Part shown: piece after piece, positions 1 to 64,000 of the stretch
Position numbering within the stretch: the first letter of the stretch is position 1
How the letters are laid out: the number at the start of each line of letters is the position of its first letter
Origin: Bacteroidia bacterium
Lineage (GTDB): Bacteria; Bacteroidota; Bacteroidia; AKYH767-A; JBBKVM01
Length of the DNA stretch: 64,000 bases
Direction of reading: 5' to 3'
NCBI GenBank assembly: GCA_037968415.1
Contig: JBBKVM010000002.1
Location: forward strand, 6,030 to 70,029
Position numbers and translations under genes: made by a program
The notes under the pieces: generated by a model
Database searches by the model: none
Seen by the model: only the letters and a program-made list of their open reading frames with translations
Told to the model about the DNA's origin: nothing

Positions 1-495
1 CCTTTCTGGGCCAAAGATTCTAAGATTGGATTTAAGATGATTAACGCGCGAGCGGAAGGTATCTTGGAATCGAAAGTATATCGCAAACCATTGGAAAAAA
101 GAAGATGCCTCATTCCTGCCGATGGTTTCTATGAATGGCGCAAAGTGGGTAAACAAAAACTCCCAATTCGGTTTACCCGAAAAGATGATGGGCTTTTTGC
201 ATTTGCCGGTATTTATGAAACCTGGAAAGACCCAAAGAATGGAAATGTCCATTCGTTTTCAATAATCACCTGTCCGCCCAACGAACTTGTAAAACCGGTG
301 CACGACCGGATGCCTGTGATACTGGATGAAAAAGAGGAAATAAATTGGTTGGATAATCACCTCAAACCCGAAGACGCCATGTCCATGCTGAAGCCATTTC
401 CTACAGAGCAAATGCGTGCTTATGAAGTTTCTACTTTGGTAAATTCAGCAGCCAACAATATGCCCGAAATCATTGAAGCAATCAACTCCAATTAG
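1..495 (+). CDS. SOS response-associated peptidase (SRAP/YedK, DUF159 family); 5' end lies outside the window
   Basis: The reading frame is open from nt 1, so the first-Met ORF at 37 is not the true start. The translated C-terminal half carries the SRAP signature ...NARAEG..KP.FR..RRCLIPADGFYEW..PV..RMPVIL; the N-terminal catalytic Cys2 must lie upstream. The stop overlaps the convergent nrdJ by 4 nt. Confidence 0.7.
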   Translation, partial: PFWAKDSKIGFKMINARAEGILESKVYRKPLEKRRCLIPADGFYEWRKVGKQKLPIRFTRKDDGLFAFAGIYETWKDPKNGNVHSFSIITCPPNELVKPVHDRMPVILDEKEEINWLDNHLKPEDAMSMLKPFPTEQMRAYEVSTLVNSAANNMPEIIEAINSN

Positions 496-3062
496 CCGCA
501 TTTAGTTTGCCCGCAGCTTTTACATTTTAAGCATCCTTCTTCATATAACAATCCTTCGGCATCGCCACACTCGGGGCATCGTCTGTCTGCTGCCACCGTG
601 CCATCAGGAATAAACTTCTTGAGCGCACGCTCAATGCCGTTTCTCCACGAGTTGATGGAAGCATTGTCGAGGTGAAGGTTGGTAACCAAATCCACCACTT
701 GTGGCAACGGCATGCCATGACGCAGTATGCCTGAGATAAGTTTCGCGTAGTTCCAGAATTCTTTGTCGAACGATCGCGACAATCCTTCTATCGTTGTTTT
801 ATAACCTTCCTTGTCTTCGAACTGAAAATCGTAACGCGATTTGCCACCGCCATTTTTGCTTTTTATCACCCACCCGCGGTTTACCCAAGTTGGAATTACA
901 AAAGTGTCTTCCGCTTTTCCGGTAAAAATTTCATACGGTCTGGCACCCATCACACCCACTACGGCTATCCACTTCTCATTGTTGTTGGTAAATCTAACCA
1001 CCTCTGCTTCGAGCACTGTGGGGCGCTTAGGCGCATGCGTTTCTACAATGTCGCCCGTTTGTTTGCCACCGGATTTATCATCTTGCGCCATCAACACACC
1101 ACTGCGCGATCCATCACGATACACAGTGATACCCTTAAGACCTTTGCGCCAAGCTTGCATATATATATCCGCCACCTTTTCAGGCTTTACATCGTTGGGC
1201 AAATTGATGGTACTGCTGATAGAATGTGTTACATACTTTTGAACCACGGCTTGCAATTCCACACGCTTCAACCAATCTATCTCACCTGCGGTGGAACCAA
1301 AGTAAGGACTCTTTTCATAGTCGCTTTCGTTGGCTATCTCCATCCAGGTTTTCAATTTAGAGTGGTACACATCAAACTCCTGCCACGCGTCACCCATGTG
1401 ATCGGTGAAATCTATTTTGGCATTTTTGTCGCTGGCATTAACTTTTTTTCTTCGCTTATAAGCCAGCATAAACACGGGTTCCAACCCAGATGAAGTTTGC
1501 GACAAAATACTTAGCGTACCGGTAGGCGCCACCGTGCTGATGGAAATATTACGTCTGCCGTGTTTCAGCATGCGCGCGGTAAGTTCAGGAAATTCTTGTT
1601 CCATCATGTTTACAAAAGCCGAAGTCTTTTCCACCTTTGGATCAAAGGCTTCGAACTTGCCACGCTCTATGGCCATGTCAATGGAACTGTCGAATTCTGC
1701 AGTGCATTTGGTGCGCATCAGTTGATCTATTTCCATCAGTGCCTCGTCAGAATCGAAGCCAAAGCCGAGTGCGGCCATGGCGTCAGCCAGCGCAGTAAAG
1801 CCCAGGCCCGTGCGTCTGCCTTTGCGGCCTGCGTCTTGCAATAGTTTCCATGTGTCGGTTTCTACTTGCTTGATGGCAGCCGGCTCGGGATCACTGCTAA
1901 CTTTACCCAATATGCGGTCTATTGCTTCCAGCTCGAGGTCCACCAGGTCGTCCATCAAGCGCTGTGCTTCATAGGTTACTTCGTAAAACTTTTTGTAGTT
2001 GAACTTAGCTTCGGGTGTAAAGGGCTTGTCAACAAAATTGTAGAGGTTGATAGCGATGAGCCTGCAACTGTCGCCACCCTGCATCGCTATTTCTGAGCAC
2101 GGGTTGGTTGATACATTTCGAAAGCCGGGATACACAGAGGAAGTAGAATACTGGTGCTGCCGGTCCCAGAAAATAAGCCCTGGCTCGGCTGTGTTGTGTG
2201 CACAGGCTACAATGCTATTCCATAGCTCGGTGGCCTTTACAGTTTTATTGTATTGGGGTTGTGCTGCGTCAATGGGCCAACGCAGCGTATAATCTTCATC
2301 ATTCTCCACTGCGAGCATAAACTCATCCGACAATCTGATGGAGATGTTGGCACCCGTTACCCGACTCAAATCTTGTTTGATAGTGATAAAGTTTTCGATA
2401 TCCGGATGGGCTATGTCCATGGTGATCATGAGTGCGCCCCTGCGCCCATTCTGCGCTACCTCGCGCGTGGTGTTGCTGAAGCGCTCCATATATGACACTG
2501 CACCTGTTGTGGTACCGGCAGAGTTTGAAACACTGGCACCGGCCGGACGTAATGTGCTAAGGTCTATACCCACACCACACCTTCGCTTGAATAGTTGCGC
2601 CAATTGTTGATCGGTATAGAAAATGCCGCCATAAGAATCGCAAATCTCTGGCAGAACAATGCAGTTGGATAGGGACGCAAACACATTCTTGTTACCCAGT
2701 GAAGACATAACGCTGCCCTGTGGTATGATGTATTTAAAGTCTTTGAAGTAGTTGTAGATTTTATCCACATTGAGAAGCCCACGCTGGCGGCCATACTCCG
2801 ACAGTTCGCTGTGGCTGAATTGCTTATCAGCATACTTCTGCTCTACACGGCCAAACTCGCGGGCCATGCGATGATGCATATCATCGGGTGTGGATTCCAG
2901 ATAGTTGCCAGCCTTGTCTTTCATGGCGTACTTGCTCATCCAGGTGCTGGTGGCAAGTTCATCACCGCCAAAATAGGCAGTGGCTTTTGTTTTTACTTCG
3001 CTTATTTCCAGGTAGGGAGTTGTTTCGGTATTCATAATTTCATCTTCACTTTCTGAGTTCAA
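492..3062 (-). CDS. nrdJ: adenosylcobalamin-dependent (class II) ribonucleotide reductase
   Basis: 856 aa with an N-terminal ...TSTWMSKYAMKD... motif typical of NrdJ, a large catalytic barrel region and a C-terminal Cys-rich tail (CPECG...CLKCKSCG) common in class II RNRs. No ATP-cone or NrdA-style N-terminus is seen. Confidence 0.8.
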   Translation of the reverse strand: MNSESEDEIMNTETTPYLEISEVKTKATAYFGGDELATSTWMSKYAMKDKAGNYLESTPDDMHHRMAREFGRVEQKYADKQFSHSELSEYGRQRGLLNVDKIYNYFKDFKYIIPQGSVMSSLGNKNVFASLSNCIVLPEICDSYGGIFYTDQQLAQLFKRRCGVGIDLSTLRPAGASVSNSAGTTTGAVSYMERFSNTTREVAQNGRRGALMITMDIAHPDIENFITIKQDLSRVTGANISIRLSDEFMLAVENDEDYTLRWPIDAAQPQYNKTVKATELWNSIVACAHNTAEPGLIFWDRQHQYSTSSVYPGFRNVSTNPCSEIAMQGGDSCRLIAINLYNFVDKPFTPEAKFNYKKFYEVTYEAQRLMDDLVDLELEAIDRILGKVSSDPEPAAIKQVETDTWKLLQDAGRKGRRTGLGFTALADAMAALGFGFDSDEALMEIDQLMRTKCTAEFDSSIDMAIERGKFEAFDPKVEKTSAFVNMMEQEFPELTARMLKHGRRNISISTVAPTGTLSILSQTSSGLEPVFMLAYKRRKKVNASDKNAKIDFTDHMGDAWQEFDVYHSKLKTWMEIANESDYEKSPYFGSTAGEIDWLKRVELQAVVQKYVTHSISSTINLPNDVKPEKVADIYMQAWRKGLKGITVYRDGSRSGVLMAQDDKSGGKQTGDIVETHAPKRPTVLEAEVVRFTNNNEKWIAVVGVMGARPYEIFTGKAEDTFVIPTWVNRGWVIKSKNGGGKSRYDFQFEDKEGYKTTIEGLSRSFDKEFWNYAKLISGILRHGMPLPQVVDLVTNLHLDNASINSWRNGIERALKKFIPDGTVAADRRCPECGDAEGLLYEEGCLKCKSCGQTKCG

Positions 3063-3343
3063 TTTTCATGAGGGTCGGCAAGATATAAACATCGAACTGG
3101 GAGCGAAAATTACAGCGCCATGATTTATAAACATTGAGCGACCATTTTTCAACAAAGCGCCATTTTACGCCTATTTCAAAGAAATTTAATTTCAATAAAC
3201 TGAACTCAAAAGTTAATTATTTTTTTCGTATTGGCCAAGCCATCCAGCGTCTACATGCCGATCTTTTATCTCCATATTAAAAGCTTATTAAAAACCTCAG
3301 ACCAATTGAATTATTATATACCTTGTTTCGTAAATCACTCATC

Positions 3344-6007
3344 ATGACAAAATATTTAATCTCCGTTTTGTGTATTCTATATATAGCACCCATGCCTGGG
3401 TTTAGTTCTAACCTAAACTCAAGCACTTGTTCAAAATCCGAAAACAATCCTCCGTTGAGTGTATTTCTCAATACAGTGAGTTCTGCATGCACACTAAACA
3501 ATGGAAGTATCAATACAAATGTTTCAGGGGGCACCCTTCCAATTACTTACTTATGGTCCACAGGTGCAACTACAGCAAACATCCAGAACTTGTCGGCAGG
3601 CACCTACATGGTGACGGTAACTGATTTTACAGGAAGCACAGCAAGTGCTTCAGCAGCAGTGGCAAACCAATTGAACACCACGGTTGCATTTACTTACGCA
3701 GGAAAATTCCCTTGTGCTGGCCAATGTAATGGATCTGTTTTCGTGATGGATTCAATGATAAACGGAATGCCCCCCTACTCTTATTCTCCCAGTGCGGGAA
3801 CCATGATTCCCAACAGCCCGGGAGCAGGGTCCACAGAGTTTGCAAACTTGTGTGATAACACAATACTTAATGTCACTGTCACCGATGCGCTTGGGTGTAC
3901 CGGTGGGCAAAACATCCCGATTGGGGGCGGTCCGCCTGTTCAAAACCCTTCGTTCGTAATCACTCCGGCTTGCAATTCGCTTGCGAATGGATCAGTAACC
4001 ATATCCAATCTTTCTTGGGCAGCATGGAATTGTGATGCCATGCGTATCTGGCTTACGGACAACTGTTGCAATTTATGCTGCTTTGTGTCCAATGCCATAC
4101 AGGGCGTTCCGTTAAATTTAGCTGCCGGCAATTATCTGGTTGAGACTTACTGCGCCACGGCTTTGCCAGGATACGAGTGCCCGCAATATTTTCCTTTCAC
4201 CATTCCTGACCTGGGCCCCACATGCAGCACCGTGCAAGGCGATGCTTTTGTAGACCTAAATGGCAACTGTGTAAAAAACGTGGGCGACATCAACTTGCCT
4301 AATACTGTGATAGAGTTCACTCCGGGCCCATGGTATGCTTACACAAATAGTGCAGGACACTATTCAACCAATATACCCTGGGGCAACTACAACGTGGTGC
4401 ATTATCCACCTGCCGGGCTCGTGCAACTCTGCCCCGCCAACCCTTTTCCTATCACCTTGTCCTCGTCTAACACCAACGCTACCATAAATTTTGCCGACAC
4501 CAGCGCCATTCCATTTGACATCGTTGCACACATCAGCAATGGAACCGCAAGACCTGGTTTTGATTTTATGTATGCCGTGAAAGCACAAAATAACAGCTAC
4601 ACACCCAGTGGTGTCATCACGGTCACACTCAATTTCGATCCTATGCTCTCATTTGTATCGGCTAACCCTGCGCCTTTCTCTACCTCTTCGGGGCAAGTTG
4701 TGTGGCAATTTAATTCCATCACCAATTTTCAATCTAGTGTTGCCACAGTCACATTGAATGTGCCCGCCAACCCTGCATTGATAGGCACCTCGCTCTCCGC
4801 CAACGTTGCCATGCAGGCCGCCACCACAGAACCCAATACAGCCAACAACTCGGCCACCACCACACACACTATCACAGGATCATTCGACCCCAATGTAAAA
4901 CATGTCCAGCCTTTTGGCGCTTTTTTACCCGCCATTACAAATGAAATTAAGTACACTATTCAGTTTCAAAATACCGGCAACGACACCGCTTTCACCGTAG
5001 AGTTAATAGACACGCTCAGCAGCAATTTGCGTGTGGGCACTTTTGTGGCGGGAGCCTCTTCGCACCCATACACCACAGAGATTACGGGGCAAGGTGTCCT
5101 TCATTTTTATTTCAACAACATAAACTTACCCGACTCTACCACTGACGAAGCCCGCAGCCACGGCTTTGTTTCGTTTACGATAAAACCAAAAGTCAATCTT
5201 CCGCATAACACCAGCATCACCAATCGATCGAATATCATTTTTGATTTCAATCCACCTATCAATACCAACACCACACAAAGTATAGTTGACCTTACACTCG
5301 CCATCAATACCACTGCCGACACTATTTGTCAAGGGCAATCGGTCACACTCACCATGATACCCGAACTGACTAACACATCCTGGCGTTGGCGTGCGGGCAC
5401 ATGCAACAGTACTATCATAAGCACAAGCAATTCAATTACCATTACACCCACCACCACCAACACTTACTTTGTCCGTGATTCATTGGGCACCATACCCGTT
5501 GGCAGCTGTTACCGAAAAACGATTGTGGTGTTGCCTGCGCCCACCACTCCTTTCATCACACAAAATTTTGACACTTTATTTTCCAGCGCTAGTAGTGGAA
5601 ATCAATGGTACCTTAATGGTAATGTGATTGCTGGCGCCATATCGCCCACATATATTCCTACGCAAAGCGGAAGTTATTCTGTTGTGACCACGGCTGCCAA
5701 TGGATGCACCGGTTCATCAGCTGCCTACATGTTTATCACCACCTTGACAGTTGATTTGATCAGGAATGCCGGTATAAAAGTATTTCCGAATCCAACAACC
5801 AGTCAACTTTTCGTTGAAATCGATGAAGAACATCCTTCTCTTAAGAAAATCATTGTTTACGATTGCATTGGAAATGTTGTGATGGAACGGTCCGGAATTA
5901 GTGAAAATAAATTCTCGATTGATCTTACTGAATATATTCCCGGCATTTATTTTCTAAAAATAATCAGCATCAATGGAGTGGAATTAACCAAAGTGTTTAA
6001 AATTTAA
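3344..6007 (+). CDS. T9SS-sorted cell-surface adhesin-like protein (SprB repeats + DUF11 conserved-repeat domain + Por_Secre_tail CTD), paralog 1 of 3
   Basis: Signal peptide, then SprB-type repeats (C..NGSI...GGT.PYTY.WS.G.TT..I.NLSAGTY.VTVTD). A DUF11-like block (SFDPN.K.V.P.G...NYTIQFQNTGNDTAFTV) and a C-terminal T9SS type-A sorting domain (VFPNPTT..LFVEI....IIVYD.IGNVV.....LTEYIPGIYFLKI) follow. The ORF caller's TTG at 3323 is more likely replaced by the ATG at 3344. Confidence 0.75.
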   Translation: MTKYLISVLCILYIAPMPGFSSNLNSSTCSKSENNPPLSVFLNTVSSACTLNNGSINTNVSGGTLPITYLWSTGATTANIQNLSAGTYMVTVTDFTGSTASASAAVANQLNTTVAFTYAGKFPCAGQCNGSVFVMDSMINGMPPYSYSPSAGTMIPNSPGAGSTEFANLCDNTILNVTVTDALGCTGGQNIPIGGGPPVQNPSFVITPACNSLANGSVTISNLSWAAWNCDAMRIWLTDNCCNLCCFVSNAIQGVPLNLAAGNYLVETYCATALPGYECPQYFPFTIPDLGPTCSTVQGDAFVDLNGNCVKNVGDINLPNTVIEFTPGPWYAYTNSAGHYSTNIPWGNYNVVHYPPAGLVQLCPANPFPITLSSSNTNATINFADTSAIPFDIVAHISNGTARPGFDFMYAVKAQNNSYTPSGVITVTLNFDPMLSFVSANPAPFSTSSGQVVWQFNSITNFQSSVATVTLNVPANPALIGTSLSANVAMQAATTEPNTANNSATTTHTITGSFDPNVKHVQPFGAFLPAITNEIKYTIQFQNTGNDTAFTVELIDTLSSNLRVGTFVAGASSHPYTTEITGQGVLHFYFNNINLPDSTTDEARSHGFVSFTIKPKVNLPHNTSITNRSNIIFDFNPPINTNTTQSIVDLTLAINTTADTICQGQSVTLTMIPELTNTSWRWRAGTCNSTIISTSNSITITPTTTNTYFVRDSLGTIPVGSCYRKTIVVLPAPTTPFITQNFDTLFSSASSGNQWYLNGNVIAGAISPTYIPTQSGSYSVVTTAANGCTGSSAAYMFITTLTVDLIRNAGIKVFPNPTTSQLFVEIDEEHPSLKKIIVYDCIGNVVMERSGISENKFSIDLTEYIPGIYFLKIISINGVELTKVFKI

Positions 6008-6027
6008 TCAGACTTAAATTTATCGAA

Positions 6028-8682
6028 ATGCATAAGCGAATTGTATTCACGTTGATAATATTAATGCTTGCATCAGAAAAAGCATTTACGCAAATTGTTG
6101 AATCCACACCTCCACCATTATTGTCTGTTTGGTGTGATTCCCACGCGGATGCTTGTAATGGTGGTTCAGGATTGGTTTTGTCATCACCTTCAGGAGGCAC
6201 TGCGCCATACACTTACAACTGGTCTAACGGTACAAACACACAAAATATCTATAATCTAACATCCGGCTCATACAATTTGACGGTGTATGATGCTGTGGGT
6301 GATTCCGCTGTCTGCAATGCATATGTCTCCAATCAAACGACATTGGCTCCATTCATAGTGGCAGTTCCATACACTATATTCCCTTGTGCAAGTCAATGTA
6401 ATGGGTCTATCAAATTTGATAATCAATATTTGCTTGGAACACCTCCATTTACCATAACAACAACTAGCGGGACGGTCTGGCCTCCGAGTCCCAACAATGG
6501 CGTGTTCGACATCATCAACTTATGTCCTAATACTTCTGTCAATGTTACCATCACAGATGCCAACGGCTGTACAGGTAACGATTTTCAGGGCATGATTCCA
6601 CCGCCACCTCTCAACCCGCTAATAACGATTACCCCCGCTTGCAATTCATTGGCAAATGGCGCTGTTACCATTGATAATATCCAGGCTAATTGGAATTGGA
6701 AGTTAACACTGTTTAATTCGATCAACCAACCGGTGAGTTGGTGCCAGAGTAACTGGGGACCCTGTTCATTAAACAATCTGCTTCCCGGCAACTATACGAT
6801 TCAAGTTACTTATGAATTTCATGGGGAGACTTTGCCTGATTATTATGGTTGTCCTCAAATTTCTGCATTTACCATTCCTGATTTGGGTCCAGCCTGCGGA
6901 ACAGTCGCGGGCAATGTTTTTATTGATCAAAACTCAAATTGCATCAAGGATGTGGGGGAATTCGGCATTCCCAACAGCATCATACAGTTTAGCCCAGGTC
7001 CATATTACGCAAGCACCAATAGCCTGGGACAATATGACACCCCGCTTCCGTGGGGCATCTACAACGTAACGCAAACTTCCTTCCCGGGCGTCACTCAAAT
7101 TTGTCCTGCCAGCCCTGTTCAAATCACAGTATCTTCCTCTACCCCGGCTATCAACTTAGATTTTGCAAATGGCAGTAGTATTCCTTTCGATCTTGTCGCT
7201 TCGTTGTCAGCCGGTATCGCAAGACCCGGATTCGATTTTAGTTATGGAATAAACAGTTCCAATCACAGCTACGATTCTAGCGGAGTGCTCACCGTCATTT
7301 TTAACTATGACCCCTTGCTTTCATTTGTTGCCGCCAATCCTGCGCCCATGAGCACTTCACCCGGACAAGTTGTTTGGCAACTCAACTCTATCAATAACTT
7401 TCAGTCCTCGTTGGCCACAGTACAATTGCACGTACCTGCCAATCCCGCCCTCATCGGCACCATCCTCCTTGCTGATTGCAGTATCACCGGCACCACCACC
7501 GAAGCCAACCTCACAAATAATAGTGCGACTTTCTCCCGCATCATCACAGGATCATTCGACCCCAATGAGAAAGAAGTTACGCCTGCGGGAAAATTTCTGC
7601 CCGCCACAAACGGGTTACTCAATTACACCATCCAATTCCAGAACACGGGTAACGATACCGCTTTTACTGTGGAGTTGATAGACACATTGAGCGCCAACTT
7701 GCAAGTGACCAGTTTTGTGCCGGGAGCCGCTTCGCATCCTTACACCACAGAGATTACGGGACAAGGTATTCTTCATTTTCATTTCAACAACATCAACCTG
7801 CCCGACTCCACTACTGACGAAGCCCACAGCCATGGCTTTGTGTCGTTCACGATAAAACCCAAAAACAATCTTCCTCACAATACCAACATTACCAATCGAT
7901 CGAATATCATTTTTGATTTCAATCCGCCCATCAATACCAACACTACGCAAAGTATTGTGGACCTCACACTTGCCATCAATACTACTGCCGACACTATTTG
8001 TCAGGGGCAATCGGTCACACTCACCATGATTCCCGATCTGACCAACACATGGTGGCGCTGGCGCGCAGGTACATGCAACAGCACACTTATCGGCAGCGGT
8101 AATTCAATTACCATTACGCCCACCACTACCAACACATACTTTGTACGCGATTCATTAGGCACCATACCCGTTGGCAGCTGTTACCGAAAAACAATTGTGG
8201 TGTTGGCTGCTCCCGCCACTCCCGTCATCACACAAAATCTGGATACTTTATTTTCGAGTGCCGCCAGTGGAAACCAATGGTATCTGAATGGCAATGTGAT
8301 TGCAGGTGCCATAACGCCCGCGCTTATCCCTACCCAAAGCGGAAGCTATACTGTGGTTGTTACCAACAACAATTTTTGTGCGGTAACATCTACTCCGTAT
8401 ATTTTTATTACTACAAATTTGATTGCTCCGGAACAGGAAAATGGAATCATTGTGGAACCTAATCCGGCAACGTCTGCGATAAATATCTTTATCCCAAAGT
8501 TGCAGAAAGGCACTACATACTTGACAGTATTCGATTGTGTGGGGAACAAAATGCTTGAGCGAAACAAACTCACAGAAGCCCTACTCCAGTTGAATATCAG
8601 TGAACTTCCTGCGGGTGTTTATTTTGTAAATATCAAAGACAACACCACATCGGTAAATAAGAAAATAATCAAAGTTGATTAA
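6028..8682 (+). CDS. T9SS-sorted adhesin-like protein (SprB repeats + DUF11 + CTD), paralog 2 of 3
   Basis: Same architecture as the 3344-6007 gene. The C-terminal ~450 aa are nearly identical to the other two paralogs. The T9SS CTD is ...VEPNPATSAINIFIP....YLTVFDCVGNKM...LPAGVYFVNI. Confidence 0.75.
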   Translation: MHKRIVFTLIILMLASEKAFTQIVESTPPPLLSVWCDSHADACNGGSGLVLSSPSGGTAPYTYNWSNGTNTQNIYNLTSGSYNLTVYDAVGDSAVCNAYVSNQTTLAPFIVAVPYTIFPCASQCNGSIKFDNQYLLGTPPFTITTTSGTVWPPSPNNGVFDIINLCPNTSVNVTITDANGCTGNDFQGMIPPPPLNPLITITPACNSLANGAVTIDNIQANWNWKLTLFNSINQPVSWCQSNWGPCSLNNLLPGNYTIQVTYEFHGETLPDYYGCPQISAFTIPDLGPACGTVAGNVFIDQNSNCIKDVGEFGIPNSIIQFSPGPYYASTNSLGQYDTPLPWGIYNVTQTSFPGVTQICPASPVQITVSSSTPAINLDFANGSSIPFDLVASLSAGIARPGFDFSYGINSSNHSYDSSGVLTVIFNYDPLLSFVAANPAPMSTSPGQVVWQLNSINNFQSSLATVQLHVPANPALIGTILLADCSITGTTTEANLTNNSATFSRIITGSFDPNEKEVTPAGKFLPATNGLLNYTIQFQNTGNDTAFTVELIDTLSANLQVTSFVPGAASHPYTTEITGQGILHFHFNNINLPDSTTDEAHSHGFVSFTIKPKNNLPHNTNITNRSNIIFDFNPPINTNTTQSIVDLTLAINTTADTICQGQSVTLTMIPDLTNTWWRWRAGTCNSTLIGSGNSITITPTTTNTYFVRDSLGTIPVGSCYRKTIVVLAAPATPVITQNLDTLFSSAASGNQWYLNGNVIAGAITPALIPTQSGSYTVVVTNNNFCAVTSTPYIFITTNLIAPEQENGIIVEPNPATSAINIFIPKLQKGTTYLTVFDCVGNKMLERNKLTEALLQLNISELPAGVYFVNIKDNTTSVNKKIIKVD

Positions 8683-8692
8683 AACAAAAAAC

Positions 8693-11320
8693 ATGAAGAA
8701 CCTGCTTAAAAAACTATTGCTATACACAATATTGTCACTGATCACTTCGGCAAGCTGTTTTGCATTTAATGTCTATTTAAATGGTGTGAATGAGTATTGC
8801 AACGGATCCAATGGGATGGTATGGGTGAATTCGATCAACGGTGGCACAGCACCCTATTCTTATTCATGGTCCACGGGTTCCAACAACGATACCATTTTCA
8901 ACTTGTCGGCAGGGAGTTATTCCGTGGTGGTAACTGATTTTACTGGGGCTACTGCAACTGCCATTTCTTCAATTAGTAACTATAATTTAAACATTCAGGG
9001 AGCCTGGTCATATGTGAGTTGTTCAGCGCCAGGGATGCATCCTTGTCCATTCGCTACGCCTTGCAACGGAACCATTGGGTGGTGCGCAAGCATTCTTGGC
9101 GGAACACCTCCCTACTCTATTTTCAGCAACATCGGAACCACAGGAACCTCGCCCAATGGAGATTTATATGTTACCGGCTTGTGTAACATGGACAACTTAA
9201 ATGTTTCCATCACGGACTCTCAGGGATGTGGTGACGTAGTATCGATCACAGTGGTGGGGCCTGCATATCCAAATCCAAGTTTTATTCCATCGGGAGCTTG
9301 CAATGGCCAAAATAACGGATCCGTAGCTGTCAGCATTGCGTTTTCAGGATGGGGGGATCAGGGAAGTCTCCTGGATTCATTGCAAAACCCACTTTCTCAA
9401 TGGAGCAATTTTCCCGGTAACATTGCCACTTTTAATAATCTGTATGCAGGCAATTATTTTCTTGAGTATGGCTACTCAGGTGCTGTATCCCAACCTTGCT
9501 CCGGTTTGTTCCCTTTTGCGATTCCAGACTTGGGTCCAACCTGCAGCAATGTGAACGGCAGCGCGTTTGTAGATTTAAATACCAACTGCACAAACGATCC
9601 AAGCGACATTGCGTTGCCAAACACCATTGTGGAATTTACCCCAGGCCCTTACTATGCGATCACAAATGTAAATGGAACATTTTCCACCAACTTGCCGTGG
9701 GGCAATTACAGTGTGGTGCATTATCCCCCATCAGGATTATTGCAACTATGTCCTGCTAATCCTTTGCCGATTACCCTTTCAGCTTTAACACCCACAGTCA
9801 CCGTGAACTTTGCCGATACCAGCGCCATCCCGTTTGACATTTCAGCCAAAATCAGCCATGGTATCGCAAGGCCGGGATTCGATTTTCAGTATGGCCTCAG
9901 AGTCGATAACCACACTTATGTTGCCAGTGGGATGCTGACCGTAACGCTGAATTATGACCCGTTGCTTTCATTTGTATCTGCCAACCCTACACCATTAAGC
10001 ACTTCTCCCGGCCAGGTGGTCTGGCAGCTTAATTCTGTTTCAAATTTCCTTTGGACCAATGCCAGCGTTGTGTTTAATGTGCCTGCCAATCCAGCGCTCA
10101 TCGGAACGCAACTCAATGCAACGGTAACGGTAAATGCTACAACCACCGAACCAAACATCACCAACAATTCGGCTACCACCACCCATCTCATTTCAGGTTC
10201 ATTCGACCCCAATGAAAAACAAGTCACGCCATCGGGGAAATTCCTGCCCGCCACAAACGGGTTGTTCAATTACACCATCCAATTCCAGAACACCGGTAAC
10301 GATACCGCCTTCACCGTGCAGATCATCGACACGCTGAGCGCAAACCTGCAGGTGACCAGTTTTGTGCAGGGAGCCTCTTCGCACCCATACACCACGGAAG
10401 TCAGCGGCCAGGGCGTGCTGCGGTTTACTTTCAACAACATCTACCTACCCGACTCCACCACTGACGAAGCCCGCAGCCACGGCTTTGTTTCGTTTACGAT
10501 AAAACCAAAAGTCAATCTTCCGCATAACACCAACATCACGAATCGATCGAATATTATTTTTGATTTCAACCCACCCATCAATACCAACACTACGCAAAGT
10601 ACTGTTGACCTCACACTCGCCATCAATACCACTGCCGACACTGTCTGCCAAGGTCAATCGGTTACACTCACTATGATTCCCGAACTGACAAACACATCCT
10701 GGCGCTGGCGCGCGGGCACTTGCAACAGCACTATTATAGGCACCGGCAATTCCATCACACTCACTCCTACTGCCACCAATACCTATTATGTCCGAGATTC
10801 ATTGGGCACTATACCTGTTGGCAGCTGTTACCGAAAAACAATTGTGGTGTTGCCCACCCCCGCCACACCTTCCATCACACAAAATTTTGACACGTTGTTC
10901 TCCAGTGCCGCCAATGGAAACCAGTGGTACCTGAATGGCAATGTGATTGTTGGCGCCCTATCTCCCGCATTTATTCCTACGCAAAGTGGAAGTTATTCCG
11001 TAGTGACCACGGCTACCAATGGATGCACTAGATCATCAGCAGCGTATATGTTTATCACCACTTCACAAGTGGGTGTATCAGCAAATCAACATACCATCTA
11101 CCCCAACCCCACTACAGGCATGATTACCACAGAATTGGGCGACACTAATTTTGAAGACGCTGCTATTGTAATCACCAATGTGTTGGGAGAAAAAATAATC
11201 GAAGTAATTTCTCACACCTCCGAATTCTCTTTTGATCTCACAGATTATCCGCAGGGAATATATTTTATCAATTTATCAGTTAACGGTTTAACCACCTCTC
11301 GCAAAATAGTTCGGATGTAA
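8693..11320 (+). CDS. T9SS-sorted adhesin-like protein (SprB repeats + DUF11 + CTD), paralog 3 of 3
   Basis: Same architecture. The CTD is ...IYPNPTTGMITTELGD....AIVITNVLGEKI....LTDYPQGIYFINL. The ORF caller's TTG start at 8675 would overlap paralog 2 by 8 nt; the ATG at 8693 (MKNLLKKLL signal peptide) is preferred. Confidence 0.75.
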   Translation: MKNLLKKLLLYTILSLITSASCFAFNVYLNGVNEYCNGSNGMVWVNSINGGTAPYSYSWSTGSNNDTIFNLSAGSYSVVVTDFTGATATAISSISNYNLNIQGAWSYVSCSAPGMHPCPFATPCNGTIGWCASILGGTPPYSIFSNIGTTGTSPNGDLYVTGLCNMDNLNVSITDSQGCGDVVSITVVGPAYPNPSFIPSGACNGQNNGSVAVSIAFSGWGDQGSLLDSLQNPLSQWSNFPGNIATFNNLYAGNYFLEYGYSGAVSQPCSGLFPFAIPDLGPTCSNVNGSAFVDLNTNCTNDPSDIALPNTIVEFTPGPYYAITNVNGTFSTNLPWGNYSVVHYPPSGLLQLCPANPLPITLSALTPTVTVNFADTSAIPFDISAKISHGIARPGFDFQYGLRVDNHTYVASGMLTVTLNYDPLLSFVSANPTPLSTSPGQVVWQLNSVSNFLWTNASVVFNVPANPALIGTQLNATVTVNATTTEPNITNNSATTTHLISGSFDPNEKQVTPSGKFLPATNGLFNYTIQFQNTGNDTAFTVQIIDTLSANLQVTSFVQGASSHPYTTEVSGQGVLRFTFNNIYLPDSTTDEARSHGFVSFTIKPKVNLPHNTNITNRSNIIFDFNPPINTNTTQSTVDLTLAINTTADTVCQGQSVTLTMIPELTNTSWRWRAGTCNSTIIGTGNSITLTPTATNTYYVRDSLGTIPVGSCYRKTIVVLPTPATPSITQNFDTLFSSAANGNQWYLNGNVIVGALSPAFIPTQSGSYSVVTTATNGCTRSSAAYMFITTSQVGVSANQHTIYPNPTTGMITTELGDTNFEDAAIVITNVLGEKIIEVISHTSEFSFDLTDYPQGIYFINLSVNGLTTSRKIVRM

Positions 11321-11405
11321 TTTCACCAGGTTGTATTGCTCCTTCTTGGGTTTCAAATATTTTATCATGTTTAGAAAACACCGTTAACCAAAAACAAAAA
11401 ATACC

Positions 11406-12260
11406 ATGCGCTGGAAAGGACGACAACAAAGTGGAAACGTAGACGACCGCAGAGGGCGTGGCATCAAGCGCGGTGCCGGGCTGGGTGTAGGCACCATTAT
11501 TATTTTGCTCATCGCGTGGATGATGGGCGCCAACCCGTTGCAACTTTTGCAGCAGGTGCAGGAGCAAAATCCGCAGGCCGAAGTGAGCGGTGACTACCAA
11601 CCTACGGCCGAAGAAGAAGAGTTAGCCGATTTTGTAAAAGTGGTTTTACAAGACACCGAAGATGTATGGAACGAACAGTTTCAAAAGGAATTTGGTACCG
11701 ATTATGAGGAACCTCAGCTGGTATTGTTTACGCAAGTTGTGCGTTCGGCATGTGGCAATGCTTCATCCGCTACGGGCCCGTTTTACTGTCCTGCAGATCG
11801 CAAGGCCTACATTGATTTGAGTTTTTACAACGATTTAAAAAATCGTTTTGGCGCACCGGGCGATTTTGCCATGGCGTATGTGATAGCCCATGAGATAGGC
11901 CACCACGTACAAAATCTGATGGGCATAAGCGAAAAGGTGCAGGGCATGCGCGGCAGTTTATCGGAAGCCGAGTACAACCAGATGAGTGTGCGGGTGGAGT
12001 TGCAGGCCGATTATTTTGCCGGACTGTGGGCGCACCACGCGCAACGCATGAACAACATATTGGAAGAAGGCGATATAGAAGAAGCGTTGAATGCTGCCAA
12101 CGCCATTGGTGACGACCGCCTGCAAAAACAAGCGCAGGGGTATGTGGTGCCCGATGCATTTACACACGGCACTTCGGAGCAACGTATGCGTTGGTTTCGA
12201 AAAGGATATCAGTCGGGAAGCATTCGCGATGGCGATACGTATGGCGCAGTAAATTTATAA
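11406..12260 (+). CDS. YpfJ-family neutral zinc metallopeptidase
   Basis: N-terminal basic/Gly-rich segment plus a single TM, a HEIGHH zinc motif (AHEIGHHVQNLMG) and overall YpfJ/DUF931-like sequence. Confidence 0.75.
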   Translation: MRWKGRQQSGNVDDRRGRGIKRGAGLGVGTIIILLIAWMMGANPLQLLQQVQEQNPQAEVSGDYQPTAEEEELADFVKVVLQDTEDVWNEQFQKEFGTDYEEPQLVLFTQVVRSACGNASSATGPFYCPADRKAYIDLSFYNDLKNRFGAPGDFAMAYVIAHEIGHHVQNLMGISEKVQGMRGSLSEAEYNQMSVRVELQADYFAGLWAHHAQRMNNILEEGDIEEALNAANAIGDDRLQKQAQGYVVPDAFTHGTSEQRMRWFRKGYQSGSIRDGDTYGAVNL

Positions 12261-12264
12261 CCCT

Positions 12265-12738
12265 TCAGCAAAATCGTGGGTCGGCCAGGGCGGGCAATCG
12301 CGCCATGCGGCTTACCTCCAACATGGGGAAGTCAAACTCCTCCACCACCTTGCCTTCCAGCAGGTACACGCCATATCCGGTAAAGGGATTTTTTTTGAGT
12401 GAGGGCGGGAAGTGTGTGGTGTCATAAAATTTTCCTTCGCGGTCGAAGAAAGTGCCAAAGATCATAAGTTCTCTGCGCACGGTGGTCACGTATTTGCGTG
12501 TCACCAGGTTGCCGAGCATGCGCACGGTGCGGCCGGTGTGGGCGGGCAGTTCGCGCGCCAGCACGCCTCCGCGGTAGGTCGTCTTGAGCATATCGAAATG
12601 CGTGCACGACACCGGAAAACCCAGCAGTTCCATTTCGTCATAGGCATCCTCGAGCGGATGGTGTACCAGCGCGGGCAGCTCAAACGCGCGCGGGGCGGTG
12701 CGAAAAAGCTCTTCCTGTATTTTGAGTTCGTATTTCAT
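12265..12738 (-). pseudogene. dnaE2: C-terminal fragment of a DnaE2/ImuC-like error-prone DNA polymerase (OB-fold region); gene interrupted upstream
   Basis: GC-rich ORF encoding ...MELLGFPVSCTHFDML (the ELLGF.SGHP-like post-HhH motif) followed by the DnaE OB-fold signature VRMLGNLVTRKYVTTVRRELMIFGTFFDREGKFYDTT. The open frame runs only about 12 codons upstream of the Met, to a stop at 12775, into AT-rich DNA. Its N-terminal partner is the ORF at 19276-21741. Confidence 0.6.
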
Positions 12739-12851
12739 GGGCGTTTTGTGACGAAAATATTGACGAAAATGGTTTTAAAAATATAGCAATAAAAAGGTGA
12801 ACACCGTTCACTTTTTACTTAACTTACATGTTGCATCAAAAAGAAGCATCA

Positions 12852-14435
12852 ATGAAATTAAAAACACATCTGCTGCAATTTATTTTTGTTCTGTGGTGCA
12901 TGCCTTCTGCATTTGCGCAGCAACTCAGCTCGCCACAAAGCATAGAAACAAATAATGTGAAAGCGCTGGTTCATTCAAACGGACCCCTGTTTTGGGATCT
13001 GACAACCAACGCAGGGTATGAAGTTCCGAAAGGTTCGGGCTTATCCACGATTTTTGTCAGCGGTTTATGGATTGGTGGATTTGACGCAAACCAAAACATG
13101 TATTTTGCGGCCGAACGACATCGCACACCAACAAAAATGGATTTTTTCTCAGGCCCGCTGGATACTGTGAATGGCAACGCCCCGAACCCACTCAATTGGT
13201 CGAAAACATGGAGAATAAAACAGAGTGAAGTGGACTACCACAAAAACTTCTGGAACCAACCGGGATATACCATGCCCGTATCAGTGGCTCAATGGCCCGG
13301 ACCGGGTTTCGGAACGCTGCCATCAAGCCTGGCCCCGTTTGTCGATATCAACAACAACCAGATATACGAGCCCATGCTGGGCGACTATCCGGCTATAAAA
13401 GGTGATGAGTGTCTCTACTTTATCATGAACGACAACTATGCTGCCCACACCGAATCCAACTGCCCGGCCATGAAAATTGAAGTGCGGGGAATGGTATACG
13501 CCTTTGACGCTCCTGCCAACCCGACAATGAATCACACCGTTTTCCTTCACTATGACATCATCAATCGTTCAAACATAATATATGATTCGGTACTGGTTGG
13601 GATGTTCGCAGATTTTGATGTGGGCAATTACGCTGATGATTTCATAGGAACGGATGTGACCAACAAAATGATTTACGCTTACAACGGTGATTCAATTGAC
13701 GAAGGGCCTGATGGCTATGGCCTCAATCCTCCGGCCCAGGGATTGATATTTCTGAATCACCCGTTAAGACGCTCAATGGGGTATACACAAGATTTTAGCA
13801 CATGGCCAGATCCTACGGTAATTTGCGGTGATTTTTACAGGACTTTTAATTGTATATGGAAGGATGGCACACCGCTTACTTTTGGGGGCAACGGATACAG
13901 TCCCGGTGGCGGAGGTATCCCCACCAATTATATTTTCCCGGGCAACACCGATCCTGCTTTTCAGGGACAGAACTGGGTGGATGTTTCGCCCCCGGCTGAC
14001 CGAAGAATCATTGGTTCTGTTGGCCCTTTTCAATTTGCACCCGGTGATCACATTTATATGGAGACGGCCTATGTGTATGCCCGCGCCACAAGTGGCGGCC
14101 CGTGGGCCAGCGTGATGCAATTACAGCAAGCAGCCGCACAAGTCAACACCTGGTATAGCGGAATTTCAAATGCACCTTCATACCCGGCAAGCCGTGATAA
14201 GGTAAATATTTACCCCAACCCCATGTCAGAGCGTGCCACCGTATATTTTGACAACGCCCAGCGCACGGCCTACACACTTTCTGTGGTCGACATTACCGGC
14301 AGAGAAGTATTTACGCAACACAACATCACCGAGGGGCAAGTAGAAATTCAACGCGGCAACCTGCCTGCCGGAATGTATGTGCTCGCGCTTCAATCCAACA
14401 CGCAACTGCTCACCAAAAAATTTGTGATTCGATAG
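12852..14435 (+). CDS. secreted protein of unknown function with T9SS C-terminal sorting domain
   Basis: Signal peptide MKLKTHLLQFIFVLWCMPSAFAQQ. The C-terminal Por_Secre_tail-like domain is VNIYPNPMSERATVYFDN....LSVVDITGREVF....LPAGMYVLAL. Composition is AT-richer than the flanking dnaE2 fragments. Confidence 0.7.
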   Translation: MKLKTHLLQFIFVLWCMPSAFAQQLSSPQSIETNNVKALVHSNGPLFWDLTTNAGYEVPKGSGLSTIFVSGLWIGGFDANQNMYFAAERHRTPTKMDFFSGPLDTVNGNAPNPLNWSKTWRIKQSEVDYHKNFWNQPGYTMPVSVAQWPGPGFGTLPSSLAPFVDINNNQIYEPMLGDYPAIKGDECLYFIMNDNYAAHTESNCPAMKIEVRGMVYAFDAPANPTMNHTVFLHYDIINRSNIIYDSVLVGMFADFDVGNYADDFIGTDVTNKMIYAYNGDSIDEGPDGYGLNPPAQGLIFLNHPLRRSMGYTQDFSTWPDPTVICGDFYRTFNCIWKDGTPLTFGGNGYSPGGGGIPTNYIFPGNTDPAFQGQNWVDVSPPADRRIIGSVGPFQFAPGDHIYMETAYVYARATSGGPWASVMQLQQAAAQVNTWYSGISNAPSYPASRDKVNIYPNPMSERATVYFDNAQRTAYTLSVVDITGREVFTQHNITEGQVEIQRGNLPAGMYVLALQSNTQLLTKKFVIR

Positions 14436-14662
14436 CGCGCTAATTATTCTGTTTTTTCCCCTTCGATAATTTGCCTTTACCGTTGGTAATAAAATTACCA
14501 TGCATTGAAAACCCCTTCGGATTTTAATTTCGTATTTCACAGCGTATCATGACAATTCTTCAGGCAGGTTAGCCTAAACAATCTTAAAAAAACCTGAATG
14601 CTTGTAAACAGTCTTAATAAGCATTAAGAACTAAGAAGTTGCATGAAACAAAGCAGAAAAAA

Positions 14663-14699
14663 TAAAAGGGGCTGACAATTGCCAGCCCTTTTGTTTTTA
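14663..14699. terminator. bidirectional intrinsic terminator between convergent genes
   Basis: aaaaGGGGCTGacaattgcCAGCCCtttt gttttt: a GC stem of about 7-10 bp with an A-run 5' and a T-run 3', so it is usable on both strands. It lies between the stop of the 12852-14435 (+) gene and the stop of the 14700-15500 (-) gene. Confidence 0.5.
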
Positions 14700-15500
14700 T
14701 TATTGTCCTGTCTTATGCGTCAGGTCTGTAATAGCCACGATATATTGTTTGGGATTCGTGGAATACTTTATCATATAGTTGAGAGGATAATAACCTGTGT
14801 GCTTCACAGCCTGTGGCTGACGAATCGGCAATACCTCATCTGGTTGCGACAGCAGGTGAGCCAATGTGATCATGGGCTCATAAAAAATAAACTCGCCATC
14901 GTAACTTCCATAAATAAATGTACGGGAGAAAGGCTGGCCGTTAAATTCGGGCGCCAACAAATCTATCCAATGCGCTCCCATCTGTGGTACCCCTCCGGGT
15001 GTGTGCAGATATGCAGGCGGCCGATACATGGCCGCAGGCGCATTTGAAAACTGTGTTGAGTCAAATGGACCAATTGACAAACGGGTCGCCAAAGGCATGG
15101 TGTAAAAGTGAAAATCAAAGTGCGGGGAATCGTACACTCCGGGAGGCTCATGCCCTTGTGGATTCCAGTCAAAAAGCACGTGCGTGAAATTGATTGACAC
15201 ATGCGTTGGCAATGCCAGCGAATATTGTCTTGGATCGGCAGGCAGGTTCTGCAATGCCTTATCCGACATACTTAAACCCACTGACAACGGGATGCCATTC
15301 TGATCCTGCGATACCCAGGCGCGCACTACGCCATTTCCAAGCGGTTGGGCGGGTCCGTAAAATGTCATCACTTCTTTGCGCTGGTCGACCATCGTCTGGT
15401 CACTTGTTGATGAGTCTATCATAGGCTCTTCTTTCTGGCACGATGCAAGCATCATCGTGGCTGCCACAAGCAGGCAGCTTAACTTCATGGTGGTTTTCAT
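14700..15500 (-). CDS. hypothetical lipoprotein
   Basis: 266 aa with a lipoprotein signal (MKTTMKLSCLLVAATMMLASCQKEE). No recognisable catalytic motif. Confidence 0.5.
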   Translation of the reverse strand: MKTTMKLSCLLVAATMMLASCQKEEPMIDSSTSDQTMVDQRKEVMTFYGPAQPLGNGVVRAWVSQDQNGIPLSVGLSMSDKALQNLPADPRQYSLALPTHVSINFTHVLFDWNPQGHEPPGVYDSPHFDFHFYTMPLATRLSIGPFDSTQFSNAPAAMYRPPAYLHTPGGVPQMGAHWIDLLAPEFNGQPFSRTFIYGSYDGEFIFYEPMITLAHLLSQPDEVLPIRQPQAVKHTGYYPLNYMIKYSTNPKQYIVAITDLTHKTGQ

Positions 15501-15769
15501 GGTGAGATTTTTAAGTTAAATAAACATGACAATTGGACAATTTATCATTTCATTTTGGGATTGTCAATACCCTATCATGTAATTTATTTCGCCACCGCCA
15601 TGTGGGTTTCATTAATATTGCAACATAACTTTCCTCACATAGTTTATACTCGTGGCCTTGTCCTCAAAGTGCAACAGTTACACACCTTTGTGAGTCTGAG
15701 AACCATCCATGACAGTTTCTTGAACAAATGAAGCATTGAATTACTCTTGCGCTAACACATTGCGAATGT

Positions 15770-17029
15770 TTAATCACAAACCACCAGTTTCCCTGAAAAG
15801 TGCGAATTATCTCTCCCGGTAATTCTGTAAAAATATATTCCGGCAATCAAATTATCACTCAATCGAATTGTATTATCATCAGTGGCTACTTCATATACCA
15901 ACACACCCAAAGTATTATAGAACTGAATAGTATATGTATTGCTGGAGCTAGATGGTAAGAACAACTGATTTCCTGTTTTTGCAGGATTTGGGTAAATTTT
16001 TACAAATGATTCATGACTTTGATTCATAATTGAAGTATTCCAATCACAACCTACCCCCCCACCTATCAAATAATTCCCGTTATCCCAAAAACATGCTGTC
16101 TGAGAACCATAATTAATACATGCATATTGAGGTATTTCCATGTAAAAAGAACCAATAAAAGCACCGATTCCCTCAATCCAGTAAAATCCAGCTTCGCAGG
16201 TAAAGCCCCACACATTCATCGGGTTCAATGGTGTCATTTGATGCAAAAGTCTCATTCCATTACCAGTATAAAACTGAGCAAAGTGTTCAAGTTTAAAAGA
16301 GAAAACCGAATCGCTGACGTAGTTAAATAATCTTACATTAAATGTATCGCCAGGCTGTAGATTATAATCAAACAAAAGGAGTTCTGTAGTATCAAAGCCA
16401 GAGGTCAAAGGATATTTGACATACCATTTGCGCGATTCTTCCCGAAGGAAGCAATGAAGTGTATCGGAAGGGGCATTATAATTCAAATCAATCCCGGAAT
16501 ATATTTTGTTGAACACTTTATTATCAATAACAGTGTCGCCTCGCATCTTATATTGTGTTGTTCTGGAAAATGGAATCAGGCTATTGGATAGCCGAATACT
16601 CCATTGAACGCTGTCTTCCGGCATTTTAATATATGGGAAATATATGTATCTGATTGTACCCAATACAACCGGTGCAACACTGCATGGACGCATATTAGTT
16701 AGGGCCCTGAAAGTACCGGTGTATGGAGCTTTCCAATACAATCCAAATGCTCCACTAGGGTGAGTACCGTCATAAGCATAGCTAAAAGTTCCGGTCGAAT
16801 CGAGTATTGTAATTTCACCCGGATTTACTATTGTTTGGCTTGTCCAAAAGTAACGGTCTCCAGAATCGGCATGAAAGGTATAATATCGGTTACCGGTTAC
16901 TAAAATAGTTTGATCAGTATTTGAAAAATTTAATGTCCCGCCAAAAAATCCACCGGTACATTGCGCCAGCGAACATGCGGGAATAAGATTGGCAATGAGC
17001 AGCATTATAATTGTGGCTTTCGTTTTCAT
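15770..17029 (-). CDS. secreted protein with T9SS C-terminal sorting domain (paralog of 17046-17966)
   Basis: The true start is probably MKTKATIIMLLIANLIPACSLAQ at 17029; the ORF caller's 17086 start reads through the neighbour's 3' end. The CTD ...TYTIQFYNTLGVLVYEVATDDNTIRLSDNLIAGIYFYRITGRDNSHFSGKLVV is near-identical to that of the upstream gene. Confidence 0.7.
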   Translation of the reverse strand: MKTKATIIMLLIANLIPACSLAQCTGGFFGGTLNFSNTDQTILVTGNRYYTFHADSGDRYFWTSQTIVNPGEITILDSTGTFSYAYDGTHPSGAFGLYWKAPYTGTFRALTNMRPCSVAPVVLGTIRYIYFPYIKMPEDSVQWSIRLSNSLIPFSRTTQYKMRGDTVIDNKVFNKIYSGIDLNYNAPSDTLHCFLREESRKWYVKYPLTSGFDTTELLLFDYNLQPGDTFNVRLFNYVSDSVFSFKLEHFAQFYTGNGMRLLHQMTPLNPMNVWGFTCEAGFYWIEGIGAFIGSFYMEIPQYACINYGSQTACFWDNGNYLIGGGVGCDWNTSIMNQSHESFVKIYPNPAKTGNQLFLPSSSSNTYTIQFYNTLGVLVYEVATDDNTIRLSDNLIAGIYFYRITGRDNSHFSGKLVVCD

Positions 17030-17045
17030 TTCAAATATTTTGTGT

Positions 17046-17966
17046 TTAATCACAAACCACCAGTTTCCCTGAAAAGTGCGAATCATCTATTCCGGTAATT
17101 CTGTAAAAATATATTCCGGAAATCAAATTGTCATTCAATCTGATTGTGTTATCATCAGTGGCTACTTCATACACCAACACACCCATAACATTATAGAACT
17201 GAATAGTATAAGTTTTGCTGGCGCGTAACGTCAAGTACAACTGACCTCCCCTTTTTACAGGATTGGGATGTACCAATACTTTATTATCATGTTCAATATT
17301 TTCGACAGTTGTAAAAATCGGACAGGCTGTGTTGGTGTCAGGATATAATGTGATTCCATCAATCGAAAAACACACCAACTGACTTGAACTTTCAAAAGGA
17401 TCTAACATTTCTATTAATCCCTTGGTGCTTCCGATGCCCTCTATTAAAAAAGCATAATTCATCGGAAACCCACAGCCATTCATCAGATTAATTTTTTTTC
17501 GATAACTGCTCCCAATCTGTATAGAATCAATTGAAGTTATTATTTTATATGGACATTGTCCGAGAAGTGGAGGGGGTATTGTGTCACCAATCTGGAGCGA
17601 AAAATCATATAAAACAGAAAGCGTGCCCAAAGATCCATCTAAAAAGTAAACTTTTTTCTGTGATGTATCTTGTCGAATTGCACCCATGTAAAACCAACTT
17701 TCGTAGATTGGAAATCCTGAATTATTAAACCATCCGGATCTAATCAACTTTGTATATGGAACACCGTTTATTAATGTATCATTTCCCAGTTCATATTGAT
17801 ACGCAGACAAGTAATTAGTTCCAAATGGATTATCCCATCGTACCAGATCAACCCTCCACACCGCACCTGAATCAGGGAAAGGATGATACACGTTGGTTTG
17901 CGCATGACTTATCCCGCCATAGTGTAACAGCAATGTGATGATAGCGGATATGAAAAAAAATTTCAT
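17046..17966 (-). CDS. secreted protein with T9SS C-terminal sorting domain
   Basis: Signal peptide MKFFFISAIITLLLHYGGISHAQ. The CTD ...KTYTIQFYNVMGVLVYEVATDDNTIRLNDNLISGIYFYRITGIDDSHFSGKLVV shares roughly 150 nt of near-identical DNA with the 3' end of the 15770-17029 gene. Confidence 0.7.
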   Translation of the reverse strand: MKFFFISAIITLLLHYGGISHAQTNVYHPFPDSGAVWRVDLVRWDNPFGTNYLSAYQYELGNDTLINGVPYTKLIRSGWFNNSGFPIYESWFYMGAIRQDTSQKKVYFLDGSLGTLSVLYDFSLQIGDTIPPPLLGQCPYKIITSIDSIQIGSSYRKKINLMNGCGFPMNYAFLIEGIGSTKGLIEMLDPFESSSQLVCFSIDGITLYPDTNTACPIFTTVENIEHDNKVLVHPNPVKRGGQLYLTLRASKTYTIQFYNVMGVLVYEVATDDNTIRLNDNLISGIYFYRITGIDDSHFSGKLVVCD

Positions 17967-17977
17967 GAATTGAATTA

Positions 17978-18949
17978 TTAAAAATGCTTAACAAACTTTT
18001 TAGCATATCTGTTGGTCGGTGTTTCAATAACAATGTTGTAAATACCATCAGGCAAACTCTGTATATATAAATCAATACCGCTTATTATCTCTTTGTCTAA
18101 TACTAATTTTGCGTTTATATCATAAATGTAAATGTGAAAACTAAAATCTTCTCTCGCTTTAATTGATAAGATACTCGAGGCAGGATTAGGAAAAACTGAA
18201 ACTTTTTCTTCAACTTTTATTTCCTCTACGCCTATTAGCGTGCCTATTGCTATAAACAAATCTTCTAATAGCCAACCTCCTCTGTTATTCTGAATACTAT
18301 CGCTAGCAAAAAGAAATTTTATCATAATACTGTCAGGTGTTATAATATTGGGATTAAAAATCCAATACCAGTATTTTTCATGGTGTATCCAATTACTGAG
18401 AAATGAAACATCTTTTGAAATTCCTGAATAACCGGGCGCATTTAAGCTTTGAACAAAACCGTTTGGATCATAAATTAAATTTCCTTCATCATATATTGGA
18501 TCATGTACTGCATTTATCCAGTTTTGTCCTCCATCATAAGAAATTTCAATAGTGCCCCCATCTGTTAATGTATCTGTATCATACTTACTATGAAAGCTTA
18601 AGACAGTATAATCACATTGACATTTAAAAATACTATTTACGTCATCATTGCCCATAAATTGAAAGGGCACGGTGAAAATAAAGGAAGAATAAGCGTTGGT
18701 TGGGTAGGGTAGAAAAGTATCTGTGACTATTCCTTTTTGCTGAGATATTGCTGCTCCGTTAAAATTAATAATACTTTTATTTGGTGTTCCAATTTGCCAG
18801 ATATTATTGGTTGAAGTATCGATTTTAATATAGTCTTCATAGAAGCTGCCCATATTATCCTCAAAAGAGATTAGCAGCCCTGTATTACTAATTTGTGCAT
18901 GGGTACAATTAAAAATCAAAATCAGGAATACTGTTAGTGATGTTTTCAT
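17978..18949 (-). CDS. secreted protein with T9SS C-terminal sorting domain
   Basis: Start chosen at MKTSLTVFLILIFNCTHAQ (18949). The CTD is VFPNPASSILSIKAREDFSFHIYIYDINAKLVL....LPDGIYNIVI. Confidence 0.65.
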   Translation of the reverse strand: MKTSLTVFLILIFNCTHAQISNTGLLISFEDNMGSFYEDYIKIDTSTNNIWQIGTPNKSIINFNGAAISQQKGIVTDTFLPYPTNAYSSFIFTVPFQFMGNDDVNSIFKCQCDYTVLSFHSKYDTDTLTDGGTIEISYDGGQNWINAVHDPIYDEGNLIYDPNGFVQSLNAPGYSGISKDVSFLSNWIHHEKYWYWIFNPNIITPDSIMIKFLFASDSIQNNRGGWLLEDLFIAIGTLIGVEEIKVEEKVSVFPNPASSILSIKAREDFSFHIYIYDINAKLVLDKEIISGIDLYIQSLPDGIYNIVIETPTNRYAKKFVKHF

Positions 18950-19134
18950 AATAATTGATTTTGCAAATTTAACATCACGTGCCAAATGTTAGTTGAAGTG
19001 GTATTTATGGTAATATAATTTTCATAGAAATTGCCCATGCTATTTTTAAAGCTGATCATCAATGATGCATTTCCGAGTTGTCCTAAAGCAACTTGGATTG
19101 AAAGAACAAAAACTAGTGAGATAATTAATTTCAT
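18946..19134 (-). pseudogene. 5' fragment duplicating the N-terminus of the 17978-18949 T9SS protein (probable gene remnant)
   Basis: The 62-aa ORF MKLIISLVFVLSIQVALGQLGNASLMISFKNSMGNFYENYITINTTSTNIW parallels ...AQISNTGLLISFEDNMGSFYEDYIKIDTSTNNIW of the adjacent gene and then terminates. Confidence 0.35.
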
Positions 19135-19275
19135 AATCCTATGATTTAATTACTTTAAAATCAACGGTTATTCCATTTTCATTTTACAAGGTACAGTTGA
19201 TGAATGAATAATCAAGTGGTTTTATTGCAGTCTCAAAAATTCAAAGATTTTTTTTGGTCGTATTGCCTTTCCGTT

Positions 19276-21741
19276 TCACTTCGCCACTGCCATGTGGGCC
19301 TCCCACAGCAGGGCTTGCTTGCTGTGGCCGGTAAATCGCAGTGCCCCCGCGCGTATGAGTATGATGAGCTGGTCGCGCGTGATGCCGGTGCGCGTTACAA
19401 AATCATCGAGCGACAGGTAGGGCCCTCCGCGCTCGCGCTCGTGCGGTATGGCCGCGGCCGCCCCGCTCTCCAGGTCTTTGATGTGGATGAAGCCCAGCCA
19501 GATGGTGGTGCCGCTGATGGTGGTGAGGTGCTCGCTATGGTTTACACACGGGTTCTCTATGTGCGCGCCCGCCAGCCGCGCCTCGTTTACATACACCCAT
19601 GTGGAATAAAAGCCGCCAAAGTTGTTGATCACCGCCACCATAAACTCCAGCGGATAGTGCGCCTTGAGGTACAGACTCTGATAGCTCTCCACGGCAAAAC
19701 TGGCCGAGTGCGCCTTGGAGAATGAGTACCCCGAAAAACTTTCTATCTGCCGCCACACCTCCTGCGCCAGCGTGTCGGAGTAGCCGCGGTCGCGGCAGTT
19801 GTCGAAAAACTTTTTGACGATGCGGTCGAGCTCGGCCCGCCCGCGAAACTTGCCGCTCATGGCCCTGCGCAGCACATCGGCCTCGCTCAGGTCGAGCCCC
19901 GCAAAATGGTGCGCCACCTTGATCACATCTTCCTGGTACACCATCACCCCGTAGGTTTCTTTGAGCAGCGCTTCCATCACCGGATGCAGGTATTCAAAAT
20001 CGTTGGGGTGATGAAAGCGGTGTATGTAGGCGCGCATCATACCGCTTTTGGCCACGCCCGGGCGGATAATGGAGCTGGCAGCCACCAGCGAAATATAGTT
20101 GTCGCAGCGCAGCTTCTTGAGCAGCCCGCGCATGGCAGGGCTCTCCACATAAAAACAACCGATGGTGTCGCCTTTGCGCAGTTGCTCGGCCACCTGCGGA
20201 TCTTGTTTGAAGCGGGGCACATCGTGTATGTCGATGCGGGTGCCGCGGTTGCGCTGTATGATGTTTACACTGTCTTGTATGTGTCCGATGCCGCGCTGGC
20301 TCAGTATGTCGAGTTTCTCGAAGCCTATCTCTTCGGCCACATACATATCAAACTGTGTGGTGGCAAAGCCTTTGGGCGGCATGTCGAGGGCGGTGTAGCT
20401 GAAGATGGGCTCTTCGCTCACCAGTATGCCGCCCGCGTGGATGCTGCGCAGGTTGGGATAGTCGGCTATGCGCTTGCCGAGCGAAAAAATATTGCGCGCT
20501 ATGTCGTCACATCTCTCTTCGGGAGGCGGGTTCTCCACCAGCGCGTCTATCTCTGTTTTGGGCAGGCCGTACACCTTGCCCAGCTCGCGGATGATGCTCT
20601 TGCCTTTGAAGGTGCTGTAGGTAGCCATAAGGGCGGTGTGGCTGCTGCCGTAGCGTTTGAACACGTAGTCGATAACCTGGTCGCGGTCGCGCCACGAGTA
20701 GTCGATGTCGAAGTCGGGCGGGCTGGTGCGCGCGGGGTTGATAAAGCGTTCGAAGTAGAGGTCGAGTTCGATGGGATCTACATCGGTGATGCGCAGGCAG
20801 TAGGCCACAATGCTGTTGGCTCCGCTGCCACGACCCACGTGGTAGAAGCCGCGCGACATGCTGTAGCGTATCACGTCCCAGGTGATGAGGAAGTACGCGA
20901 GAAAGCCAAGCCGGGTGATCACTTCCAGCTCGTGGGCGATGCGTTTCTGCGCCTCTTTGTTGCGCAGGCCGTAGCGGTATTCCATGCCTTCGTGCGCGAG
21001 TTTTTCGAGCAGCAGGCGGTCGTCATAGGCGTTGCCGGTAAATGTCTTTCTGTTTTTCACCACGCGGTAGTCGAAGTCGAAAGAGCAGTCGGCCGCGAGT
21101 TGCGAGGCGTTGGCAATCAGTTCGGGGTATGCCGCGCAGCGGGCGGCCAGCGCGGCCGGTGTGTGCACAACCTCGCCCGCATGGCATGTGGCCGTAGGCG
21201 GCAGCTTGCTCAGCACCACATTGTGATCGATGGCGCGCAGCAGGCGGTGCACCTGCATGTCGGTCGGCTGGGCGAGCGTAACGGGCTGCATGAGCACCAT
21301 GCGCTGTCGCTGGCGGGCGGTGGTGGTGGCCAGCCGCGAGAGTGCCGCCAGCGGCACGCCTATGTATTCGTTGTCGCGCAGCGGATGGGTGGTGCCCAGC
21401 GGATACACCACGTGCACATGGTCGAAAACAGGCGCGCGCGCGGGCAACGCCTGTGCGGCTATATGATAGTGCGACACAAAAGCGTTGATCTCGGCAAAGC
21501 CGCGGTTGTTGCGCGCCAGGCACGTGTACAGCAATGTGTCGCCATGCCTTATCTCCATGCCCGCCACGGGGGTGATGCCCGCGGTGCGGCAGGCTTTTAC
21601 AAAATCGAACGTGCCCGACACATTGTTGATGTCGGTGAGGGCAAGCACCTGCGCGCCCGCGGCAGAGGCCTGCTGCACGAGCGCCTCTACAGGCAGGGTG
21701 CCGTAGCGCAGGCTGTAATAGGAATGGCAGTTGAGGTACAT
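19276..21741 (-). pseudogene. dnaE2: N-terminal 821-aa fragment of DnaE2/ImuC-like error-prone DNA polymerase (PHP domain through HhH); truncated by insertion
   Basis: MYLNCHSYYSLRYGTLPVEALV (PHP start), then the pol III alpha palm/fingers core, ending in the HhH-like segment ...GGPYLSLDDFVTRTGITRDQLIILIRAGALRFTGHSKQALLWEAHMAVAK and a stop. Composition is visibly GC-rich and changes abruptly to AT-rich at 19275. The continuation is at 12265-12738. Confidence 0.65.
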
Positions 21742-21754
21742 CGTTAAAAAAAGT

Positions 21755-21766
21755 AATGACGATTAT
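21755..21766. promoter_or_regulatory. candidate SOS operator motif AATGACGATTAT within the palindrome TAATGA-N11-TCATTA (dnaE2 / DnaJ-protein divergent promoter region)
   Basis: The 12-mer matches 11 of 12 positions with the reverse complement of 34024-34035 in the lexA-like/dinB intergenic region. A 22-nt extended alignment has about 16 of 22 identities. Confidence 0.3.
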
Positions 21767-21869
21767 TTCATCATTAACAGGACGAATAAGTTAGCAACAT
21801 AAATCATAAAAACCGCAAAAAAGTTGCGGCCAATATGTACTTTTAAGACACACAGGCAGTTGTAAAACC

Positions 21870-22676
21870 ATGGCCGATCGGCATTATCACATATTGGGCA
21901 TACCACCGGGCGCAGGCAAAACAGAAATACGCAAGGCGTATCGCAGAAAAGTGTTGCTGCTGCACCCCGACCGCAACCCGTCACCGGCAGCGCGCGAAGA
22001 GTTTTTGCGTGTGCGCGAGGCCTATGATGCGTTGATGGAAAGAGGCGCGCAGCCCGTGCGCCCAGCGCCAAGGCCCGATGCCAAACCCTATCCGAAATAT
22101 TCGCGCCAGGCCAACGACCCGTTTTACAAAGCACGGTGGCAGGAGTACCGCAGACAACAACAGGCCAGACGTGCAGAAGAAGAAATAGAAAACACAAGCC
22201 TCTACTCTTTTCTGGTGTACACGGCCCGCGCGGTGGCCATTGCAGGTACGGCCTTGTGCCTGGCACTGCTGGCCGATTTTGTGTTGCCTGCACATACACA
22301 AGAGCAAACCATACTCAACCGAAATATTGAGATAGTGCAACAGCGAAGCATCGCAATTGAAAACAGAAGAATACATACCGAACGCTATCAAATACCGGTG
22401 CAGCGTGAAATGTTTTTCCTAATAGCCGAAGGCGACAAAATTACGGTGCAGGCAAGCCCGTTGTTTGAAATTCCGAGGCGGATGACGTACACAGGAACAG
22501 AGTTCAAGCCCGCTTATGGAATCTTCTCAAACTTCGCCATGTTTGCCATTGCATTATTTGCATTGTCGCTTGCCGGCTTGTGGTCATGGAAGCGCAAAGG
22601 CGATTTGCTGATCAATAGTTTTTTCAATCTGGCGCTGCTGATTATCGTGCTGTTTATCATGAATGCTTCGCATTGA
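21870..22676 (+). CDS. DnaJ (J-domain) membrane protein
   Basis: N-terminal J domain (YHILGIPPGAGKTEIRKAYRRKVLLLHPDRNPS...EEFLRVREAYDAL with HPD), a basic linker, then three to four predicted TM helices. The 5' half is GC-rich. Confidence 0.6.
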   Translation: MADRHYHILGIPPGAGKTEIRKAYRRKVLLLHPDRNPSPAAREEFLRVREAYDALMERGAQPVRPAPRPDAKPYPKYSRQANDPFYKARWQEYRRQQQARRAEEEIENTSLYSFLVYTARAVAIAGTALCLALLADFVLPAHTQEQTILNRNIEIVQQRSIAIENRRIHTERYQIPVQREMFFLIAEGDKITVQASPLFEIPRRMTYTGTEFKPAYGIFSNFAMFAIALFALSLAGLWSWKRKGDLLINSFFNLALLIIVLFIMNASH

Positions 22677-22736
22677 AGTACGAAACAAATCCATTTCGAA
22701 AATTAAGCTACTTTAGACTAACCAAAAACAACGACT

Positions 22737-25400
22737 ATGAAAAAACAAATCTACTTATTGCTTTTTTGCACCATCGCGATGATGAGTGCGTCAGCCCAAA
22801 ATAGTCTCACTGGAAAAATAACAGATGAACAAGGGGAAACCCTTATTGGTGTTACCATTTATGAAAAAGGCACCACCAACGGAACTACCTCCGATTTCAA
22901 TGGTAACTACAATTTAAAGTACTCAAAAACCAATGCGCTAATTGTATTCAGTTACGTAGGCTTCACCACACATGAAGTAAATGCGAATGGCAGAACTACG
23001 CTTGACATGGTGATGAAACAAGGTTTGGATTTAAATGCGGTGGAGATAGTGGGCTCGCGCAGACTCAACCGCACCGCAACTGAAACCACCGTACCGGTAG
23101 ACATCATTGATGTTTCAAAAGTGACCAGTACCACCGGAATGGTAGAGATAAATCAACTGCTGCAATATGCTGCACCCTCTTTCAACTCCAACAAACAATC
23201 GGGTGCCGATGGTGCTGACCACATAGACCCTGCAACTCTACGCGGACTGGGTCCTGATCAAACTTTGGTTCTTATAAATGGCAAGCGAAGACATCAATCC
23301 TCGTTGATTAATATTTTCGGATCACGTGGTCGTGGTAACACAGGCACTGATCTAAATACCATCCCTGCATCTTCAATAGAACGCATTGAGATTTTACGCG
23401 ATGGTGCTTCTGCACAATACGGTTCAGATGCTATTGCTGGCGTAATCAACATTGTGTTGAAATCAAACGTGAATGAATTCACCGGAAGTTTCTCTACCGG
23501 AACATTCAACGCAAAGCCACCTTCGGATGTGAATGTATTGAGTACCGAAGATTACGATGGAGGCACGGTGCAGGTAAATGGAAATTACGGTGTCAAAATC
23601 AAAGACGATGGGTATCTGAATCTGACCATGGATTACCAGGATAAGCAGCATACTAACAGGCCATCGGACCCTACAAAATTTGATATATACCGCAACCAGT
23701 TTGGCGATGCAGCGCAAGAAAATTTTGGTGCTTACTTCAATTCTGAGTTTAGTGCGGGAAGCAATGCAAGGGTTTATGCCTTTGGGGGATTCAACCATCG
23801 ATTTACAGACGCATACGCATGGACGCGTGTGCCTGATGAAGAAAGAAATGTGATTGAAATATATCCTAATGGTTTCGATCCAAAAATTCAATCTGTGATA
23901 AATGATAAATCTGTTTCAACGGGTATAAAGTCACAGATAAATAAATGGAACATGGATTTCAACAATACATTTGGAAGCAATCGTTTTCATTTTATAGTTG
24001 ACAACACATTGAATGCAACGCTGCTCGCCAATTCTCCTACACGATTTGATGCAGGAGGGTTTGAATTGTCGCAAAACACCACGGGCATGAACATGTCAAG
24101 ACTATACAACAGTTTTTGCAGCGGACTTAACCTGGCCATGGGTGCCGAATACCGTGTAGAAAACTATAGCATTTTTGCCGGTGAAGAAGGTTCTTATCAG
24201 AACTATGGTCCGGTGTATTTTGTGTATGATTTGTTTGATGATGATGGAAACGTTGTTGGACAGGATTCTACTTTACGTCCGGGCGGATCGCAGGGTTTCC
24301 CGGGGTTTCAACCTTCCAACGAACTAGATGAATCAAGAACCAATCTTGGAATTTACGCAGATGCTGAACTGGATGTAACGCAAGCTTTTGTAGTAAGTGC
24401 GGCAGGCCGGTTTGAAAGATACAGCGACTTTGGAAACACAGTGAATGGTAAATTAGCAGCGCGTTACAAAATCACATCAGCTGTTTCTATAAGAGCAGCA
24501 GCAAGTTCCGGATTCCGCGCGCCTTCATTGGCACAACTATACTACAATACCACATTTACCGATTTTGTTGCCGGAGTGCCAATAGACAAAATCATAGCAA
24601 AAAATAACAGCCCCATTACGCGCGCGCTGGGCATACCCGAACTGAAAGAAGAAAATTCTGTAAACATAAGCGGTGGTATCGCAGCAAATTACAAAGCATT
24701 CACAATTACCCTGGATGGATACTCAGTCAAAATAGAAGACAGGATAGTGTTGACAGGTGCCTTTACTGATGATGATCCGGATATTGGAGCAGAGCTGCAG
24801 CAGCTGAATGTAGGAGCTGCACAATTTTTTACCAACGCGGTGAATACCACCACCACCGGTGTAGACGCTATACTCAGTTATTCATTATGGCTTGCCGGCA
24901 AACACAATCTAAAATTTACGCTTGCAGGTAATTTTAATGAAATGAAAATTGATAAAATATATACCAACAAAAAACTCGAAGGCAAAGAAGGAACGTATTT
25001 TGGAGTTCGCGAACAGTATTTCTTGTTAGCCTCTGCGCCCAAAAGCAAAATGACTTTCGGAGTGGAATATGGATACAGTAATTTTGTGGGCTCGCTCAGA
25101 TTTACTCAGTTTGGTAAAGTTGAACTCATCAACTTCAATGACGATGGGGATGATGTGATCACTGTAAGTGATGATCCGTTTACCAATGAGTTGGATGTGT
25201 ACGACCCCAAAGTAACCACCGACTTATCTATTGGATATAAGTTTAAAAACGCACAACTAACTATTGGTGGCAACAACGTCCTCAATACGTATCCCGATCA
25301 ACAAGATCCCGCCCTTACCGAGTCTGGCGGGTTGTGGGATGCGGCACAAATGGGTTTTTCAGGAGCCTATTATTATACCCGACTTTCGTTTAAGTTTTAA
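22737..25400 (+). CDS. TonB-dependent outer-membrane receptor (CarbopepD_reg N-domain + plug + barrel)
   Basis: Signal peptide, a carboxypeptidase-regulatory-like N-domain (SLTGKITDEQGETLIGVTIYEKGT..TSDFNGNYNL) and a plug with DHIDPATLRGLGPDQTLVLINGKRR...IERIEILRDGASAQYGSDAIAGVINIVLK. The barrel ends in an aromatic residue (SFKF). No SusD-like partner follows it. Confidence 0.8.
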   Translation: MKKQIYLLLFCTIAMMSASAQNSLTGKITDEQGETLIGVTIYEKGTTNGTTSDFNGNYNLKYSKTNALIVFSYVGFTTHEVNANGRTTLDMVMKQGLDLNAVEIVGSRRLNRTATETTVPVDIIDVSKVTSTTGMVEINQLLQYAAPSFNSNKQSGADGADHIDPATLRGLGPDQTLVLINGKRRHQSSLINIFGSRGRGNTGTDLNTIPASSIERIEILRDGASAQYGSDAIAGVINIVLKSNVNEFTGSFSTGTFNAKPPSDVNVLSTEDYDGGTVQVNGNYGVKIKDDGYLNLTMDYQDKQHTNRPSDPTKFDIYRNQFGDAAQENFGAYFNSEFSAGSNARVYAFGGFNHRFTDAYAWTRVPDEERNVIEIYPNGFDPKIQSVINDKSVSTGIKSQINKWNMDFNNTFGSNRFHFIVDNTLNATLLANSPTRFDAGGFELSQNTTGMNMSRLYNSFCSGLNLAMGAEYRVENYSIFAGEEGSYQNYGPVYFVYDLFDDDGNVVGQDSTLRPGGSQGFPGFQPSNELDESRTNLGIYADAELDVTQAFVVSAAGRFERYSDFGNTVNGKLAARYKITSAVSIRAAASSGFRAPSLAQLYYNTTFTDFVAGVPIDKIIAKNNSPITRALGIPELKEENSVNISGGIAANYKAFTITLDGYSVKIEDRIVLTGAFTDDDPDIGAELQQLNVGAAQFFTNAVNTTTTGVDAILSYSLWLAGKHNLKFTLAGNFNEMKIDKIYTNKKLEGKEGTYFGVREQYFLLASAPKSKMTFGVEYGYSNFVGSLRFTQFGKVELINFNDDGDDVITVSDDPFTNELDVYDPKVTTDLSIGYKFKNAQLTIGGNNVLNTYPDQQDPALTESGGLWDAAQMGFSGAYYYTRLSFKF

Positions 25401-25413
25401 AAGTTAATGATTT

Positions 25414-25452
25414 AAAAAAGACCGCCCCCATAGCTATGGAGGCGGTCTTTCA
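25414..25452. terminator. bidirectional intrinsic terminator between convergent genes
   Basis: aaaaaAGACCGCCcccatagctatggaGGCGGTCTtt: an 8-bp GC-rich stem flanked by an A-run and a short T-run. It lies between the TonB receptor stop and the stop of the 25481-26425 (-) gene. Confidence 0.45.
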
Positions 25453-25480
25453 ATTAACACTAAAACAACAAAGCAATAGA

Positions 25481-26425
25481 TTATTTGCGGGCAAAGGCGT
25501 TGATGTGCAGCGCAAAATCTTTGGCCACCAGCGCGGATCCTGTGAGAGCGGGACTGCTGTAGCATACATCAATGCCCATAGAAACAGAGGGCGAATTCAC
25601 ACTGTCGCACGCACCAATTTTTGAAAGAAAACTGTGTGCCTCAATCTTAAAATCATCGGCATCGAGTTTGGTTTCTGTGGGCTGTGAGTACGCCACGCTC
25701 AGCGCCAGACTGCGAATCAGTTTGTCGTAGATGTCGGCAAATGCCTCTGTGTCGGCAACCAAATCAATACTGGATGCTTTGCCGTTGATGATTGACAGCA
25801 GCCCCTTTTGCCCATAGGTCATTTTGAAGAACGTAGCATACTCTTCGAGGGTGTGGCGTTGGCTGTGAAACACATCTTTCATCGACTCGGTGCGCGAACG
25901 CTCACCGGGAGCCATGCTGCAATTCATCTCCTCAATAGAACTCCACACCTTCATTTGATCGGCTTCAAAATCGTTGCGTTCCATACGCATCGAACGGTCT
26001 ACCAAATCAGCACTCTTATCCGCGCGCAGGCGGTGCTCGGCAATATTGCCTGAGTCATCAAACTTGTCGGAATTATAATTCCAACGACCACGCTCGGTGC
26101 AACTCACAGGCACTTCGGTTACCTGCATTGGCTCCAGCAAAACGGTCACATTTACAATTCTGTTTTGTTTGGCACCCGACAACTCTTCACCATCCACTAT
26201 CAATAGTGGCAACTCACACTTATTCTTCACCAAAAGCTTCCCCACCACCCCCGACTCACTTACTTCCGTGATCTCCGCCAACCCCTTCTGCAATGCCCTT
26301 CGCAAGGTTATAAACCCAAATGGCGCCTTCTCCACTGTCATCAGCGGCACTATGGTTAATCCCCCCATAGTCTTTACATCTCCCATACTCAATGTGTTAA
26401 TCAAACTCGTTACTGCGTTGTTCAT
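25481..26425 (-). CDS. hypothetical cytoplasmic protein (no family recognised)
   Basis: 314 aa with no signal peptide. It is divergent from the DUF4139 gene across a roughly 420-nt intergenic region. Confidence 0.5.
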   Translation of the reverse strand: MNNAVTSLINTLSMGDVKTMGGLTIVPLMTVEKAPFGFITLRRALQKGLAEITEVSESGVVGKLLVKNKCELPLLIVDGEELSGAKQNRIVNVTVLLEPMQVTEVPVSCTERGRWNYNSDKFDDSGNIAEHRLRADKSADLVDRSMRMERNDFEADQMKVWSSIEEMNCSMAPGERSRTESMKDVFHSQRHTLEEYATFFKMTYGQKGLLSIINGKASSIDLVADTEAFADIYDKLIRSLALSVAYSQPTETKLDADDFKIEAHSFLSKIGACDSVNSPSVSMGIDVCYSSPALTGSALVAKDFALHINAFARK

Positions 26426-26842
26426 GATTTTTTTGGTTTTTAACTGTTAGAAATGAACTGAATACAAATTTATACTCCCACTGCGCAGCCTATCTGCGCA
26501 GCGTTTTTTACTTTCCTATAATATACGAAACACCCATAATCGCCTGAAAGTCAGTGGTTTCTATGTTGCAAAAAAGAGTGTCATTTAAACAACCCTCATT
26601 ACCAACACGTTACAAACAGAAAAACGGCATCTTAGAATTGCAAAACCGCAGTTCAGCGAAAAAAATAATTTCAAAAAAGTGAAATAGTTATCAACAGGCG
26701 GAACAGTGAACGATTTCAATAACTGCAGCCAATTCTCAAAGCTGAATAACCCCAAGCACGGAATTGATAATTTTGTGGAAATGGATGATGCGTTGCATCT
26801 AACCGAAAATGCATTTTAAACGCACACAAATAAATCTACAAC

Positions 26843-28495
26843 ATGAACTTACCAACAAACACTTTTTCGAAATGGGTGAACCAGATTATGCTTCTCCCCG
26901 CCCTCCTACTCATCACTTTCTCTGCAGCGCATGGCGATGACGAAACCAAACTTGGCAACACTACCGTCAAAGACATTGTAATCTACCGATCGCAAGCCAT
27001 GGTTACCCGTACCGTTGAATTCAATCACAAAGCCGGAGAAACTATCTACATCATTGAAGGCTTGTCGTCCAAACTGATAGCCAACAGTATAGAAGTACGG
27101 GGCAAAGGCGATTACGTAATTCTGTCGGTGAGTACTCAACTCAATTATCTTGAGCCCACACCCAAATCGCGCCAGCAAATACAACTGGAAGATTCGCTAG
27201 AGATGTTTAAAAAAGACCAGGATCAACTGGCCAACCGCAAGGCAGCCTATAATGATGAGGTGGCACTACTGCAAGCCAACAAAAACATTGGCGGGGCCAA
27301 TGTAGGGATTAAAACAGAAGAGCTAATCAAAATGGCCGACTTGTTCAGAACACGGCTCTTTGATCTGAAGGAAAAAATTACCGACATCAATAACAAAGAA
27401 AAAAAATTGAATGAGCGTGTAAAGCAAATCAACAACCAATTGAAAGAAATAAAGAAAGTGGATCAACCTACAAGCCGCATTTTTGTGACCACCATAGCCA
27501 AAGGCGCGGGGCGCGGGCAGTTTGAGATAAACTATCTGGTAAACAATGCCGGATGGGAACCACTCTACAATTTGCGTTCGGCCGGCACCACCAGCAAAAT
27601 CACACTGGAAATGCGTGCGCAGGTGTATCAGCAAACGGGCGAAAAGTGGGACAAGATCAATCTAAAATTATCGACTGGTCAGCCCAGCCTTGGCGCAATC
27701 AAGCCGGTGTTGAATCCGTGGTACATTTCTTTCAGCAGACCTATGCCGCGTGTGCACACGCTCAAGTCGATGGAGATAACGACCTCGGGAAAGAAACGCG
27801 AAAATGATGAAATGATGCAGGATGCATCAGCATACCAATTATCTACTGCAGAAAGTTCAGGTTCATACACCGTGGCCACCGACCAAACTTTGCAAACCGA
27901 ATTTGAAGTGAAACTACCCTACTCCATTCCTTCAGACGGAAATAAATACACCATCGATTTGCAAACCAATGACCTCCCTGCCTCTTACACCTACAGCGCA
28001 GTACCCAAACTGGATAAAGATGCATTCTTAACTGCGGCCATCACCGGGTGGGAAGACATGAATCTGGTGGCAGGCAAAATGAGCATATTCTTTGAAGGCT
28101 CTTTTGTGGGTGAGTCATTTATTGATCCCGCTTCGGTACTTGATACTCTGAATGTTTCGTTGGGCCGCGACAAGCGCATTGTGATTAAGCGAACTTTACT
28201 TCGCGAAAAGAGCGGAAATCAGTTTTTGGGAGGCAACCGTGTGGTGGATCGCAAATATGAGATAGTGATTAAAAACACACGAAAGGAAAAAATAGAATTG
28301 GTGCTGGAAGATCAAATACCTGTTTCGCGCGTGAAAGAAATTGAAATAAAAGACACCGATCTGAACGGGGGCGAACTAAACGCTGATACAGGCATTGTAA
28401 CTTGGAAATTGAATATAAATCCTGGCGATACCGAGAAAAAAACATTGGGTTTTGCTGTCAAATACCCAAAAGACAAAATAATTATTGGCCTGTAA
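26843..28495 (+). CDS. DUF4139 (MuiA-like) family protein with coiled-coil centre
   Basis: Signal/anchor segment, an N-terminal beta-rich region, a long coiled-coil (LEDSLEMFKKDQDQLANRKAAYNDEVALLQANK...NNKEKKLNERVKQINNQLKEIKK) and a C-terminal domain. The architecture resembles TIGR02231/DUF4140+DUF4139 proteins; this assignment comes from memory of that family, not from a search. Confidence 0.45.
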   Translation: MNLPTNTFSKWVNQIMLLPALLLITFSAAHGDDETKLGNTTVKDIVIYRSQAMVTRTVEFNHKAGETIYIIEGLSSKLIANSIEVRGKGDYVILSVSTQLNYLEPTPKSRQQIQLEDSLEMFKKDQDQLANRKAAYNDEVALLQANKNIGGANVGIKTEELIKMADLFRTRLFDLKEKITDINNKEKKLNERVKQINNQLKEIKKVDQPTSRIFVTTIAKGAGRGQFEINYLVNNAGWEPLYNLRSAGTTSKITLEMRAQVYQQTGEKWDKINLKLSTGQPSLGAIKPVLNPWYISFSRPMPRVHTLKSMEITTSGKKRENDEMMQDASAYQLSTAESSGSYTVATDQTLQTEFEVKLPYSIPSDGNKYTIDLQTNDLPASYTYSAVPKLDKDAFLTAAITGWEDMNLVAGKMSIFFEGSFVGESFIDPASVLDTLNVSLGRDKRIVIKRTLLREKSGNQFLGGNRVVDRKYEIVIKNTRKEKIELVLEDQIPVSRVKEIEIKDTDLNGGELNADTGIVTWKLNINPGDTEKKTLGFAVKYPKDKIIIGL

Positions 28496-28611
28496 CACGC
28501 CATAGCAAAGGACAATAGCATTAATTGTTGTTGGTACAATTATTGTTATTATTATACACTGTCACGCAAGTGGCAGTGTATTTTTTTTAACTCCTCAACT
28601 AATAAATAATC

Positions 28612-29226
28612 ATGAAGAAAAGAATCCTTGTAATGCCGGCATTGATAGCAATTTTGACGCTCAGCGCATTTGTTGCCGTAAGCACATTGCATACCGATGT
28701 ATATGTAGTGGACACCAAAGCCTCCACATTAAACTGGACAGGTAAAAAATTCACGGGCCAGCATTCAGGCACAATCAATATTAGCAGTGGAAAGTTGCTC
28801 GACAACCACGGAACCATGTCAGGCTCAATTGTCATTGATATGTCCAGCATTAACAACACTGATCAGGAAGGAGGCATGAAAGGTAAATTGGAAGGCCATC
28901 TTAAATCAGCCGACTTTTTTGATGTGGTTACATACCCTACTGCAACCTTTGTAATCAAATCGATTGTACCGGTAGCAGAAAAGAAAGACGCTCATACACA
29001 TACCATAAGCGGTGACCTCACTATTAAAGACAAGACCAACCCACTTTCTTTTGACGCGGTTTACAAAAACGGAGAGACCGGCATGATCTGGTCAGGAACC
29101 GCAACCATTGACCGTTCAAAATATGATGTGAAATACGGTTCAAAAACATTTTTTGCCGATATCGGAGACAAAGTCATTTATGACGACTTCGATGTACAGT
29201 TTGTAATAGTGGCAAATCAAAAGTAA
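28612..29226 (+). CDS. YceI-like periplasmic polyisoprenoid-binding protein
   Basis: Signal peptide plus the YceI pattern (YVVDTKASTLNWTGKKF...HSGTI......MSGSIVIDMSSINT......LKSADFFDVVTYPTATFV...GDLTIKDKTNPLSF). Confidence 0.75.
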   Translation: MKKRILVMPALIAILTLSAFVAVSTLHTDVYVVDTKASTLNWTGKKFTGQHSGTINISSGKLLDNHGTMSGSIVIDMSSINNTDQEGGMKGKLEGHLKSADFFDVVTYPTATFVIKSIVPVAEKKDAHTHTISGDLTIKDKTNPLSFDAVYKNGETGMIWSGTATIDRSKYDVKYGSKTFFADIGDKVIYDDFDVQFVIVANQK

Positions 29227-29248
29227 GACCACCCACATTTAACGGAGC

Positions 29249-29298
29249 CCTGTCCCCGGGTTGTGAATTTCATTCACAATTCGGGGACAGGTGTTTTT
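29249..29298 (+). terminator. intrinsic terminator after the yceI-like gene
   Basis: CCTGTCCCCGggttgtgaatttcattcacaattCGGGGACAGG then tgttttt: a 10-bp GC stem with a nested inner inverted repeat in the loop, followed by a T-run. Confidence 0.6.
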
Positions 29299-29374
29299 AC
29301 GCTTGTGAGTAACTGTAGATTGGTATAAATTTATTTTTGTTTCTGTTCAAGAATACCCCTCTATTACCTTTCGC

Positions 29375-30988
29375 ATGGAAATCCTTTCCAAAAAAGTCCT
29401 GTCTATCTTCATGGTGTTTGCCATGTTGCATCTGTCGATAAGCTGCACTTCAAAGAAAACATGGGTATATGAAGACTTAAGCAAGGAGCTGACTAAGCAA
29501 GAATTTGTTTCGGCCCAAAACCAGCTTAAGTACATTACTATAAAATCTGGAGGTATTACCGAAACGGTTCAGATTGATGAAATAAACACTATTGAGAATT
29601 ACTTTTTGTGTAAAATAATTCAACCCACTCAACCGAATTCAAAGGACAAGATTTCAAATCAAAAAACAAAAATCAAGGAGGTTCAGATATTTGCCACCAA
29701 CATTGCCCTCAATGACAGTATAATAAAAGTCCCTTTCGGATCCGTGTCAAGAGTCGCGATTACCGAATCTACCGGAAGCAGTGCAGGCAAAACTATTCTG
29801 GCCGTGGTTGGGATTGCAGCTGCCGTTTTTGTATTGGCTCTTGTCATCATTGCATTGACCAAATCTTCATGTCCTTACGTGTATGTGTATGAAGATGGTT
29901 CATACCAATTCAAAGGAGAAATATTTGGAGGCGCCATTTTTTTGCCTCTTGAACGAGAAGATTATTTGACTTTGCTCGAAAACGTGGATTTACATCAAAA
30001 TGGTGAAATCAAGATTCAGATTGCCAATGAACTGCTTGAAAAACAGTACACCAATCTGGCTGAGGTTATAGTAGTGGAGCATGAACCAAATGCAAAAACA
30101 CGGATTGCCTCAAATGGACAGATTCTCCTTGTGGGCGATCCTATTCCTCCCATCACAGCTACACTAAACGGAATCATTGATATTTCAAAACAGATAGCTT
30201 CTTCTGATTCTCTCGTATGTTACTTTGACCAGGCAAATCTCCAAAACAAGGCTCAATTAGATTTGAAATTTGTGAAGCCCCACAATGCTGCTCAAGCCAA
30301 TTTGCTGCTCACCGCTAAAAATAGCTTGTGGCTTGATTACACTTTTGGAAAGTTTACCAGTTTGTTTGGCTCCTACTACAATCAATGGATTGTAAAGCAG
30401 CGGCATGCAAACAAAGATTCATTGCAACAATGGACTAGACAACAACAATTACCCCTGAAAATTGAATTAAAAATTGACAACCGATGGACTGTTGTAGATG
30501 AAATTCCAACCATTGGTCCGCTGGCCAACAGGGATATGTGTGTACCGCTAAATTTATCAGGATTGTATTCGGACACATTAGAAGTACGCCTTTCATGCGG
30601 ATTTATGTTCTGGGAAGTGGACCAGGTAGCAATAGATTTTACTCCACAAACCGCACTGAGAACCTTCACGCTTAAGCCCACATCAGCCGTGAATGAGAAC
30701 AACAAAGACGTGTTGGCTAATCTGATGTGGGATGATAATTATTACTTAAGTCAACCCAAACCTGGGAATGTTGCCACTATTAAATATTTATGCAAGAATG
30801 GCAAATCAGACAAGAAATATGACGTGTATCTGCATGGCAAAGGTTATTATGAACATGTTAGAGAATATTCGGGAATGCCGGACATAGCATATTTAAAATC
30901 ATTCAAACAGCCTGGCAGTTTTACCAATTTTTCCAGACAACTCTATGATAGGTACCTGAACGAAATGGGTCCGATAGTGGCCAAATAA
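29375..30988 (+). CDS. hypothetical membrane-anchored protein (lipoprotein-type signal, one internal TM helix, ~370-aa C-terminal domain)
   Basis: MEILSKKVLSIFMVFAMLHLSISC lipobox-like start and an internal TM ILAVVGIAAAVFVLALVIIALT. No known motif. The stop lies 3 nt before the radical-SAM start, which suggests translational coupling. Confidence 0.55.
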   Translation: MEILSKKVLSIFMVFAMLHLSISCTSKKTWVYEDLSKELTKQEFVSAQNQLKYITIKSGGITETVQIDEINTIENYFLCKIIQPTQPNSKDKISNQKTKIKEVQIFATNIALNDSIIKVPFGSVSRVAITESTGSSAGKTILAVVGIAAAVFVLALVIIALTKSSCPYVYVYEDGSYQFKGEIFGGAIFLPLEREDYLTLLENVDLHQNGEIKIQIANELLEKQYTNLAEVIVVEHEPNAKTRIASNGQILLVGDPIPPITATLNGIIDISKQIASSDSLVCYFDQANLQNKAQLDLKFVKPHNAAQANLLLTAKNSLWLDYTFGKFTSLFGSYYNQWIVKQRHANKDSLQQWTRQQQLPLKIELKIDNRWTVVDEIPTIGPLANRDMCVPLNLSGLYSDTLEVRLSCGFMFWEVDQVAIDFTPQTALRTFTLKPTSAVNENNKDVLANLMWDDNYYLSQPKPGNVATIKYLCKNGKSDKKYDVYLHGKGYYEHVREYSGMPDIAYLKSFKQPGSFTNFSRQLYDRYLNEMGPIVAK

Positions 30989-30990
30989 AT

Positions 30991-32226
30991 ATGGATTCCA
31001 TTACGATTGTTGCAAGTCGAGTATCTAAAAACACCACGCCCTGGAGTCACATCACATTCTGGCTATTAAAAAGAAAAACAGCTGTGATGCGAAGTATTAG
31101 TTTGTTCAATGCACGGTTTGAGCTCAAAATATTTTTACTGAAACAGTTATTATCGTATTATCGAAATCCATTGACTGTATTGCGAAAGGCAAAATACTTT
31201 GAACAATACAGGAGAAGTGTTCATGGTGACATGCCCATAAATAAATTCAAGAAGGTGGGTGATAAAAAGCATTGGTTTTTGTACGCTCCCGGTTTTCCCT
31301 CCCAAAGTTTTGCTAAAATGATACACTTCGAGTTGAACCGGCTCGAAAAAAAAGACAATCACAAAAATGATTTAAGATTTGTTTTTCTGGCTATTACAAA
31401 TAAGTGTCCGCTCAATTGTGAGCATTGTTTTGAAGGGTTGAATCTGAATAAACCTGAAGTTTATAATTACAATGATTTAGAGCAGATTGTATCCGGGTTA
31501 ATAAAAAAGGGCGTGAGCCAGATTCACCTTAGTGGCGGAGAGCCTATGTTGCGTGTAAATGATATCGTATCACTTTCAAAAAAATACAGCAGTTCCATAG
31601 AATTTTGGGTAGTAACTTCAGGATTCAACGTTACCGAAATGAACGCTATGCGTTTGAAGGAGGCAGGGGTTACAGGACTGGTGGTAAGTATAGATCACTT
31701 CGATGCAGAAGTTCATGACAAATTCAGAAGGAGATCCGGGTCATTTGAAGAAGCAGTCAATGCGATTAAAAATGCGAAGCACAATAATCTGGTCACTGCA
31801 ATCTCTATTTGTGCCACCAAATCGTTTATCAGCGAACATAACCTGTTCGAATATGCACACATGGCATTTCGTATGGGAGTTGAATTTATTCAATTGCTCG
31901 AACCCAGACAGGCAGGCAACTATATTGACAAAGATGTGATGCTACATAAATCACACATCCAGACATTGGAACAATTTTACTTTACAATAGCTACTGACCC
32001 TACTTACCAAAATTATCCCATCATTGTGTATCCAGGCTATTATCAGCGAAAAGCGGGGTGTTTTATGGCCGGGCAGCGCTCACTTTATATTGACACCAAG
32101 GGTGATGTGATGTCATGTCCTTTTTGTCATAATAAATCGGGAAATGTGCTGACAGGAAATATTGATGATTGTATATCTAAAACCAAAGACATCGGTTGTC
32201 ATGATTATTCTGTTTCTTCTTTGTAA
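30991..32226 (+). CDS. radical SAM enzyme with C-terminal SPASM/twitch-like Cys cluster
   Basis: CxxxCxxC at residues ~139-146 (ITNKCPLNCEHCFEG), a SAM-binding GGEP motif (HLSGGEPML) and C-terminal Cys-rich motifs (GCFMAG, SCPFCH, DCISK, GCHD). A roughly 110-130 aa extension precedes the core if the first ATG is used; alternative starts at M81 or M110 would remove it. Confidence 0.75.
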   Translation: MDSITIVASRVSKNTTPWSHITFWLLKRKTAVMRSISLFNARFELKIFLLKQLLSYYRNPLTVLRKAKYFEQYRRSVHGDMPINKFKKVGDKKHWFLYAPGFPSQSFAKMIHFELNRLEKKDNHKNDLRFVFLAITNKCPLNCEHCFEGLNLNKPEVYNYNDLEQIVSGLIKKGVSQIHLSGGEPMLRVNDIVSLSKKYSSSIEFWVVTSGFNVTEMNAMRLKEAGVTGLVVSIDHFDAEVHDKFRRRSGSFEEAVNAIKNAKHNNLVTAISICATKSFISEHNLFEYAHMAFRMGVEFIQLLEPRQAGNYIDKDVMLHKSHIQTLEQFYFTIATDPTYQNYPIIVYPGYYQRKAGCFMAGQRSLYIDTKGDVMSCPFCHNKSGNVLTGNIDDCISKTKDIGCHDYSVSSL

Positions 32227-32235
32227 ATTCGGAAA

Positions 32236-32814
32236 ATGGTTAAGCGGCTTTTTCTCTTATTTGTTTTGAATGCGTTTTTATTTCCCCTCGTTGGAAATAG
32301 CCAAACCACAATTCGCAGACTTGAGAAGAGGCCATACATGGCATCAATCGAATCGAGAATGTTCGATACTCCAATTGTTGGCAGCTTGTATGAAGTAAAT
32401 GACAGCAGTATCGTATTATTAAGGAAAGTAACTTCTTCTCGTTCCACGCTACAGCATCTTCAGTTCAATTACGATGAAATCAATACCCTTAGACTAAAAA
32501 GAAAAAACAGCGTTGCGATGGGGATATTTTTGGGATTTTTAGGTGGTTTCCTTTTGGGCGAGTTTGTTGGATTATCAGCTTTTGAAGATGACGAATGCCA
32601 ATCGTCAGGTCCTATATTATTACAAGTCGTTGCTTGTTCTACTGCTCGCTCAAAAGAATACAAAGCATTATCGCTTGCAGTCGGCTTGGGTATTGGTGGT
32701 GGTTTAATAGGCGGTTTAATCGGAACCCAAAATGATATTTTCTTAATCCACCACGATTACAATCGATGGGCTGAGCTTTCGCCCAGGATAACGCGATACG
32801 CTATCATCCAGTAA
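32236..32814 (+). CDS. hypothetical secreted/membrane protein with Gly-zipper segments
   Basis: Signal peptide MVKRLFLLFVLNAFLFPLVGNSQ and two Gly-rich hydrophobic segments (GIFLGFLGGFLLGEFVGL; LAVGLGIGGGLIGGLIGTQ). It starts 9 nt after the radical-SAM stop. Confidence 0.5.
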   Translation: MVKRLFLLFVLNAFLFPLVGNSQTTIRRLEKRPYMASIESRMFDTPIVGSLYEVNDSSIVLLRKVTSSRSTLQHLQFNYDEINTLRLKRKNSVAMGIFLGFLGGFLLGEFVGLSAFEDDECQSSGPILLQVVACSTARSKEYKALSLAVGLGIGGGLIGGLIGTQNDIFLIHHDYNRWAELSPRITRYAIIQ

Positions 32815-32842
32815 CAGCCTTGATTATTAGTTTACTTCATCA

Positions 32843-33997
32843 TCACCGTATGGTCACCGCGCGCATTACGGCTTCTTCGCCAAAGCGTTTTTTGATGCGG
32901 TCCATGGCCTGGTAGAGGCCGGCCAGGCGCTGGGTGTCTTCAAAAAGATTGATCTGCATGGAGCCTTGCACAAGGTGCGAGAGCCTTACGCCCACCAGCC
33001 GTATGAGCATGCGCCTGCTGTACAACTTGTCGAATAGTTCGTGGGCATGGGCCATCAGCACGTGGTCGGCCGCGGTGTAGGGTATGCGCAGCTGGCGTGT
33101 TTCGGTGTCGAAGTTGGCGTAGCGTATTTTCACCGTGATGCAAGAGGTGAGCCTGTTGCGGCTGCGCAGTTTGAAGGCCAGCTCTTCGGCCATGCCGGTA
33201 AGCAGCGCGCGAATGCCGGTTACATCTATGGTGTCTTTGTCGAAGGTGGTCTCGGTGCTTATGGACTTGCGTTCGCTGTACGCCACCACGGGGCTGTTGT
33301 CTATGCCGTTGGCTTTTTTCCATATCACCGTGCCTGCCTTGCCCAGCACGCGGGCAAGCATCTCGGGCGGCGTGCGCTGTAGCGTGTGTATGGTGGCTAT
33401 GCCCATGCCGCGTAGCAGCCGGAAGGTGGCCTCGCCTATCATGGGTATGCGCGCGATGGAAAGGGGCGAGAGAAAAGTCTTTTCGGTGCCGTGATGTATC
33501 TGTATGCGGCCATCGGGCTTGGCTTCGTTGGTCCCTATTTTAGACACGGTCTTATTGGCCGACAGGCCAAAAGAAATGGGCAGCCCTGTCTCGCGCAGTA
33601 TGCCCGCCTTCAGCTCATCGGTGTACTGCAGGCATCCGTGAAAACGATCCATGCCGGTAAGGTCAATATAAAACTCATCGATAGATGCCTTCTCATACAA
33701 CGGTACACTTTCGGCTATCACCTCGGTAACCAGCCCCGAATAGCGCGAGTAAGCCTCCATGTCGCCACGTATCACCAGTGCATCGGGGCACAACTGGCGC
33801 GCCATGCGCATGGGCATGGCCGAGCGCACGCCATACACGCGCGCCTCGTAGCTGCACGAGGCCACCACGCCCCTGTCGCTGAGGCCACCAATAATAAGCG
33901 GCCGCCCGGCCAGCGCGCTATTACGCAGCCGCTCCACGCTCACAAAAAACGTGTCCAGATCCATGTGTACGATATGCCGCGGCTCACTGCTATGCAT
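32843..33997 (-). CDS. dinB: DNA polymerase IV (Y-family, catalytically competent DinB-like)
   Basis: HMDLDTFFVSVE and SIDEFYIDLT carry the D-D-E catalytic residues in the positions of E. coli DinB (VDMDCFF / SLDEAYLDVT). The size is 384 aa. The gene is GC-rich and divergently arranged from the LexA-like repressor. Confidence 0.8.
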   Translation of the reverse strand: MHSSEPRHIVHMDLDTFFVSVERLRNSALAGRPLIIGGLSDRGVVASCSYEARVYGVRSAMPMRMARQLCPDALVIRGDMEAYSRYSGLVTEVIAESVPLYEKASIDEFYIDLTGMDRFHGCLQYTDELKAGILRETGLPISFGLSANKTVSKIGTNEAKPDGRIQIHHGTEKTFLSPLSIARIPMIGEATFRLLRGMGIATIHTLQRTPPEMLARVLGKAGTVIWKKANGIDNSPVVAYSERKSISTETTFDKDTIDVTGIRALLTGMAEELAFKLRSRNRLTSCITVKIRYANFDTETRQLRIPYTAADHVLMAHAHELFDKLYSRRMLIRLVGVRLSHLVQGSMQINLFEDTQRLAGLYQAMDRIKKRFGEEAVMRAVTIR

Positions 33998-34023
33998 GGG
34001 TAACTCTTTCTTTTTACGACTAT

Positions 34024-34035
34024 ATTATCGTCATT
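34024..34035. promoter_or_regulatory. candidate SOS operator (reverse complement AATGACGATAAT; flanked by the inverted repeat GACTATA-N12-TATAGTC) between dinB and the lexA-like gene
   Basis: It shares 11 of 12 nt with 21755-21766 upstream of dnaE2. It sits in the 120-nt divergent promoter region of the repressor and Pol IV genes. Confidence 0.3.
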
Positions 34036-34118
34036 TTATAGTCAATTAAATTAGCAATTTGTTTGCAAATTTATTACCTTGCACTATAATTTTTTATTCA
34101 CAACAAGGAGGAACACAC

Positions 34119-34922
34119 ATGCTGTATTTTGGAAAAAACACCCAACTGCTGCGCAAGCGCAAAAACAGATCGCAGGAAGAAATGGCCACCGCGCTGGGCA
34201 TTACGCGCACCTCACTCAGCGGATACGAACTGGGCAACAACCAGCCACCCTACGAATTGCTCATCGCCATTTCCGATTATTTTAAGGTACCCGTTGACGT
34301 GCTGCTGCGCACCAGCCTGGCAAAAATGAGCGAGTTCAAACTGAGCGAACTGGAGCGCGGCTATGACCACGCACACATCACCGGATCGCAACTGCGTGTG
34401 CTGGCCACCACCACCGACAGCAACAACACCGAAAACACCGAACTGGTACCCGTAAAAGCCAAGGCCGGCTACACCCGCGGATATGCCGACCCCGATTACA
34501 TAAAAGTACTGCCCGCATTCAGCCTGCCCTTTCTCTCGCGCGAACGCAAGTACCGCACCTTCCCCATCAGTGGCGACTCTATGCCGCCCGTAGCGGACGG
34601 ATCGTGGGTGACAGGTGAATACCTACAGAACTGGAACCACATCAAAAACGGATTGCCATACATCATTGTCACCGCTGACGAAGGCATCGTATTTAAAATG
34701 GTGCACAACCATATTAAAGACAAAGGCTCACTGCTGCTGTGCTCTACCAACCCACTGTACAAGCCTTACGAAATAGCCGTAAGCGATGTGCTCGAAGTAT
34801 GGAAATTCGTACACTTCATAAGTTCCGAACTGCCCGAAAGCAACCAACCACGACAGGACCTCACCACCGCAGTCATCAACCTGCAGAAAGAAGTAGCCCA
34901 GCTAAAAATGAAACTGGACTAA
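34119..34922 (+). CDS. LexA-like SOS repressor (HTH_XRE DNA-binding domain + S24 self-cleaving peptidase domain)
   Basis: N-terminal XRE HTH (EEMATALGITRTSLSGYELGNNQP), an A-G cleavage-site candidate (VKAKAGYT), a catalytic Ser motif GDSM (ISGDSMPPV) and a downstream Lys (VFKMV). The ATG at 34119 is preceded by AAGGAGG; the ORF caller's upstream start at 34059 is unlikely. GC-rich. Confidence 0.75.
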   Translation: MLYFGKNTQLLRKRKNRSQEEMATALGITRTSLSGYELGNNQPPYELLIAISDYFKVPVDVLLRTSLAKMSEFKLSELERGYDHAHITGSQLRVLATTTDSNNTENTELVPVKAKAGYTRGYADPDYIKVLPAFSLPFLSRERKYRTFPISGDSMPPVADGSWVTGEYLQNWNHIKNGLPYIIVTADEGIVFKMVHNHIKDKGSLLLCSTNPLYKPYEIAVSDVLEVWKFVHFISSELPESNQPRQDLTTAVINLQKEVAQLKMKLD

Positions 34923-34983
34923 AATAAAGGTCGCTGGTGCGGCCATTTATTCATAACTTTCGGGCATCAATAGCGAAAGTATA

Positions 34984-35610
34984 ATGGTAATAGTAGGTAT
35001 AGCAGGTGGCACAGGCTCGGGCAAAACAACAGTAGTTCAAAAAATAATGGAGCTGCTGAAAGCGGAAAATGTAGGCGTGCTCCATCAGGATGCATACTAC
35101 AAAGACCAGGGCCATCTGTCGCAGGCCGAAAGGCAACGCCTCAATTTCGATCACCCCGACTCTATTGAATTTGATCTGCTGATCGATCACATTAACAACC
35201 TCAAACATGGCGTGGCTGTGAGTGTGCCAGTGTACTCATACCATACCTGCACAAGAGGCGAAGAAACAATTCCATTTGCACCGCGCGAGGTGGTGATAGT
35301 GGAAGGCATACTCGTGCTGAATCATGCTCCACTAAGAGACCTGATGGATATAAAAGTGTTTGTAGATGCTCCTGCAGACGATCGTTTGGTGCGTGTGATA
35401 AAACGCGACATCATCGAGCGTGGGCGCGATGTAGCCAAAGTGCTGGAGCGTTATGAGCATACGCTGAAATTGATGCACGAACAGTTTATAGAACCAACCA
35501 AACGGCATGCAGACATTATCATACCACAAGGTGGCGAAAACAAAGTAGGTATCAAGGTGCTAAGCAACACCATCCAAATGAACCTAAAAAAATATGCTAC
35601 CGGATATTAA
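34984..35610 (+). CDS. udk: uridine kinase
   Basis: P-loop GIAGGTGSGKTT and full-length similarity to Udk (…HQDAYYKD…NFDHPDS.EFDLL…). Confidence 0.9.
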   Translation: MVIVGIAGGTGSGKTTVVQKIMELLKAENVGVLHQDAYYKDQGHLSQAERQRLNFDHPDSIEFDLLIDHINNLKHGVAVSVPVYSYHTCTRGEETIPFAPREVVIVEGILVLNHAPLRDLMDIKVFVDAPADDRLVRVIKRDIIERGRDVAKVLERYEHTLKLMHEQFIEPTKRHADIIIPQGGENKVGIKVLSNTIQMNLKKYATGY

Positions 35611-35650
35611 ATTTCCCGATAGCATATTCTGTTTTTAGTGAGTAGTTAGA

Positions 35651-36013
35651 TTAGTGTATTTCGTTGCGGTCTATTTTGCAACACTCATCCAACCTGTCAA
35701 AAGCTCTTTTATCAGCCTTCATATCGTCCGCATCATAGCCGGCCATATTGATGGCTTTTTTTATTTTGAGTTCATTGGTTTTCTTCGGATTGTAAATAAT
35801 GGTGGCCAATTGCTTTTTTGCATCAACTTTGGTTGAGATGACTCCCTTTTCATAAGCCATCGCTTTCTCTATCGTCTCGGCACACATGTCACACACAGTC
35901 GACACTTTTATTACCACGGTATCTGGTGTCACCTTTGCTATGGCGGGTTGCACCATTAGCATGTATAGTGCCATCATCATGGTGATTCCAAATAAATTTC
36001 TCAAATTTTTCAT
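35651..36013 (-). CDS. periplasmic heavy-metal-associated (HMA) domain protein
   Basis: Signal peptide plus an HMA-like fold with a CxxC motif (VSTVCDMCAETIEKAM...ISTKVD....ATIIY...........IKKAINMAGYDA) and a C-terminal CC pair. Confidence 0.55.
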   Translation of the reverse strand: MKNLRNLFGITMMMALYMLMVQPAIAKVTPDTVVIKVSTVCDMCAETIEKAMAYEKGVISTKVDAKKQLATIIYNPKKTNELKIKKAINMAGYDADDMKADKRAFDRLDECCKIDRNEIH

Positions 36014-36029
36014 TTTATTCTCTTTTTAG

Positions 36030-38249
36030 TTATTTGATTTTATATCGCAATCCTGCATAAATTTTTCGGCCCATTAGCGGGGCCCATATTACTGTTGCAT
36101 CAAATCCAGTGCCAAACGGATCATCCGCTCCAATTATTGGGTTGTTTTGTGTGTAGTCTGTTAAGTTTTCTACTCCGCTGTATACCGACCACTTTTTGAA
36201 ATTACGGGTTATTTGTGCGTTGGCCGTAACGTATGGATCAGAGTAAGATACATTCTCCCCCAACGGATCGGTACTGTAAACCGTAGCAGGCAGTTTCTTG
36301 CGGCCGGTGTATAAAACAGTTCCGTCAAATACCCATTTCTCAAACTTGGTTTTATACGAAATGTTAAACAACACTTTGTCGCGAGCGGTGAGCGGCTTGA
36401 CGCTCTGTACACCATTGTATGTACTCACCACTTTGTCCATGCGATATGCTGCTTTTACATCAAGTCTATCAATAGGTTCATACATCAATTGAGCTTGAAA
36501 GCTGTTGCTGTAGGATTTGCCATCAAGGTTATAAAACAAAATAGAAGCAGCATCGGTATAGGTGTCCACAATCAATTGATTGTCGAAAGTGGTGTAATAG
36601 TAATCAAGACTCAACACACCTTCTCGCCCACGAAACTTATAATCGTGTGTAAGGCTTGTGCCAAAATTCCATGCCACTTCCTGTTTGGGAGCTTCCAGCA
36701 CAATGATATTGCGCGAGCTGGCCAACACACCCACATTATCAGAAATGAGGTTGGCCACACGTGTGCCCTTGCCCGCGGTCAGGCGCAGGTGGGTAGTAGC
36801 TTTTAGGTCGTACTTTATGTGCAGTCGCGGAGTGGCAAACCATCCAAAGTCGTTGTGATAATCCGCGCGCAAGCCGCCCACAATTACATACCTGCCTGGA
36901 TTGGTAAAAGTATATTCACCAAAAACACCGGGCACAATTTCGGTTCGGTCATAAGACTGCTCAGCAAAATTCTCATCAATTTTATCAAACTGGTAAGAGG
37001 CTCCCAATCGGTATAAATGATTGGTGTTATCAATAATGTTTTGAAATATCAGATTGGAATAATAACTAGTCTGCGTGCCCGTGTAATTATTATTGCCGAA
37101 ATAACCATCCTGATCGTGCCATGCCACATTGTTTATCCAACCCAAACTTTTGTGCGGTTTATCAAAGTTTACAAGACCGGTTTTGGCAAATGCTTCATAT
37201 CGATTGGTTGCTAATTTGGTTTTGTACAATCCGTGTTGACCGTGGGCACCATCCAGTTCTGTGTATTGTCCGCCTACGCGTTCATCTCCTAACACCTTCA
37301 CACCTACTTGCGCTTCCAACCTTCCTCCACTACTGTACTTCCAGCGATTGAAGACATTATAGTTTTTCACTTTGGGCATATCCAAAAAGCTATCATGGTT
37401 GTGATCTATATCTGTCTGAAAATATTCTCCATGCGCCATCACCATCGTACTCCAGTTGTCGTTCAACTGACGTGCCGCCTCCACATTGAGTTCGGTATTA
37501 CCGGTACTTGCGCCATACACATTCAGGTTCAGCCTTTCACTTTCCCATGGCTTTTTATATTCAATGTTAATTTGCCCCGTGATGGCTTCATATCCATTCA
37601 AAACAGATCCTGTGCCTTTGGATATCTGAATGTTATCCATCCATGTTCCTGGAATATAATTCAAACCATATATACGTCCCAATCCACGCATGATTGGAAT
37701 GTTTTCTGCCTGCATAAGCGTGTAGCTTCCGGCCAATCCTAACATTTGAATTTCTTTGGAACCGGTCACCGCATCACTATACGATACATCCACAGATGCA
37801 TTTGTTTCAAAGCTCTCAGACAAATTGCAACATGCGGCTTTCAGCAACTCTTTAGAAGTTATCTTTTCAAGGTTGATCGGATCTACAGCACTAAAAAATG
37901 TAGATTGTTGTTTGCTGGCTATCTCCACAATCTTCAGCGATACCGATCGGTTCAACACTACTTTTATCACAGACTTGCCTGCCACATTGATGGTGTCTCC
38001 TGTGAAACCAACAAAACTTACCACCAATATGGGTTCAATTTCTTGAGGGATGTCAATTGCAAAATTTCCATTGATATCAGTAACCGTTCCGGTGGTTGTT
38101 CCGGCCCAATAAACATTTGCACCAGGCAGAGGTGTATTTGATTTCTCTTCACGCGCATACACCACGCCTTTTATTTTTGAAGCTTGAGCCATGACTTCAC
38201 CGTGTGCAAATGTCAATAACAAAAGCAATAATATTAATAAGTTTTTCAT
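36030..38249 (-). CDS. TonB-dependent outer-membrane receptor
   Basis: Start chosen at MKNLLILLLLLLTFAHG (38249). CarbopepD_reg-like N-domain (KIKGVVYAREEKSNTPLPGANVYW..TTTGTVTDINGNFAI), plug and barrel, with a C-terminal aromatic end (…RYKIK). Confidence 0.75.
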   Translation of the reverse strand: MKNLLILLLLLLTFAHGEVMAQASKIKGVVYAREEKSNTPLPGANVYWAGTTTGTVTDINGNFAIDIPQEIEPILVVSFVGFTGDTINVAGKSVIKVVLNRSVSLKIVEIASKQQSTFFSAVDPINLEKITSKELLKAACCNLSESFETNASVDVSYSDAVTGSKEIQMLGLAGSYTLMQAENIPIMRGLGRIYGLNYIPGTWMDNIQISKGTGSVLNGYEAITGQINIEYKKPWESERLNLNVYGASTGNTELNVEAARQLNDNWSTMVMAHGEYFQTDIDHNHDSFLDMPKVKNYNVFNRWKYSSGGRLEAQVGVKVLGDERVGGQYTELDGAHGQHGLYKTKLATNRYEAFAKTGLVNFDKPHKSLGWINNVAWHDQDGYFGNNNYTGTQTSYYSNLIFQNIIDNTNHLYRLGASYQFDKIDENFAEQSYDRTEIVPGVFGEYTFTNPGRYVIVGGLRADYHNDFGWFATPRLHIKYDLKATTHLRLTAGKGTRVANLISDNVGVLASSRNIIVLEAPKQEVAWNFGTSLTHDYKFRGREGVLSLDYYYTTFDNQLIVDTYTDAASILFYNLDGKSYSNSFQAQLMYEPIDRLDVKAAYRMDKVVSTYNGVQSVKPLTARDKVLFNISYKTKFEKWVFDGTVLYTGRKKLPATVYSTDPLGENVSYSDPYVTANAQITRNFKKWSVYSGVENLTDYTQNNPIIGADDPFGTGFDATVIWAPLMGRKIYAGLRYKIK

Positions 38250-38328
38250 CAGAATTCGTTTTTGATAAATAATAGACAACACAAATGTCCATTGTGAAGC
38301 AACAGACACAAATCAAAAAAGAATTAGA

Positions 38329-38739
38329 TCAAATGCGGAAATTGCAAGAAATAATAACCAGGTCGCGGCCAGCGGGAGGCGAGCCATTCACAGCCAATGG
38401 TCGAAAAGAATTGGCTGTTTCAATTGTCCTGGGTGTGTAGGGAGTATTTACAAAGGAAACTGCAGGTAATTCTAAACTCACAGAAGTTAGTACGACTTCA
38501 TTGCTTCTAACCTTATCTACAGTCAGTGCACAACATTTTTTCGCAAATGCAAAATCGCTTGAAGGCACATCAGTGCAGGGCATTTCAGCATCACCACAAC
38601 ATCCAAAGTGATTGTTGAGCGATACTTCACTCTTGTTGCCGGCCAAACATGTATGCGTAAATAAACTAAATCCGGCAGTGGATACAGTCACCACAACGGC
38701 CAACAACAGATTGAAAAATGTTTTAATGCTCGATTTCAT
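38329..38739 (-). CDS. small Cys-rich secreted protein, possibly HYC_CC_PP family
   Basis: Signal peptide, then HTC, GCCGD, KKCC and GSPPAG motifs reminiscent of the HYC_CC_PP family often found beside TonB receptors. This family assignment is from memory only. Confidence 0.35.
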   Translation of the reverse strand: MKSSIKTFFNLLLAVVVTVSTAGFSLFTHTCLAGNKSEVSLNNHFGCCGDAEMPCTDVPSSDFAFAKKCCALTVDKVRSNEVVLTSVSLELPAVSFVNTPYTPRTIETANSFRPLAVNGSPPAGRDLVIISCNFRI

Positions 38740-38932
38740 TTGCCTCGCAAAGGTACGAAATCAGGAGGCGCTATTCAAGTCAATACTCGAATTATAACTA
38801 CCTGAACGCGAGCATAATAACACGAATTAGGCAATCGCACTTATAAATCAATTACTGGATTTGCTAAAGGATTTTCTGTTATCTTCAGTCTCCAAATATT
38901 TCTCCCCTCATTTATCACAACTTAAACCACCA

Positions 38933-40288
38933 ATGAAAAAATTAATTTCAATCACGTTGATCTATGTGTTTGCTTTGATTGCATTTGGCATTCAGGCCGG
39001 CACCACAGAGAAACCCGTATTCAATTATCCCATTCACCAAACAAAACTTTCCAATGGGTTGAATGTAGTGACGGTGCCATATGACAGTCCTGGCATTGCA
39101 GCATTTTACATTGTGGTGCGTGTGGGATCGCGCGAAGAGGTGGAGCCAGGCAAAACAGGGTTCGCACACTTTTTTGAACACATGATGTTTCGGGGTACGG
39201 ATAAGTTCCCTAAACACAAATACACCGAAGTTCTCAAATCAACAGGGGCTTCGGCCAACGCCAATACTTCGCTAGACCGCACTGTCTACCACATGACAGG
39301 AGATGTAGACAAACTCGAAACAATGTTTATGCTGGAAGCCGATCGTTTTCAAAACTTAAAATATTCTGTTCAGGATTTTAAGACCGAGGCAGGTGCCGTA
39401 AAAGGTGAATACACGAAAAACAATGCCAGCCCATTGTCTCAGTTGTATGAAGCAGTTCAGAACACTGCCTTTGACAACCATACCTATAAGCACACCACTA
39501 TGGGTTTCTTCAAAGACATTGTAGATATGCCCAATCAGTATGAATATTCAATTGAGTTTTTCAATCGATTTTACCGACCTGAATATTGTACCATCATCGT
39601 TGTTGGTGATGTAAAAGCCGTTGCGGTAAATGCGTTGGCCACCAAGTATTTTGGCAAATGGAAGAAAGGAAATCATGTGACCAAAATACCTACTGAACCT
39701 GAGCAATCTGAAACAAAAAAAACACACATCCAGGTTACCAAGTACCCACCGCACCTGAGTTTGAACTTCAAAGGCGCCTCTTACAGTGATCTCAGTATTG
39801 ACAATGCAGCCATAGGCATACTAAACCTGATGTTGTTTTCCGATAAGTCAACGCTTTACGATGAACTGGTAAACAAGGAACAAAAAGCTAGATCAATTTC
39901 CGGCTATAATTGGAGCACCCGTGACCCTAACCTCATCACAGTTTCAGCTTCATTGGTCAACAAAGATGACTTACAATATGTGAAAGATGCAGTAATGAAG
40001 ACTATTGAAAAGGCTGCCAATGGAGAAATAGATGAAAAGAAAATGGCTGAAGCAAAATCATATCTCAAATATTCTTTTGCCATGAGCCTTGATAACCCTA
40101 GTTCAATTGCCAACTCACTTTCGCAATATGTGTGGCTGACAGGTGATCCCAACTCGATCAACCGCATGTATGACAACTATGCTAAAGTTACCAAAGCGGA
40201 CCTGGTGCGCGTGGCCCAGCGTTACTACACATCACAGCGACTTACTATCGCAACTATTTCATCTGATTCATCCAACTCAATTCAATAA
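38933..40288 (+). CDS. M16 (pitrilysin) family zinc peptidase, catalytic subunit
   Basis: Inverted zinc motif HFFEHMMFRGT. The signal peptide starts at MKKLISITLIYVF (38933). Confidence 0.8.
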   Translation: MKKLISITLIYVFALIAFGIQAGTTEKPVFNYPIHQTKLSNGLNVVTVPYDSPGIAAFYIVVRVGSREEVEPGKTGFAHFFEHMMFRGTDKFPKHKYTEVLKSTGASANANTSLDRTVYHMTGDVDKLETMFMLEADRFQNLKYSVQDFKTEAGAVKGEYTKNNASPLSQLYEAVQNTAFDNHTYKHTTMGFFKDIVDMPNQYEYSIEFFNRFYRPEYCTIIVVGDVKAVAVNALATKYFGKWKKGNHVTKIPTEPEQSETKKTHIQVTKYPPHLSLNFKGASYSDLSIDNAAIGILNLMLFSDKSTLYDELVNKEQKARSISGYNWSTRDPNLITVSASLVNKDDLQYVKDAVMKTIEKAANGEIDEKKMAEAKSYLKYSFAMSLDNPSSIANSLSQYVWLTGDPNSINRMYDNYAKVTKADLVRVAQRYYTSQRLTIATISSDSSNSIQ

Positions 40289-40296
40289 TTACCTCC

Positions 40297-41841
40297 ATGA
40301 TAAAATACACGCTCAATATATTACTCTTGTTTTGTGTTGCATTTTCAACCAAGGCACAGGAGTTAATCGAATTACCCATGCCAAAGTCTGATGCCATCGT
40401 AATGAAGCTAATGTTTCGAAATGGTAGCATGGCAGACCCCACAGGCAAGGAAGGCCTCACCTCACTGACAGCCAGAATGATGGTCGAAGGTGGCACAAAA
40501 GAGATGACTGCAAAAGAAATTACTGATCTAACATTCCCAATGGCCGCGCGCTATGGCGTTTCCGTAGACAAAGAAGTGACCATATTTACATTCTCTATTC
40601 ACTCCGATTTTCTCGAGCCCTTTTACAAATTGGCGATGCAGTTAATCACCAATCCCGGTTTTCGCGAAGCCGACTTCAAGCGTATCAAATCAAATCAACA
40701 GAACTATGTAGATCAAGTGATACGTGCTTCAAGCGATGAGGATTACAGCAAAAAAGCATTGGAAAATATGTTATTCCGTGGTACGCCTTATGCGCACATG
40801 GAACAAGGCTATTCATCTTCTGTTTCTAAACTCACACTTGAAGATGTAAATGCGCATTTCAAAAGTGTGTTTTCATCAACAAATGTGAGCATTGGTATGG
40901 CTGGAAATTATCCACAAGGCTTTGGGGATCGTATAAAAAAAGATTTGCAGGCGCTCGGAACACATGCGGTCGAACTCCCTTCAGCACCCAAAGTATACAT
41001 GCGCAATGGCATACAAATAGATATCATCGCCAAACCTAATACACTGGGCTCGGCCATTTTCACAGGCTTCCCCTTGCCCATCAATCGCTCGTCTGACGAA
41101 TTTGCTGCGCTAATGGTGGCCAACTCATATTTTGGCGAGCACCGCAAAGCTTATTCGCTGCTCTACAAAAAATTGCGGGAGCAACGTTCCATGAATTACG
41201 GGGCATACTCATACATTGAATGGTACGACAACGGAGGTTCCAACATGCTTCCACCGCCCGGTGTTCCCCGCCAGAGTAATTACTTTTCGATGTGGATTAG
41301 ACCCATACAAACGGCAGCCAGCCTAAAAAGCCAGTATAAAGAACTTGCAAACATATCTACCGGCCACGCACATTTCGCCATCCGCATATCTTTGCGCGAG
41401 CTCGATAACCTGGTAGAAAATGGAATGAGTAAAGAGGATTTCGAACTTACCCGTTCCTTTCTTCGCAGTTATATCAAACTATATCCGCAAAACACTTCAG
41501 CACGACTTGGATATTTGATGGATTCAAAATTTTATGGCCGCTCAGATTATCTTGCAGAAATGGACATATTACTGGCTAAACTGACTGTGGAAGATGTAAA
41601 CAAAGCGATTGCAACTTATTTGCAGAAAGAAACAATGTACATCGCCATCGTCACCGATGAATCCGAAGCCGTGCCATTAAAGGATGCGCTGCTAAGCAAT
41701 CAGCCATCACCAATGAGTTATTCAGATGATCTGCGAAAGGAATTACCTAAGAATATATTGGATGAAGATGAAGATGTTGCCGTTTATCCAATCAACGTTC
41801 AATCGGTGAGAATCATTAAAAGTGATGAGATGTTTCAATAA
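40297..41841 (+). CDS. M16 family peptidase-like protein, non-catalytic partner
   Basis: M16 fold-like sequence that lacks HxxEH. It lies immediately downstream of the catalytic M16 gene, the typical two-subunit arrangement. Confidence 0.65.
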   Translation: MIKYTLNILLLFCVAFSTKAQELIELPMPKSDAIVMKLMFRNGSMADPTGKEGLTSLTARMMVEGGTKEMTAKEITDLTFPMAARYGVSVDKEVTIFTFSIHSDFLEPFYKLAMQLITNPGFREADFKRIKSNQQNYVDQVIRASSDEDYSKKALENMLFRGTPYAHMEQGYSSSVSKLTLEDVNAHFKSVFSSTNVSIGMAGNYPQGFGDRIKKDLQALGTHAVELPSAPKVYMRNGIQIDIIAKPNTLGSAIFTGFPLPINRSSDEFAALMVANSYFGEHRKAYSLLYKKLREQRSMNYGAYSYIEWYDNGGSNMLPPPGVPRQSNYFSMWIRPIQTAASLKSQYKELANISTGHAHFAIRISLRELDNLVENGMSKEDFELTRSFLRSYIKLYPQNTSARLGYLMDSKFYGRSDYLAEMDILLAKLTVEDVNKAIATYLQKETMYIAIVTDESEAVPLKDALLSNQPSPMSYSDDLRKELPKNILDEDEDVAVYPINVQSVRIIKSDEMFQ

Positions 41842-41843
41842 GC

Positions 41844-41874
41844 AAAGAAGCAGGCTAGTAGCCTGCTTCTTTTG
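41844..41874 (+). terminator. intrinsic terminator after the M16 pair
   Basis: AAAGAAGCAGGCtagtaGCCTGCTTCTTTtg: a 12-bp stem followed by a T-rich tail. Confidence 0.5.
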
Positions 41875-41879
41875 CCATG

Positions 41880-41953
41880 TAGCGAGGACGGGAATTGAAC
41901 CCGTGACCTCAGGGTTATGAATCCTGCGCTCTAACCACCTGAGCTACCTCGCC
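41880..41953 (-). tRNA. tRNA-Met (anticodon CAT; elongator Met or lysidine-modified Ile2 cannot be distinguished by eye)
   Basis: The reverse complement reads GGCGAGGTAGCTCAGGTGGTTAGAGCGCAGGATTCATAACCCTGAGGTCACGGGTTCAATTCCCGTCCTCGCTA. It has a cloverleaf with GCTC/GAGC D-stem, a TTCATAA anticodon loop, an ACGGG/CCCGT T-stem with TTCAATT loop, and a G1-U72 wobble. CCA is not encoded. Confidence 0.85.
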
Positions 41954-42014
41954 AAGTTTTCGGGGCTGCAAATATAATACTTCTCTTTTTGGGGAACAAT
42001 TGAAATACTCAAAA

Positions 42015-42758
42015 TCAAGAACGCCCTTCTTCATCGAGCAGTTGAGTAGTGTGCTTGAGGGTACGTAATACGAGCGTGATGCCTACTGCCACGACTATTA
42101 CAACATAATCCGATGGTTTAAAATTTAAGCTGTCGGAATGCATTAAATTCCTGATTATTTTTACAAAATACACTCCTATCACGACTGCCAATACTCCACT
42201 ATATTCGCGTCTCAACACCGATTTAAATGAAAATGGGATTGAAGACGAAGTGAATTTTCCCAGTGCAGGGATAAACGCGGGCACTGTCAGTGACCAATCA
42301 GTGTATTGTTTACCAAATTTTTTTTCTAAAAAGCGCTCTTCGGCAAACATGATACGTTCGTAGTATAACCAGAACAAAAGGCTTACAATGATGATAAAGT
42401 AAATATTGTAAGTAAAGATTACGATACCTATCCACATCAGATAATTACCCAAGTATAAAGGATGCCGCACTGTGCTGTAGATTCCCGTTGAATTTAGTTG
42501 TTCAGCCACTTGTTCGTTGGTATTTCGCCCCGATGTGCCACGTGGTGTGGTGCCTATGGCGTAGGCACGAATGAGCGTCCCCAAAACAATGGCAATAAAT
42601 GCACACCCTTTGTAAATATTGGTTTGCGCAGCCGAAAGGGTAATTGAATCTGTAAAAAATATGACCGGTATAGCCATTAGAAACAGCAACACGGGAACTT
42701 GTCCGCGTATTTTAAAAAGCTGATTTCCATGTTGCTCAAACGAGTGTAGAAGGGCCAT
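42015..42758 (-). CDS. isoprenylcysteine carboxyl methyltransferase (ICMT/PEMT)-family membrane methyltransferase
   Basis: A multi-TM protein with the family motif ...STGIYSTVRHPLYLGNYLMWIGIVI...YERIMFAEERFLEKKFG..Y. Confidence 0.7.
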   Translation of the reverse strand: MALLHSFEQHGNQLFKIRGQVPVLLFLMAIPVIFFTDSITLSAAQTNIYKGCAFIAIVLGTLIRAYAIGTTPRGTSGRNTNEQVAEQLNSTGIYSTVRHPLYLGNYLMWIGIVIFTYNIYFIIIVSLLFWLYYERIMFAEERFLEKKFGKQYTDWSLTVPAFIPALGKFTSSSIPFSFKSVLRREYSGVLAVVIGVYFVKIIRNLMHSDSLNFKPSDYVVIVVAVGITLVLRTLKHTTQLLDEEGRS

Positions 42759-42874
42759 TTTCTATATTTGGCGCAATGTAGCCTTTTTATCATAAATATT
42801 TTTATATTGCCGTTCAAAGCAGTGCAGATGTGCATTTTCAGCACATCTATAAATCTTCCAACTGCCTCTACAGA

Positions 42875-43255
42875 ATGAAGCAAAAGAAAAAAGAAAAATA
42901 CCAGGTAGAATTCGAACTGAAGTCATCTGTAAAGATTTTATACAATTATATCAGCTCACCGAGCGGGTTGTCAGAATGGTTTGCCGATGATGTGACGGTA
43001 CAGGATCACGTTTATACTTTTATATGGGGGAATTCCGAAGAACAAGCAAAAATATCATCAAAGCGAGAACCCGAACTGGTTCGGTTTGATTGGCTGGACA
43101 AAGAGAATTATTTCGAGATGGAAATTTTGTGCGATGACATCACTTCGGAAGTGGCTTTACTCATTACCGACTTTGCATTTCCTGAAGAAATAGAAGCCGA
43201 GAAAAAGCTTTGGGAGTCACAAATCCAAGAGCTTAGGCACACCATAGGGTCATAA
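42875..43255 (+). CDS. SRPBCC (START/AHSA1-like) domain protein
   Basis: About 127 aa from MKQKKKEKYQVEF. The beta-rich pattern with WF/W motifs (LSEWFADDVT...IWGN....FDWLD) is typical of small SRPBCC proteins. The call is weak. Confidence 0.4.
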   Translation: MKQKKKEKYQVEFELKSSVKILYNYISSPSGLSEWFADDVTVQDHVYTFIWGNSEEQAKISSKREPELVRFDWLDKENYFEMEILCDDITSEVALLITDFAFPEEIEAEKKLWESQIQELRHTIGS

Positions 43256-43879
43256 GCGTAGTGCTTTCATAAAATCATCATACGTTTCCAAAGCAAACGG
43301 CATCAGGCTTGCCGCTTCATCCAGCGCCAGTTTACGAGACAGTTTTGCAAATCCGTGTTGGTCCATAGAATTTGTCATTACTTCCTTCGCATCTGTATCA
43401 TATCCACCCAGGTCTACCACGGCTGTAGACGAAAGCGTGTGATCCCATTGGTCAGCAATAGCGGGAATAAGCGTAGGCTTGCGCGCCAATTCATTCGCAC
43501 TGGCAACAATAGACTCTTTATACCTCTCGAAATAAGTCCCGGAAAGATGAAGTGTAAAAGCAAAATGATTTCCCCACCAAAACATGCTTCGGAAAGCAAA
43601 AACATCATGTCGTTTGAAAATGCGGGGATAGTCCAGAATCATATATGGCAACCCTTTGTAGTTTTCACCGCGGCTTATTTTTCCGGAATTTTCAAATACA
43701 ACAGCCGGCACTTGCGTATGAGATAATGAAACTGACTTGAGCTCGTTGTTAAGATGGCCCATTGTTTTTCTGACAGTATCAAACACATCTGACTTGATTC
43801 TAAAAAAATCAGTGTTTCGGATAGCCGATAACTCTTCCGTGCTTAATGTTATTTTTGCGTCAATCATTGATAAGGGCAT
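43250..43879 (-). CDS. hypothetical protein
   Basis: 209-aa ORF with no signal peptide and no recognised family. Confidence 0.45.
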   Translation of the reverse strand: MPLSMIDAKITLSTEELSAIRNTDFFRIKSDVFDTVRKTMGHLNNELKSVSLSHTQVPAVVFENSGKISRGENYKGLPYMILDYPRIFKRHDVFAFRSMFWWGNHFAFTLHLSGTYFERYKESIVASANELARKPTLIPAIADQWDHTLSSTAVVDLGGYDTDAKEVMTNSMDQHGFAKLSRKLALDEAASLMPFALETYDDFMKALRL

Positions 43880-43900
43880 TCAATCAATTATACAAATAAA

Positions 43901-45343
43901 TTGAAGAAGTTAAACATCTTAGTTATCAAATCATTTCTTGGGCCATTTGTCCTCACGTTCTTCATTTCGCTGTTTATTCTTCTGATGCAGTTTATATGGA
44001 AATACATCGATGATTTGGTAGGCAAAGGTTTAGAGTGGTATGTGATAGCGGAATTACTGACATATGCGTCTGCTACGATGGTCCCCTTGGCGTTGCCACT
44101 TGCCATGTTGCTCTCTTCCATTATGACTTTTGGAAGCCTTGGTGAACATTATGAATTGGTGGCAACCAAATCGGCAGGTGTATCGCTGCTTCGTTTTATG
44201 GCTCCGTTAATTGTCACTTCAGGATTAATTTGCGTAGGCGCATTTTATTTTTCAAACAACTTGTTACCCATCACCAACCTGAAAGCAGGATCACTCTTAT
44301 ACGATGTGCGGCAGCAAAAGCCTGCACTATCAATTCGCGAGGGTGTCTTTTACAATGGCATAGATGGGTACGTAATCAAAGTGGGTCGCAAAGATCCTGA
44401 CGGCAAAACCATGTATGATTTAATGATATACGATCATACAGACGGTATAGGAAACAACAAATCATACATAGCAGAATCGGGCACGATGCAAATGTCGGAT
44501 GATGAAAGATATTTGGTTGTGACACTGATGAATGGCCACAGTTACGAAGATGTATACCGCCCACGTAAGGAGAATGGGGGACGCCCTCTCATACGCACCC
44601 AGTTTAAGGAAGAGAAAATAAGGTTTGATCTTTCTGCTTTTAAGCTATCGCGAACCAACGAAGATCTTTTCAAGGACCATCACCAAATGTTGAACATATC
44701 ACAGCTTCAGCACACCGAAGATACGCTCACTCAAATACTGGTAGAACGCAAAGAATCTTTTGCTAAAAATATCGATTCGTATTTCCGGGTTCCGCCACAG
44801 GAATTATTGACCCTCCCACCTGCCTCCGCTCCTATTGCAAATATAAATTTGAGTGCACTGACGGAATCAGAGCGCTCGACCATATTGCAAAGCGCCATGA
44901 ACATAGCGCGCAGTGTGAAATCTTATATAAGTTCTACAAATGACGATATCGACTACAGAACTAAAGTAATCATCCGCCATCAGATTGAATATCACAGAAA
45001 ATTTACACTGTCGTTTGCTGTGTTTGTTTTGTTTTTTGTTGGTGCCCCACTGGGTGCGCTCATACGCAAAGGAGGACTGGGCATGCCTGTGGTAGTAGCC
45101 ATGTTCTTTTTTATATTCTATCACATCATGTCAATCACTGGCGAAAAATTTGCGCGCGAAGGCGTGATATCACCATTGGAAGGCATGTGGGCAGCGACAA
45201 TTATTTTACTTCCGTTGGGGATATTCCTAACCTATAAGGCCAACACAGATTCGAAACTATTGGACAAGGACTCGTACACATCCTGGTTCAAAAAATTGAA
45301 AAAATTGTTTCCACAAAAAAGCACCAAGACCATCGCTCCATGA
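43901..45343 (+). CDS. LptF/LptG (YjgP/YjgQ) family LPS export permease
   Basis: The TTG start followed by KKLNILVIKSFLGPFVLTFFISLFILLMQFIWKYIDDL is the typical LptF/G N-terminus. There are three N-terminal TM helices, a periplasmic beta-jellyroll region and three C-terminal TM helices. Confidence 0.8.
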   Translation: MKKLNILVIKSFLGPFVLTFFISLFILLMQFIWKYIDDLVGKGLEWYVIAELLTYASATMVPLALPLAMLLSSIMTFGSLGEHYELVATKSAGVSLLRFMAPLIVTSGLICVGAFYFSNNLLPITNLKAGSLLYDVRQQKPALSIREGVFYNGIDGYVIKVGRKDPDGKTMYDLMIYDHTDGIGNNKSYIAESGTMQMSDDERYLVVTLMNGHSYEDVYRPRKENGGRPLIRTQFKEEKIRFDLSAFKLSRTNEDLFKDHHQMLNISQLQHTEDTLTQILVERKESFAKNIDSYFRVPPQELLTLPPASAPIANINLSALTESERSTILQSAMNIARSVKSYISSTNDDIDYRTKVIIRHQIEYHRKFTLSFAVFVLFFVGAPLGALIRKGGLGMPVVVAMFFFIFYHIMSITGEKFAREGVISPLEGMWAATIILLPLGIFLTYKANTDSKLLDKDSYTSWFKKLKKLFPQKSTKTIAP

Positions 45344-45372
45344 ATTTTGATGGTGCTTAAATTGACACATCA

Positions 45373-46569
45373 GTGAACATACTGCAACTATGCCTGCGCG
45401 TTCCCTACCCGCCAACCGATGGCGGCAATATAGCCATGTACAACCTGGCTAGTGGACTGCATGAACATGGCCATAAAATCACAATGGTATGTATCAATAC
45501 ACAAAAGCATCACGTGCAAACCGCTCCGCTTCCATCCGCTCTGAAAAAATTCAATTCATTTCATGTAATGGATGTAGATACTTCAGTCAAAATTGTTGAC
45601 GCCATTTCAAATTTGTTCCATAACGAATCATACAACATTGTCAGATTTTATTCAGCAGATTTTGCTGCCATGCTCTCTGATATATTGGATGCAAACGTAT
45701 TTGAAGTAATACAATTGGAAAGTTTATTCATGGCGCCATACATAGAAACTATAAGAAAACACAGCAACGCGAAGGTTTTTTTACGCGCGCACAATGTGGA
45801 GTTTGAAATTTGGGAGAAGTTGGCTAATGGCGAAAAGAACGTTTTAAAAAAATGGTATTTGGGGTTGCTGGCGCGCAGATTAAAGCATTACGAATTGAAG
45901 ATGTTGAACATGTTTGATGGGATACTGCCAATCACTGACGAAGATAAAAATAGATTTAAGGCGTTGGGGTGCGCGGCTCGCATGTGCGTAATACCGGTGG
46001 CGTTGGATCCCGATGTATACAACTTACCAGCGGATGAAGTTCTTCCCAATTCATTTTTTCATTTGGGGAGCATGTCGTGGCTTCCTAATAAAGAAGGCGT
46101 GCGTTGGCTTTTGCGTGAAGTGTGGCCGTGGGTTCAGCAAAAAGACCCAAGTTGCAGGTTATACCTGGCTGGTCATGGTATGCCAGTAGATATAATCAAA
46201 AAGGCTGCTATGGGTGTGCATGCAGAAGCGAGGGTAAAAGATGCAAGGGCTTATATGCAGAACAAGCAAGTGATGGTGGTGCCGCTGCTTTCAGGAAGTG
46301 GAATGCGGGTAAAAATTATTGAAGGCATGGCAATGGGTAAAACCATTATTTCAACTTCCTTAGGTGCGGAAGGCATAGGCGCTACACATGGTGAAAATAT
46401 AATAATAGCGAATAGCGTAAAGGAGTTTGGTGACGCCATCATGAATTGCAAAAGTGATTCTAATTGGAGCAAAGCGATTGGTGCCGCAGCGAGAAAATTC
46501 TTTGAAGTTACCTTTACTAGCAATGTGGTTTCGGAAAAGCTGAGTCAGTTTTATTCGGAGGAGGTGTAA
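45373..46569 (+). CDS. glycosyltransferase family 4 (GT-B fold) protein
   Basis: The N-terminal ILQLCLRVPYPPTDGG and the C-terminal ...VPLLSGSGMRVKIIEGMAMGKTIISTSLGAEGI are GT4 donor-binding motifs. Confidence 0.8.
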   Translation: MNILQLCLRVPYPPTDGGNIAMYNLASGLHEHGHKITMVCINTQKHHVQTAPLPSALKKFNSFHVMDVDTSVKIVDAISNLFHNESYNIVRFYSADFAAMLSDILDANVFEVIQLESLFMAPYIETIRKHSNAKVFLRAHNVEFEIWEKLANGEKNVLKKWYLGLLARRLKHYELKMLNMFDGILPITDEDKNRFKALGCAARMCVIPVALDPDVYNLPADEVLPNSFFHLGSMSWLPNKEGVRWLLREVWPWVQQKDPSCRLYLAGHGMPVDIIKKAAMGVHAEARVKDARAYMQNKQVMVVPLLSGSGMRVKIIEGMAMGKTIISTSLGAEGIGATHGENIIIANSVKEFGDAIMNCKSDSNWSKAIGAAARKFFEVTFTSNVVSEKLSQFYSEEV

Positions 46570-46602
46570 AAAAAATCAGGTGCCACCGGCATTAGCCTTG
46601 TG

Positions 46603-47045
46603 ACACCTGAAACCTAACCATGAAACCAAAAAACTGTCTTTGTTTCATTCAAATGGTCCCCGGCCTTACGGGGCCGGTTCACATCTGAAACCTAACCTTG
46701 AAACCAATCTTAAATTTCCTGTTTCCCTTTTCATCCAGATGGTTCCCGGCCTTACGGGGCCGGTTCACATCTGAAACCTAACCTTGAAACCAATCTTAAA
46801 TCTCCTCTGTTTCTCTTTTCATTCAGATGGTTCCCGGCCTTACGGGGCCGGTTCGCATCTGAAACCTAACCTTGAAACCAATCTTAAATTTCCTGTTTCC
46901 CTTTTCATTCAGATGGTCCCCGGCCTTACGGGGCCGGTTCACATCTGAAACCTAACCATGAAACCAATCTTAATATCTTAACTCTCTTTTCAATTTTCAG
47001 ATGAAGTCCGACCTTACGGGGTTGGTTCACACCTGATACCTAACC
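46603..47045. repeat. tandem array of ~5 copies of an ~86-bp unit, each containing a GC hairpin (CCGGCC-TTACGG-GGCCGG)
   Basis: The unit CACATCTGAAACCTAACCTTGAAACCAATCTTAAATTTCCTGTTTCCCTTTTCATTCAGATGGTYCCCGGCCTTACGGGGCCGGTT repeats head-to-tail. Unit boundaries are near 46603, 46680, 46766, 46854 and 46940, and the last copy is degenerate. Both ends carry sequence drift but the hairpin is conserved. The array sits between the convergent 3' ends of the GT4 gene and the 47066-47587 gene. No ORF of 60 aa or more lies in it. Confidence 0.8.
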
Positions 47046-47065
47046 AATTAATTATCTTATGTAAA

Positions 47066-47587
47066 CTAGTTGTTGTTCAAATTTTGAATGGATGCAGTTG
47101 ACACTTTCTGTTTTCCATCGCTATTCATCACTGGCAATGCGGCAGTCATTATTTCGGGTTGATTGTTGATACCCACACGCGACAATCTGTAGTATGCAGC
47201 ACCGCTTATTGGCTCGTGATCAATCCAGCTGTATAGCAATTCTAATCTTGAAGCCATCACTTCCTTAAACCCTATCGCTGAAAACGATTTCCCATCTGTT
47301 GAGCGCTCCACCAAATAAATTCCATCATTGGTCTCCCCTTTTACCATCCAGTTTATATAAACCTTGCCTGTATTAAACACTACGTTGATGTTTGACACAT
47401 TCTGACTCACTGATTTAGAGCTAGAGAAATTCTCTACATTCTCCTGGCGTTGCGCCATTGATGTAAGAGAAAATGCAAGTGCTGTTACCAACAATATTGT
47501 ATTCAGCTGAATGCGTGGGAATGATAAAAGAATTCGCTTAGAGATCACGCTGCTTTTTTTAAGGATTGCTAATTTTTTGTTTTTCAT
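47066..47587 (-). CDS. hypothetical secreted protein
   Basis: 173 aa with a hydrophobic signal-like segment (ILLVTALAFSLTSMAQ). No recognised family. Confidence 0.45.
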   Translation of the reverse strand: MKNKKLAILKKSSVISKRILLSFPRIQLNTILLVTALAFSLTSMAQRQENVENFSSSKSVSQNVSNINVVFNTGKVYINWMVKGETNDGIYLVERSTDGKSFSAIGFKEVMASRLELLYSWIDHEPISGAAYYRLSRVGINNQPEIMTAALPVMNSDGKQKVSTASIQNLNNN

Positions 47588-48013
47588 TTTTGGGATCGTT
47601 TATGATACAATGATACAGCCCATTTTGAGCGTGATTATACACAAGTGGCTCACTCCTTTGCACATGTAAGAAAATCGAATTCTTACCTCGGTTTCTAATA
47701 CTCATTACAAGGCTATGGAAGCCACTATAATCCTTTTCACATAAGGATTTCGGCTTATTTATCCGCTCTAAAAAATATCTTATGTGGTGAAACAAGAATG
47801 CAATAAACCAGCCGAATTGATGTAAAAAAGCCCTCTTGATGAGAGACTATTACCGGTTTTCTAACAAAACCATGCCAACGGGCCTCATCCTACTATCCAT
47901 AAACAGGTCCTCCCCCAGCTTAAAAACTGAATGAATATCCTTGATTTTTCTTTATTCCAAAAAAACAGCCCCAAAACATGGGGCTGAATCTACAAATAGT
48001 ATGTATTGACTAT

Positions 48014-48574
48014 TTACATCTTATTTTTGTCTGACATCATCGCCATAGTTGCACTCATTTCAGCATGGTTGTTTCCTTCTTTCTCCATCTCTTCATTCAT
48101 TGCCGACATCATTGCGTCCATTTTTGCCTGCAACTCGCCCATATTAGCACGCATCGAATCTAATTTGGCCTTGGCATCTTCTTCTTTTACTTTTCCAGCG
48201 TCTACATCGTTTTTCCAGGCTGCAAATTCACTGGTCATGGTTTCCATATTGGCCATTGCTGCTACACCTTCTTCCTTCAACTTATTGAGCGCCTCGGTTG
48301 AAGCCTCGCAGCGCGCCATGTGTTCGGCCGCTTTTGACATCATTTCTGAATTCATGTCACCAGGAATGTTTGCTTTTATCTCATTATGCGAATTATCAAG
48401 CCCTGCTGCCGTACTATTAAGTGTTTCCATGGCGCCAGCCATATTGGTGCTCATGGCTTGCCAGTCATTACTGAATTGATCGATATCGGCTTTTACTTCA
48501 TCGCTCATCTTATTGGCACAAGCCGACAGGAGAGCCATAACAAATACCAAAATGGAAATTTTAGCTGTTTTCAT
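48014..48574 (-). CDS. methionine-rich alpha-helical lipoprotein
   Basis: Lipobox MALLSAC. About 27 Met in 186 aa, in recurring A/S-x-M-x(3)-M spacing (AMSTNMAGAMETL, MDAMMSAMNEEMEKE, MSATMAMMSDKNKM). The antisense ORF at 48006-48479 is considered spurious. Confidence 0.55.
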   Translation of the reverse strand: MKTAKISILVFVMALLSACANKMSDEVKADIDQFSNDWQAMSTNMAGAMETLNSTAAGLDNSHNEIKANIPGDMNSEMMSKAAEHMARCEASTEALNKLKEEGVAAMANMETMTSEFAAWKNDVDAGKVKEEDAKAKLDSMRANMGELQAKMDAMMSAMNEEMEKEGNNHAEMSATMAMMSDKNKM

Positions 48575-48752
48575 ATTATTTAGTTTAGTTGTTTTTCAAT
48601 GTGATTGTAAAATTAAGAAATAAAAGGCTCGCCCACCATCAATTTATCTCTACAGAACAATTGGATTGCAGCCATACTATATAAGGTGTGCAATGTTTAG
48701 TAACTTTGCGGCACTACGCCTACACCTAATATATAGAGCGTTTGTCAATACT

Positions 48753-49976
48753 ATGAATGATTCAAAGATGCCCTTAAACAGCATACCAGAAGCCCTGGAA
48801 GACATCAAAAACGGGAAACTGGTAATAGTCGTGGATGATGCCGACCGAGAAAATGAAGGTGACTTTGTAACAGCAGCTGAAAACGTAACACCTGAGATCA
48901 TCAATTTTATGGCTACACAAGGGCGCGGATTGATTTGTGCTCCTTTGACCGAAGAACGCTGCGATGAATTGGGGCTTGAATTGATGGTATACAAAAATAC
49001 ATCATCGCACAAAACGCCCTTTACCGTTTCTGTAGATTTAATAGGCCACGGTTGCACCACCGGAATTTCGGCCAGCGACCGTGCAAAGACGATTCAATTT
49101 CTTGTGGATCCCAAAACAGATCCTGCCGAATTGGGCCGTCCGGGACATATATTTCCCCTCAGAGCCAAAAGCGGTGGCGTGCTTCGCAGATCGGGGCACA
49201 CCGAAGCTACAGTGGATTTGGCGCGTATGGCCGGATTTAAGCCAGCCGGGGTGTTGGTGGAGATTTTGAACGATGATGGCACCATGGCCCGATTACCAAA
49301 CCTGCTGAAGATTGCCGAGCGGTTTGATCTTAAAATCATATCTATTGAAGACCTTATAGCTTACCGCCTACTTACCGAATCGCTGATTGAAAAGGAAGTA
49401 ATGGTTGACTTGCCCACCAAATACGGGGATTTCAAGTTGCATGCATACAAGCAAATAAATACGGGGCAAGAACATCTTGTATTGACACGTGGGGAGTGGC
49501 AAAAAGACGAACCTGTGCTCGTGCGTGTTCATTCATCATGTCTGACAGGCGATGTGTTCGGATCGTGCCGGTGCGACTGTGGACCTCAGTTGCAGCAGGC
49601 CATGCAAATGATAAATGCAGCGGGCAAAGGCGTGATTGTATATATGAATCAGGAAGGGCGTGGCATTGGGTTGTTGAACAAACTTAAAGCATACAAACTG
49701 CAGGAGGAAGGTTACGACACCGTAGAAGCGAATGTGAAATTGGGATTCAGGATGGATGAAAGAGATTATGGTGTAGGTGCGCAAATGCTGCGTGATCTGG
49801 GTGTAACGAAAATGAAATTGATTACAAACAACCCAACTAAGCGCGCAGGACTAATTGGTTATGGACTCGAAATAGTTGAAAATGTGGCAATTGAAATTGA
49901 ATCCAATAAACACAACCAGAGCTATCTAAAAACAAAAAGAGACAAGATGGGTCACGCCATCAAGCTTTCATCATAA
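48753..49976 (+). CDS. ribBA: bifunctional 3,4-dihydroxy-2-butanone-4-phosphate synthase / GTP cyclohydrolase II
   Basis: DHBP synthase motifs ([14 protein letters not shown]...GLICAPL) followed by the GTP cyclohydrolase II zinc site ([20 protein letters not shown]). Confidence 0.9.
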
Positions 49977-49977
49977 A

Positions 49978-52900
49978 TTAAGGTGTGGAGATGCTTTCAA
50001 CCGGTGGTTCACTGGTTTCTTCCTCCGGCTTCAGAGGTTGATCATTGGCGGGCTGCGATTTTACTCTCTTCAACAGTTCTTTCAGACTATTGAATTCGCG
50101 GCCATAAAATATACCTACACCTTGTGTATAGGGCGCAATGTTGTTAAGCAATCCTGTATTGTTTGATCTGTTGAATGCCTTCAGCCGCAACCGGCCATCG
50201 GGACTCACTTTATATTCTACAGTAAAGTCACCTACAATATTGCCGGCATATTGATCTTTGGCCACCCCTACGTTTCCATCGAGTATCAACCTTTGATTGA
50301 AAATTTCAGTGCTCACCATCAACTCCACTTCTTCTCTGCCCACCGCATCTCCCGCCCTGTAGTTGACACCTAAATTAACATCATTACTAATCTGTGATAT
50401 CCAATTGCTCAATTGATTGGATAATAGTTCGCTTACATTGGCTGATACGCCTGCATTATAATTAGAGCTAAAGCCACTTGGGGGCGCAAATCTATTCATC
50501 ACAAGCAATGAAAATACCTGCCTGTTCATGTCCTGCTCATTGTTCACCAGATTCTGGATCTGATCTTCAATGCCTACGGGTGCGGTGGGAACTTCAATGT
50601 CGAAAGTAATGTTGGGATTCAATAACTTATTCTTCATATTAAGTATCACATTTACCGGCACGCGCGAACTTATAGAATCGGCTTCAGGAAAAAGCTCCTG
50701 CATTGAAGCCTTCAGTTTATAAACTGCATTAATGTCCACAATGGCATCGTAGGGATCGCCACTCCATGTGATCACACCTCCTCTTGCAATACGGAATCGT
50801 TTGTTGATTACATTCTGTAGAGTAAATAAATAATCTCCTGACTCTACCACATAGGTGCCATACATATTGAAATCACCCAGAGTGTTGATTTCCAAGCGCA
50901 GGTTTCCAGATCCGTTTCCTTTTATAATGTCTCCTATTTGAGGATCAAAAATCAATTGCACTTCTGCGGCAGGAGTAATTTCCAATTCAAGATTCAATTC
51001 AATGCCACTCATATTAGCCTGATAAGGATCCACATTCACCTGTATGGTATCGTGGCTGATAAAGTGTATAAATGAAGTTGCATAAACTTCTTCTGGATTG
51101 TTTAGCGGAATAAATATTTGCGTTCCTTTTTCGGATTTTGCCGCTACGTCTATTTTCAATTTCTCTACTGGTCCACTAAATGCAATTAATCCCGAAGCAT
51201 ATGCTGAACCATAAAACAACTCGTTGTCTGATTGTTTTGTATCCAACACCTGTAAATTGGATGTAGTTATGGTAAAATCAAGTCTAAGTTTCTTAAAGTT
51301 GTCATGCAAAATTGCCCCGCTTGCGGTTGCTGTATTCCCTTCTGAATCGTTCAACAACATATTACGAAAAGCAATTCGTTGCTTATCAAATACTATTTCG
51401 TCAGCAAAAGAGTATCGTGTTTTCAAGTAATCAACCGTAAAACTTGTTTTCTGCAAACTAATTTTACCAAGCAGCGTTGGATCTTCAATGCTCCCTATGA
51501 GCTTCAGCCGCCCGCTTGCCACGCCTTTTAACTCCGAAAATACTCCCCTTACAAAAGGCTCGAACACTTTCACGTACAGTTTATTTATATCAATAGTAAA
51601 GTCAATATTATTTGATTTCTTGGCAGTATTGTAAGTCCCGCTAATTTCAAGTGTGCGAAGCACATTTTGCATTATTATTGCATTAAGCAGCACGACTTCA
51701 GCCTTTCGATCCCACACACTGGTCAGGAACAGAGTACCCATCGGTTCATCACCGAATTTGAAATTTTCTATTGTGATGTTGGAATCTATTTGTGGTTTTT
51801 TCTTGACCGAAGAAATCTGAGCGTAGCCATCTATCAGGCCGGTCATTCTGAGCCCTGCCATGGCCAGCAGTGGCTTAAAATTCACGAGATCAAGTTGTGT
51901 GAATGTGAGGTTGAGTTTATCGGCAGGTTCATCCGAAATAATTCCTGTCAGTTGTACAAACTGAGATTTATTACTAAAAGCAAAGTCAGTAAAACTCAAT
52001 GCATCTTTGGTAATCAACAGTTGATTATTAGCGTTGATCTGCCAAGGTGTATTATTCAGCAACAATTGCCCCGGCAACAATTTTACATTGAGATCATAAT
52101 TCGCATTGATTGTTGTATTAGCCGTTATGTTGAAACGCGTGCTCGATGTGTCAAAATCAGCCAATCGTACATTTGTCAAAAACCCATCAGACAAAGATTG
52201 GGCTGAAACAAATAAACTATCAAATGACAATGCTTTATTAGTAACAATATGCGCTGCGTTTGCATCAAGAAAGAGCTTACCAGCAGTTGTATTGGCTACC
52301 AAATTCAACTCATCAAATGAGTTCCCTTCAATTTCCAATTTATCGGTATGCGATTGAAAGGTTAAATAGTTTTCATCGGTCTTAAACTCTCCTTTTAGTG
52401 TGGTATTGTTTGCCAATGTCAAAACAGGTAGAAACATATCAGTCACCTGGTTTGTGTTTTTCAACTTGACATCAAAAGAAAAATTTTGTCTAACATTTGA
52501 TTTGGCATTTACGCGAGGGTATGTCTCAATTATTTGGCCCAGAAAATACTCAAATGAAACAGGCAATGAAGCGAGGTTAAAATCTCCCACCAATGAGATG
52601 TCAGCTACATCACTTGACATATCAAATGTTCTGATTCTATCTCCAATGTTGCTGCTTATGCTTATAGTATCTGCATTCAGGTTCTTGCTATTCTCGGCAT
52701 AAGAAAAATTGGTAATGTGTGCGGTGCCTTGCACATTGTCTATGCTATTCCCGGAAAATTGTAATCTTACGTCAGCGGATAAAATAGAACTTGGATCTCT
52801 GTCAATCAAGTTGAGCTTTGCCAAACGTGTATTGGTGAGTTTCGCTTTGAGGTCGAACTCAGGAAGCTTGGGATTCATGTTAATGCTACCATCGAAAGCG

Positions 52901-54387
52901 AGATCCACATTATCGTCTGCTACGTTGAGCTGCCCTTGAAATTCGCCTTTGGCAACCTGCCCATCAACCACTATGTTTTTGTAGTTATAACCTTTTACAA
53001 AAAATTCGTGGACGCTTCCTTTTAAGTTAGCATTCACGTCATCAAGGGTAAAGCCACTTCCATTAATATCCGCGTCCAATGAAATACTTCCAAAATTCTG
53101 TGGGTCGCTCAAGAATGTGCCTAACTCAAAATTTCTTGCTGCTACATGACCATTGTAAGAAGTGGTTTTACGCTCACGATTGTACTTCAAATTAATGTCG
53201 GATGACACATGCCCAATGGAAGTATGAAGATTTCCATAAGCCACGAAATCATTAGGGAATCCGTTAAACTTACCATCAATTTTCACTCGACCCAATGCTT
53301 TGATATTGGCGGGCAACTCGAGCATTTTCTTATCTGCGAAAGGCGGCACCGGTATGGTGACCAGATCGGCTTGTGATGTATAAAATTCGTTTACCACCAG
53401 GTCAATGTATGTTTCATGGATATGTGGCAAACCGGTGAGGCTCACATTGCCTGTGAAAGTGGTAGACTTTCCATATGAAAAGCTCACATTCCTTCCTTTT
53501 AACTGATCCACCCGGCCGCGTACATCACCAGTAAAGGTAATGGTGCGGTCCAGATCATTTAGCTCGCGCGCAAAATATGCAACGTCTTTTGATGCAATAG
53601 CGGATGCTTTGAATGAAGCGCGTATGTTCACTTCGCTTATAAAATGGTCGAACTGATTCCAATTCTCGTACTCAAAAGCAATGTTGGTGAACACAGAGGA
53701 GTGAGGTGTTTGCACAACCAGGTTTCTGAAATCCATTCCTTGTGGGGAAATGAATACTACGGCCGACAAGTTATTTACTTTAAAACCGCTGTGATCAGCG
53801 AATTTTATTTTCCCGATTTGCGTGATGATGGAATCACCTTCTATTCTTACATCGCGGAAGCTGGCATCCAGTCCATCTATTTTTAAGTGGTTAAAATCAA
53901 CCCCTGTAGCAAGCCGTTCTTTATTCTGATTTTCTCGTGTGAAAGAAAAATTATTTATCGTAATACCATCCGCGCCAATGTTCCATCCGGGTGTAGCCAC
54001 AGTGTCTTTTTTTTCGGATGAAAAATAATTGAGTAAAAAATGAATATTGCTTTTTTCTTCACCAGCGTATGTTATCAGCTTAAAATTGGTTGCGTTAAGC
54101 GATATTCTACTCAATTGAATTATTTGCTTTTCACGATCAATTTTCTTGAGATTAACTGATAGTTCATCTGCATATATAAGCGTGTCGCCATGCAAGTCTT
54201 CAATATATAATCCTTTCAATACCACGTTGTTGATGAGGCGAATTTTTAACCTTGAAATTTCAACACGTGTGCCTAACTCTTTTGATAAAAAAACCGTAGC
54301 GCGTTGGGCCATCCATGTCTGTACTCTTTCGGAAGAAAGCAGCAAGTTGATGGTCACTACGATTAGCGTAACCAACAATACGACCAC
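49978..54387 (-). CDS. TamB-like translocation and assembly module protein (AsmA-like/DUF490)
   Basis: 1469 aa. An N-terminal TM anchor (MVVLLVTLIVVTINLLL) and a long beta-rich body. The C-terminal region resembles DUF490. Confidence 0.7.
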   Translation of the reverse strand: MVVLLVTLIVVTINLLLSSERVQTWMAQRATVFLSKELGTRVEISRLKIRLINNVVLKGLYIEDLHGDTLIYADELSVNLKKIDREKQIIQLSRISLNATNFKLITYAGEEKSNIHFLLNYFSSEKKDTVATPGWNIGADGITINNFSFTRENQNKERLATGVDFNHLKIDGLDASFRDVRIEGDSIITQIGKIKFADHSGFKVNNLSAVVFISPQGMDFRNLVVQTPHSSVFTNIAFEYENWNQFDHFISEVNIRASFKASAIASKDVAYFARELNDLDRTITFTGDVRGRVDQLKGRNVSFSYGKSTTFTGNVSLTGLPHIHETYIDLVVNEFYTSQADLVTIPVPPFADKKMLELPANIKALGRVKIDGKFNGFPNDFVAYGNLHTSIGHVSSDINLKYNRERKTTSYNGHVAARNFELGTFLSDPQNFGSISLDADINGSGFTLDDVNANLKGSVHEFFVKGYNYKNIVVDGQVAKGEFQGQLNVADDNVDLAFDGSINMNPKLPEFDLKAKLTNTRLAKLNLIDRDPSSILSADVRLQFSGNSIDNVQGTAHITNFSYAENSKNLNADTISISSNIGDRIRTFDMSSDVADISLVGDFNLASLPVSFEYFLGQIIETYPRVNAKSNVRQNFSFDVKLKNTNQVTDMFLPVLTLANNTTLKGEFKTDENYLTFQSHTDKLEIEGNSFDELNLVANTTAGKLFLDANAAHIVTNKALSFDSLFVSAQSLSDGFLTNVRLADFDTSSTRFNITANTTINANYDLNVKLLPGQLLLNNTPWQINANNQLLITKDALSFTDFAFSNKSQFVQLTGIISDEPADKLNLTFTQLDLVNFKPLLAMAGLRMTGLIDGYAQISSVKKKPQIDSNITIENFKFGDEPMGTLFLTSVWDRKAEVVLLNAIIMQNVLRTLEISGTYNTAKKSNNIDFTIDINKLYVKVFEPFVRGVFSELKGVASGRLKLIGSIEDPTLLGKISLQKTSFTVDYLKTRYSFADEIVFDKQRIAFRNMLLNDSEGNTATASGAILHDNFKKLRLDFTITTSNLQVLDTKQSDNELFYGSAYASGLIAFSGPVEKLKIDVAAKSEKGTQIFIPLNNPEEVYATSFIHFISHDTIQVNVDPYQANMSGIELNLELEITPAAEVQLIFDPQIGDIIKGNGSGNLRLEINTLGDFNMYGTYVVESGDYLFTLQNVINKRFRIARGGVITWSGDPYDAIVDINAVYKLKASMQELFPEADSISSRVPVNVILNMKNKLLNPNITFDIEVPTAPVGIEDQIQNLVNNEQDMNRQVFSLLVMNRFAPPSGFSSNYNAGVSANVSELLSNQLSNWISQISNDVNLGVNYRAGDAVGREEVELMVSTEIFNQRLILDGNVGVAKDQYAGNIVGDFTVEYKVSPDGRLRLKAFNRSNNTGLLNNIAPYTQGVGIFYGREFNSLKELLKRVKSQPANDQPLKPEEETSEPPVESISTP

Positions 54388-54462
54388 AAGTAATATCTTC
54401 CTTAAGTTTTTGATAATTTTGAAACGAATAAAGGGGACTTATAATTACACAAAGCTAATCAA

Positions 54463-55497
54463 TTGAGAACAGTGGATGCGGAAGCACGTACATATATACT
54501 AGGTATAGAATCATCTTGCGATGATACTTCTGCGGCCGTATTGTGTAATGACAAAGTCCTTGCCAATGTGGTGGCGGGGCAGGACATTCATAAGCTATAT
54601 GGTGGTGTGGTACCTGAGTTGGCATCACGTGCGCATATGGCCAACATAGTGCCAGTAGTAAGTGAGGCCTTGAGGCAAGCAAACATTGACAAGAGCCAAT
54701 TAAGCGCAGTGGCCTTTACGCGCGGGCCGGGCCTTATGGGCGCACTGCTGGTGGGCACATCTTTTGCCAAATCGCTGGCGCTAGCCTTACGCATACCACT
54801 TATAGAAGTGAATCATATGCAAGCACATGTGATGGCTCATTTTATTGCTGACCCTGATAAGCAAAAACCACCCTACCCATTTCTTTGTTTGACCGTGTCG
54901 GGCGGGCACACCCAAATCGTAAAAGTAAACGGATACAATAAAATGGAGGTGCTCGGCACCACGCGCGATGACGCTGTGGGCGAGGCTTTCGACAAGGCTG
55001 CTAAAACCTTGGGATTGCCATACCCCGGAGGTCCGCTCATAGATAAATATGCCGCGCTAGGAAATGCCTCCGCTTTTAAATTTCCTTTCCCGCGCATCGA
55101 TGGTTTGGATTATAGTTTTAGCGGTTTGAAAACTGCCATACTTTATTTCGTGCGCGACTCAATAAAAGTAGATGCACAATTCCTTGACCACAACTTGAAT
55201 GATTTATGCGCGAGCATCCAACACACAATCGTTTCCATATTGATAGATAAATTTCTGGCTGCAGGCGCACAAACCGGCATCACACATTTGGCGCTGGCAG
55301 GTGGTGTGTCGGCCAACAGCGGCCTGCGCGCGGCACTGCATACCGAGTGCGAAAAGCAGGGGTTGCAAGCATACATTCCTAAATTTGAATACTGCACAGA
55401 CAATGCGGCCATGATCGGAATTGCAGGGTATTACAAGTTTCTTGACGAAGACTTTGCCCCACAAAGCATCACAGCCATTGCCCGGTACCCCATTTAG
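54463..55497 (+). CDS. tsaD: tRNA N6-adenosine threonylcarbamoyltransferase
   Basis: ILGIESSCDDTSAAV N-terminus and Kae1/TsaD metal-binding motifs (…NHMQAHV…GGVSAN..L…). Confidence 0.9.
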   Translation: MRTVDAEARTYILGIESSCDDTSAAVLCNDKVLANVVAGQDIHKLYGGVVPELASRAHMANIVPVVSEALRQANIDKSQLSAVAFTRGPGLMGALLVGTSFAKSLALALRIPLIEVNHMQAHVMAHFIADPDKQKPPYPFLCLTVSGGHTQIVKVNGYNKMEVLGTTRDDAVGEAFDKAAKTLGLPYPGGPLIDKYAALGNASAFKFPFPRIDGLDYSFSGLKTAILYFVRDSIKVDAQFLDHNLNDLCASIQHTIVSILIDKFLAAGAQTGITHLALAGGVSANSGLRAALHTECEKQGLQAYIPKFEYCTDNAAMIGIAGYYKFLDEDFAPQSITAIARYPI

Positions 55498-55837
55498 CCC
55501 CAAAATCAAAACTTCGTTCTTTTCGATGATTCAAATTGTACATGCATGACGCTACAATCCTTTACTGTATTGGGTTACAGCGAATCTTAACTCCGCTTCA
55601 AATACACCATTTTATTGACATGTCACAATGTAGACTGGTAGCGGACTACAGGATAATGGCCGCATGAAAGCCAATGGGAATAGGCCTTTTGAGAATAAAA
55701 TCATAGAATGCTGTTTTTCAGCTTGTTACAGGGCTCAATTGGCGTAAACAATAGGAAATATAGGCACTTTATGAACAGGCTAACACCGAATTGTTAATAA
55801 AATCAGGGGTTTCAGGCCTCTTTTTTTTCTAAAACAC

Positions 55838-55869
55838 TTGCTGAAAGCGAGTTTCAATGTTTATATTTG
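55838..55869 (+). promoter_or_regulatory. putative Bacteroidota-type promoter of the HU gene (TTG -33 element, 21-nt spacer, TAnnTTTG -7 element)
   Basis: TTG at 55838-55840 and TATATTTG at 55862-55869, about 50 nt upstream of the HU start codon. This matches the Bacteroidetes sigma-A consensus TTG-N19-21-TAnnTTTG. Confidence 0.3.
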
Positions 55870-55918
55870 TTGCATAATAGTTCTTAACCATTTATTTATT
55901 AACCTAAAATTTATTAAA

Positions 55919-56191
55919 ATGAACAAAGGTGATTTAATTAAGAAGATTTCAACTGATGCAAAAGTAACCAAGGTTCAAGCGCAAGCTGCTTTGAATTCTT
56001 TCATCACTGCTACCACTGGTGCATTGAAGAAAGGTGACAAAGTTACTCTGGTTGGTTTTGGCACATTTGCAACTTCTAAGCGTTCTGCAAGAAAAGGCAG
56101 AAACCCTCAGACTGGCAAGCCAATCAACATTCCTGCAAAGAAAGTTGTTAGGTTCCGTGCTGGAACTGAGCTTTCGAAGAAAGTGAAGTAA
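55919..56191 (+). CDS. HU family DNA-binding protein
   Basis: 90 aa: MNKGDLIKKIS......KVQAQAALNSF.....LKKGDKVTLVGFGTF....SARKGRNPQTGKPINIPAKKVVRFRAG.EL. The ORF caller's longer 5' extension is unlikely. Confidence 0.85.
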   Translation: MNKGDLIKKISTDAKVTKVQAQAALNSFITATTGALKKGDKVTLVGFGTFATSKRSARKGRNPQTGKPINIPAKKVVRFRAGTELSKKVK

Positions 56192-56214
56192 TCTTACTTT
56201 CCTTTAAAAGTATG

Positions 56215-56247
56215 AACGCTCCGATACATATCGGAGCGTTTTTTTTT
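56215..56247 (+). terminator. intrinsic terminator after the HU gene
   Basis: AACGCTCCGATAcataTCGGAGCGTT followed by TTTTTTT. Confidence 0.7.
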
Positions 56248-56293
56248 GAATCAGTATCAAATCTGTTTTTATAATTTTGCAAAAAAAGAATCC

Positions 56294-57391
56294 ATGTTAA
56301 GATTATTATTAATCAGCCTTTCAGTTGTTCTATTATCATTCGCCTGCACGTCCACTACCCAATTGGCGAACGGGGAGAAAAATCAATCAGACACGTTGCG
56401 GTACCCTGAAGAGACTAACCTCAAAAATGTCCGTCAACTCACCTTTGGTGACGACAATGCCGAGGCCTATTTTAGTTTTGATGACCGCATGCTGGTATTT
56501 CAATCAAACAACAAAGAGTGGTCAAATGGTTGTGATCAAATTTTTTACACCACAATTGCCGGCTCCAAAATGAAAACCAAGGCACCTGCGCGCGTGAGCA
56601 CTGGCATGGGACGCACCACATGTGCCTACTTCATGCCGGGCAACAAAAGTATCATTTATGCATCCACCCACCTTGGCGGGAAAGATTGTCCGCCAGAGCC
56701 CGAGCGTAGGAGCGATGGCAAATATGTGTGGCCGGTATATGATACATTCGACATATTTGTAGCAGACCTAAAAGGCAACATCACAAAACAATTAACAAAT
56801 ACCCCCGGCTATGATGCGGAAGCTACCGTATCGCCCAAAGGCGATAAGATAGTTTTCACATCGATGCGCTCCGGAGACATGGAATTGTATACCATGGACA
56901 TTGATGGCAAGAATGTAAAGCAAGTAACCAATCAACTTGGATACGATGGCGGAGCATTCTTTTCACCAGATGGCACCCAGTTAATTTTCCGGGCATCGCG
57001 CCCCACCACGCCCGAAGACATAAAAATATACAAAGACTTACTTGCCGATGGTCTGGTGATGCCTACCAACATGGAATTGTATATCTGCAATGTAGATGGC
57101 AGCGAATTGCGTCAACTTACTTCATTGGGGAAAGCTAACTGGGCTCCTTTTTTCCATCCATCAGGCAAGAAGGTAATATTCTCATCAAATCATACTTCGT
57201 CAAGAGGCTATCAGTTCAATTTGTTTATGATAAACACTGATGGAACCGGGTTGAAGCAAATCACTTTTGATCAAACTTTTGACGCGTTTCCAATGTTCTC
57301 TTTTGACGGAAAAAAACTGGTGTTTTCTTCAAACCGATTTAATGGCGGAACACGCGCCACAAACATGTTTATTGCTGATTGGATAGACTAA
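56294..57391 (+). CDS. TolB-like WD40/PD40 beta-propeller lipoprotein
   Basis: Lipoprotein signal MLRLLLISLSVVLLSFAC. PD40 repeats recur (…SPKGDKIVFTSMRSGDMELYTMDIDGKNVKQVT..LGYDGGAFFSPDGTQLIF…). Confidence 0.65.
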   Translation: MLRLLLISLSVVLLSFACTSTTQLANGEKNQSDTLRYPEETNLKNVRQLTFGDDNAEAYFSFDDRMLVFQSNNKEWSNGCDQIFYTTIAGSKMKTKAPARVSTGMGRTTCAYFMPGNKSIIYASTHLGGKDCPPEPERRSDGKYVWPVYDTFDIFVADLKGNITKQLTNTPGYDAEATVSPKGDKIVFTSMRSGDMELYTMDIDGKNVKQVTNQLGYDGGAFFSPDGTQLIFRASRPTTPEDIKIYKDLLADGLVMPTNMELYICNVDGSELRQLTSLGKANWAPFFHPSGKKVIFSSNHTSSRGYQFNLFMINTDGTGLKQITFDQTFDAFPMFSFDGKKLVFSSNRFNGGTRATNMFIADWID

Positions 57392-57463
57392 TACTGCCCG
57401 ACCTTAAAAGAAAAAGGCTTCATTAAACAACGAAGCCTTTTTCTTTTAATCTTAACTTGAATC

Positions 57464-59845
57464 TTAATTTGCTTTCACTACTTTAATAGTGTTGAGCTGC
57501 GATCCGTTTTTTAATCTCACCATGTAAATACCTTGTGGCAACTGCGCGCCCAGCACAACGCTTCCTTGTGTGAGTCGGATGGGTCGTGATTCCACTTCTT
57601 TACCCAAAATGTTGATGACAACAATTTGCGCATCATTCTGGAGTGCTGATTTGATTGAATAGTGAACAGTCACGTCTCCGTTAAATGGATTGGGGAATGC
57701 TTGCAACTGTAGCTTGTTATCGGTGACTTGCGGTAGACCTAAACCTATGTCTATCACTTTCCACGCATCTACACCGGCTTCCACAATGTGGCCTGAGCCA
57801 GTCCAGTCGGCTGCTTCAAATGTGATTGTCATGTTGGCGGTAGGTGTTAGATAATCTAGAACCCTATGGTTTTTGAACACCCATGAGGAATTGCCGGTTG
57901 TGGTTGCCACCACACGCTCTATTACTGCAGAAGTAATTCCGTTGTGTAAAGTAACCGTAAGTGTATCATTAGGTGTTGAGCCAAATCCGCCTCCACCATT
58001 GTAAAACCAACGGTAGTAATCCACTCCGGGGTCGGCATTACCGGTGAGATTGAAAACTGGCGAAGTAAGCACTGTATTTCCATCGTCTACGTCATCAGTT
58101 CCAGCTCCTCCGCCACCATTGCCGGTGATATAGCACTGTGTCAAACAATCGCCCGTTACATCCACTCCGGGGTTGGCCTGTGAGTTACCATTCGTGGTGC
58201 CTATCGGCACTCCACGCACCCATTTGCCGGTAGCAGCTGAACCTGCTTCTGTCCATCCGAAATCGAATGCAAAATCGTCATAATAGCCAGGTTGCAACGC
58301 TACTGATACAGATCCGGAACCGCTGGTAATAGCCTGTTGGCTCACGCAATACGTAACGTAACCCCAATGACCTACCGCCACATCGTAATCACCTTGTATG
58401 AACCCGGGAATAGAAAAGTTACCGCCTGCATCAGTAGATACATTGTAAGTACTCCCACTGTTGGTGATCACTACAGGGGCGCTGGCTACCGGTTGATTAG
58501 TTATAGCATTGTACACATTGCCACTCACTGTGATAGGTGGGCCAATGGTTGCCAGCTGAACATTGAGCGTGGTAAGAACACCGTTTACAAGGTTGACATT
58601 GTTAAATGTTTTGGTGATGTATCCGGGTTTGGAAATTCTTACAGAATAAGAACCTGCGGCAGCCAAACCCGTTTTATACACACCGGTTATCTTGGTGCTT
58701 TTTGATGCTGAAGTGCTGAGAATTTCTACAAGTGCGTTGTTGATTGGAAATGATGTGGTACTGTCTGTAACAATACCCTCGAGGTAGCAACCTCTAATAT
58801 AATTAGGTGCCAGCACATACAACCCCAACTCAATATCGGAGACCACAAGATTGCCCGAAGGCAAGAAAGGATCTACACCCCAGCATCCGGCAAATCCATC
58901 TCCGGACTGCGGTGAGGTATCAAACCAACCCACCAGAATCATATTGTCAGGTCGGCTCACATCATGTATTACTACACCATCTTTGTACCACGATGTAATA
59001 GCATAATCATTTCTGATGTGTGTATTGTGTACTATGGAATTGGATCCGGGATTCTGCGATTGCACACGGCCCAGCTCAGTAATGTTATTAATGTTGCGCA
59101 CATCATAAGCAGTGAGATGTGTGTTACTCTTTTCATCTGTTGTAAACAACGCACTGCCCTCAGTGTTAAGCCAAGAATTATGCGTGAAATTTAGTGGCGT
59201 ATTTTGTGTGTTTAATAATATTGGGTTAGCCTTGTTGCTCACATCAATGGCAGAAAAATATCCTGCATTGATATGACATGCCCACAGCGTGTCGTTTCGC
59301 ACATAGCCATCATGCACATAACTACCCGCGCGCTGACCCAAATATACTGGGTTCCACGGGTCGCTCAGGCTGGCAATAATCGGCCCACCGTTGGCCAAAT
59401 TGGTGCCGTATAGGTATACATACCCCGCATCGATGTGCAAAGCATGAATGGTGTTGATCTGGTTGGCAATGGCTCCACTACCTTTCCAGGTTTTAACTTG
59501 GATAGAATCAGGCAAGTAACTGAGGTTAACAATTTGCAAGCCTACGTTGCCGCCTTCAGTAGTTACATAGGCATAACTACCCCATGTTTTTACCTCCCGC
59601 CAATCTGATGTAGGTCCAACTACATCAAACTTGTTCACCGGAGCTGTGGGTACAGTTACATCCACAATTGACAATCCTGTTTCGGTTCCTACCAGCGCAT
59701 ACTCTTTACCGTTGGCAGCATAACTTCCTATGTTAGAAAGCACTTTGCCCGGAAACGGCATGTTTGCTTTCAGGGTCACATTTAATTGGGCATTGACAAA
59801 AGTGTAGCTGCACAGCAGGCAGGCCCACAGTAATAGTTTTTTCAT
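57464..59845 (-). CDS. choice-of-anchor B (LVIVD-repeat) family protein with T9SS C-terminal sorting domain
   Basis: Signal peptide. N-terminal LVIVD-like repeats (GLSIVDVTVPTAPV..., YVYLYG..., LYVLAPN), a CarbopepD_reg-like middle region and a CTD LQAFPNPFNGDVTVHYSI......IVVINILGKEV.....LPQGIYMVRL. Confidence 0.6.
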   Translation of the reverse strand: MKKLLLWACLLCSYTFVNAQLNVTLKANMPFPGKVLSNIGSYAANGKEYALVGTETGLSIVDVTVPTAPVNKFDVVGPTSDWREVKTWGSYAYVTTEGGNVGLQIVNLSYLPDSIQVKTWKGSGAIANQINTIHALHIDAGYVYLYGTNLANGGPIIASLSDPWNPVYLGQRAGSYVHDGYVRNDTLWACHINAGYFSAIDVSNKANPILLNTQNTPLNFTHNSWLNTEGSALFTTDEKSNTHLTAYDVRNINNITELGRVQSQNPGSNSIVHNTHIRNDYAITSWYKDGVVIHDVSRPDNMILVGWFDTSPQSGDGFAGCWGVDPFLPSGNLVVSDIELGLYVLAPNYIRGCYLEGIVTDSTTSFPINNALVEILSTSASKSTKITGVYKTGLAAAGSYSVRISKPGYITKTFNNVNLVNGVLTTLNVQLATIGPPITVSGNVYNAITNQPVASAPVVITNSGSTYNVSTDAGGNFSIPGFIQGDYDVAVGHWGYVTYCVSQQAITSGSGSVSVALQPGYYDDFAFDFGWTEAGSAATGKWVRGVPIGTTNGNSQANPGVDVTGDCLTQCYITGNGGGGAGTDDVDDGNTVLTSPVFNLTGNADPGVDYYRWFYNGGGGFGSTPNDTLTVTLHNGITSAVIERVVATTTGNSSWVFKNHRVLDYLTPTANMTITFEAADWTGSGHIVEAGVDAWKVIDIGLGLPQVTDNKLQLQAFPNPFNGDVTVHYSIKSALQNDAQIVVINILGKEVESRPIRLTQGSVVLGAQLPQGIYMVRLKNGSQLNTIKVVKAN

Positions 59846-59937
59846 GATGGGTTTTTAAATTTAGATTAAGGCTTGATTATCTGATGCAGCAAGGTACCAA
59901 AGGTTTAATACCCTGTTTGTCATGACGCTAACAAATA

Positions 59938-61128
59938 TCACACTTTTTTCTGAAGTATTGCAACAAACATGGAATCGCTTTTTTGGGTCATCCCATCAAG
60001 AATTTTGCCGGATACAAACTCCGCTCCTTCCATCGATTTGGCAAGTTCGCCTACCATGTCCTCGTTTTCGGCCTTGAAGACCGAACAGGTAATGTACACC
60101 AATTTGCCACCAGGCTTAAGCGCAGGCCATGCATTAGCCACAATGGTCCGCTGCAAGTGGTTATAATCTGCCATCTCTGCCGCTCCAAAAGTTGCTATTT
60201 GTTCAGGTGATCGCGCCCATGTGCCCGATCCACTGCATGGCAAATCTGCCACAATAGTGTCCATACTTTCAGGTTTAACTTCTTTGCATCTGCCCTTCTC
60301 CAAATCGCAGTTGTGCAGATAATATTTTTTGATGCCTGCCTTCTCAAACCGTTTACTCAGGTTGTGAAGTATCGACTCGCGCACATCGCTTACCGTTAAT
60401 TCCACTGCGGCCGCATCAGCTACCATCAGGCTCTTGCCGCCTGCCCCTGCGCAGCAGTCCCACACTTTGTCGTTTGCTGTAGGCGCTACATCGTCTATGG
60501 TGTTCTGAGAGGATAAGTCTTGTATCTCGATCAACCCCTGCTCGTAACATTTGAGCGCAGTCAGTTGCGGGTTGCCTTCAAATCCTAGCGCCAGGCCTTT
60601 GCGCAGGCTTGCCACCGGCACTATATTTTGTTTTTGAAGTTCCTCATTTACCACCGAAGCGTGCGCATGCCTTACGCGCACCCACACAAGAGACTGAACA
60701 AACAGAGAGGTGGTATATTTTTCGTGATCCACATTGTCACTGAGCGTGGCCGTGGGCGGCAATATATCTTTTGCCGAAAATTCAGGTATCAACTTCTCTA
60801 GCAGCTGAATCCGGTCTGCTATTTCTGCTGGCGCGTGGGCCAATGCACCCGGAAATTCCTGTTCATAAAGCCACTGGTCAAATTCAGCAAACCGGGTGTC
60901 ATTTACCAAAAACAATGCTGCGGCCAGGCGCGCGGTAGGCTGTGCATTTGGCAGCGCATGGCCCAATCGAAACCAGGCATATGTTTTTGAAGCCACAAAT
61001 TTTCTGTCGCGCGAGCCCATGTTGCGGTGCAGGCGTGCGTGATCTTTTAGGTAAAGGTTGAGTGGCTGGGGTGCGGGGTATTCTTCTATTACTTTGAGAA
61101 CGATGCGCAACTTATTTTCGAAATGCAT
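59938..61128 (-). CDS. RsmB/NOP2/Sun-family RNA m5C methyltransferase
   Basis: SAM-binding DCCAGAGGKS and the catalytic PC motif DLPCSGSGTW. A NusB-like N-terminal region is present. Confidence 0.75.
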   Translation of the reverse strand: MHFENKLRIVLKVIEEYPAPQPLNLYLKDHARLHRNMGSRDRKFVASKTYAWFRLGHALPNAQPTARLAAALFLVNDTRFAEFDQWLYEQEFPGALAHAPAEIADRIQLLEKLIPEFSAKDILPPTATLSDNVDHEKYTTSLFVQSLVWVRVRHAHASVVNEELQKQNIVPVASLRKGLALGFEGNPQLTALKCYEQGLIEIQDLSSQNTIDDVAPTANDKVWDCCAGAGGKSLMVADAAAVELTVSDVRESILHNLSKRFEKAGIKKYYLHNCDLEKGRCKEVKPESMDTIVADLPCSGSGTWARSPEQIATFGAAEMADYNHLQRTIVANAWPALKPGGKLVYITCSVFKAENEDMVGELAKSMEGAEFVSGKILDGMTQKSDSMFVAILQKKV

Positions 61129-61135
61129 GGCGATA

Positions 61136-63286
61136 TCAGAATTCTAATTTAGTTTGTTCTTTGTCATTTCCTTTTTCCTTTTGCTTTTTCAATTTTGGTT
61201 CCGCTTCTTTTTTTTTTGAAACAACCGGTTCGCTACCAGGGACTTTTGGTTTTGCAACAGGTTCCATGACCTTAACCTTTGGTGTGGTGGGATCGCCCTT
61301 CTTATAAACTATTTTCTGAATGGTGTGGCGGGTAATGATGTTACCCTTGGCATCGCGTCCTTTTATTAACTGCTCATCAAGTGGAATGGTAAAATTGCGA
61401 ATTTTAAGCTTGGCTTTGGGTCGCAAAGTGATTTCAAGACTTCCGGCATTCTCGACTTCTGATAAACCAAAATATAAAACCTTGCTGCCTGCAGTGCCTT
61501 TTGTAAGCACATAATCTTTGTCGCGCGTGATGCCGCCTATCGAAAATCTTTTCAGCATCACATTCCCTCGCGGCCCATCTGTATACACAATATTGTACAC
61601 TACATTCTCCTCCCCTTTTCTGAAAATATCTATGTGGATAATATTCTTTCCAAAAAATGATTTGTCAGATATACGGTTCACTTTCATCACACCTTCCGCA
61701 GTAAACACAATTACATCATCAAGGTCAGAACAATCGCATACAAACTCGTCTTTCTTTAATCCATATCCTGCAAATCCATCTTCCCGGTTCACATACAATT
61801 TTTGGTTGTTTACGATTACGGCAGATGCAACGATGGTATCAAAGGAGGCAATTTCCGTCTTACGTTCCCGGCCTTTACCATACTTCTTGAGCAACGCTTT
61901 GAAATAATCCACTGCATATTTGGTAAGGTTCTTCAGGTTATTTTTCACTTCCTCCATTTCGTTCTCCATGCCTTTGATCTTGTCATTGGCTTTGAACGAG
62001 TCAAACTTTGAAATACGTTTGATCTTAATTTCAGTCAGTCGCACAATATCATCCTGAGTAATAGCTCGCTTGAATTTTTTCTTGTATGGCTTAAGTCCGG
62101 TGTCAATGGCTTCCAGTACAGCTTCCCAGGTTTCGCATTCTTCAATCAAACGATAAATGCGCTTCTCAATAAATATTTTCTCAAGCGAACTAAAGTGCCA
62201 TTCTTCTTCAAGTTCTCTAAGCCTTATCTCCAATTCTTCTTTCAGCAATGCCACCGTATTCTGAGTCGACATTTCAAGCATTTCATTCACACCCAGGAAG
62301 TAGGGTTTGTCTTGAAGAATTACTGAATTGTTGGGAGATATACCTATTTCGCAATCGGTAAAGGCGAACAGTGCATCCATGGCCTTGTCAATGTCTTCGG
62401 CCAAATCAGGATGCAGATGAACAAGAATTTCTGCCGTGGCAGCGGTATTGTCTTCTACCTTTTTGATTTTTATTTTTCCCTTGTCGTTGGCAGCCAGTAT
62501 AGAGTCGATCAAACTTGAGGTGGTCGTGCCAAAGGGGATTTCAGTGATTACCAATGACTTCTTATCTCGCTTCTCGATGCGGGCACGCACACGCACCTTG
62601 CCACCGCGCAGGCCTTCATTATACTTCGAAAAGTCGGCTACACCTCCGGTAGGGAAATCAGGTTTTAAATCTACCTTCTTGCCACGCAACACTTGTATCG
62701 AAGCTTCTATGAGTTCACAAAAATTGTGAGGCAAAATTTTGCATGCCATGCCCACCGCAATGCCTTCCGCACCCTGTGCCAGCAACAATGGAAACTTCAC
62801 CGGCTCATTTACAGGTTCTTTACTGCGTCCGTCATAGCTGGCTTGCCATTGCGTGGTTTTAGGATTGAACACCACCTCCAGCGCAAACTTGGATAATCGT
62901 GCTTCTATATATCGCGATGCGGCAGCGTTGTCGCCCGTGAGCGTATTGCCCCAGTTACCTTGTGTATCTATCAGCAGATCTTTCTGTCCCATCTGCACCA
63001 ACGCATCCCCTATGGATGCATCGCCATGCGGATGGAAGCGCATCACATTACCTATTATATTGGCCACCTTGTTGTAACGCCCATCTTCCAATTCGTACAT
63101 GGCATGGAGGATTCTGCGCTGCACAGGCTTCAAGCCATCTTCCATAGCCGGTACCGCACGCTCCAGTATCACATACGAAGCATAGTCAAGAAACCAATTC
63201 TCATACATTCCCGAAACCGGAATCAGTTTAGACTCGCTATGGTTCCGCGCTTGAGGTTTATCGTCTTTAGGGTTATCCTTCTTCAT
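61136..63286 (-). CDS. type IIA topoisomerase A subunit (ParC-like topoisomerase IV subunit A; reduced C-terminal domain)
   Basis: The GyrA/ParC N-terminal breakage-reunion domain (…LDYASYVILERAVPAMEDGLKPVQRRILHAMYEL…) is present and a lysine-rich C-terminal tail follows. At 716 aa it is shorter than GyrA, so ParC is favoured. Confidence 0.7.
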   Translation of the reverse strand: MKKDNPKDDKPQARNHSESKLIPVSGMYENWFLDYASYVILERAVPAMEDGLKPVQRRILHAMYELEDGRYNKVANIIGNVMRFHPHGDASIGDALVQMGQKDLLIDTQGNWGNTLTGDNAAASRYIEARLSKFALEVVFNPKTTQWQASYDGRSKEPVNEPVKFPLLLAQGAEGIAVGMACKILPHNFCELIEASIQVLRGKKVDLKPDFPTGGVADFSKYNEGLRGGKVRVRARIEKRDKKSLVITEIPFGTTTSSLIDSILAANDKGKIKIKKVEDNTAATAEILVHLHPDLAEDIDKAMDALFAFTDCEIGISPNNSVILQDKPYFLGVNEMLEMSTQNTVALLKEELEIRLRELEEEWHFSSLEKIFIEKRIYRLIEECETWEAVLEAIDTGLKPYKKKFKRAITQDDIVRLTEIKIKRISKFDSFKANDKIKGMENEMEEVKNNLKNLTKYAVDYFKALLKKYGKGRERKTEIASFDTIVASAVIVNNQKLYVNREDGFAGYGLKKDEFVCDCSDLDDVIVFTAEGVMKVNRISDKSFFGKNIIHIDIFRKGEENVVYNIVYTDGPRGNVMLKRFSIGGITRDKDYVLTKGTAGSKVLYFGLSEVENAGSLEITLRPKAKLKIRNFTIPLDEQLIKGRDAKGNIITRHTIQKIVYKKGDPTTPKVKVMEPVAKPKVPGSEPVVSKKKEAEPKLKKQKEKGNDKEQTKLEF

Positions 63287-63456
63287 CCTACAAATCAGTG
63301 TTAATATTGCAAAGTTAGAAAATTACACATGCTGCATTTTGCGCTGGCGGGGCATATGCTATCAATATATCAACAGGGAAATTAACAGCGCGGAGCGATT
63401 GAAAGATTTTGATTGGATGTTTATAATGTTCAATTTTGAGTTTAAATAAAATTCAT

Positions 63457-63864
63457 ATGAACGAACAAGTATTCATCAATCTTCCTGTTAAGAATCTTGA
63501 CAAAACCATTGATTTTTTTACCCAACTTGGTTATGAGTTTGACGCCCAATTCACCAACGAGAATGCCACATGCATGATCGTAAATGACGCTATCAGTGTG
63601 ATGTTGTTAGTGGAGCCTTTTTTTCAGACGTTTATGAAAAAGGAGGTGTGCGACACCGCGCGCAGTGCCGAAATGATTCTTGCATTGACAGTGGAAAGCC
63701 GTGCGGAGGTAGATGCATATATGGACAAAGTGCTGCGTGCGGGAGGCAAAGAACCGCGCGAGGCTACTGATCACGGGTGGATGTATCAACGCAGCTTCGA
63801 AGACATCAACGGTCATCTGTGGGAAGTGTTCTGGATGGACCCAAACGGGGTGCCTGAGGAGTGA
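63457..63864 (+). CDS. VOC (glyoxalase/bleomycin-resistance fold) family protein
   Basis: About 135 aa from MNEQVFINLPVKNLDKTIDFF..LGYEFD. The beta-alpha-beta-beta-beta pattern is typical of VOC proteins. Confidence 0.6.
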   Translation: MNEQVFINLPVKNLDKTIDFFTQLGYEFDAQFTNENATCMIVNDAISVMLLVEPFFQTFMKKEVCDTARSAEMILALTVESRAEVDAYMDKVLRAGGKEPREATDHGWMYQRSFEDINGHLWEVFWMDPNGVPEE

Positions 63865-64000
63865 GGTGGGCTGCAGATGATCCAGTTCAAATATTATTAG
63901 GAGTAATTCTGTAAGTTCGCAATGAACCGATTAGAACAGTGTTTGATGACAATGGACCAACCCCAATTTACCCGAATAAACAAGTACCTGAGCGAGGTGG

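Follow-up and report, generated by a model that had tools for sequence, protein, structure and literature searches.

Within the window, a stretch of 64,000 nt, the gene for a LexA-like repressor of 267 amino acids (34119..34922, plus strand) stands next to and divergent from the gene for DNA polymerase IV (Pol IV, DinB; 384 amino acids; 32843..33997, minus strand). A second polymerase gene of the DnaE type (DnaE2-like) lies 12 kb from the Pol IV gene, its N-terminal open reading frame of 821 amino acids occupying 19276..21741 on the minus strand, and a gene for a DnaJ-domain protein, recognised by Pfam, lies at 21870-22676 on the plus strand. The two intergenic regions upstream of the polymerase genes are 121 and 128 nt long and have GC contents of 28% and 33%. 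The initial annotation had assigned all four genes correctly; the repressor is of the HTH_3+S24 type, and the Pol IV is active.

The repressor combines an N-terminal HTH_3 domain of the XRE/CI type (Pfam, 2.5e-13) with a C-terminal S24 peptidase domain (Peptidase_S24, 8e-5), whose score of 22.8 bits is just below the curated cut-off of 23.3. The winged helix-turn-helix LexA_DNA_bind (PF01726) was not found in the protein by Pfam. The residues Ala116-Gly117, Ser154 and Lys193 are invariant in 31 repressor homologues and align with the AG, S119 and K156 columns of LexA in a published alignment (PMC8565304). The C-terminal domain shares 48% identity (E = 9e-57) with that of the EMSA-validated LexA from P. 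actiniarum and 30% with that of the LexA from S. agarivorans. On these comparisons, the repressor is a phage-CI-like member of the non-canonical Bacteroidetes LexA family described by Sanchez-Osuna et al. 2021 (PMC8565304), within the lineage of its CTAA group. A canonical LexA was rejected on account of the missing PF01726 and of the boxes CTGT-N8-ACAG and CGAACRNRYGTTYC, which are missing from both intergenic regions, as the initial annotation had claimed.

The Pol IV of the window carries the Pfam domains IMS and IMS_C, scores 274 against NCBIfam NF002677 (cut-off 256) and keeps both catalytic motifs, HMDLDTFF and SIDEFY; its best matches among solved structures are all Pol IV. The DnaE-type protein carries the Pfam domains PHP, DNA_pol3_alpha, finger and HHH_6, and falls below the NCBIfam cut-off for 'error-prone polymerase'. 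Its N-terminal reading frame is without the last ~160 residues of its relatives, which are about 980 amino acids long, and a C-terminal fragment of 157 amino acids is encoded 6.5 kb downstream (12265..12738, minus strand). Specifically, in the closest DnaE-type homologue, P0122 (74% identical, from GCA_037969175.1), residues 1-819 map to 21741-19291 and residues 826-979 to 12723-12268 (69% identity, E = 2e-64). The 6.5 kb between the two pieces has a lower GC content and holds four T9SS-cargo genes along with short copies of the sequences at both junctions.

The initial annotation had proposed that a 12-mer shared by the two intergenic regions is a candidate operator of the LexA-like repressor. 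The 12-mer is ATTATCGTCATT at 34024-34035 (reverse complement AATGACGATAAT) on the side of the repressor gene and AATGACGATTAT at 21755-21766 on the side of the DnaE-type gene, and both strings and coordinates are correct. The agreement of 16 in 22 positions between the regions is likewise the best match of that length. As evidence by themselves, the 12-mer and the 22-mer were rejected, being at the chance level in shuffles: over 1000 trials, shuffled pairs of the two regions shared at least 11 of 12 positions in 14% and at least 16 of 22 in 17%. In the whole 64-kb window, the 12-mer pattern with at most one mismatch has 2 matches, with 0.95 expected. Such figures would favour a chance resemblance of two AT-rich promoter regions, with no common regulatory site in the window. 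The 12-mer statistic alone is insufficient to establish an operator, but the 12-mer does mark a conserved dyad, TGAY-N9-RTCA. It covers one half-site of this 17-bp dyad, TGACG, together with a portion of the spacer, and it can be aligned in reverse complement because the site is palindromic.

Phylogenetic footprinting of orthologous intergenic regions revealed that the dyad is strongly conserved. Homologues of the repressor number in the thousands, with the closest being 60-73% identical, and a first set (set 1) comprised 80 genomic loci encoding repressor orthologues. All 4-mer dyads with spacings of 0-14 were enumerated in the 160 nt upstream of the repressor gene, with the window excluded. 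The top dyad was TGAC-N9-GTCA, present in 15 of 69 non-redundant orthologous upstream regions. In shuffles this dyad occurred 0.10 times on average and once at most, and the counts of all dyads stayed at 7 or below. The spacing is fixed at N9, the same half-sites being found 0 or 1 times at any other spacing in this set. When the whole loci of set 1 were considered, 54 exact sites were found in 49 of the 80 loci, where 6.2 were expected. Among these sites, 21 are within 250 nt upstream of the repressor gene and 26 are 500-1500 nt upstream; none is inside the repressor gene or in the 2 kb after its start. In the more distant class, one or two small ORF6N/Rha-like genes separate the operator from the repressor gene, and the operators are still in the intergenic region facing the divergent Pol IV gene. 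In 39 of the 80 loci, a Pol IV gene stands upstream of the repressor gene in divergent orientation. The dyad CTAA-N5-TTAG is missing from all 69 orthologous promoters and from both window regions, with one unrelated match in 64 kb, while GGA-N5-TCC occurs in 3 of the 69, which is no enrichment, and in neither window region. TTAC-N5-GTAA was also rejected as the window motif, being absent from both regions.

A second set (set 2) was made up of 80 metagenomic loci chosen through the DnaE-type protein, of which 79 could be analysed. The repressors encoded there are 44-58% identical to the window protein, and their intergenic regions carry TGATTAnnnnnTAATCA. Of the 47 non-redundant regions of this set, 40 contain the dyad TGAT-N9-ATCA, again strictly N9 (shuffle mean 0.36, maximum 3). 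Two exact sites occur in 29 regions, and in 27 of these 29 pairs the spacing is 23 bp, corresponding to a layout of 17 bp, 6 bp and 17 bp. The tandem arrangement is also seen in set 1, where a partner with at least 6 of 8 core matches is found at +23 for 27 of 53 exact sites. Because TGAC-N9-GTCA in set 1 and TGAT-N9-ATCA in set 2 are joined by intermediates such as TGATTAAAAACACGTCA, found in set 2, the general form of the candidate operator can be written as TGAY-N9-RTCA, with 17-bp sites in the 17+6+17 layout. Tandem sites and the cassette of genes are also found in two named MAGs, from a member of the Lentimicrobiaceae (order Bacteroidales) and from a 'Bacteroidales bacterium'. Altogether, more than 100 relatives share with the window a conserved dyad upstream of the repressor gene.

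In the window, each of the two intergenic regions holds a 40-nt module made up of one good 17-bp TGAY-N9-RTCA palindrome, a 6-bp gap and a weaker second site. The Pol IV/repressor module, at 34017-34056 between dinB and the HTH_3+S24 repressor gene, starts with O1 (34017..34033; CGACTATATTATCGTCA on the plus strand, TGACGATAATATAGTCG on the minus strand). O1 matches 7 of the 8 core positions, with C in place of T at core position 1, and is 19 nt from the Pol IV start codon. It holds the right-hand part of the 12-mer region and aligns with site 1, TGACGATATTATTGTCA, of L001, the closest repressor/Pol IV locus. The weak second operator, O2 (34040..34056; AGTCAATTAAATTAGCA), starts +23 bp from O1, matches the core at 4 of 8 positions and aligns with site 2 of L001, TGACGATTAAATTAGCA. 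Its own sequence is degenerate, and its tentative assignment comes from position and alignment only. The dnaE-side module, at 21757-21796 upstream of the DnaE-type gene, starts with O1' (21757..21773; TGACGATTATTTCATCA), an exact TGAY-N9-RTCA site 15 nt from the start codon at 21741, and is followed at +23 bp by the weak second operator O2' (21780..21796; GGACGAATAAGTTAGCA), which matches 5 of 8 core positions and has the ending ...TTAGCA in common with O2.

The register of these sites differs from that of the inverted repeats that had been highlighted as operator palindromes. GACTATA (34018-34024)-N12-TATAGTC (34037-34043) and TAATGA (21754-21759)-N11-TCATTA (21771-21776) are both present as described, but they are specific to the window. 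Neither register is found among the orthologous regions that were laid out, and the conserved register is CGAC-N9-GTCA at 34017-34033 and TGAC-N9-ATCA at 21757-21773. An alternative reading is that the polymerase mRNAs form hairpins in their 5' leaders from the window-specific repeats, GACUAUA...UAUAGUC in one and UAAUGA...UCAUUA in the other. The minimum-energy folds do use exactly these repeats (-6.1 to -7.8 kcal/mol; z-scores, -1.6 to -2.3). These folds are weak, however, with 7-17 of 200 shuffles folding at least as well, and a fold of this kind would be expected from any palindromic operator. Moreover, the feature that is conserved is not the pairing potential but TGAY/RTCA at a fixed spacing of 9 bp with a free spacer. 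An Rfam scan of the window gave no match at either region, its sole match being a tRNA at 41880-41953. Of the alternatives weighed here, RNA hairpins are therefore the least likely.

A common operator in the two window regions is supported by direct comparison of the modules, in an orientation fixed by the polymerase genes, both of which are to the left on the minus strand. The two window modules are identical at 28 of 47 positions, a value reached by 0.4% of shuffles, and at 26 of 40 positions over the 40 nt (p about 0.007). The L001 module is identical to the Pol IV-side module at 32 of 40 positions and to the dnaE-side module at 27 of 40, with 0 of 150 shuffles as high in either case. When the 40-nt modules of the two window regions, L001 and L162, the locus of the P0122 gene, are compared, all six pairwise comparisons have p <= 0.013 in the register of the sites.

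Additionally, a position weight matrix (PWM) trained on the orthologous sites alone, with the window excluded, was scanned over the 64 kb. Its best match is 21756-21774 (ATGACGATTATTTCATCAT, 14.9 bits) and its second best is 34016-34034 (ACGACTATATTATCGTCAT, 11.4 bits). These scores are modest, since random 64-kb sequences reach about 12.4 on average, and they would by themselves be compatible with chance. The case for the window sites rests instead on the location of the matches. Intergenic DNA makes up 9.5% of the window and the two regions together only 249 of 64,000 nt; by our own rough estimate, two top matches in just these regions would be a one-in-several-hundred event even if matches were confined to intergenic DNA. 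The third match, at 54549 between the TamB and TsaD genes, is without a link to repair and was treated as background. With about 5 matches expected in the 64 kb, the bare 8-position core has 10 there, of which 8 are in coding DNA; as a definition of the regulon in the window it carries too little information and was rejected. Against the chance levels of the 12-mer and of the raw scores stand the two top ranks of a matrix built without the window, the enrichment and fixed position of the motif in two independent sets of orthologous loci, the significant identities between modules, and the presence of the same module in front of a stand-alone DnaE-type gene in the closest relative. A chance resemblance is thus very improbable. 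The idea of an operator put forward in the initial annotation appears to be right in the main, and the sequence comparisons support the view that the 12-mer marks a genuine candidate operator common to the two polymerase promoters.

The arrangement of the polymerase genes in relatives bears on how the second module came to its present position. In 66 of the 79 loci of set 2, the DnaE-type gene comes directly after a Pol IV gene on the same strand, and 52 of these 66 also show the divergent repressor gene; the same order is seen in six loci of set 1. Pol IV followed by the DnaE-type gene is the ancestral order, from which the DnaE-type gene has moved in the window and in the closest MAG. In that MAG, GCA_037969175.1, which also holds L001, the P0122 gene lies on a separate contig (L162) behind an unrelated gene of the DinB_2 family and encodes an intact protein of 980 amino acids. 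Upstream of it, TGACGATATTATTGTCT and TGACGAAAATACCGTCA are the two best PWM matches in 17 kb, with scores of 23.3 and 14.4. The two sites are 23 bp apart, the second ends 16 nt before the ATG, and the first matches site 1 of L001 at all positions but one. Since most set-2 DnaE-type genes (66 of 79) come second in a cassette led by Pol IV, their upstream regions are mostly uninformative in this respect, and only 1 of the 79 set-2 orthologues has a relaxed upstream site of its own. The sister MAG, where the arrangement is likewise split, was the informative case. The displaced polymerase gene therefore seems to carry its own operator module when the cassette breaks.

In the window, the DnaE-type gene is itself split by 6.5 kb of lower-GC DNA and O2' is degenerate, which would agree with a dnaE-side module that is a non-functional relic, copied when the gene relocated and later broken. 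Nevertheless, O1' matches the core exactly and is the best PWM match in the window, and in the sister MAG the 980-aa gene is intact and its tandem pair is better still, which argues for selection on the module after relocation. A relic is for these reasons highly improbable, only marginally less so than hairpins. The L162 module is the strongest evidence that the dnaE-side site of the window may be functional.

The proposal that the J-domain gene would also be damage-inducible found no support. In the 79 DnaE-type loci, no J-domain homologue is present within about 2.5 kb, and none is found among the genes called in L162. In the window, a terminator-like hairpin with an 8-pair stem followed by a T-run (21811..21831, minus strand; consensus scan) lies between the J-domain gene and the dnaE-side module. 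Among the promoters examined, sites have been seen so far only at Pol IV, DnaE-type and repressor genes. A PIF1-like helicase has a site in one genome, and the SRAP promoter of the closest relative (L162) is without a TGAY-N9-RTCA site.

The most likely binder of the 17-bp dyads would be a dimer of the adjacent HTH_3+S24 repressor. The candidate dyad might instead be bound by some other factor, either the ORF6N/Rha-like proteins or a global regulator; high-GC loci of set 1 do have one or two ORF6N (KilA-N-like) genes between the operator and the repressor gene. However, there are no ORF6N genes in the window, in L001 or among the called genes of L163 and L164, and the HTH_3+S24 gene is the only DNA-binding gene that is beside the motif throughout. 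In this family, validated members recognise dyads in the promoters of their own genes (PMC8565304). Several residues of the helix-turn-helix also change along with the type of half-site. Specifically, loci of the TGAC type and of the TGAT type differ at several HTH positions, a Ser/Thr difference in the recognition helix tracks the type of operator (35 of 37 versus 36 of 38), and L050 in set 1 has independently acquired Val41/Gln43 along with a TGAT...ATCA site. This covariation is suggestive of a pairing between protein and site, but is mostly confounded by clade and phylogeny. Another binder is unlikely, though less so than the explanations considered above, and the adjacent repressor is taken as the probable binder in what follows.

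Taken together, it is likely that TGAY-N9-RTCA constitutes a 17-bp switch through which the LexA-like repressor holds itself and the two polymerase genes off until DNA is damaged. Repressor binding, cooperativity between the two sites, the positions of the promoters and damage inducibility are parts of this mechanism that we infer. The bound repressor would block three genes: the one that encodes it, the divergent Pol IV gene and the DnaE-type gene that has relocated. Two sites that are 23 bp apart, or about two helical turns, may be bound cooperatively as in lambda OR. DNA damage would lead to RecA-stimulated self-cleavage at Ala116-Gly117 by means of the Ser154/Lys193 dyad, and cleavage would release the repressor and thereby induce the polymerases. 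Promoters in the Bacteroidetes have the consensus TAnnTTTG. We take TAAATTTG at 34066..34073 on the minus strand, a perfect match to this consensus when read by eye, to be a putative -7 box of the Bacteroidota type. This box would drive transcription of Pol IV through O2 and O1, and both operators would then be between the transcription start and the ATG. For the repressor gene, the candidate -7 boxes are presumably those at 34058-34065 and 34087-34094, judged by the same consensus, and the operators abut or overlap them.

The SOS regulators of the Bacteroidota were identified only in 2021, and many members of the family are without a recognisable site (PMC8565304). The published motifs, validated by EMSA, are GGA-N5-TCC, in 17-mers such as TTTGGAATTATTCCAAA, and CTAA-N5-TTAG, together with N5 variants (PMC8565304). 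Diverged sites were sought there only as perfect dyads with a 5-bp spacer, both LexA groups were stated to be absent from the Bacteroidales, and neither TGAC nor GTCA appears anywhere in the text (PMC8565304). The initial annotation expected a different and poorly characterised motif for this family; the window motif does differ, but two motifs and their N5 variants had been published in 2021 (PMC8565304). Among the later papers searched, none reports the TGAY-N9-RTCA motif. The finding thus appears to be a new operator for a known non-canonical Bacteroidota LexA family, and not a new kind of system. On balance, we favour the broader view that TGAY-N9-RTCA is a third, widespread specificity class with lambda-like tandem operators, which governs a cassette of Pol IV and DnaE-type polymerase in many uncultured Bacteroidia, including Bacteroidales, and that the 40-nt module is portable with a polymerase gene.

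A third operator would provide a testable site for many genomes, mostly uncultured, of Flavobacteriales-like and Bacteroidales-like bacteria. It would also indicate that the spacing of the half-sites changes within the family, N9 here versus N5 in the published motifs, in addition to their sequence, and would link the phage-CI ancestry of the family to a CI-like tandem layout of operators. The relocated polymerase gene with its own operator module would be a concrete case of how a regulon is maintained, and the PWM, together with EMSA probes, offers a handle on the control of mutagenic polymerases in environmental bacteria.

Among known systems, the LexA of P. actiniarum (WP_025606010.1, CTAA-N5-TTAG group) may be likened to the window repressor. 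It has the same CI/XRE-type HTH and S24 domains, Ala-Gly site and Ser/Lys dyad, as well as a palindromic operator in its own promoter, and it controls translesion polymerase genes. In contrast, its operator is the 13-bp CTAA-N5-TTAG, whereas that described here is the 17-bp TGAY-N9-RTCA, in which the half-sites are 2 bp further out on each side and which forms tandem pairs 23 bp apart. The targets seen here so far are only the polymerase and repressor genes. In Elizabethkingia anophelis, a LexA paralogue binds TTAC-AAATT-GTAA, a diverged operator that separates the repressor gene from an error-prone polymerase gene in divergent orientation, an arrangement like that of the window; mitomycin C induces this polymerase gene (PMC8565304). 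The LexA of S. agarivorans (WP_075324850.1, GGA-N5-TCC) is from the same family and its 17-bp AT-rich palindrome TTTGGAATTATTCCAAA is a further likeness, but the sequence and position of its half-sites differ and its C-terminal domain is, as noted, more distant.

A further precedent is ATTA-TTGTT-TAAT, listed among the diverged N5 dyads for Flavobacteriaceae 10Alg115 in Table S10 of the same study (PMC8565304). Because it is the inner part of the set-2 operator TGATTAnnnnnTAATCA, the authors had already touched this operator class, but the outer half-sites with their N9 spacing went unrecognised. In the clade of the window, the inner ATTA/TAAT lacks conservation and the outer TGAC/GTCA is the informative part.

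The gene order recalls the imuA-imuB-dnaE2 cassette, in which a Y-family gene is likewise followed by a DnaE-type gene under a LexA-type repressor. Unlike that cassette, no imuA was called between or beside the genes in L163 and L164, and the Y-family enzyme described here keeps DxD and SIDE and scores as Pol IV, not as a dead ImuB. A final likeness is to lambda CI, which, like the window repressor, combines a CI-type HTH with a self-cleaving S24 domain. The OR and OL regions of lambda hold 17-bp, partially symmetric tandem operators with gaps of 6-7 bp, about 23-24 bp from centre to centre. The window repressor differs in being a chromosomal regulator of polymerase genes, with no cro-like partner or lytic genes. 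Despite this, the geometry of 17 bp, 6 bp and 17 bp is alike, and by analogy with lambda the paired sites described here may be occupied cooperatively.

The DnaE-type polymerase gene, which spans 12265-21741 on the minus strand of the window, is present in two pieces about 6.5 kb apart. The N-terminal ORF (21741-19276, minus strand) encodes 821 aa and the C-terminal ORF (12738-12265, minus strand) encodes 157 aa. Four Por_Secre_tail (T9SS cargo) genes and one TTHB210-like gene lie in the DNA between them, whose GC content falls to 31-40% over 15.5-19 kb, compared with 57-64% in the polymerase ORF. Each junction of the split has a short imperfect copy within the intervening DNA: 15583-15606 resembles 19275-19298 at the N-terminal junction, and 14521-14539 resembles 12719-12737 at the C-terminal junction. 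No transposase or integrase was found among the scanned ORFs. The split could reflect an insertion, a rearrangement or an artefact of MAG assembly. Genes encoding Por_Secre_tail proteins are also unusually abundant in the window. Two of the T9SS cargo proteins, encoded at 3323-6007 and 8693-11320 (both plus strand), are paralogues of about 880 aa each, sharing the domain order SprB repeat, DUF11, DUF7619, Ig_7 and Por_Secre_tail.

Operator-like sequences also occur at both pieces of the polymerase gene. An exact TGAT-N9-ATCA dyad, TGATGAATGAATAATCA, is found at 19198-19214, in the intergenic gap directly after the stop codon of the N-terminal ORF and upstream of a T9SS cargo gene. Together with the operator on the dnaE side, it is one of only two exact intergenic matches to the core in the window, where about 0.5 would be expected by chance. 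The detached C-terminal ORF is preceded, at a distance of 11 nt, by two direct copies of TGACGAAAAT (12749-12772; 12 bp apart), a sequence that corresponds to a half-site of the operator together with spacer. On the minus strand this pair reads as CGTC-N9-GTCA and scores only 5.2 with the operator PWM, which was trained on orthologues with the window left out. Among the high-GC loci retrieved through repressor orthologues (set 1), the same CGTC-N9-GTCA arrangement turns up repeatedly as a third site. Beside the operator module upstream of the N-terminal ORF, a terminator-like hairpin (21811-21831, minus strand; GGCCGCAAC-TTTTT-TGCGGTT followed by a T-run) sits between the module and the start of the J-domain gene. 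Such a hairpin would protect the DnaE-type gene against read-through transcription.

In one relative's locus, L036, an exact TGAC-N9-GTCA (413-429) lies 36 nt upstream of a gene for a PIF1-like helicase of 796 aa with an HTH_40 domain at its C-terminal end, and this gene is directly upstream of the LexA-like gene. The helicase is a possible extra member of the regulon, found in this one genome only. In the window, a partial gene for an SOS-response-associated peptidase (SRAP) occupies 1-483 (plus strand). Its product and the SRAP encoded by the sister MAG, GCA_037969175.1, share 65% identity. The window begins within the gene, and its promoter falls outside. Judged from its translation alone, the convergent neighbour (492-3062, minus strand) looks like a large ribonucleotide reductase.

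Several metagenomic loci retrieved through the DnaE-type protein (set 2: L086, L088, L090, L101, L126, L147/L148, L153 and L156) have a repressor/Pol IV intergenic region that has grown to 350-700 nt through insertions. Among the set-2 insertions are short repeat blocks, GC-rich or in tandem, such as AGTGCCTAAAGTGCCTAGAGTGCC and the CAACTAAACTACCAA repeats of L164, as well as small ORF-like stretches. The operator pair still adjoins the repressor gene in these enlarged regions.

In the high-GC clade of set 1, the start codon of the LexA-like gene is immediately preceded by a 22-nt tandem repeat with the consensus CATAAGACAGTCCCGCAACCTT. The repeat reaches 7.9 copies in L053 (911-1084) and is present in single copy in L018, L020, L027, L030, L041, L056, L058 and L060. 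It does not follow the rule of N9-spaced dyads. In many high-GC Flavobacteriales MAG loci the operator cluster is also separated from the LexA-like gene by one or two ORF6N/Rha-like genes, for instance in L012 (2212-2961), L018 (1807-2367 and 2364-2933) and L027 (1743-2360). These genes apparently form one operon with the LexA-like gene, and their products are of the phage antirepressor type, with KilA-N-like DNA-binding domains.
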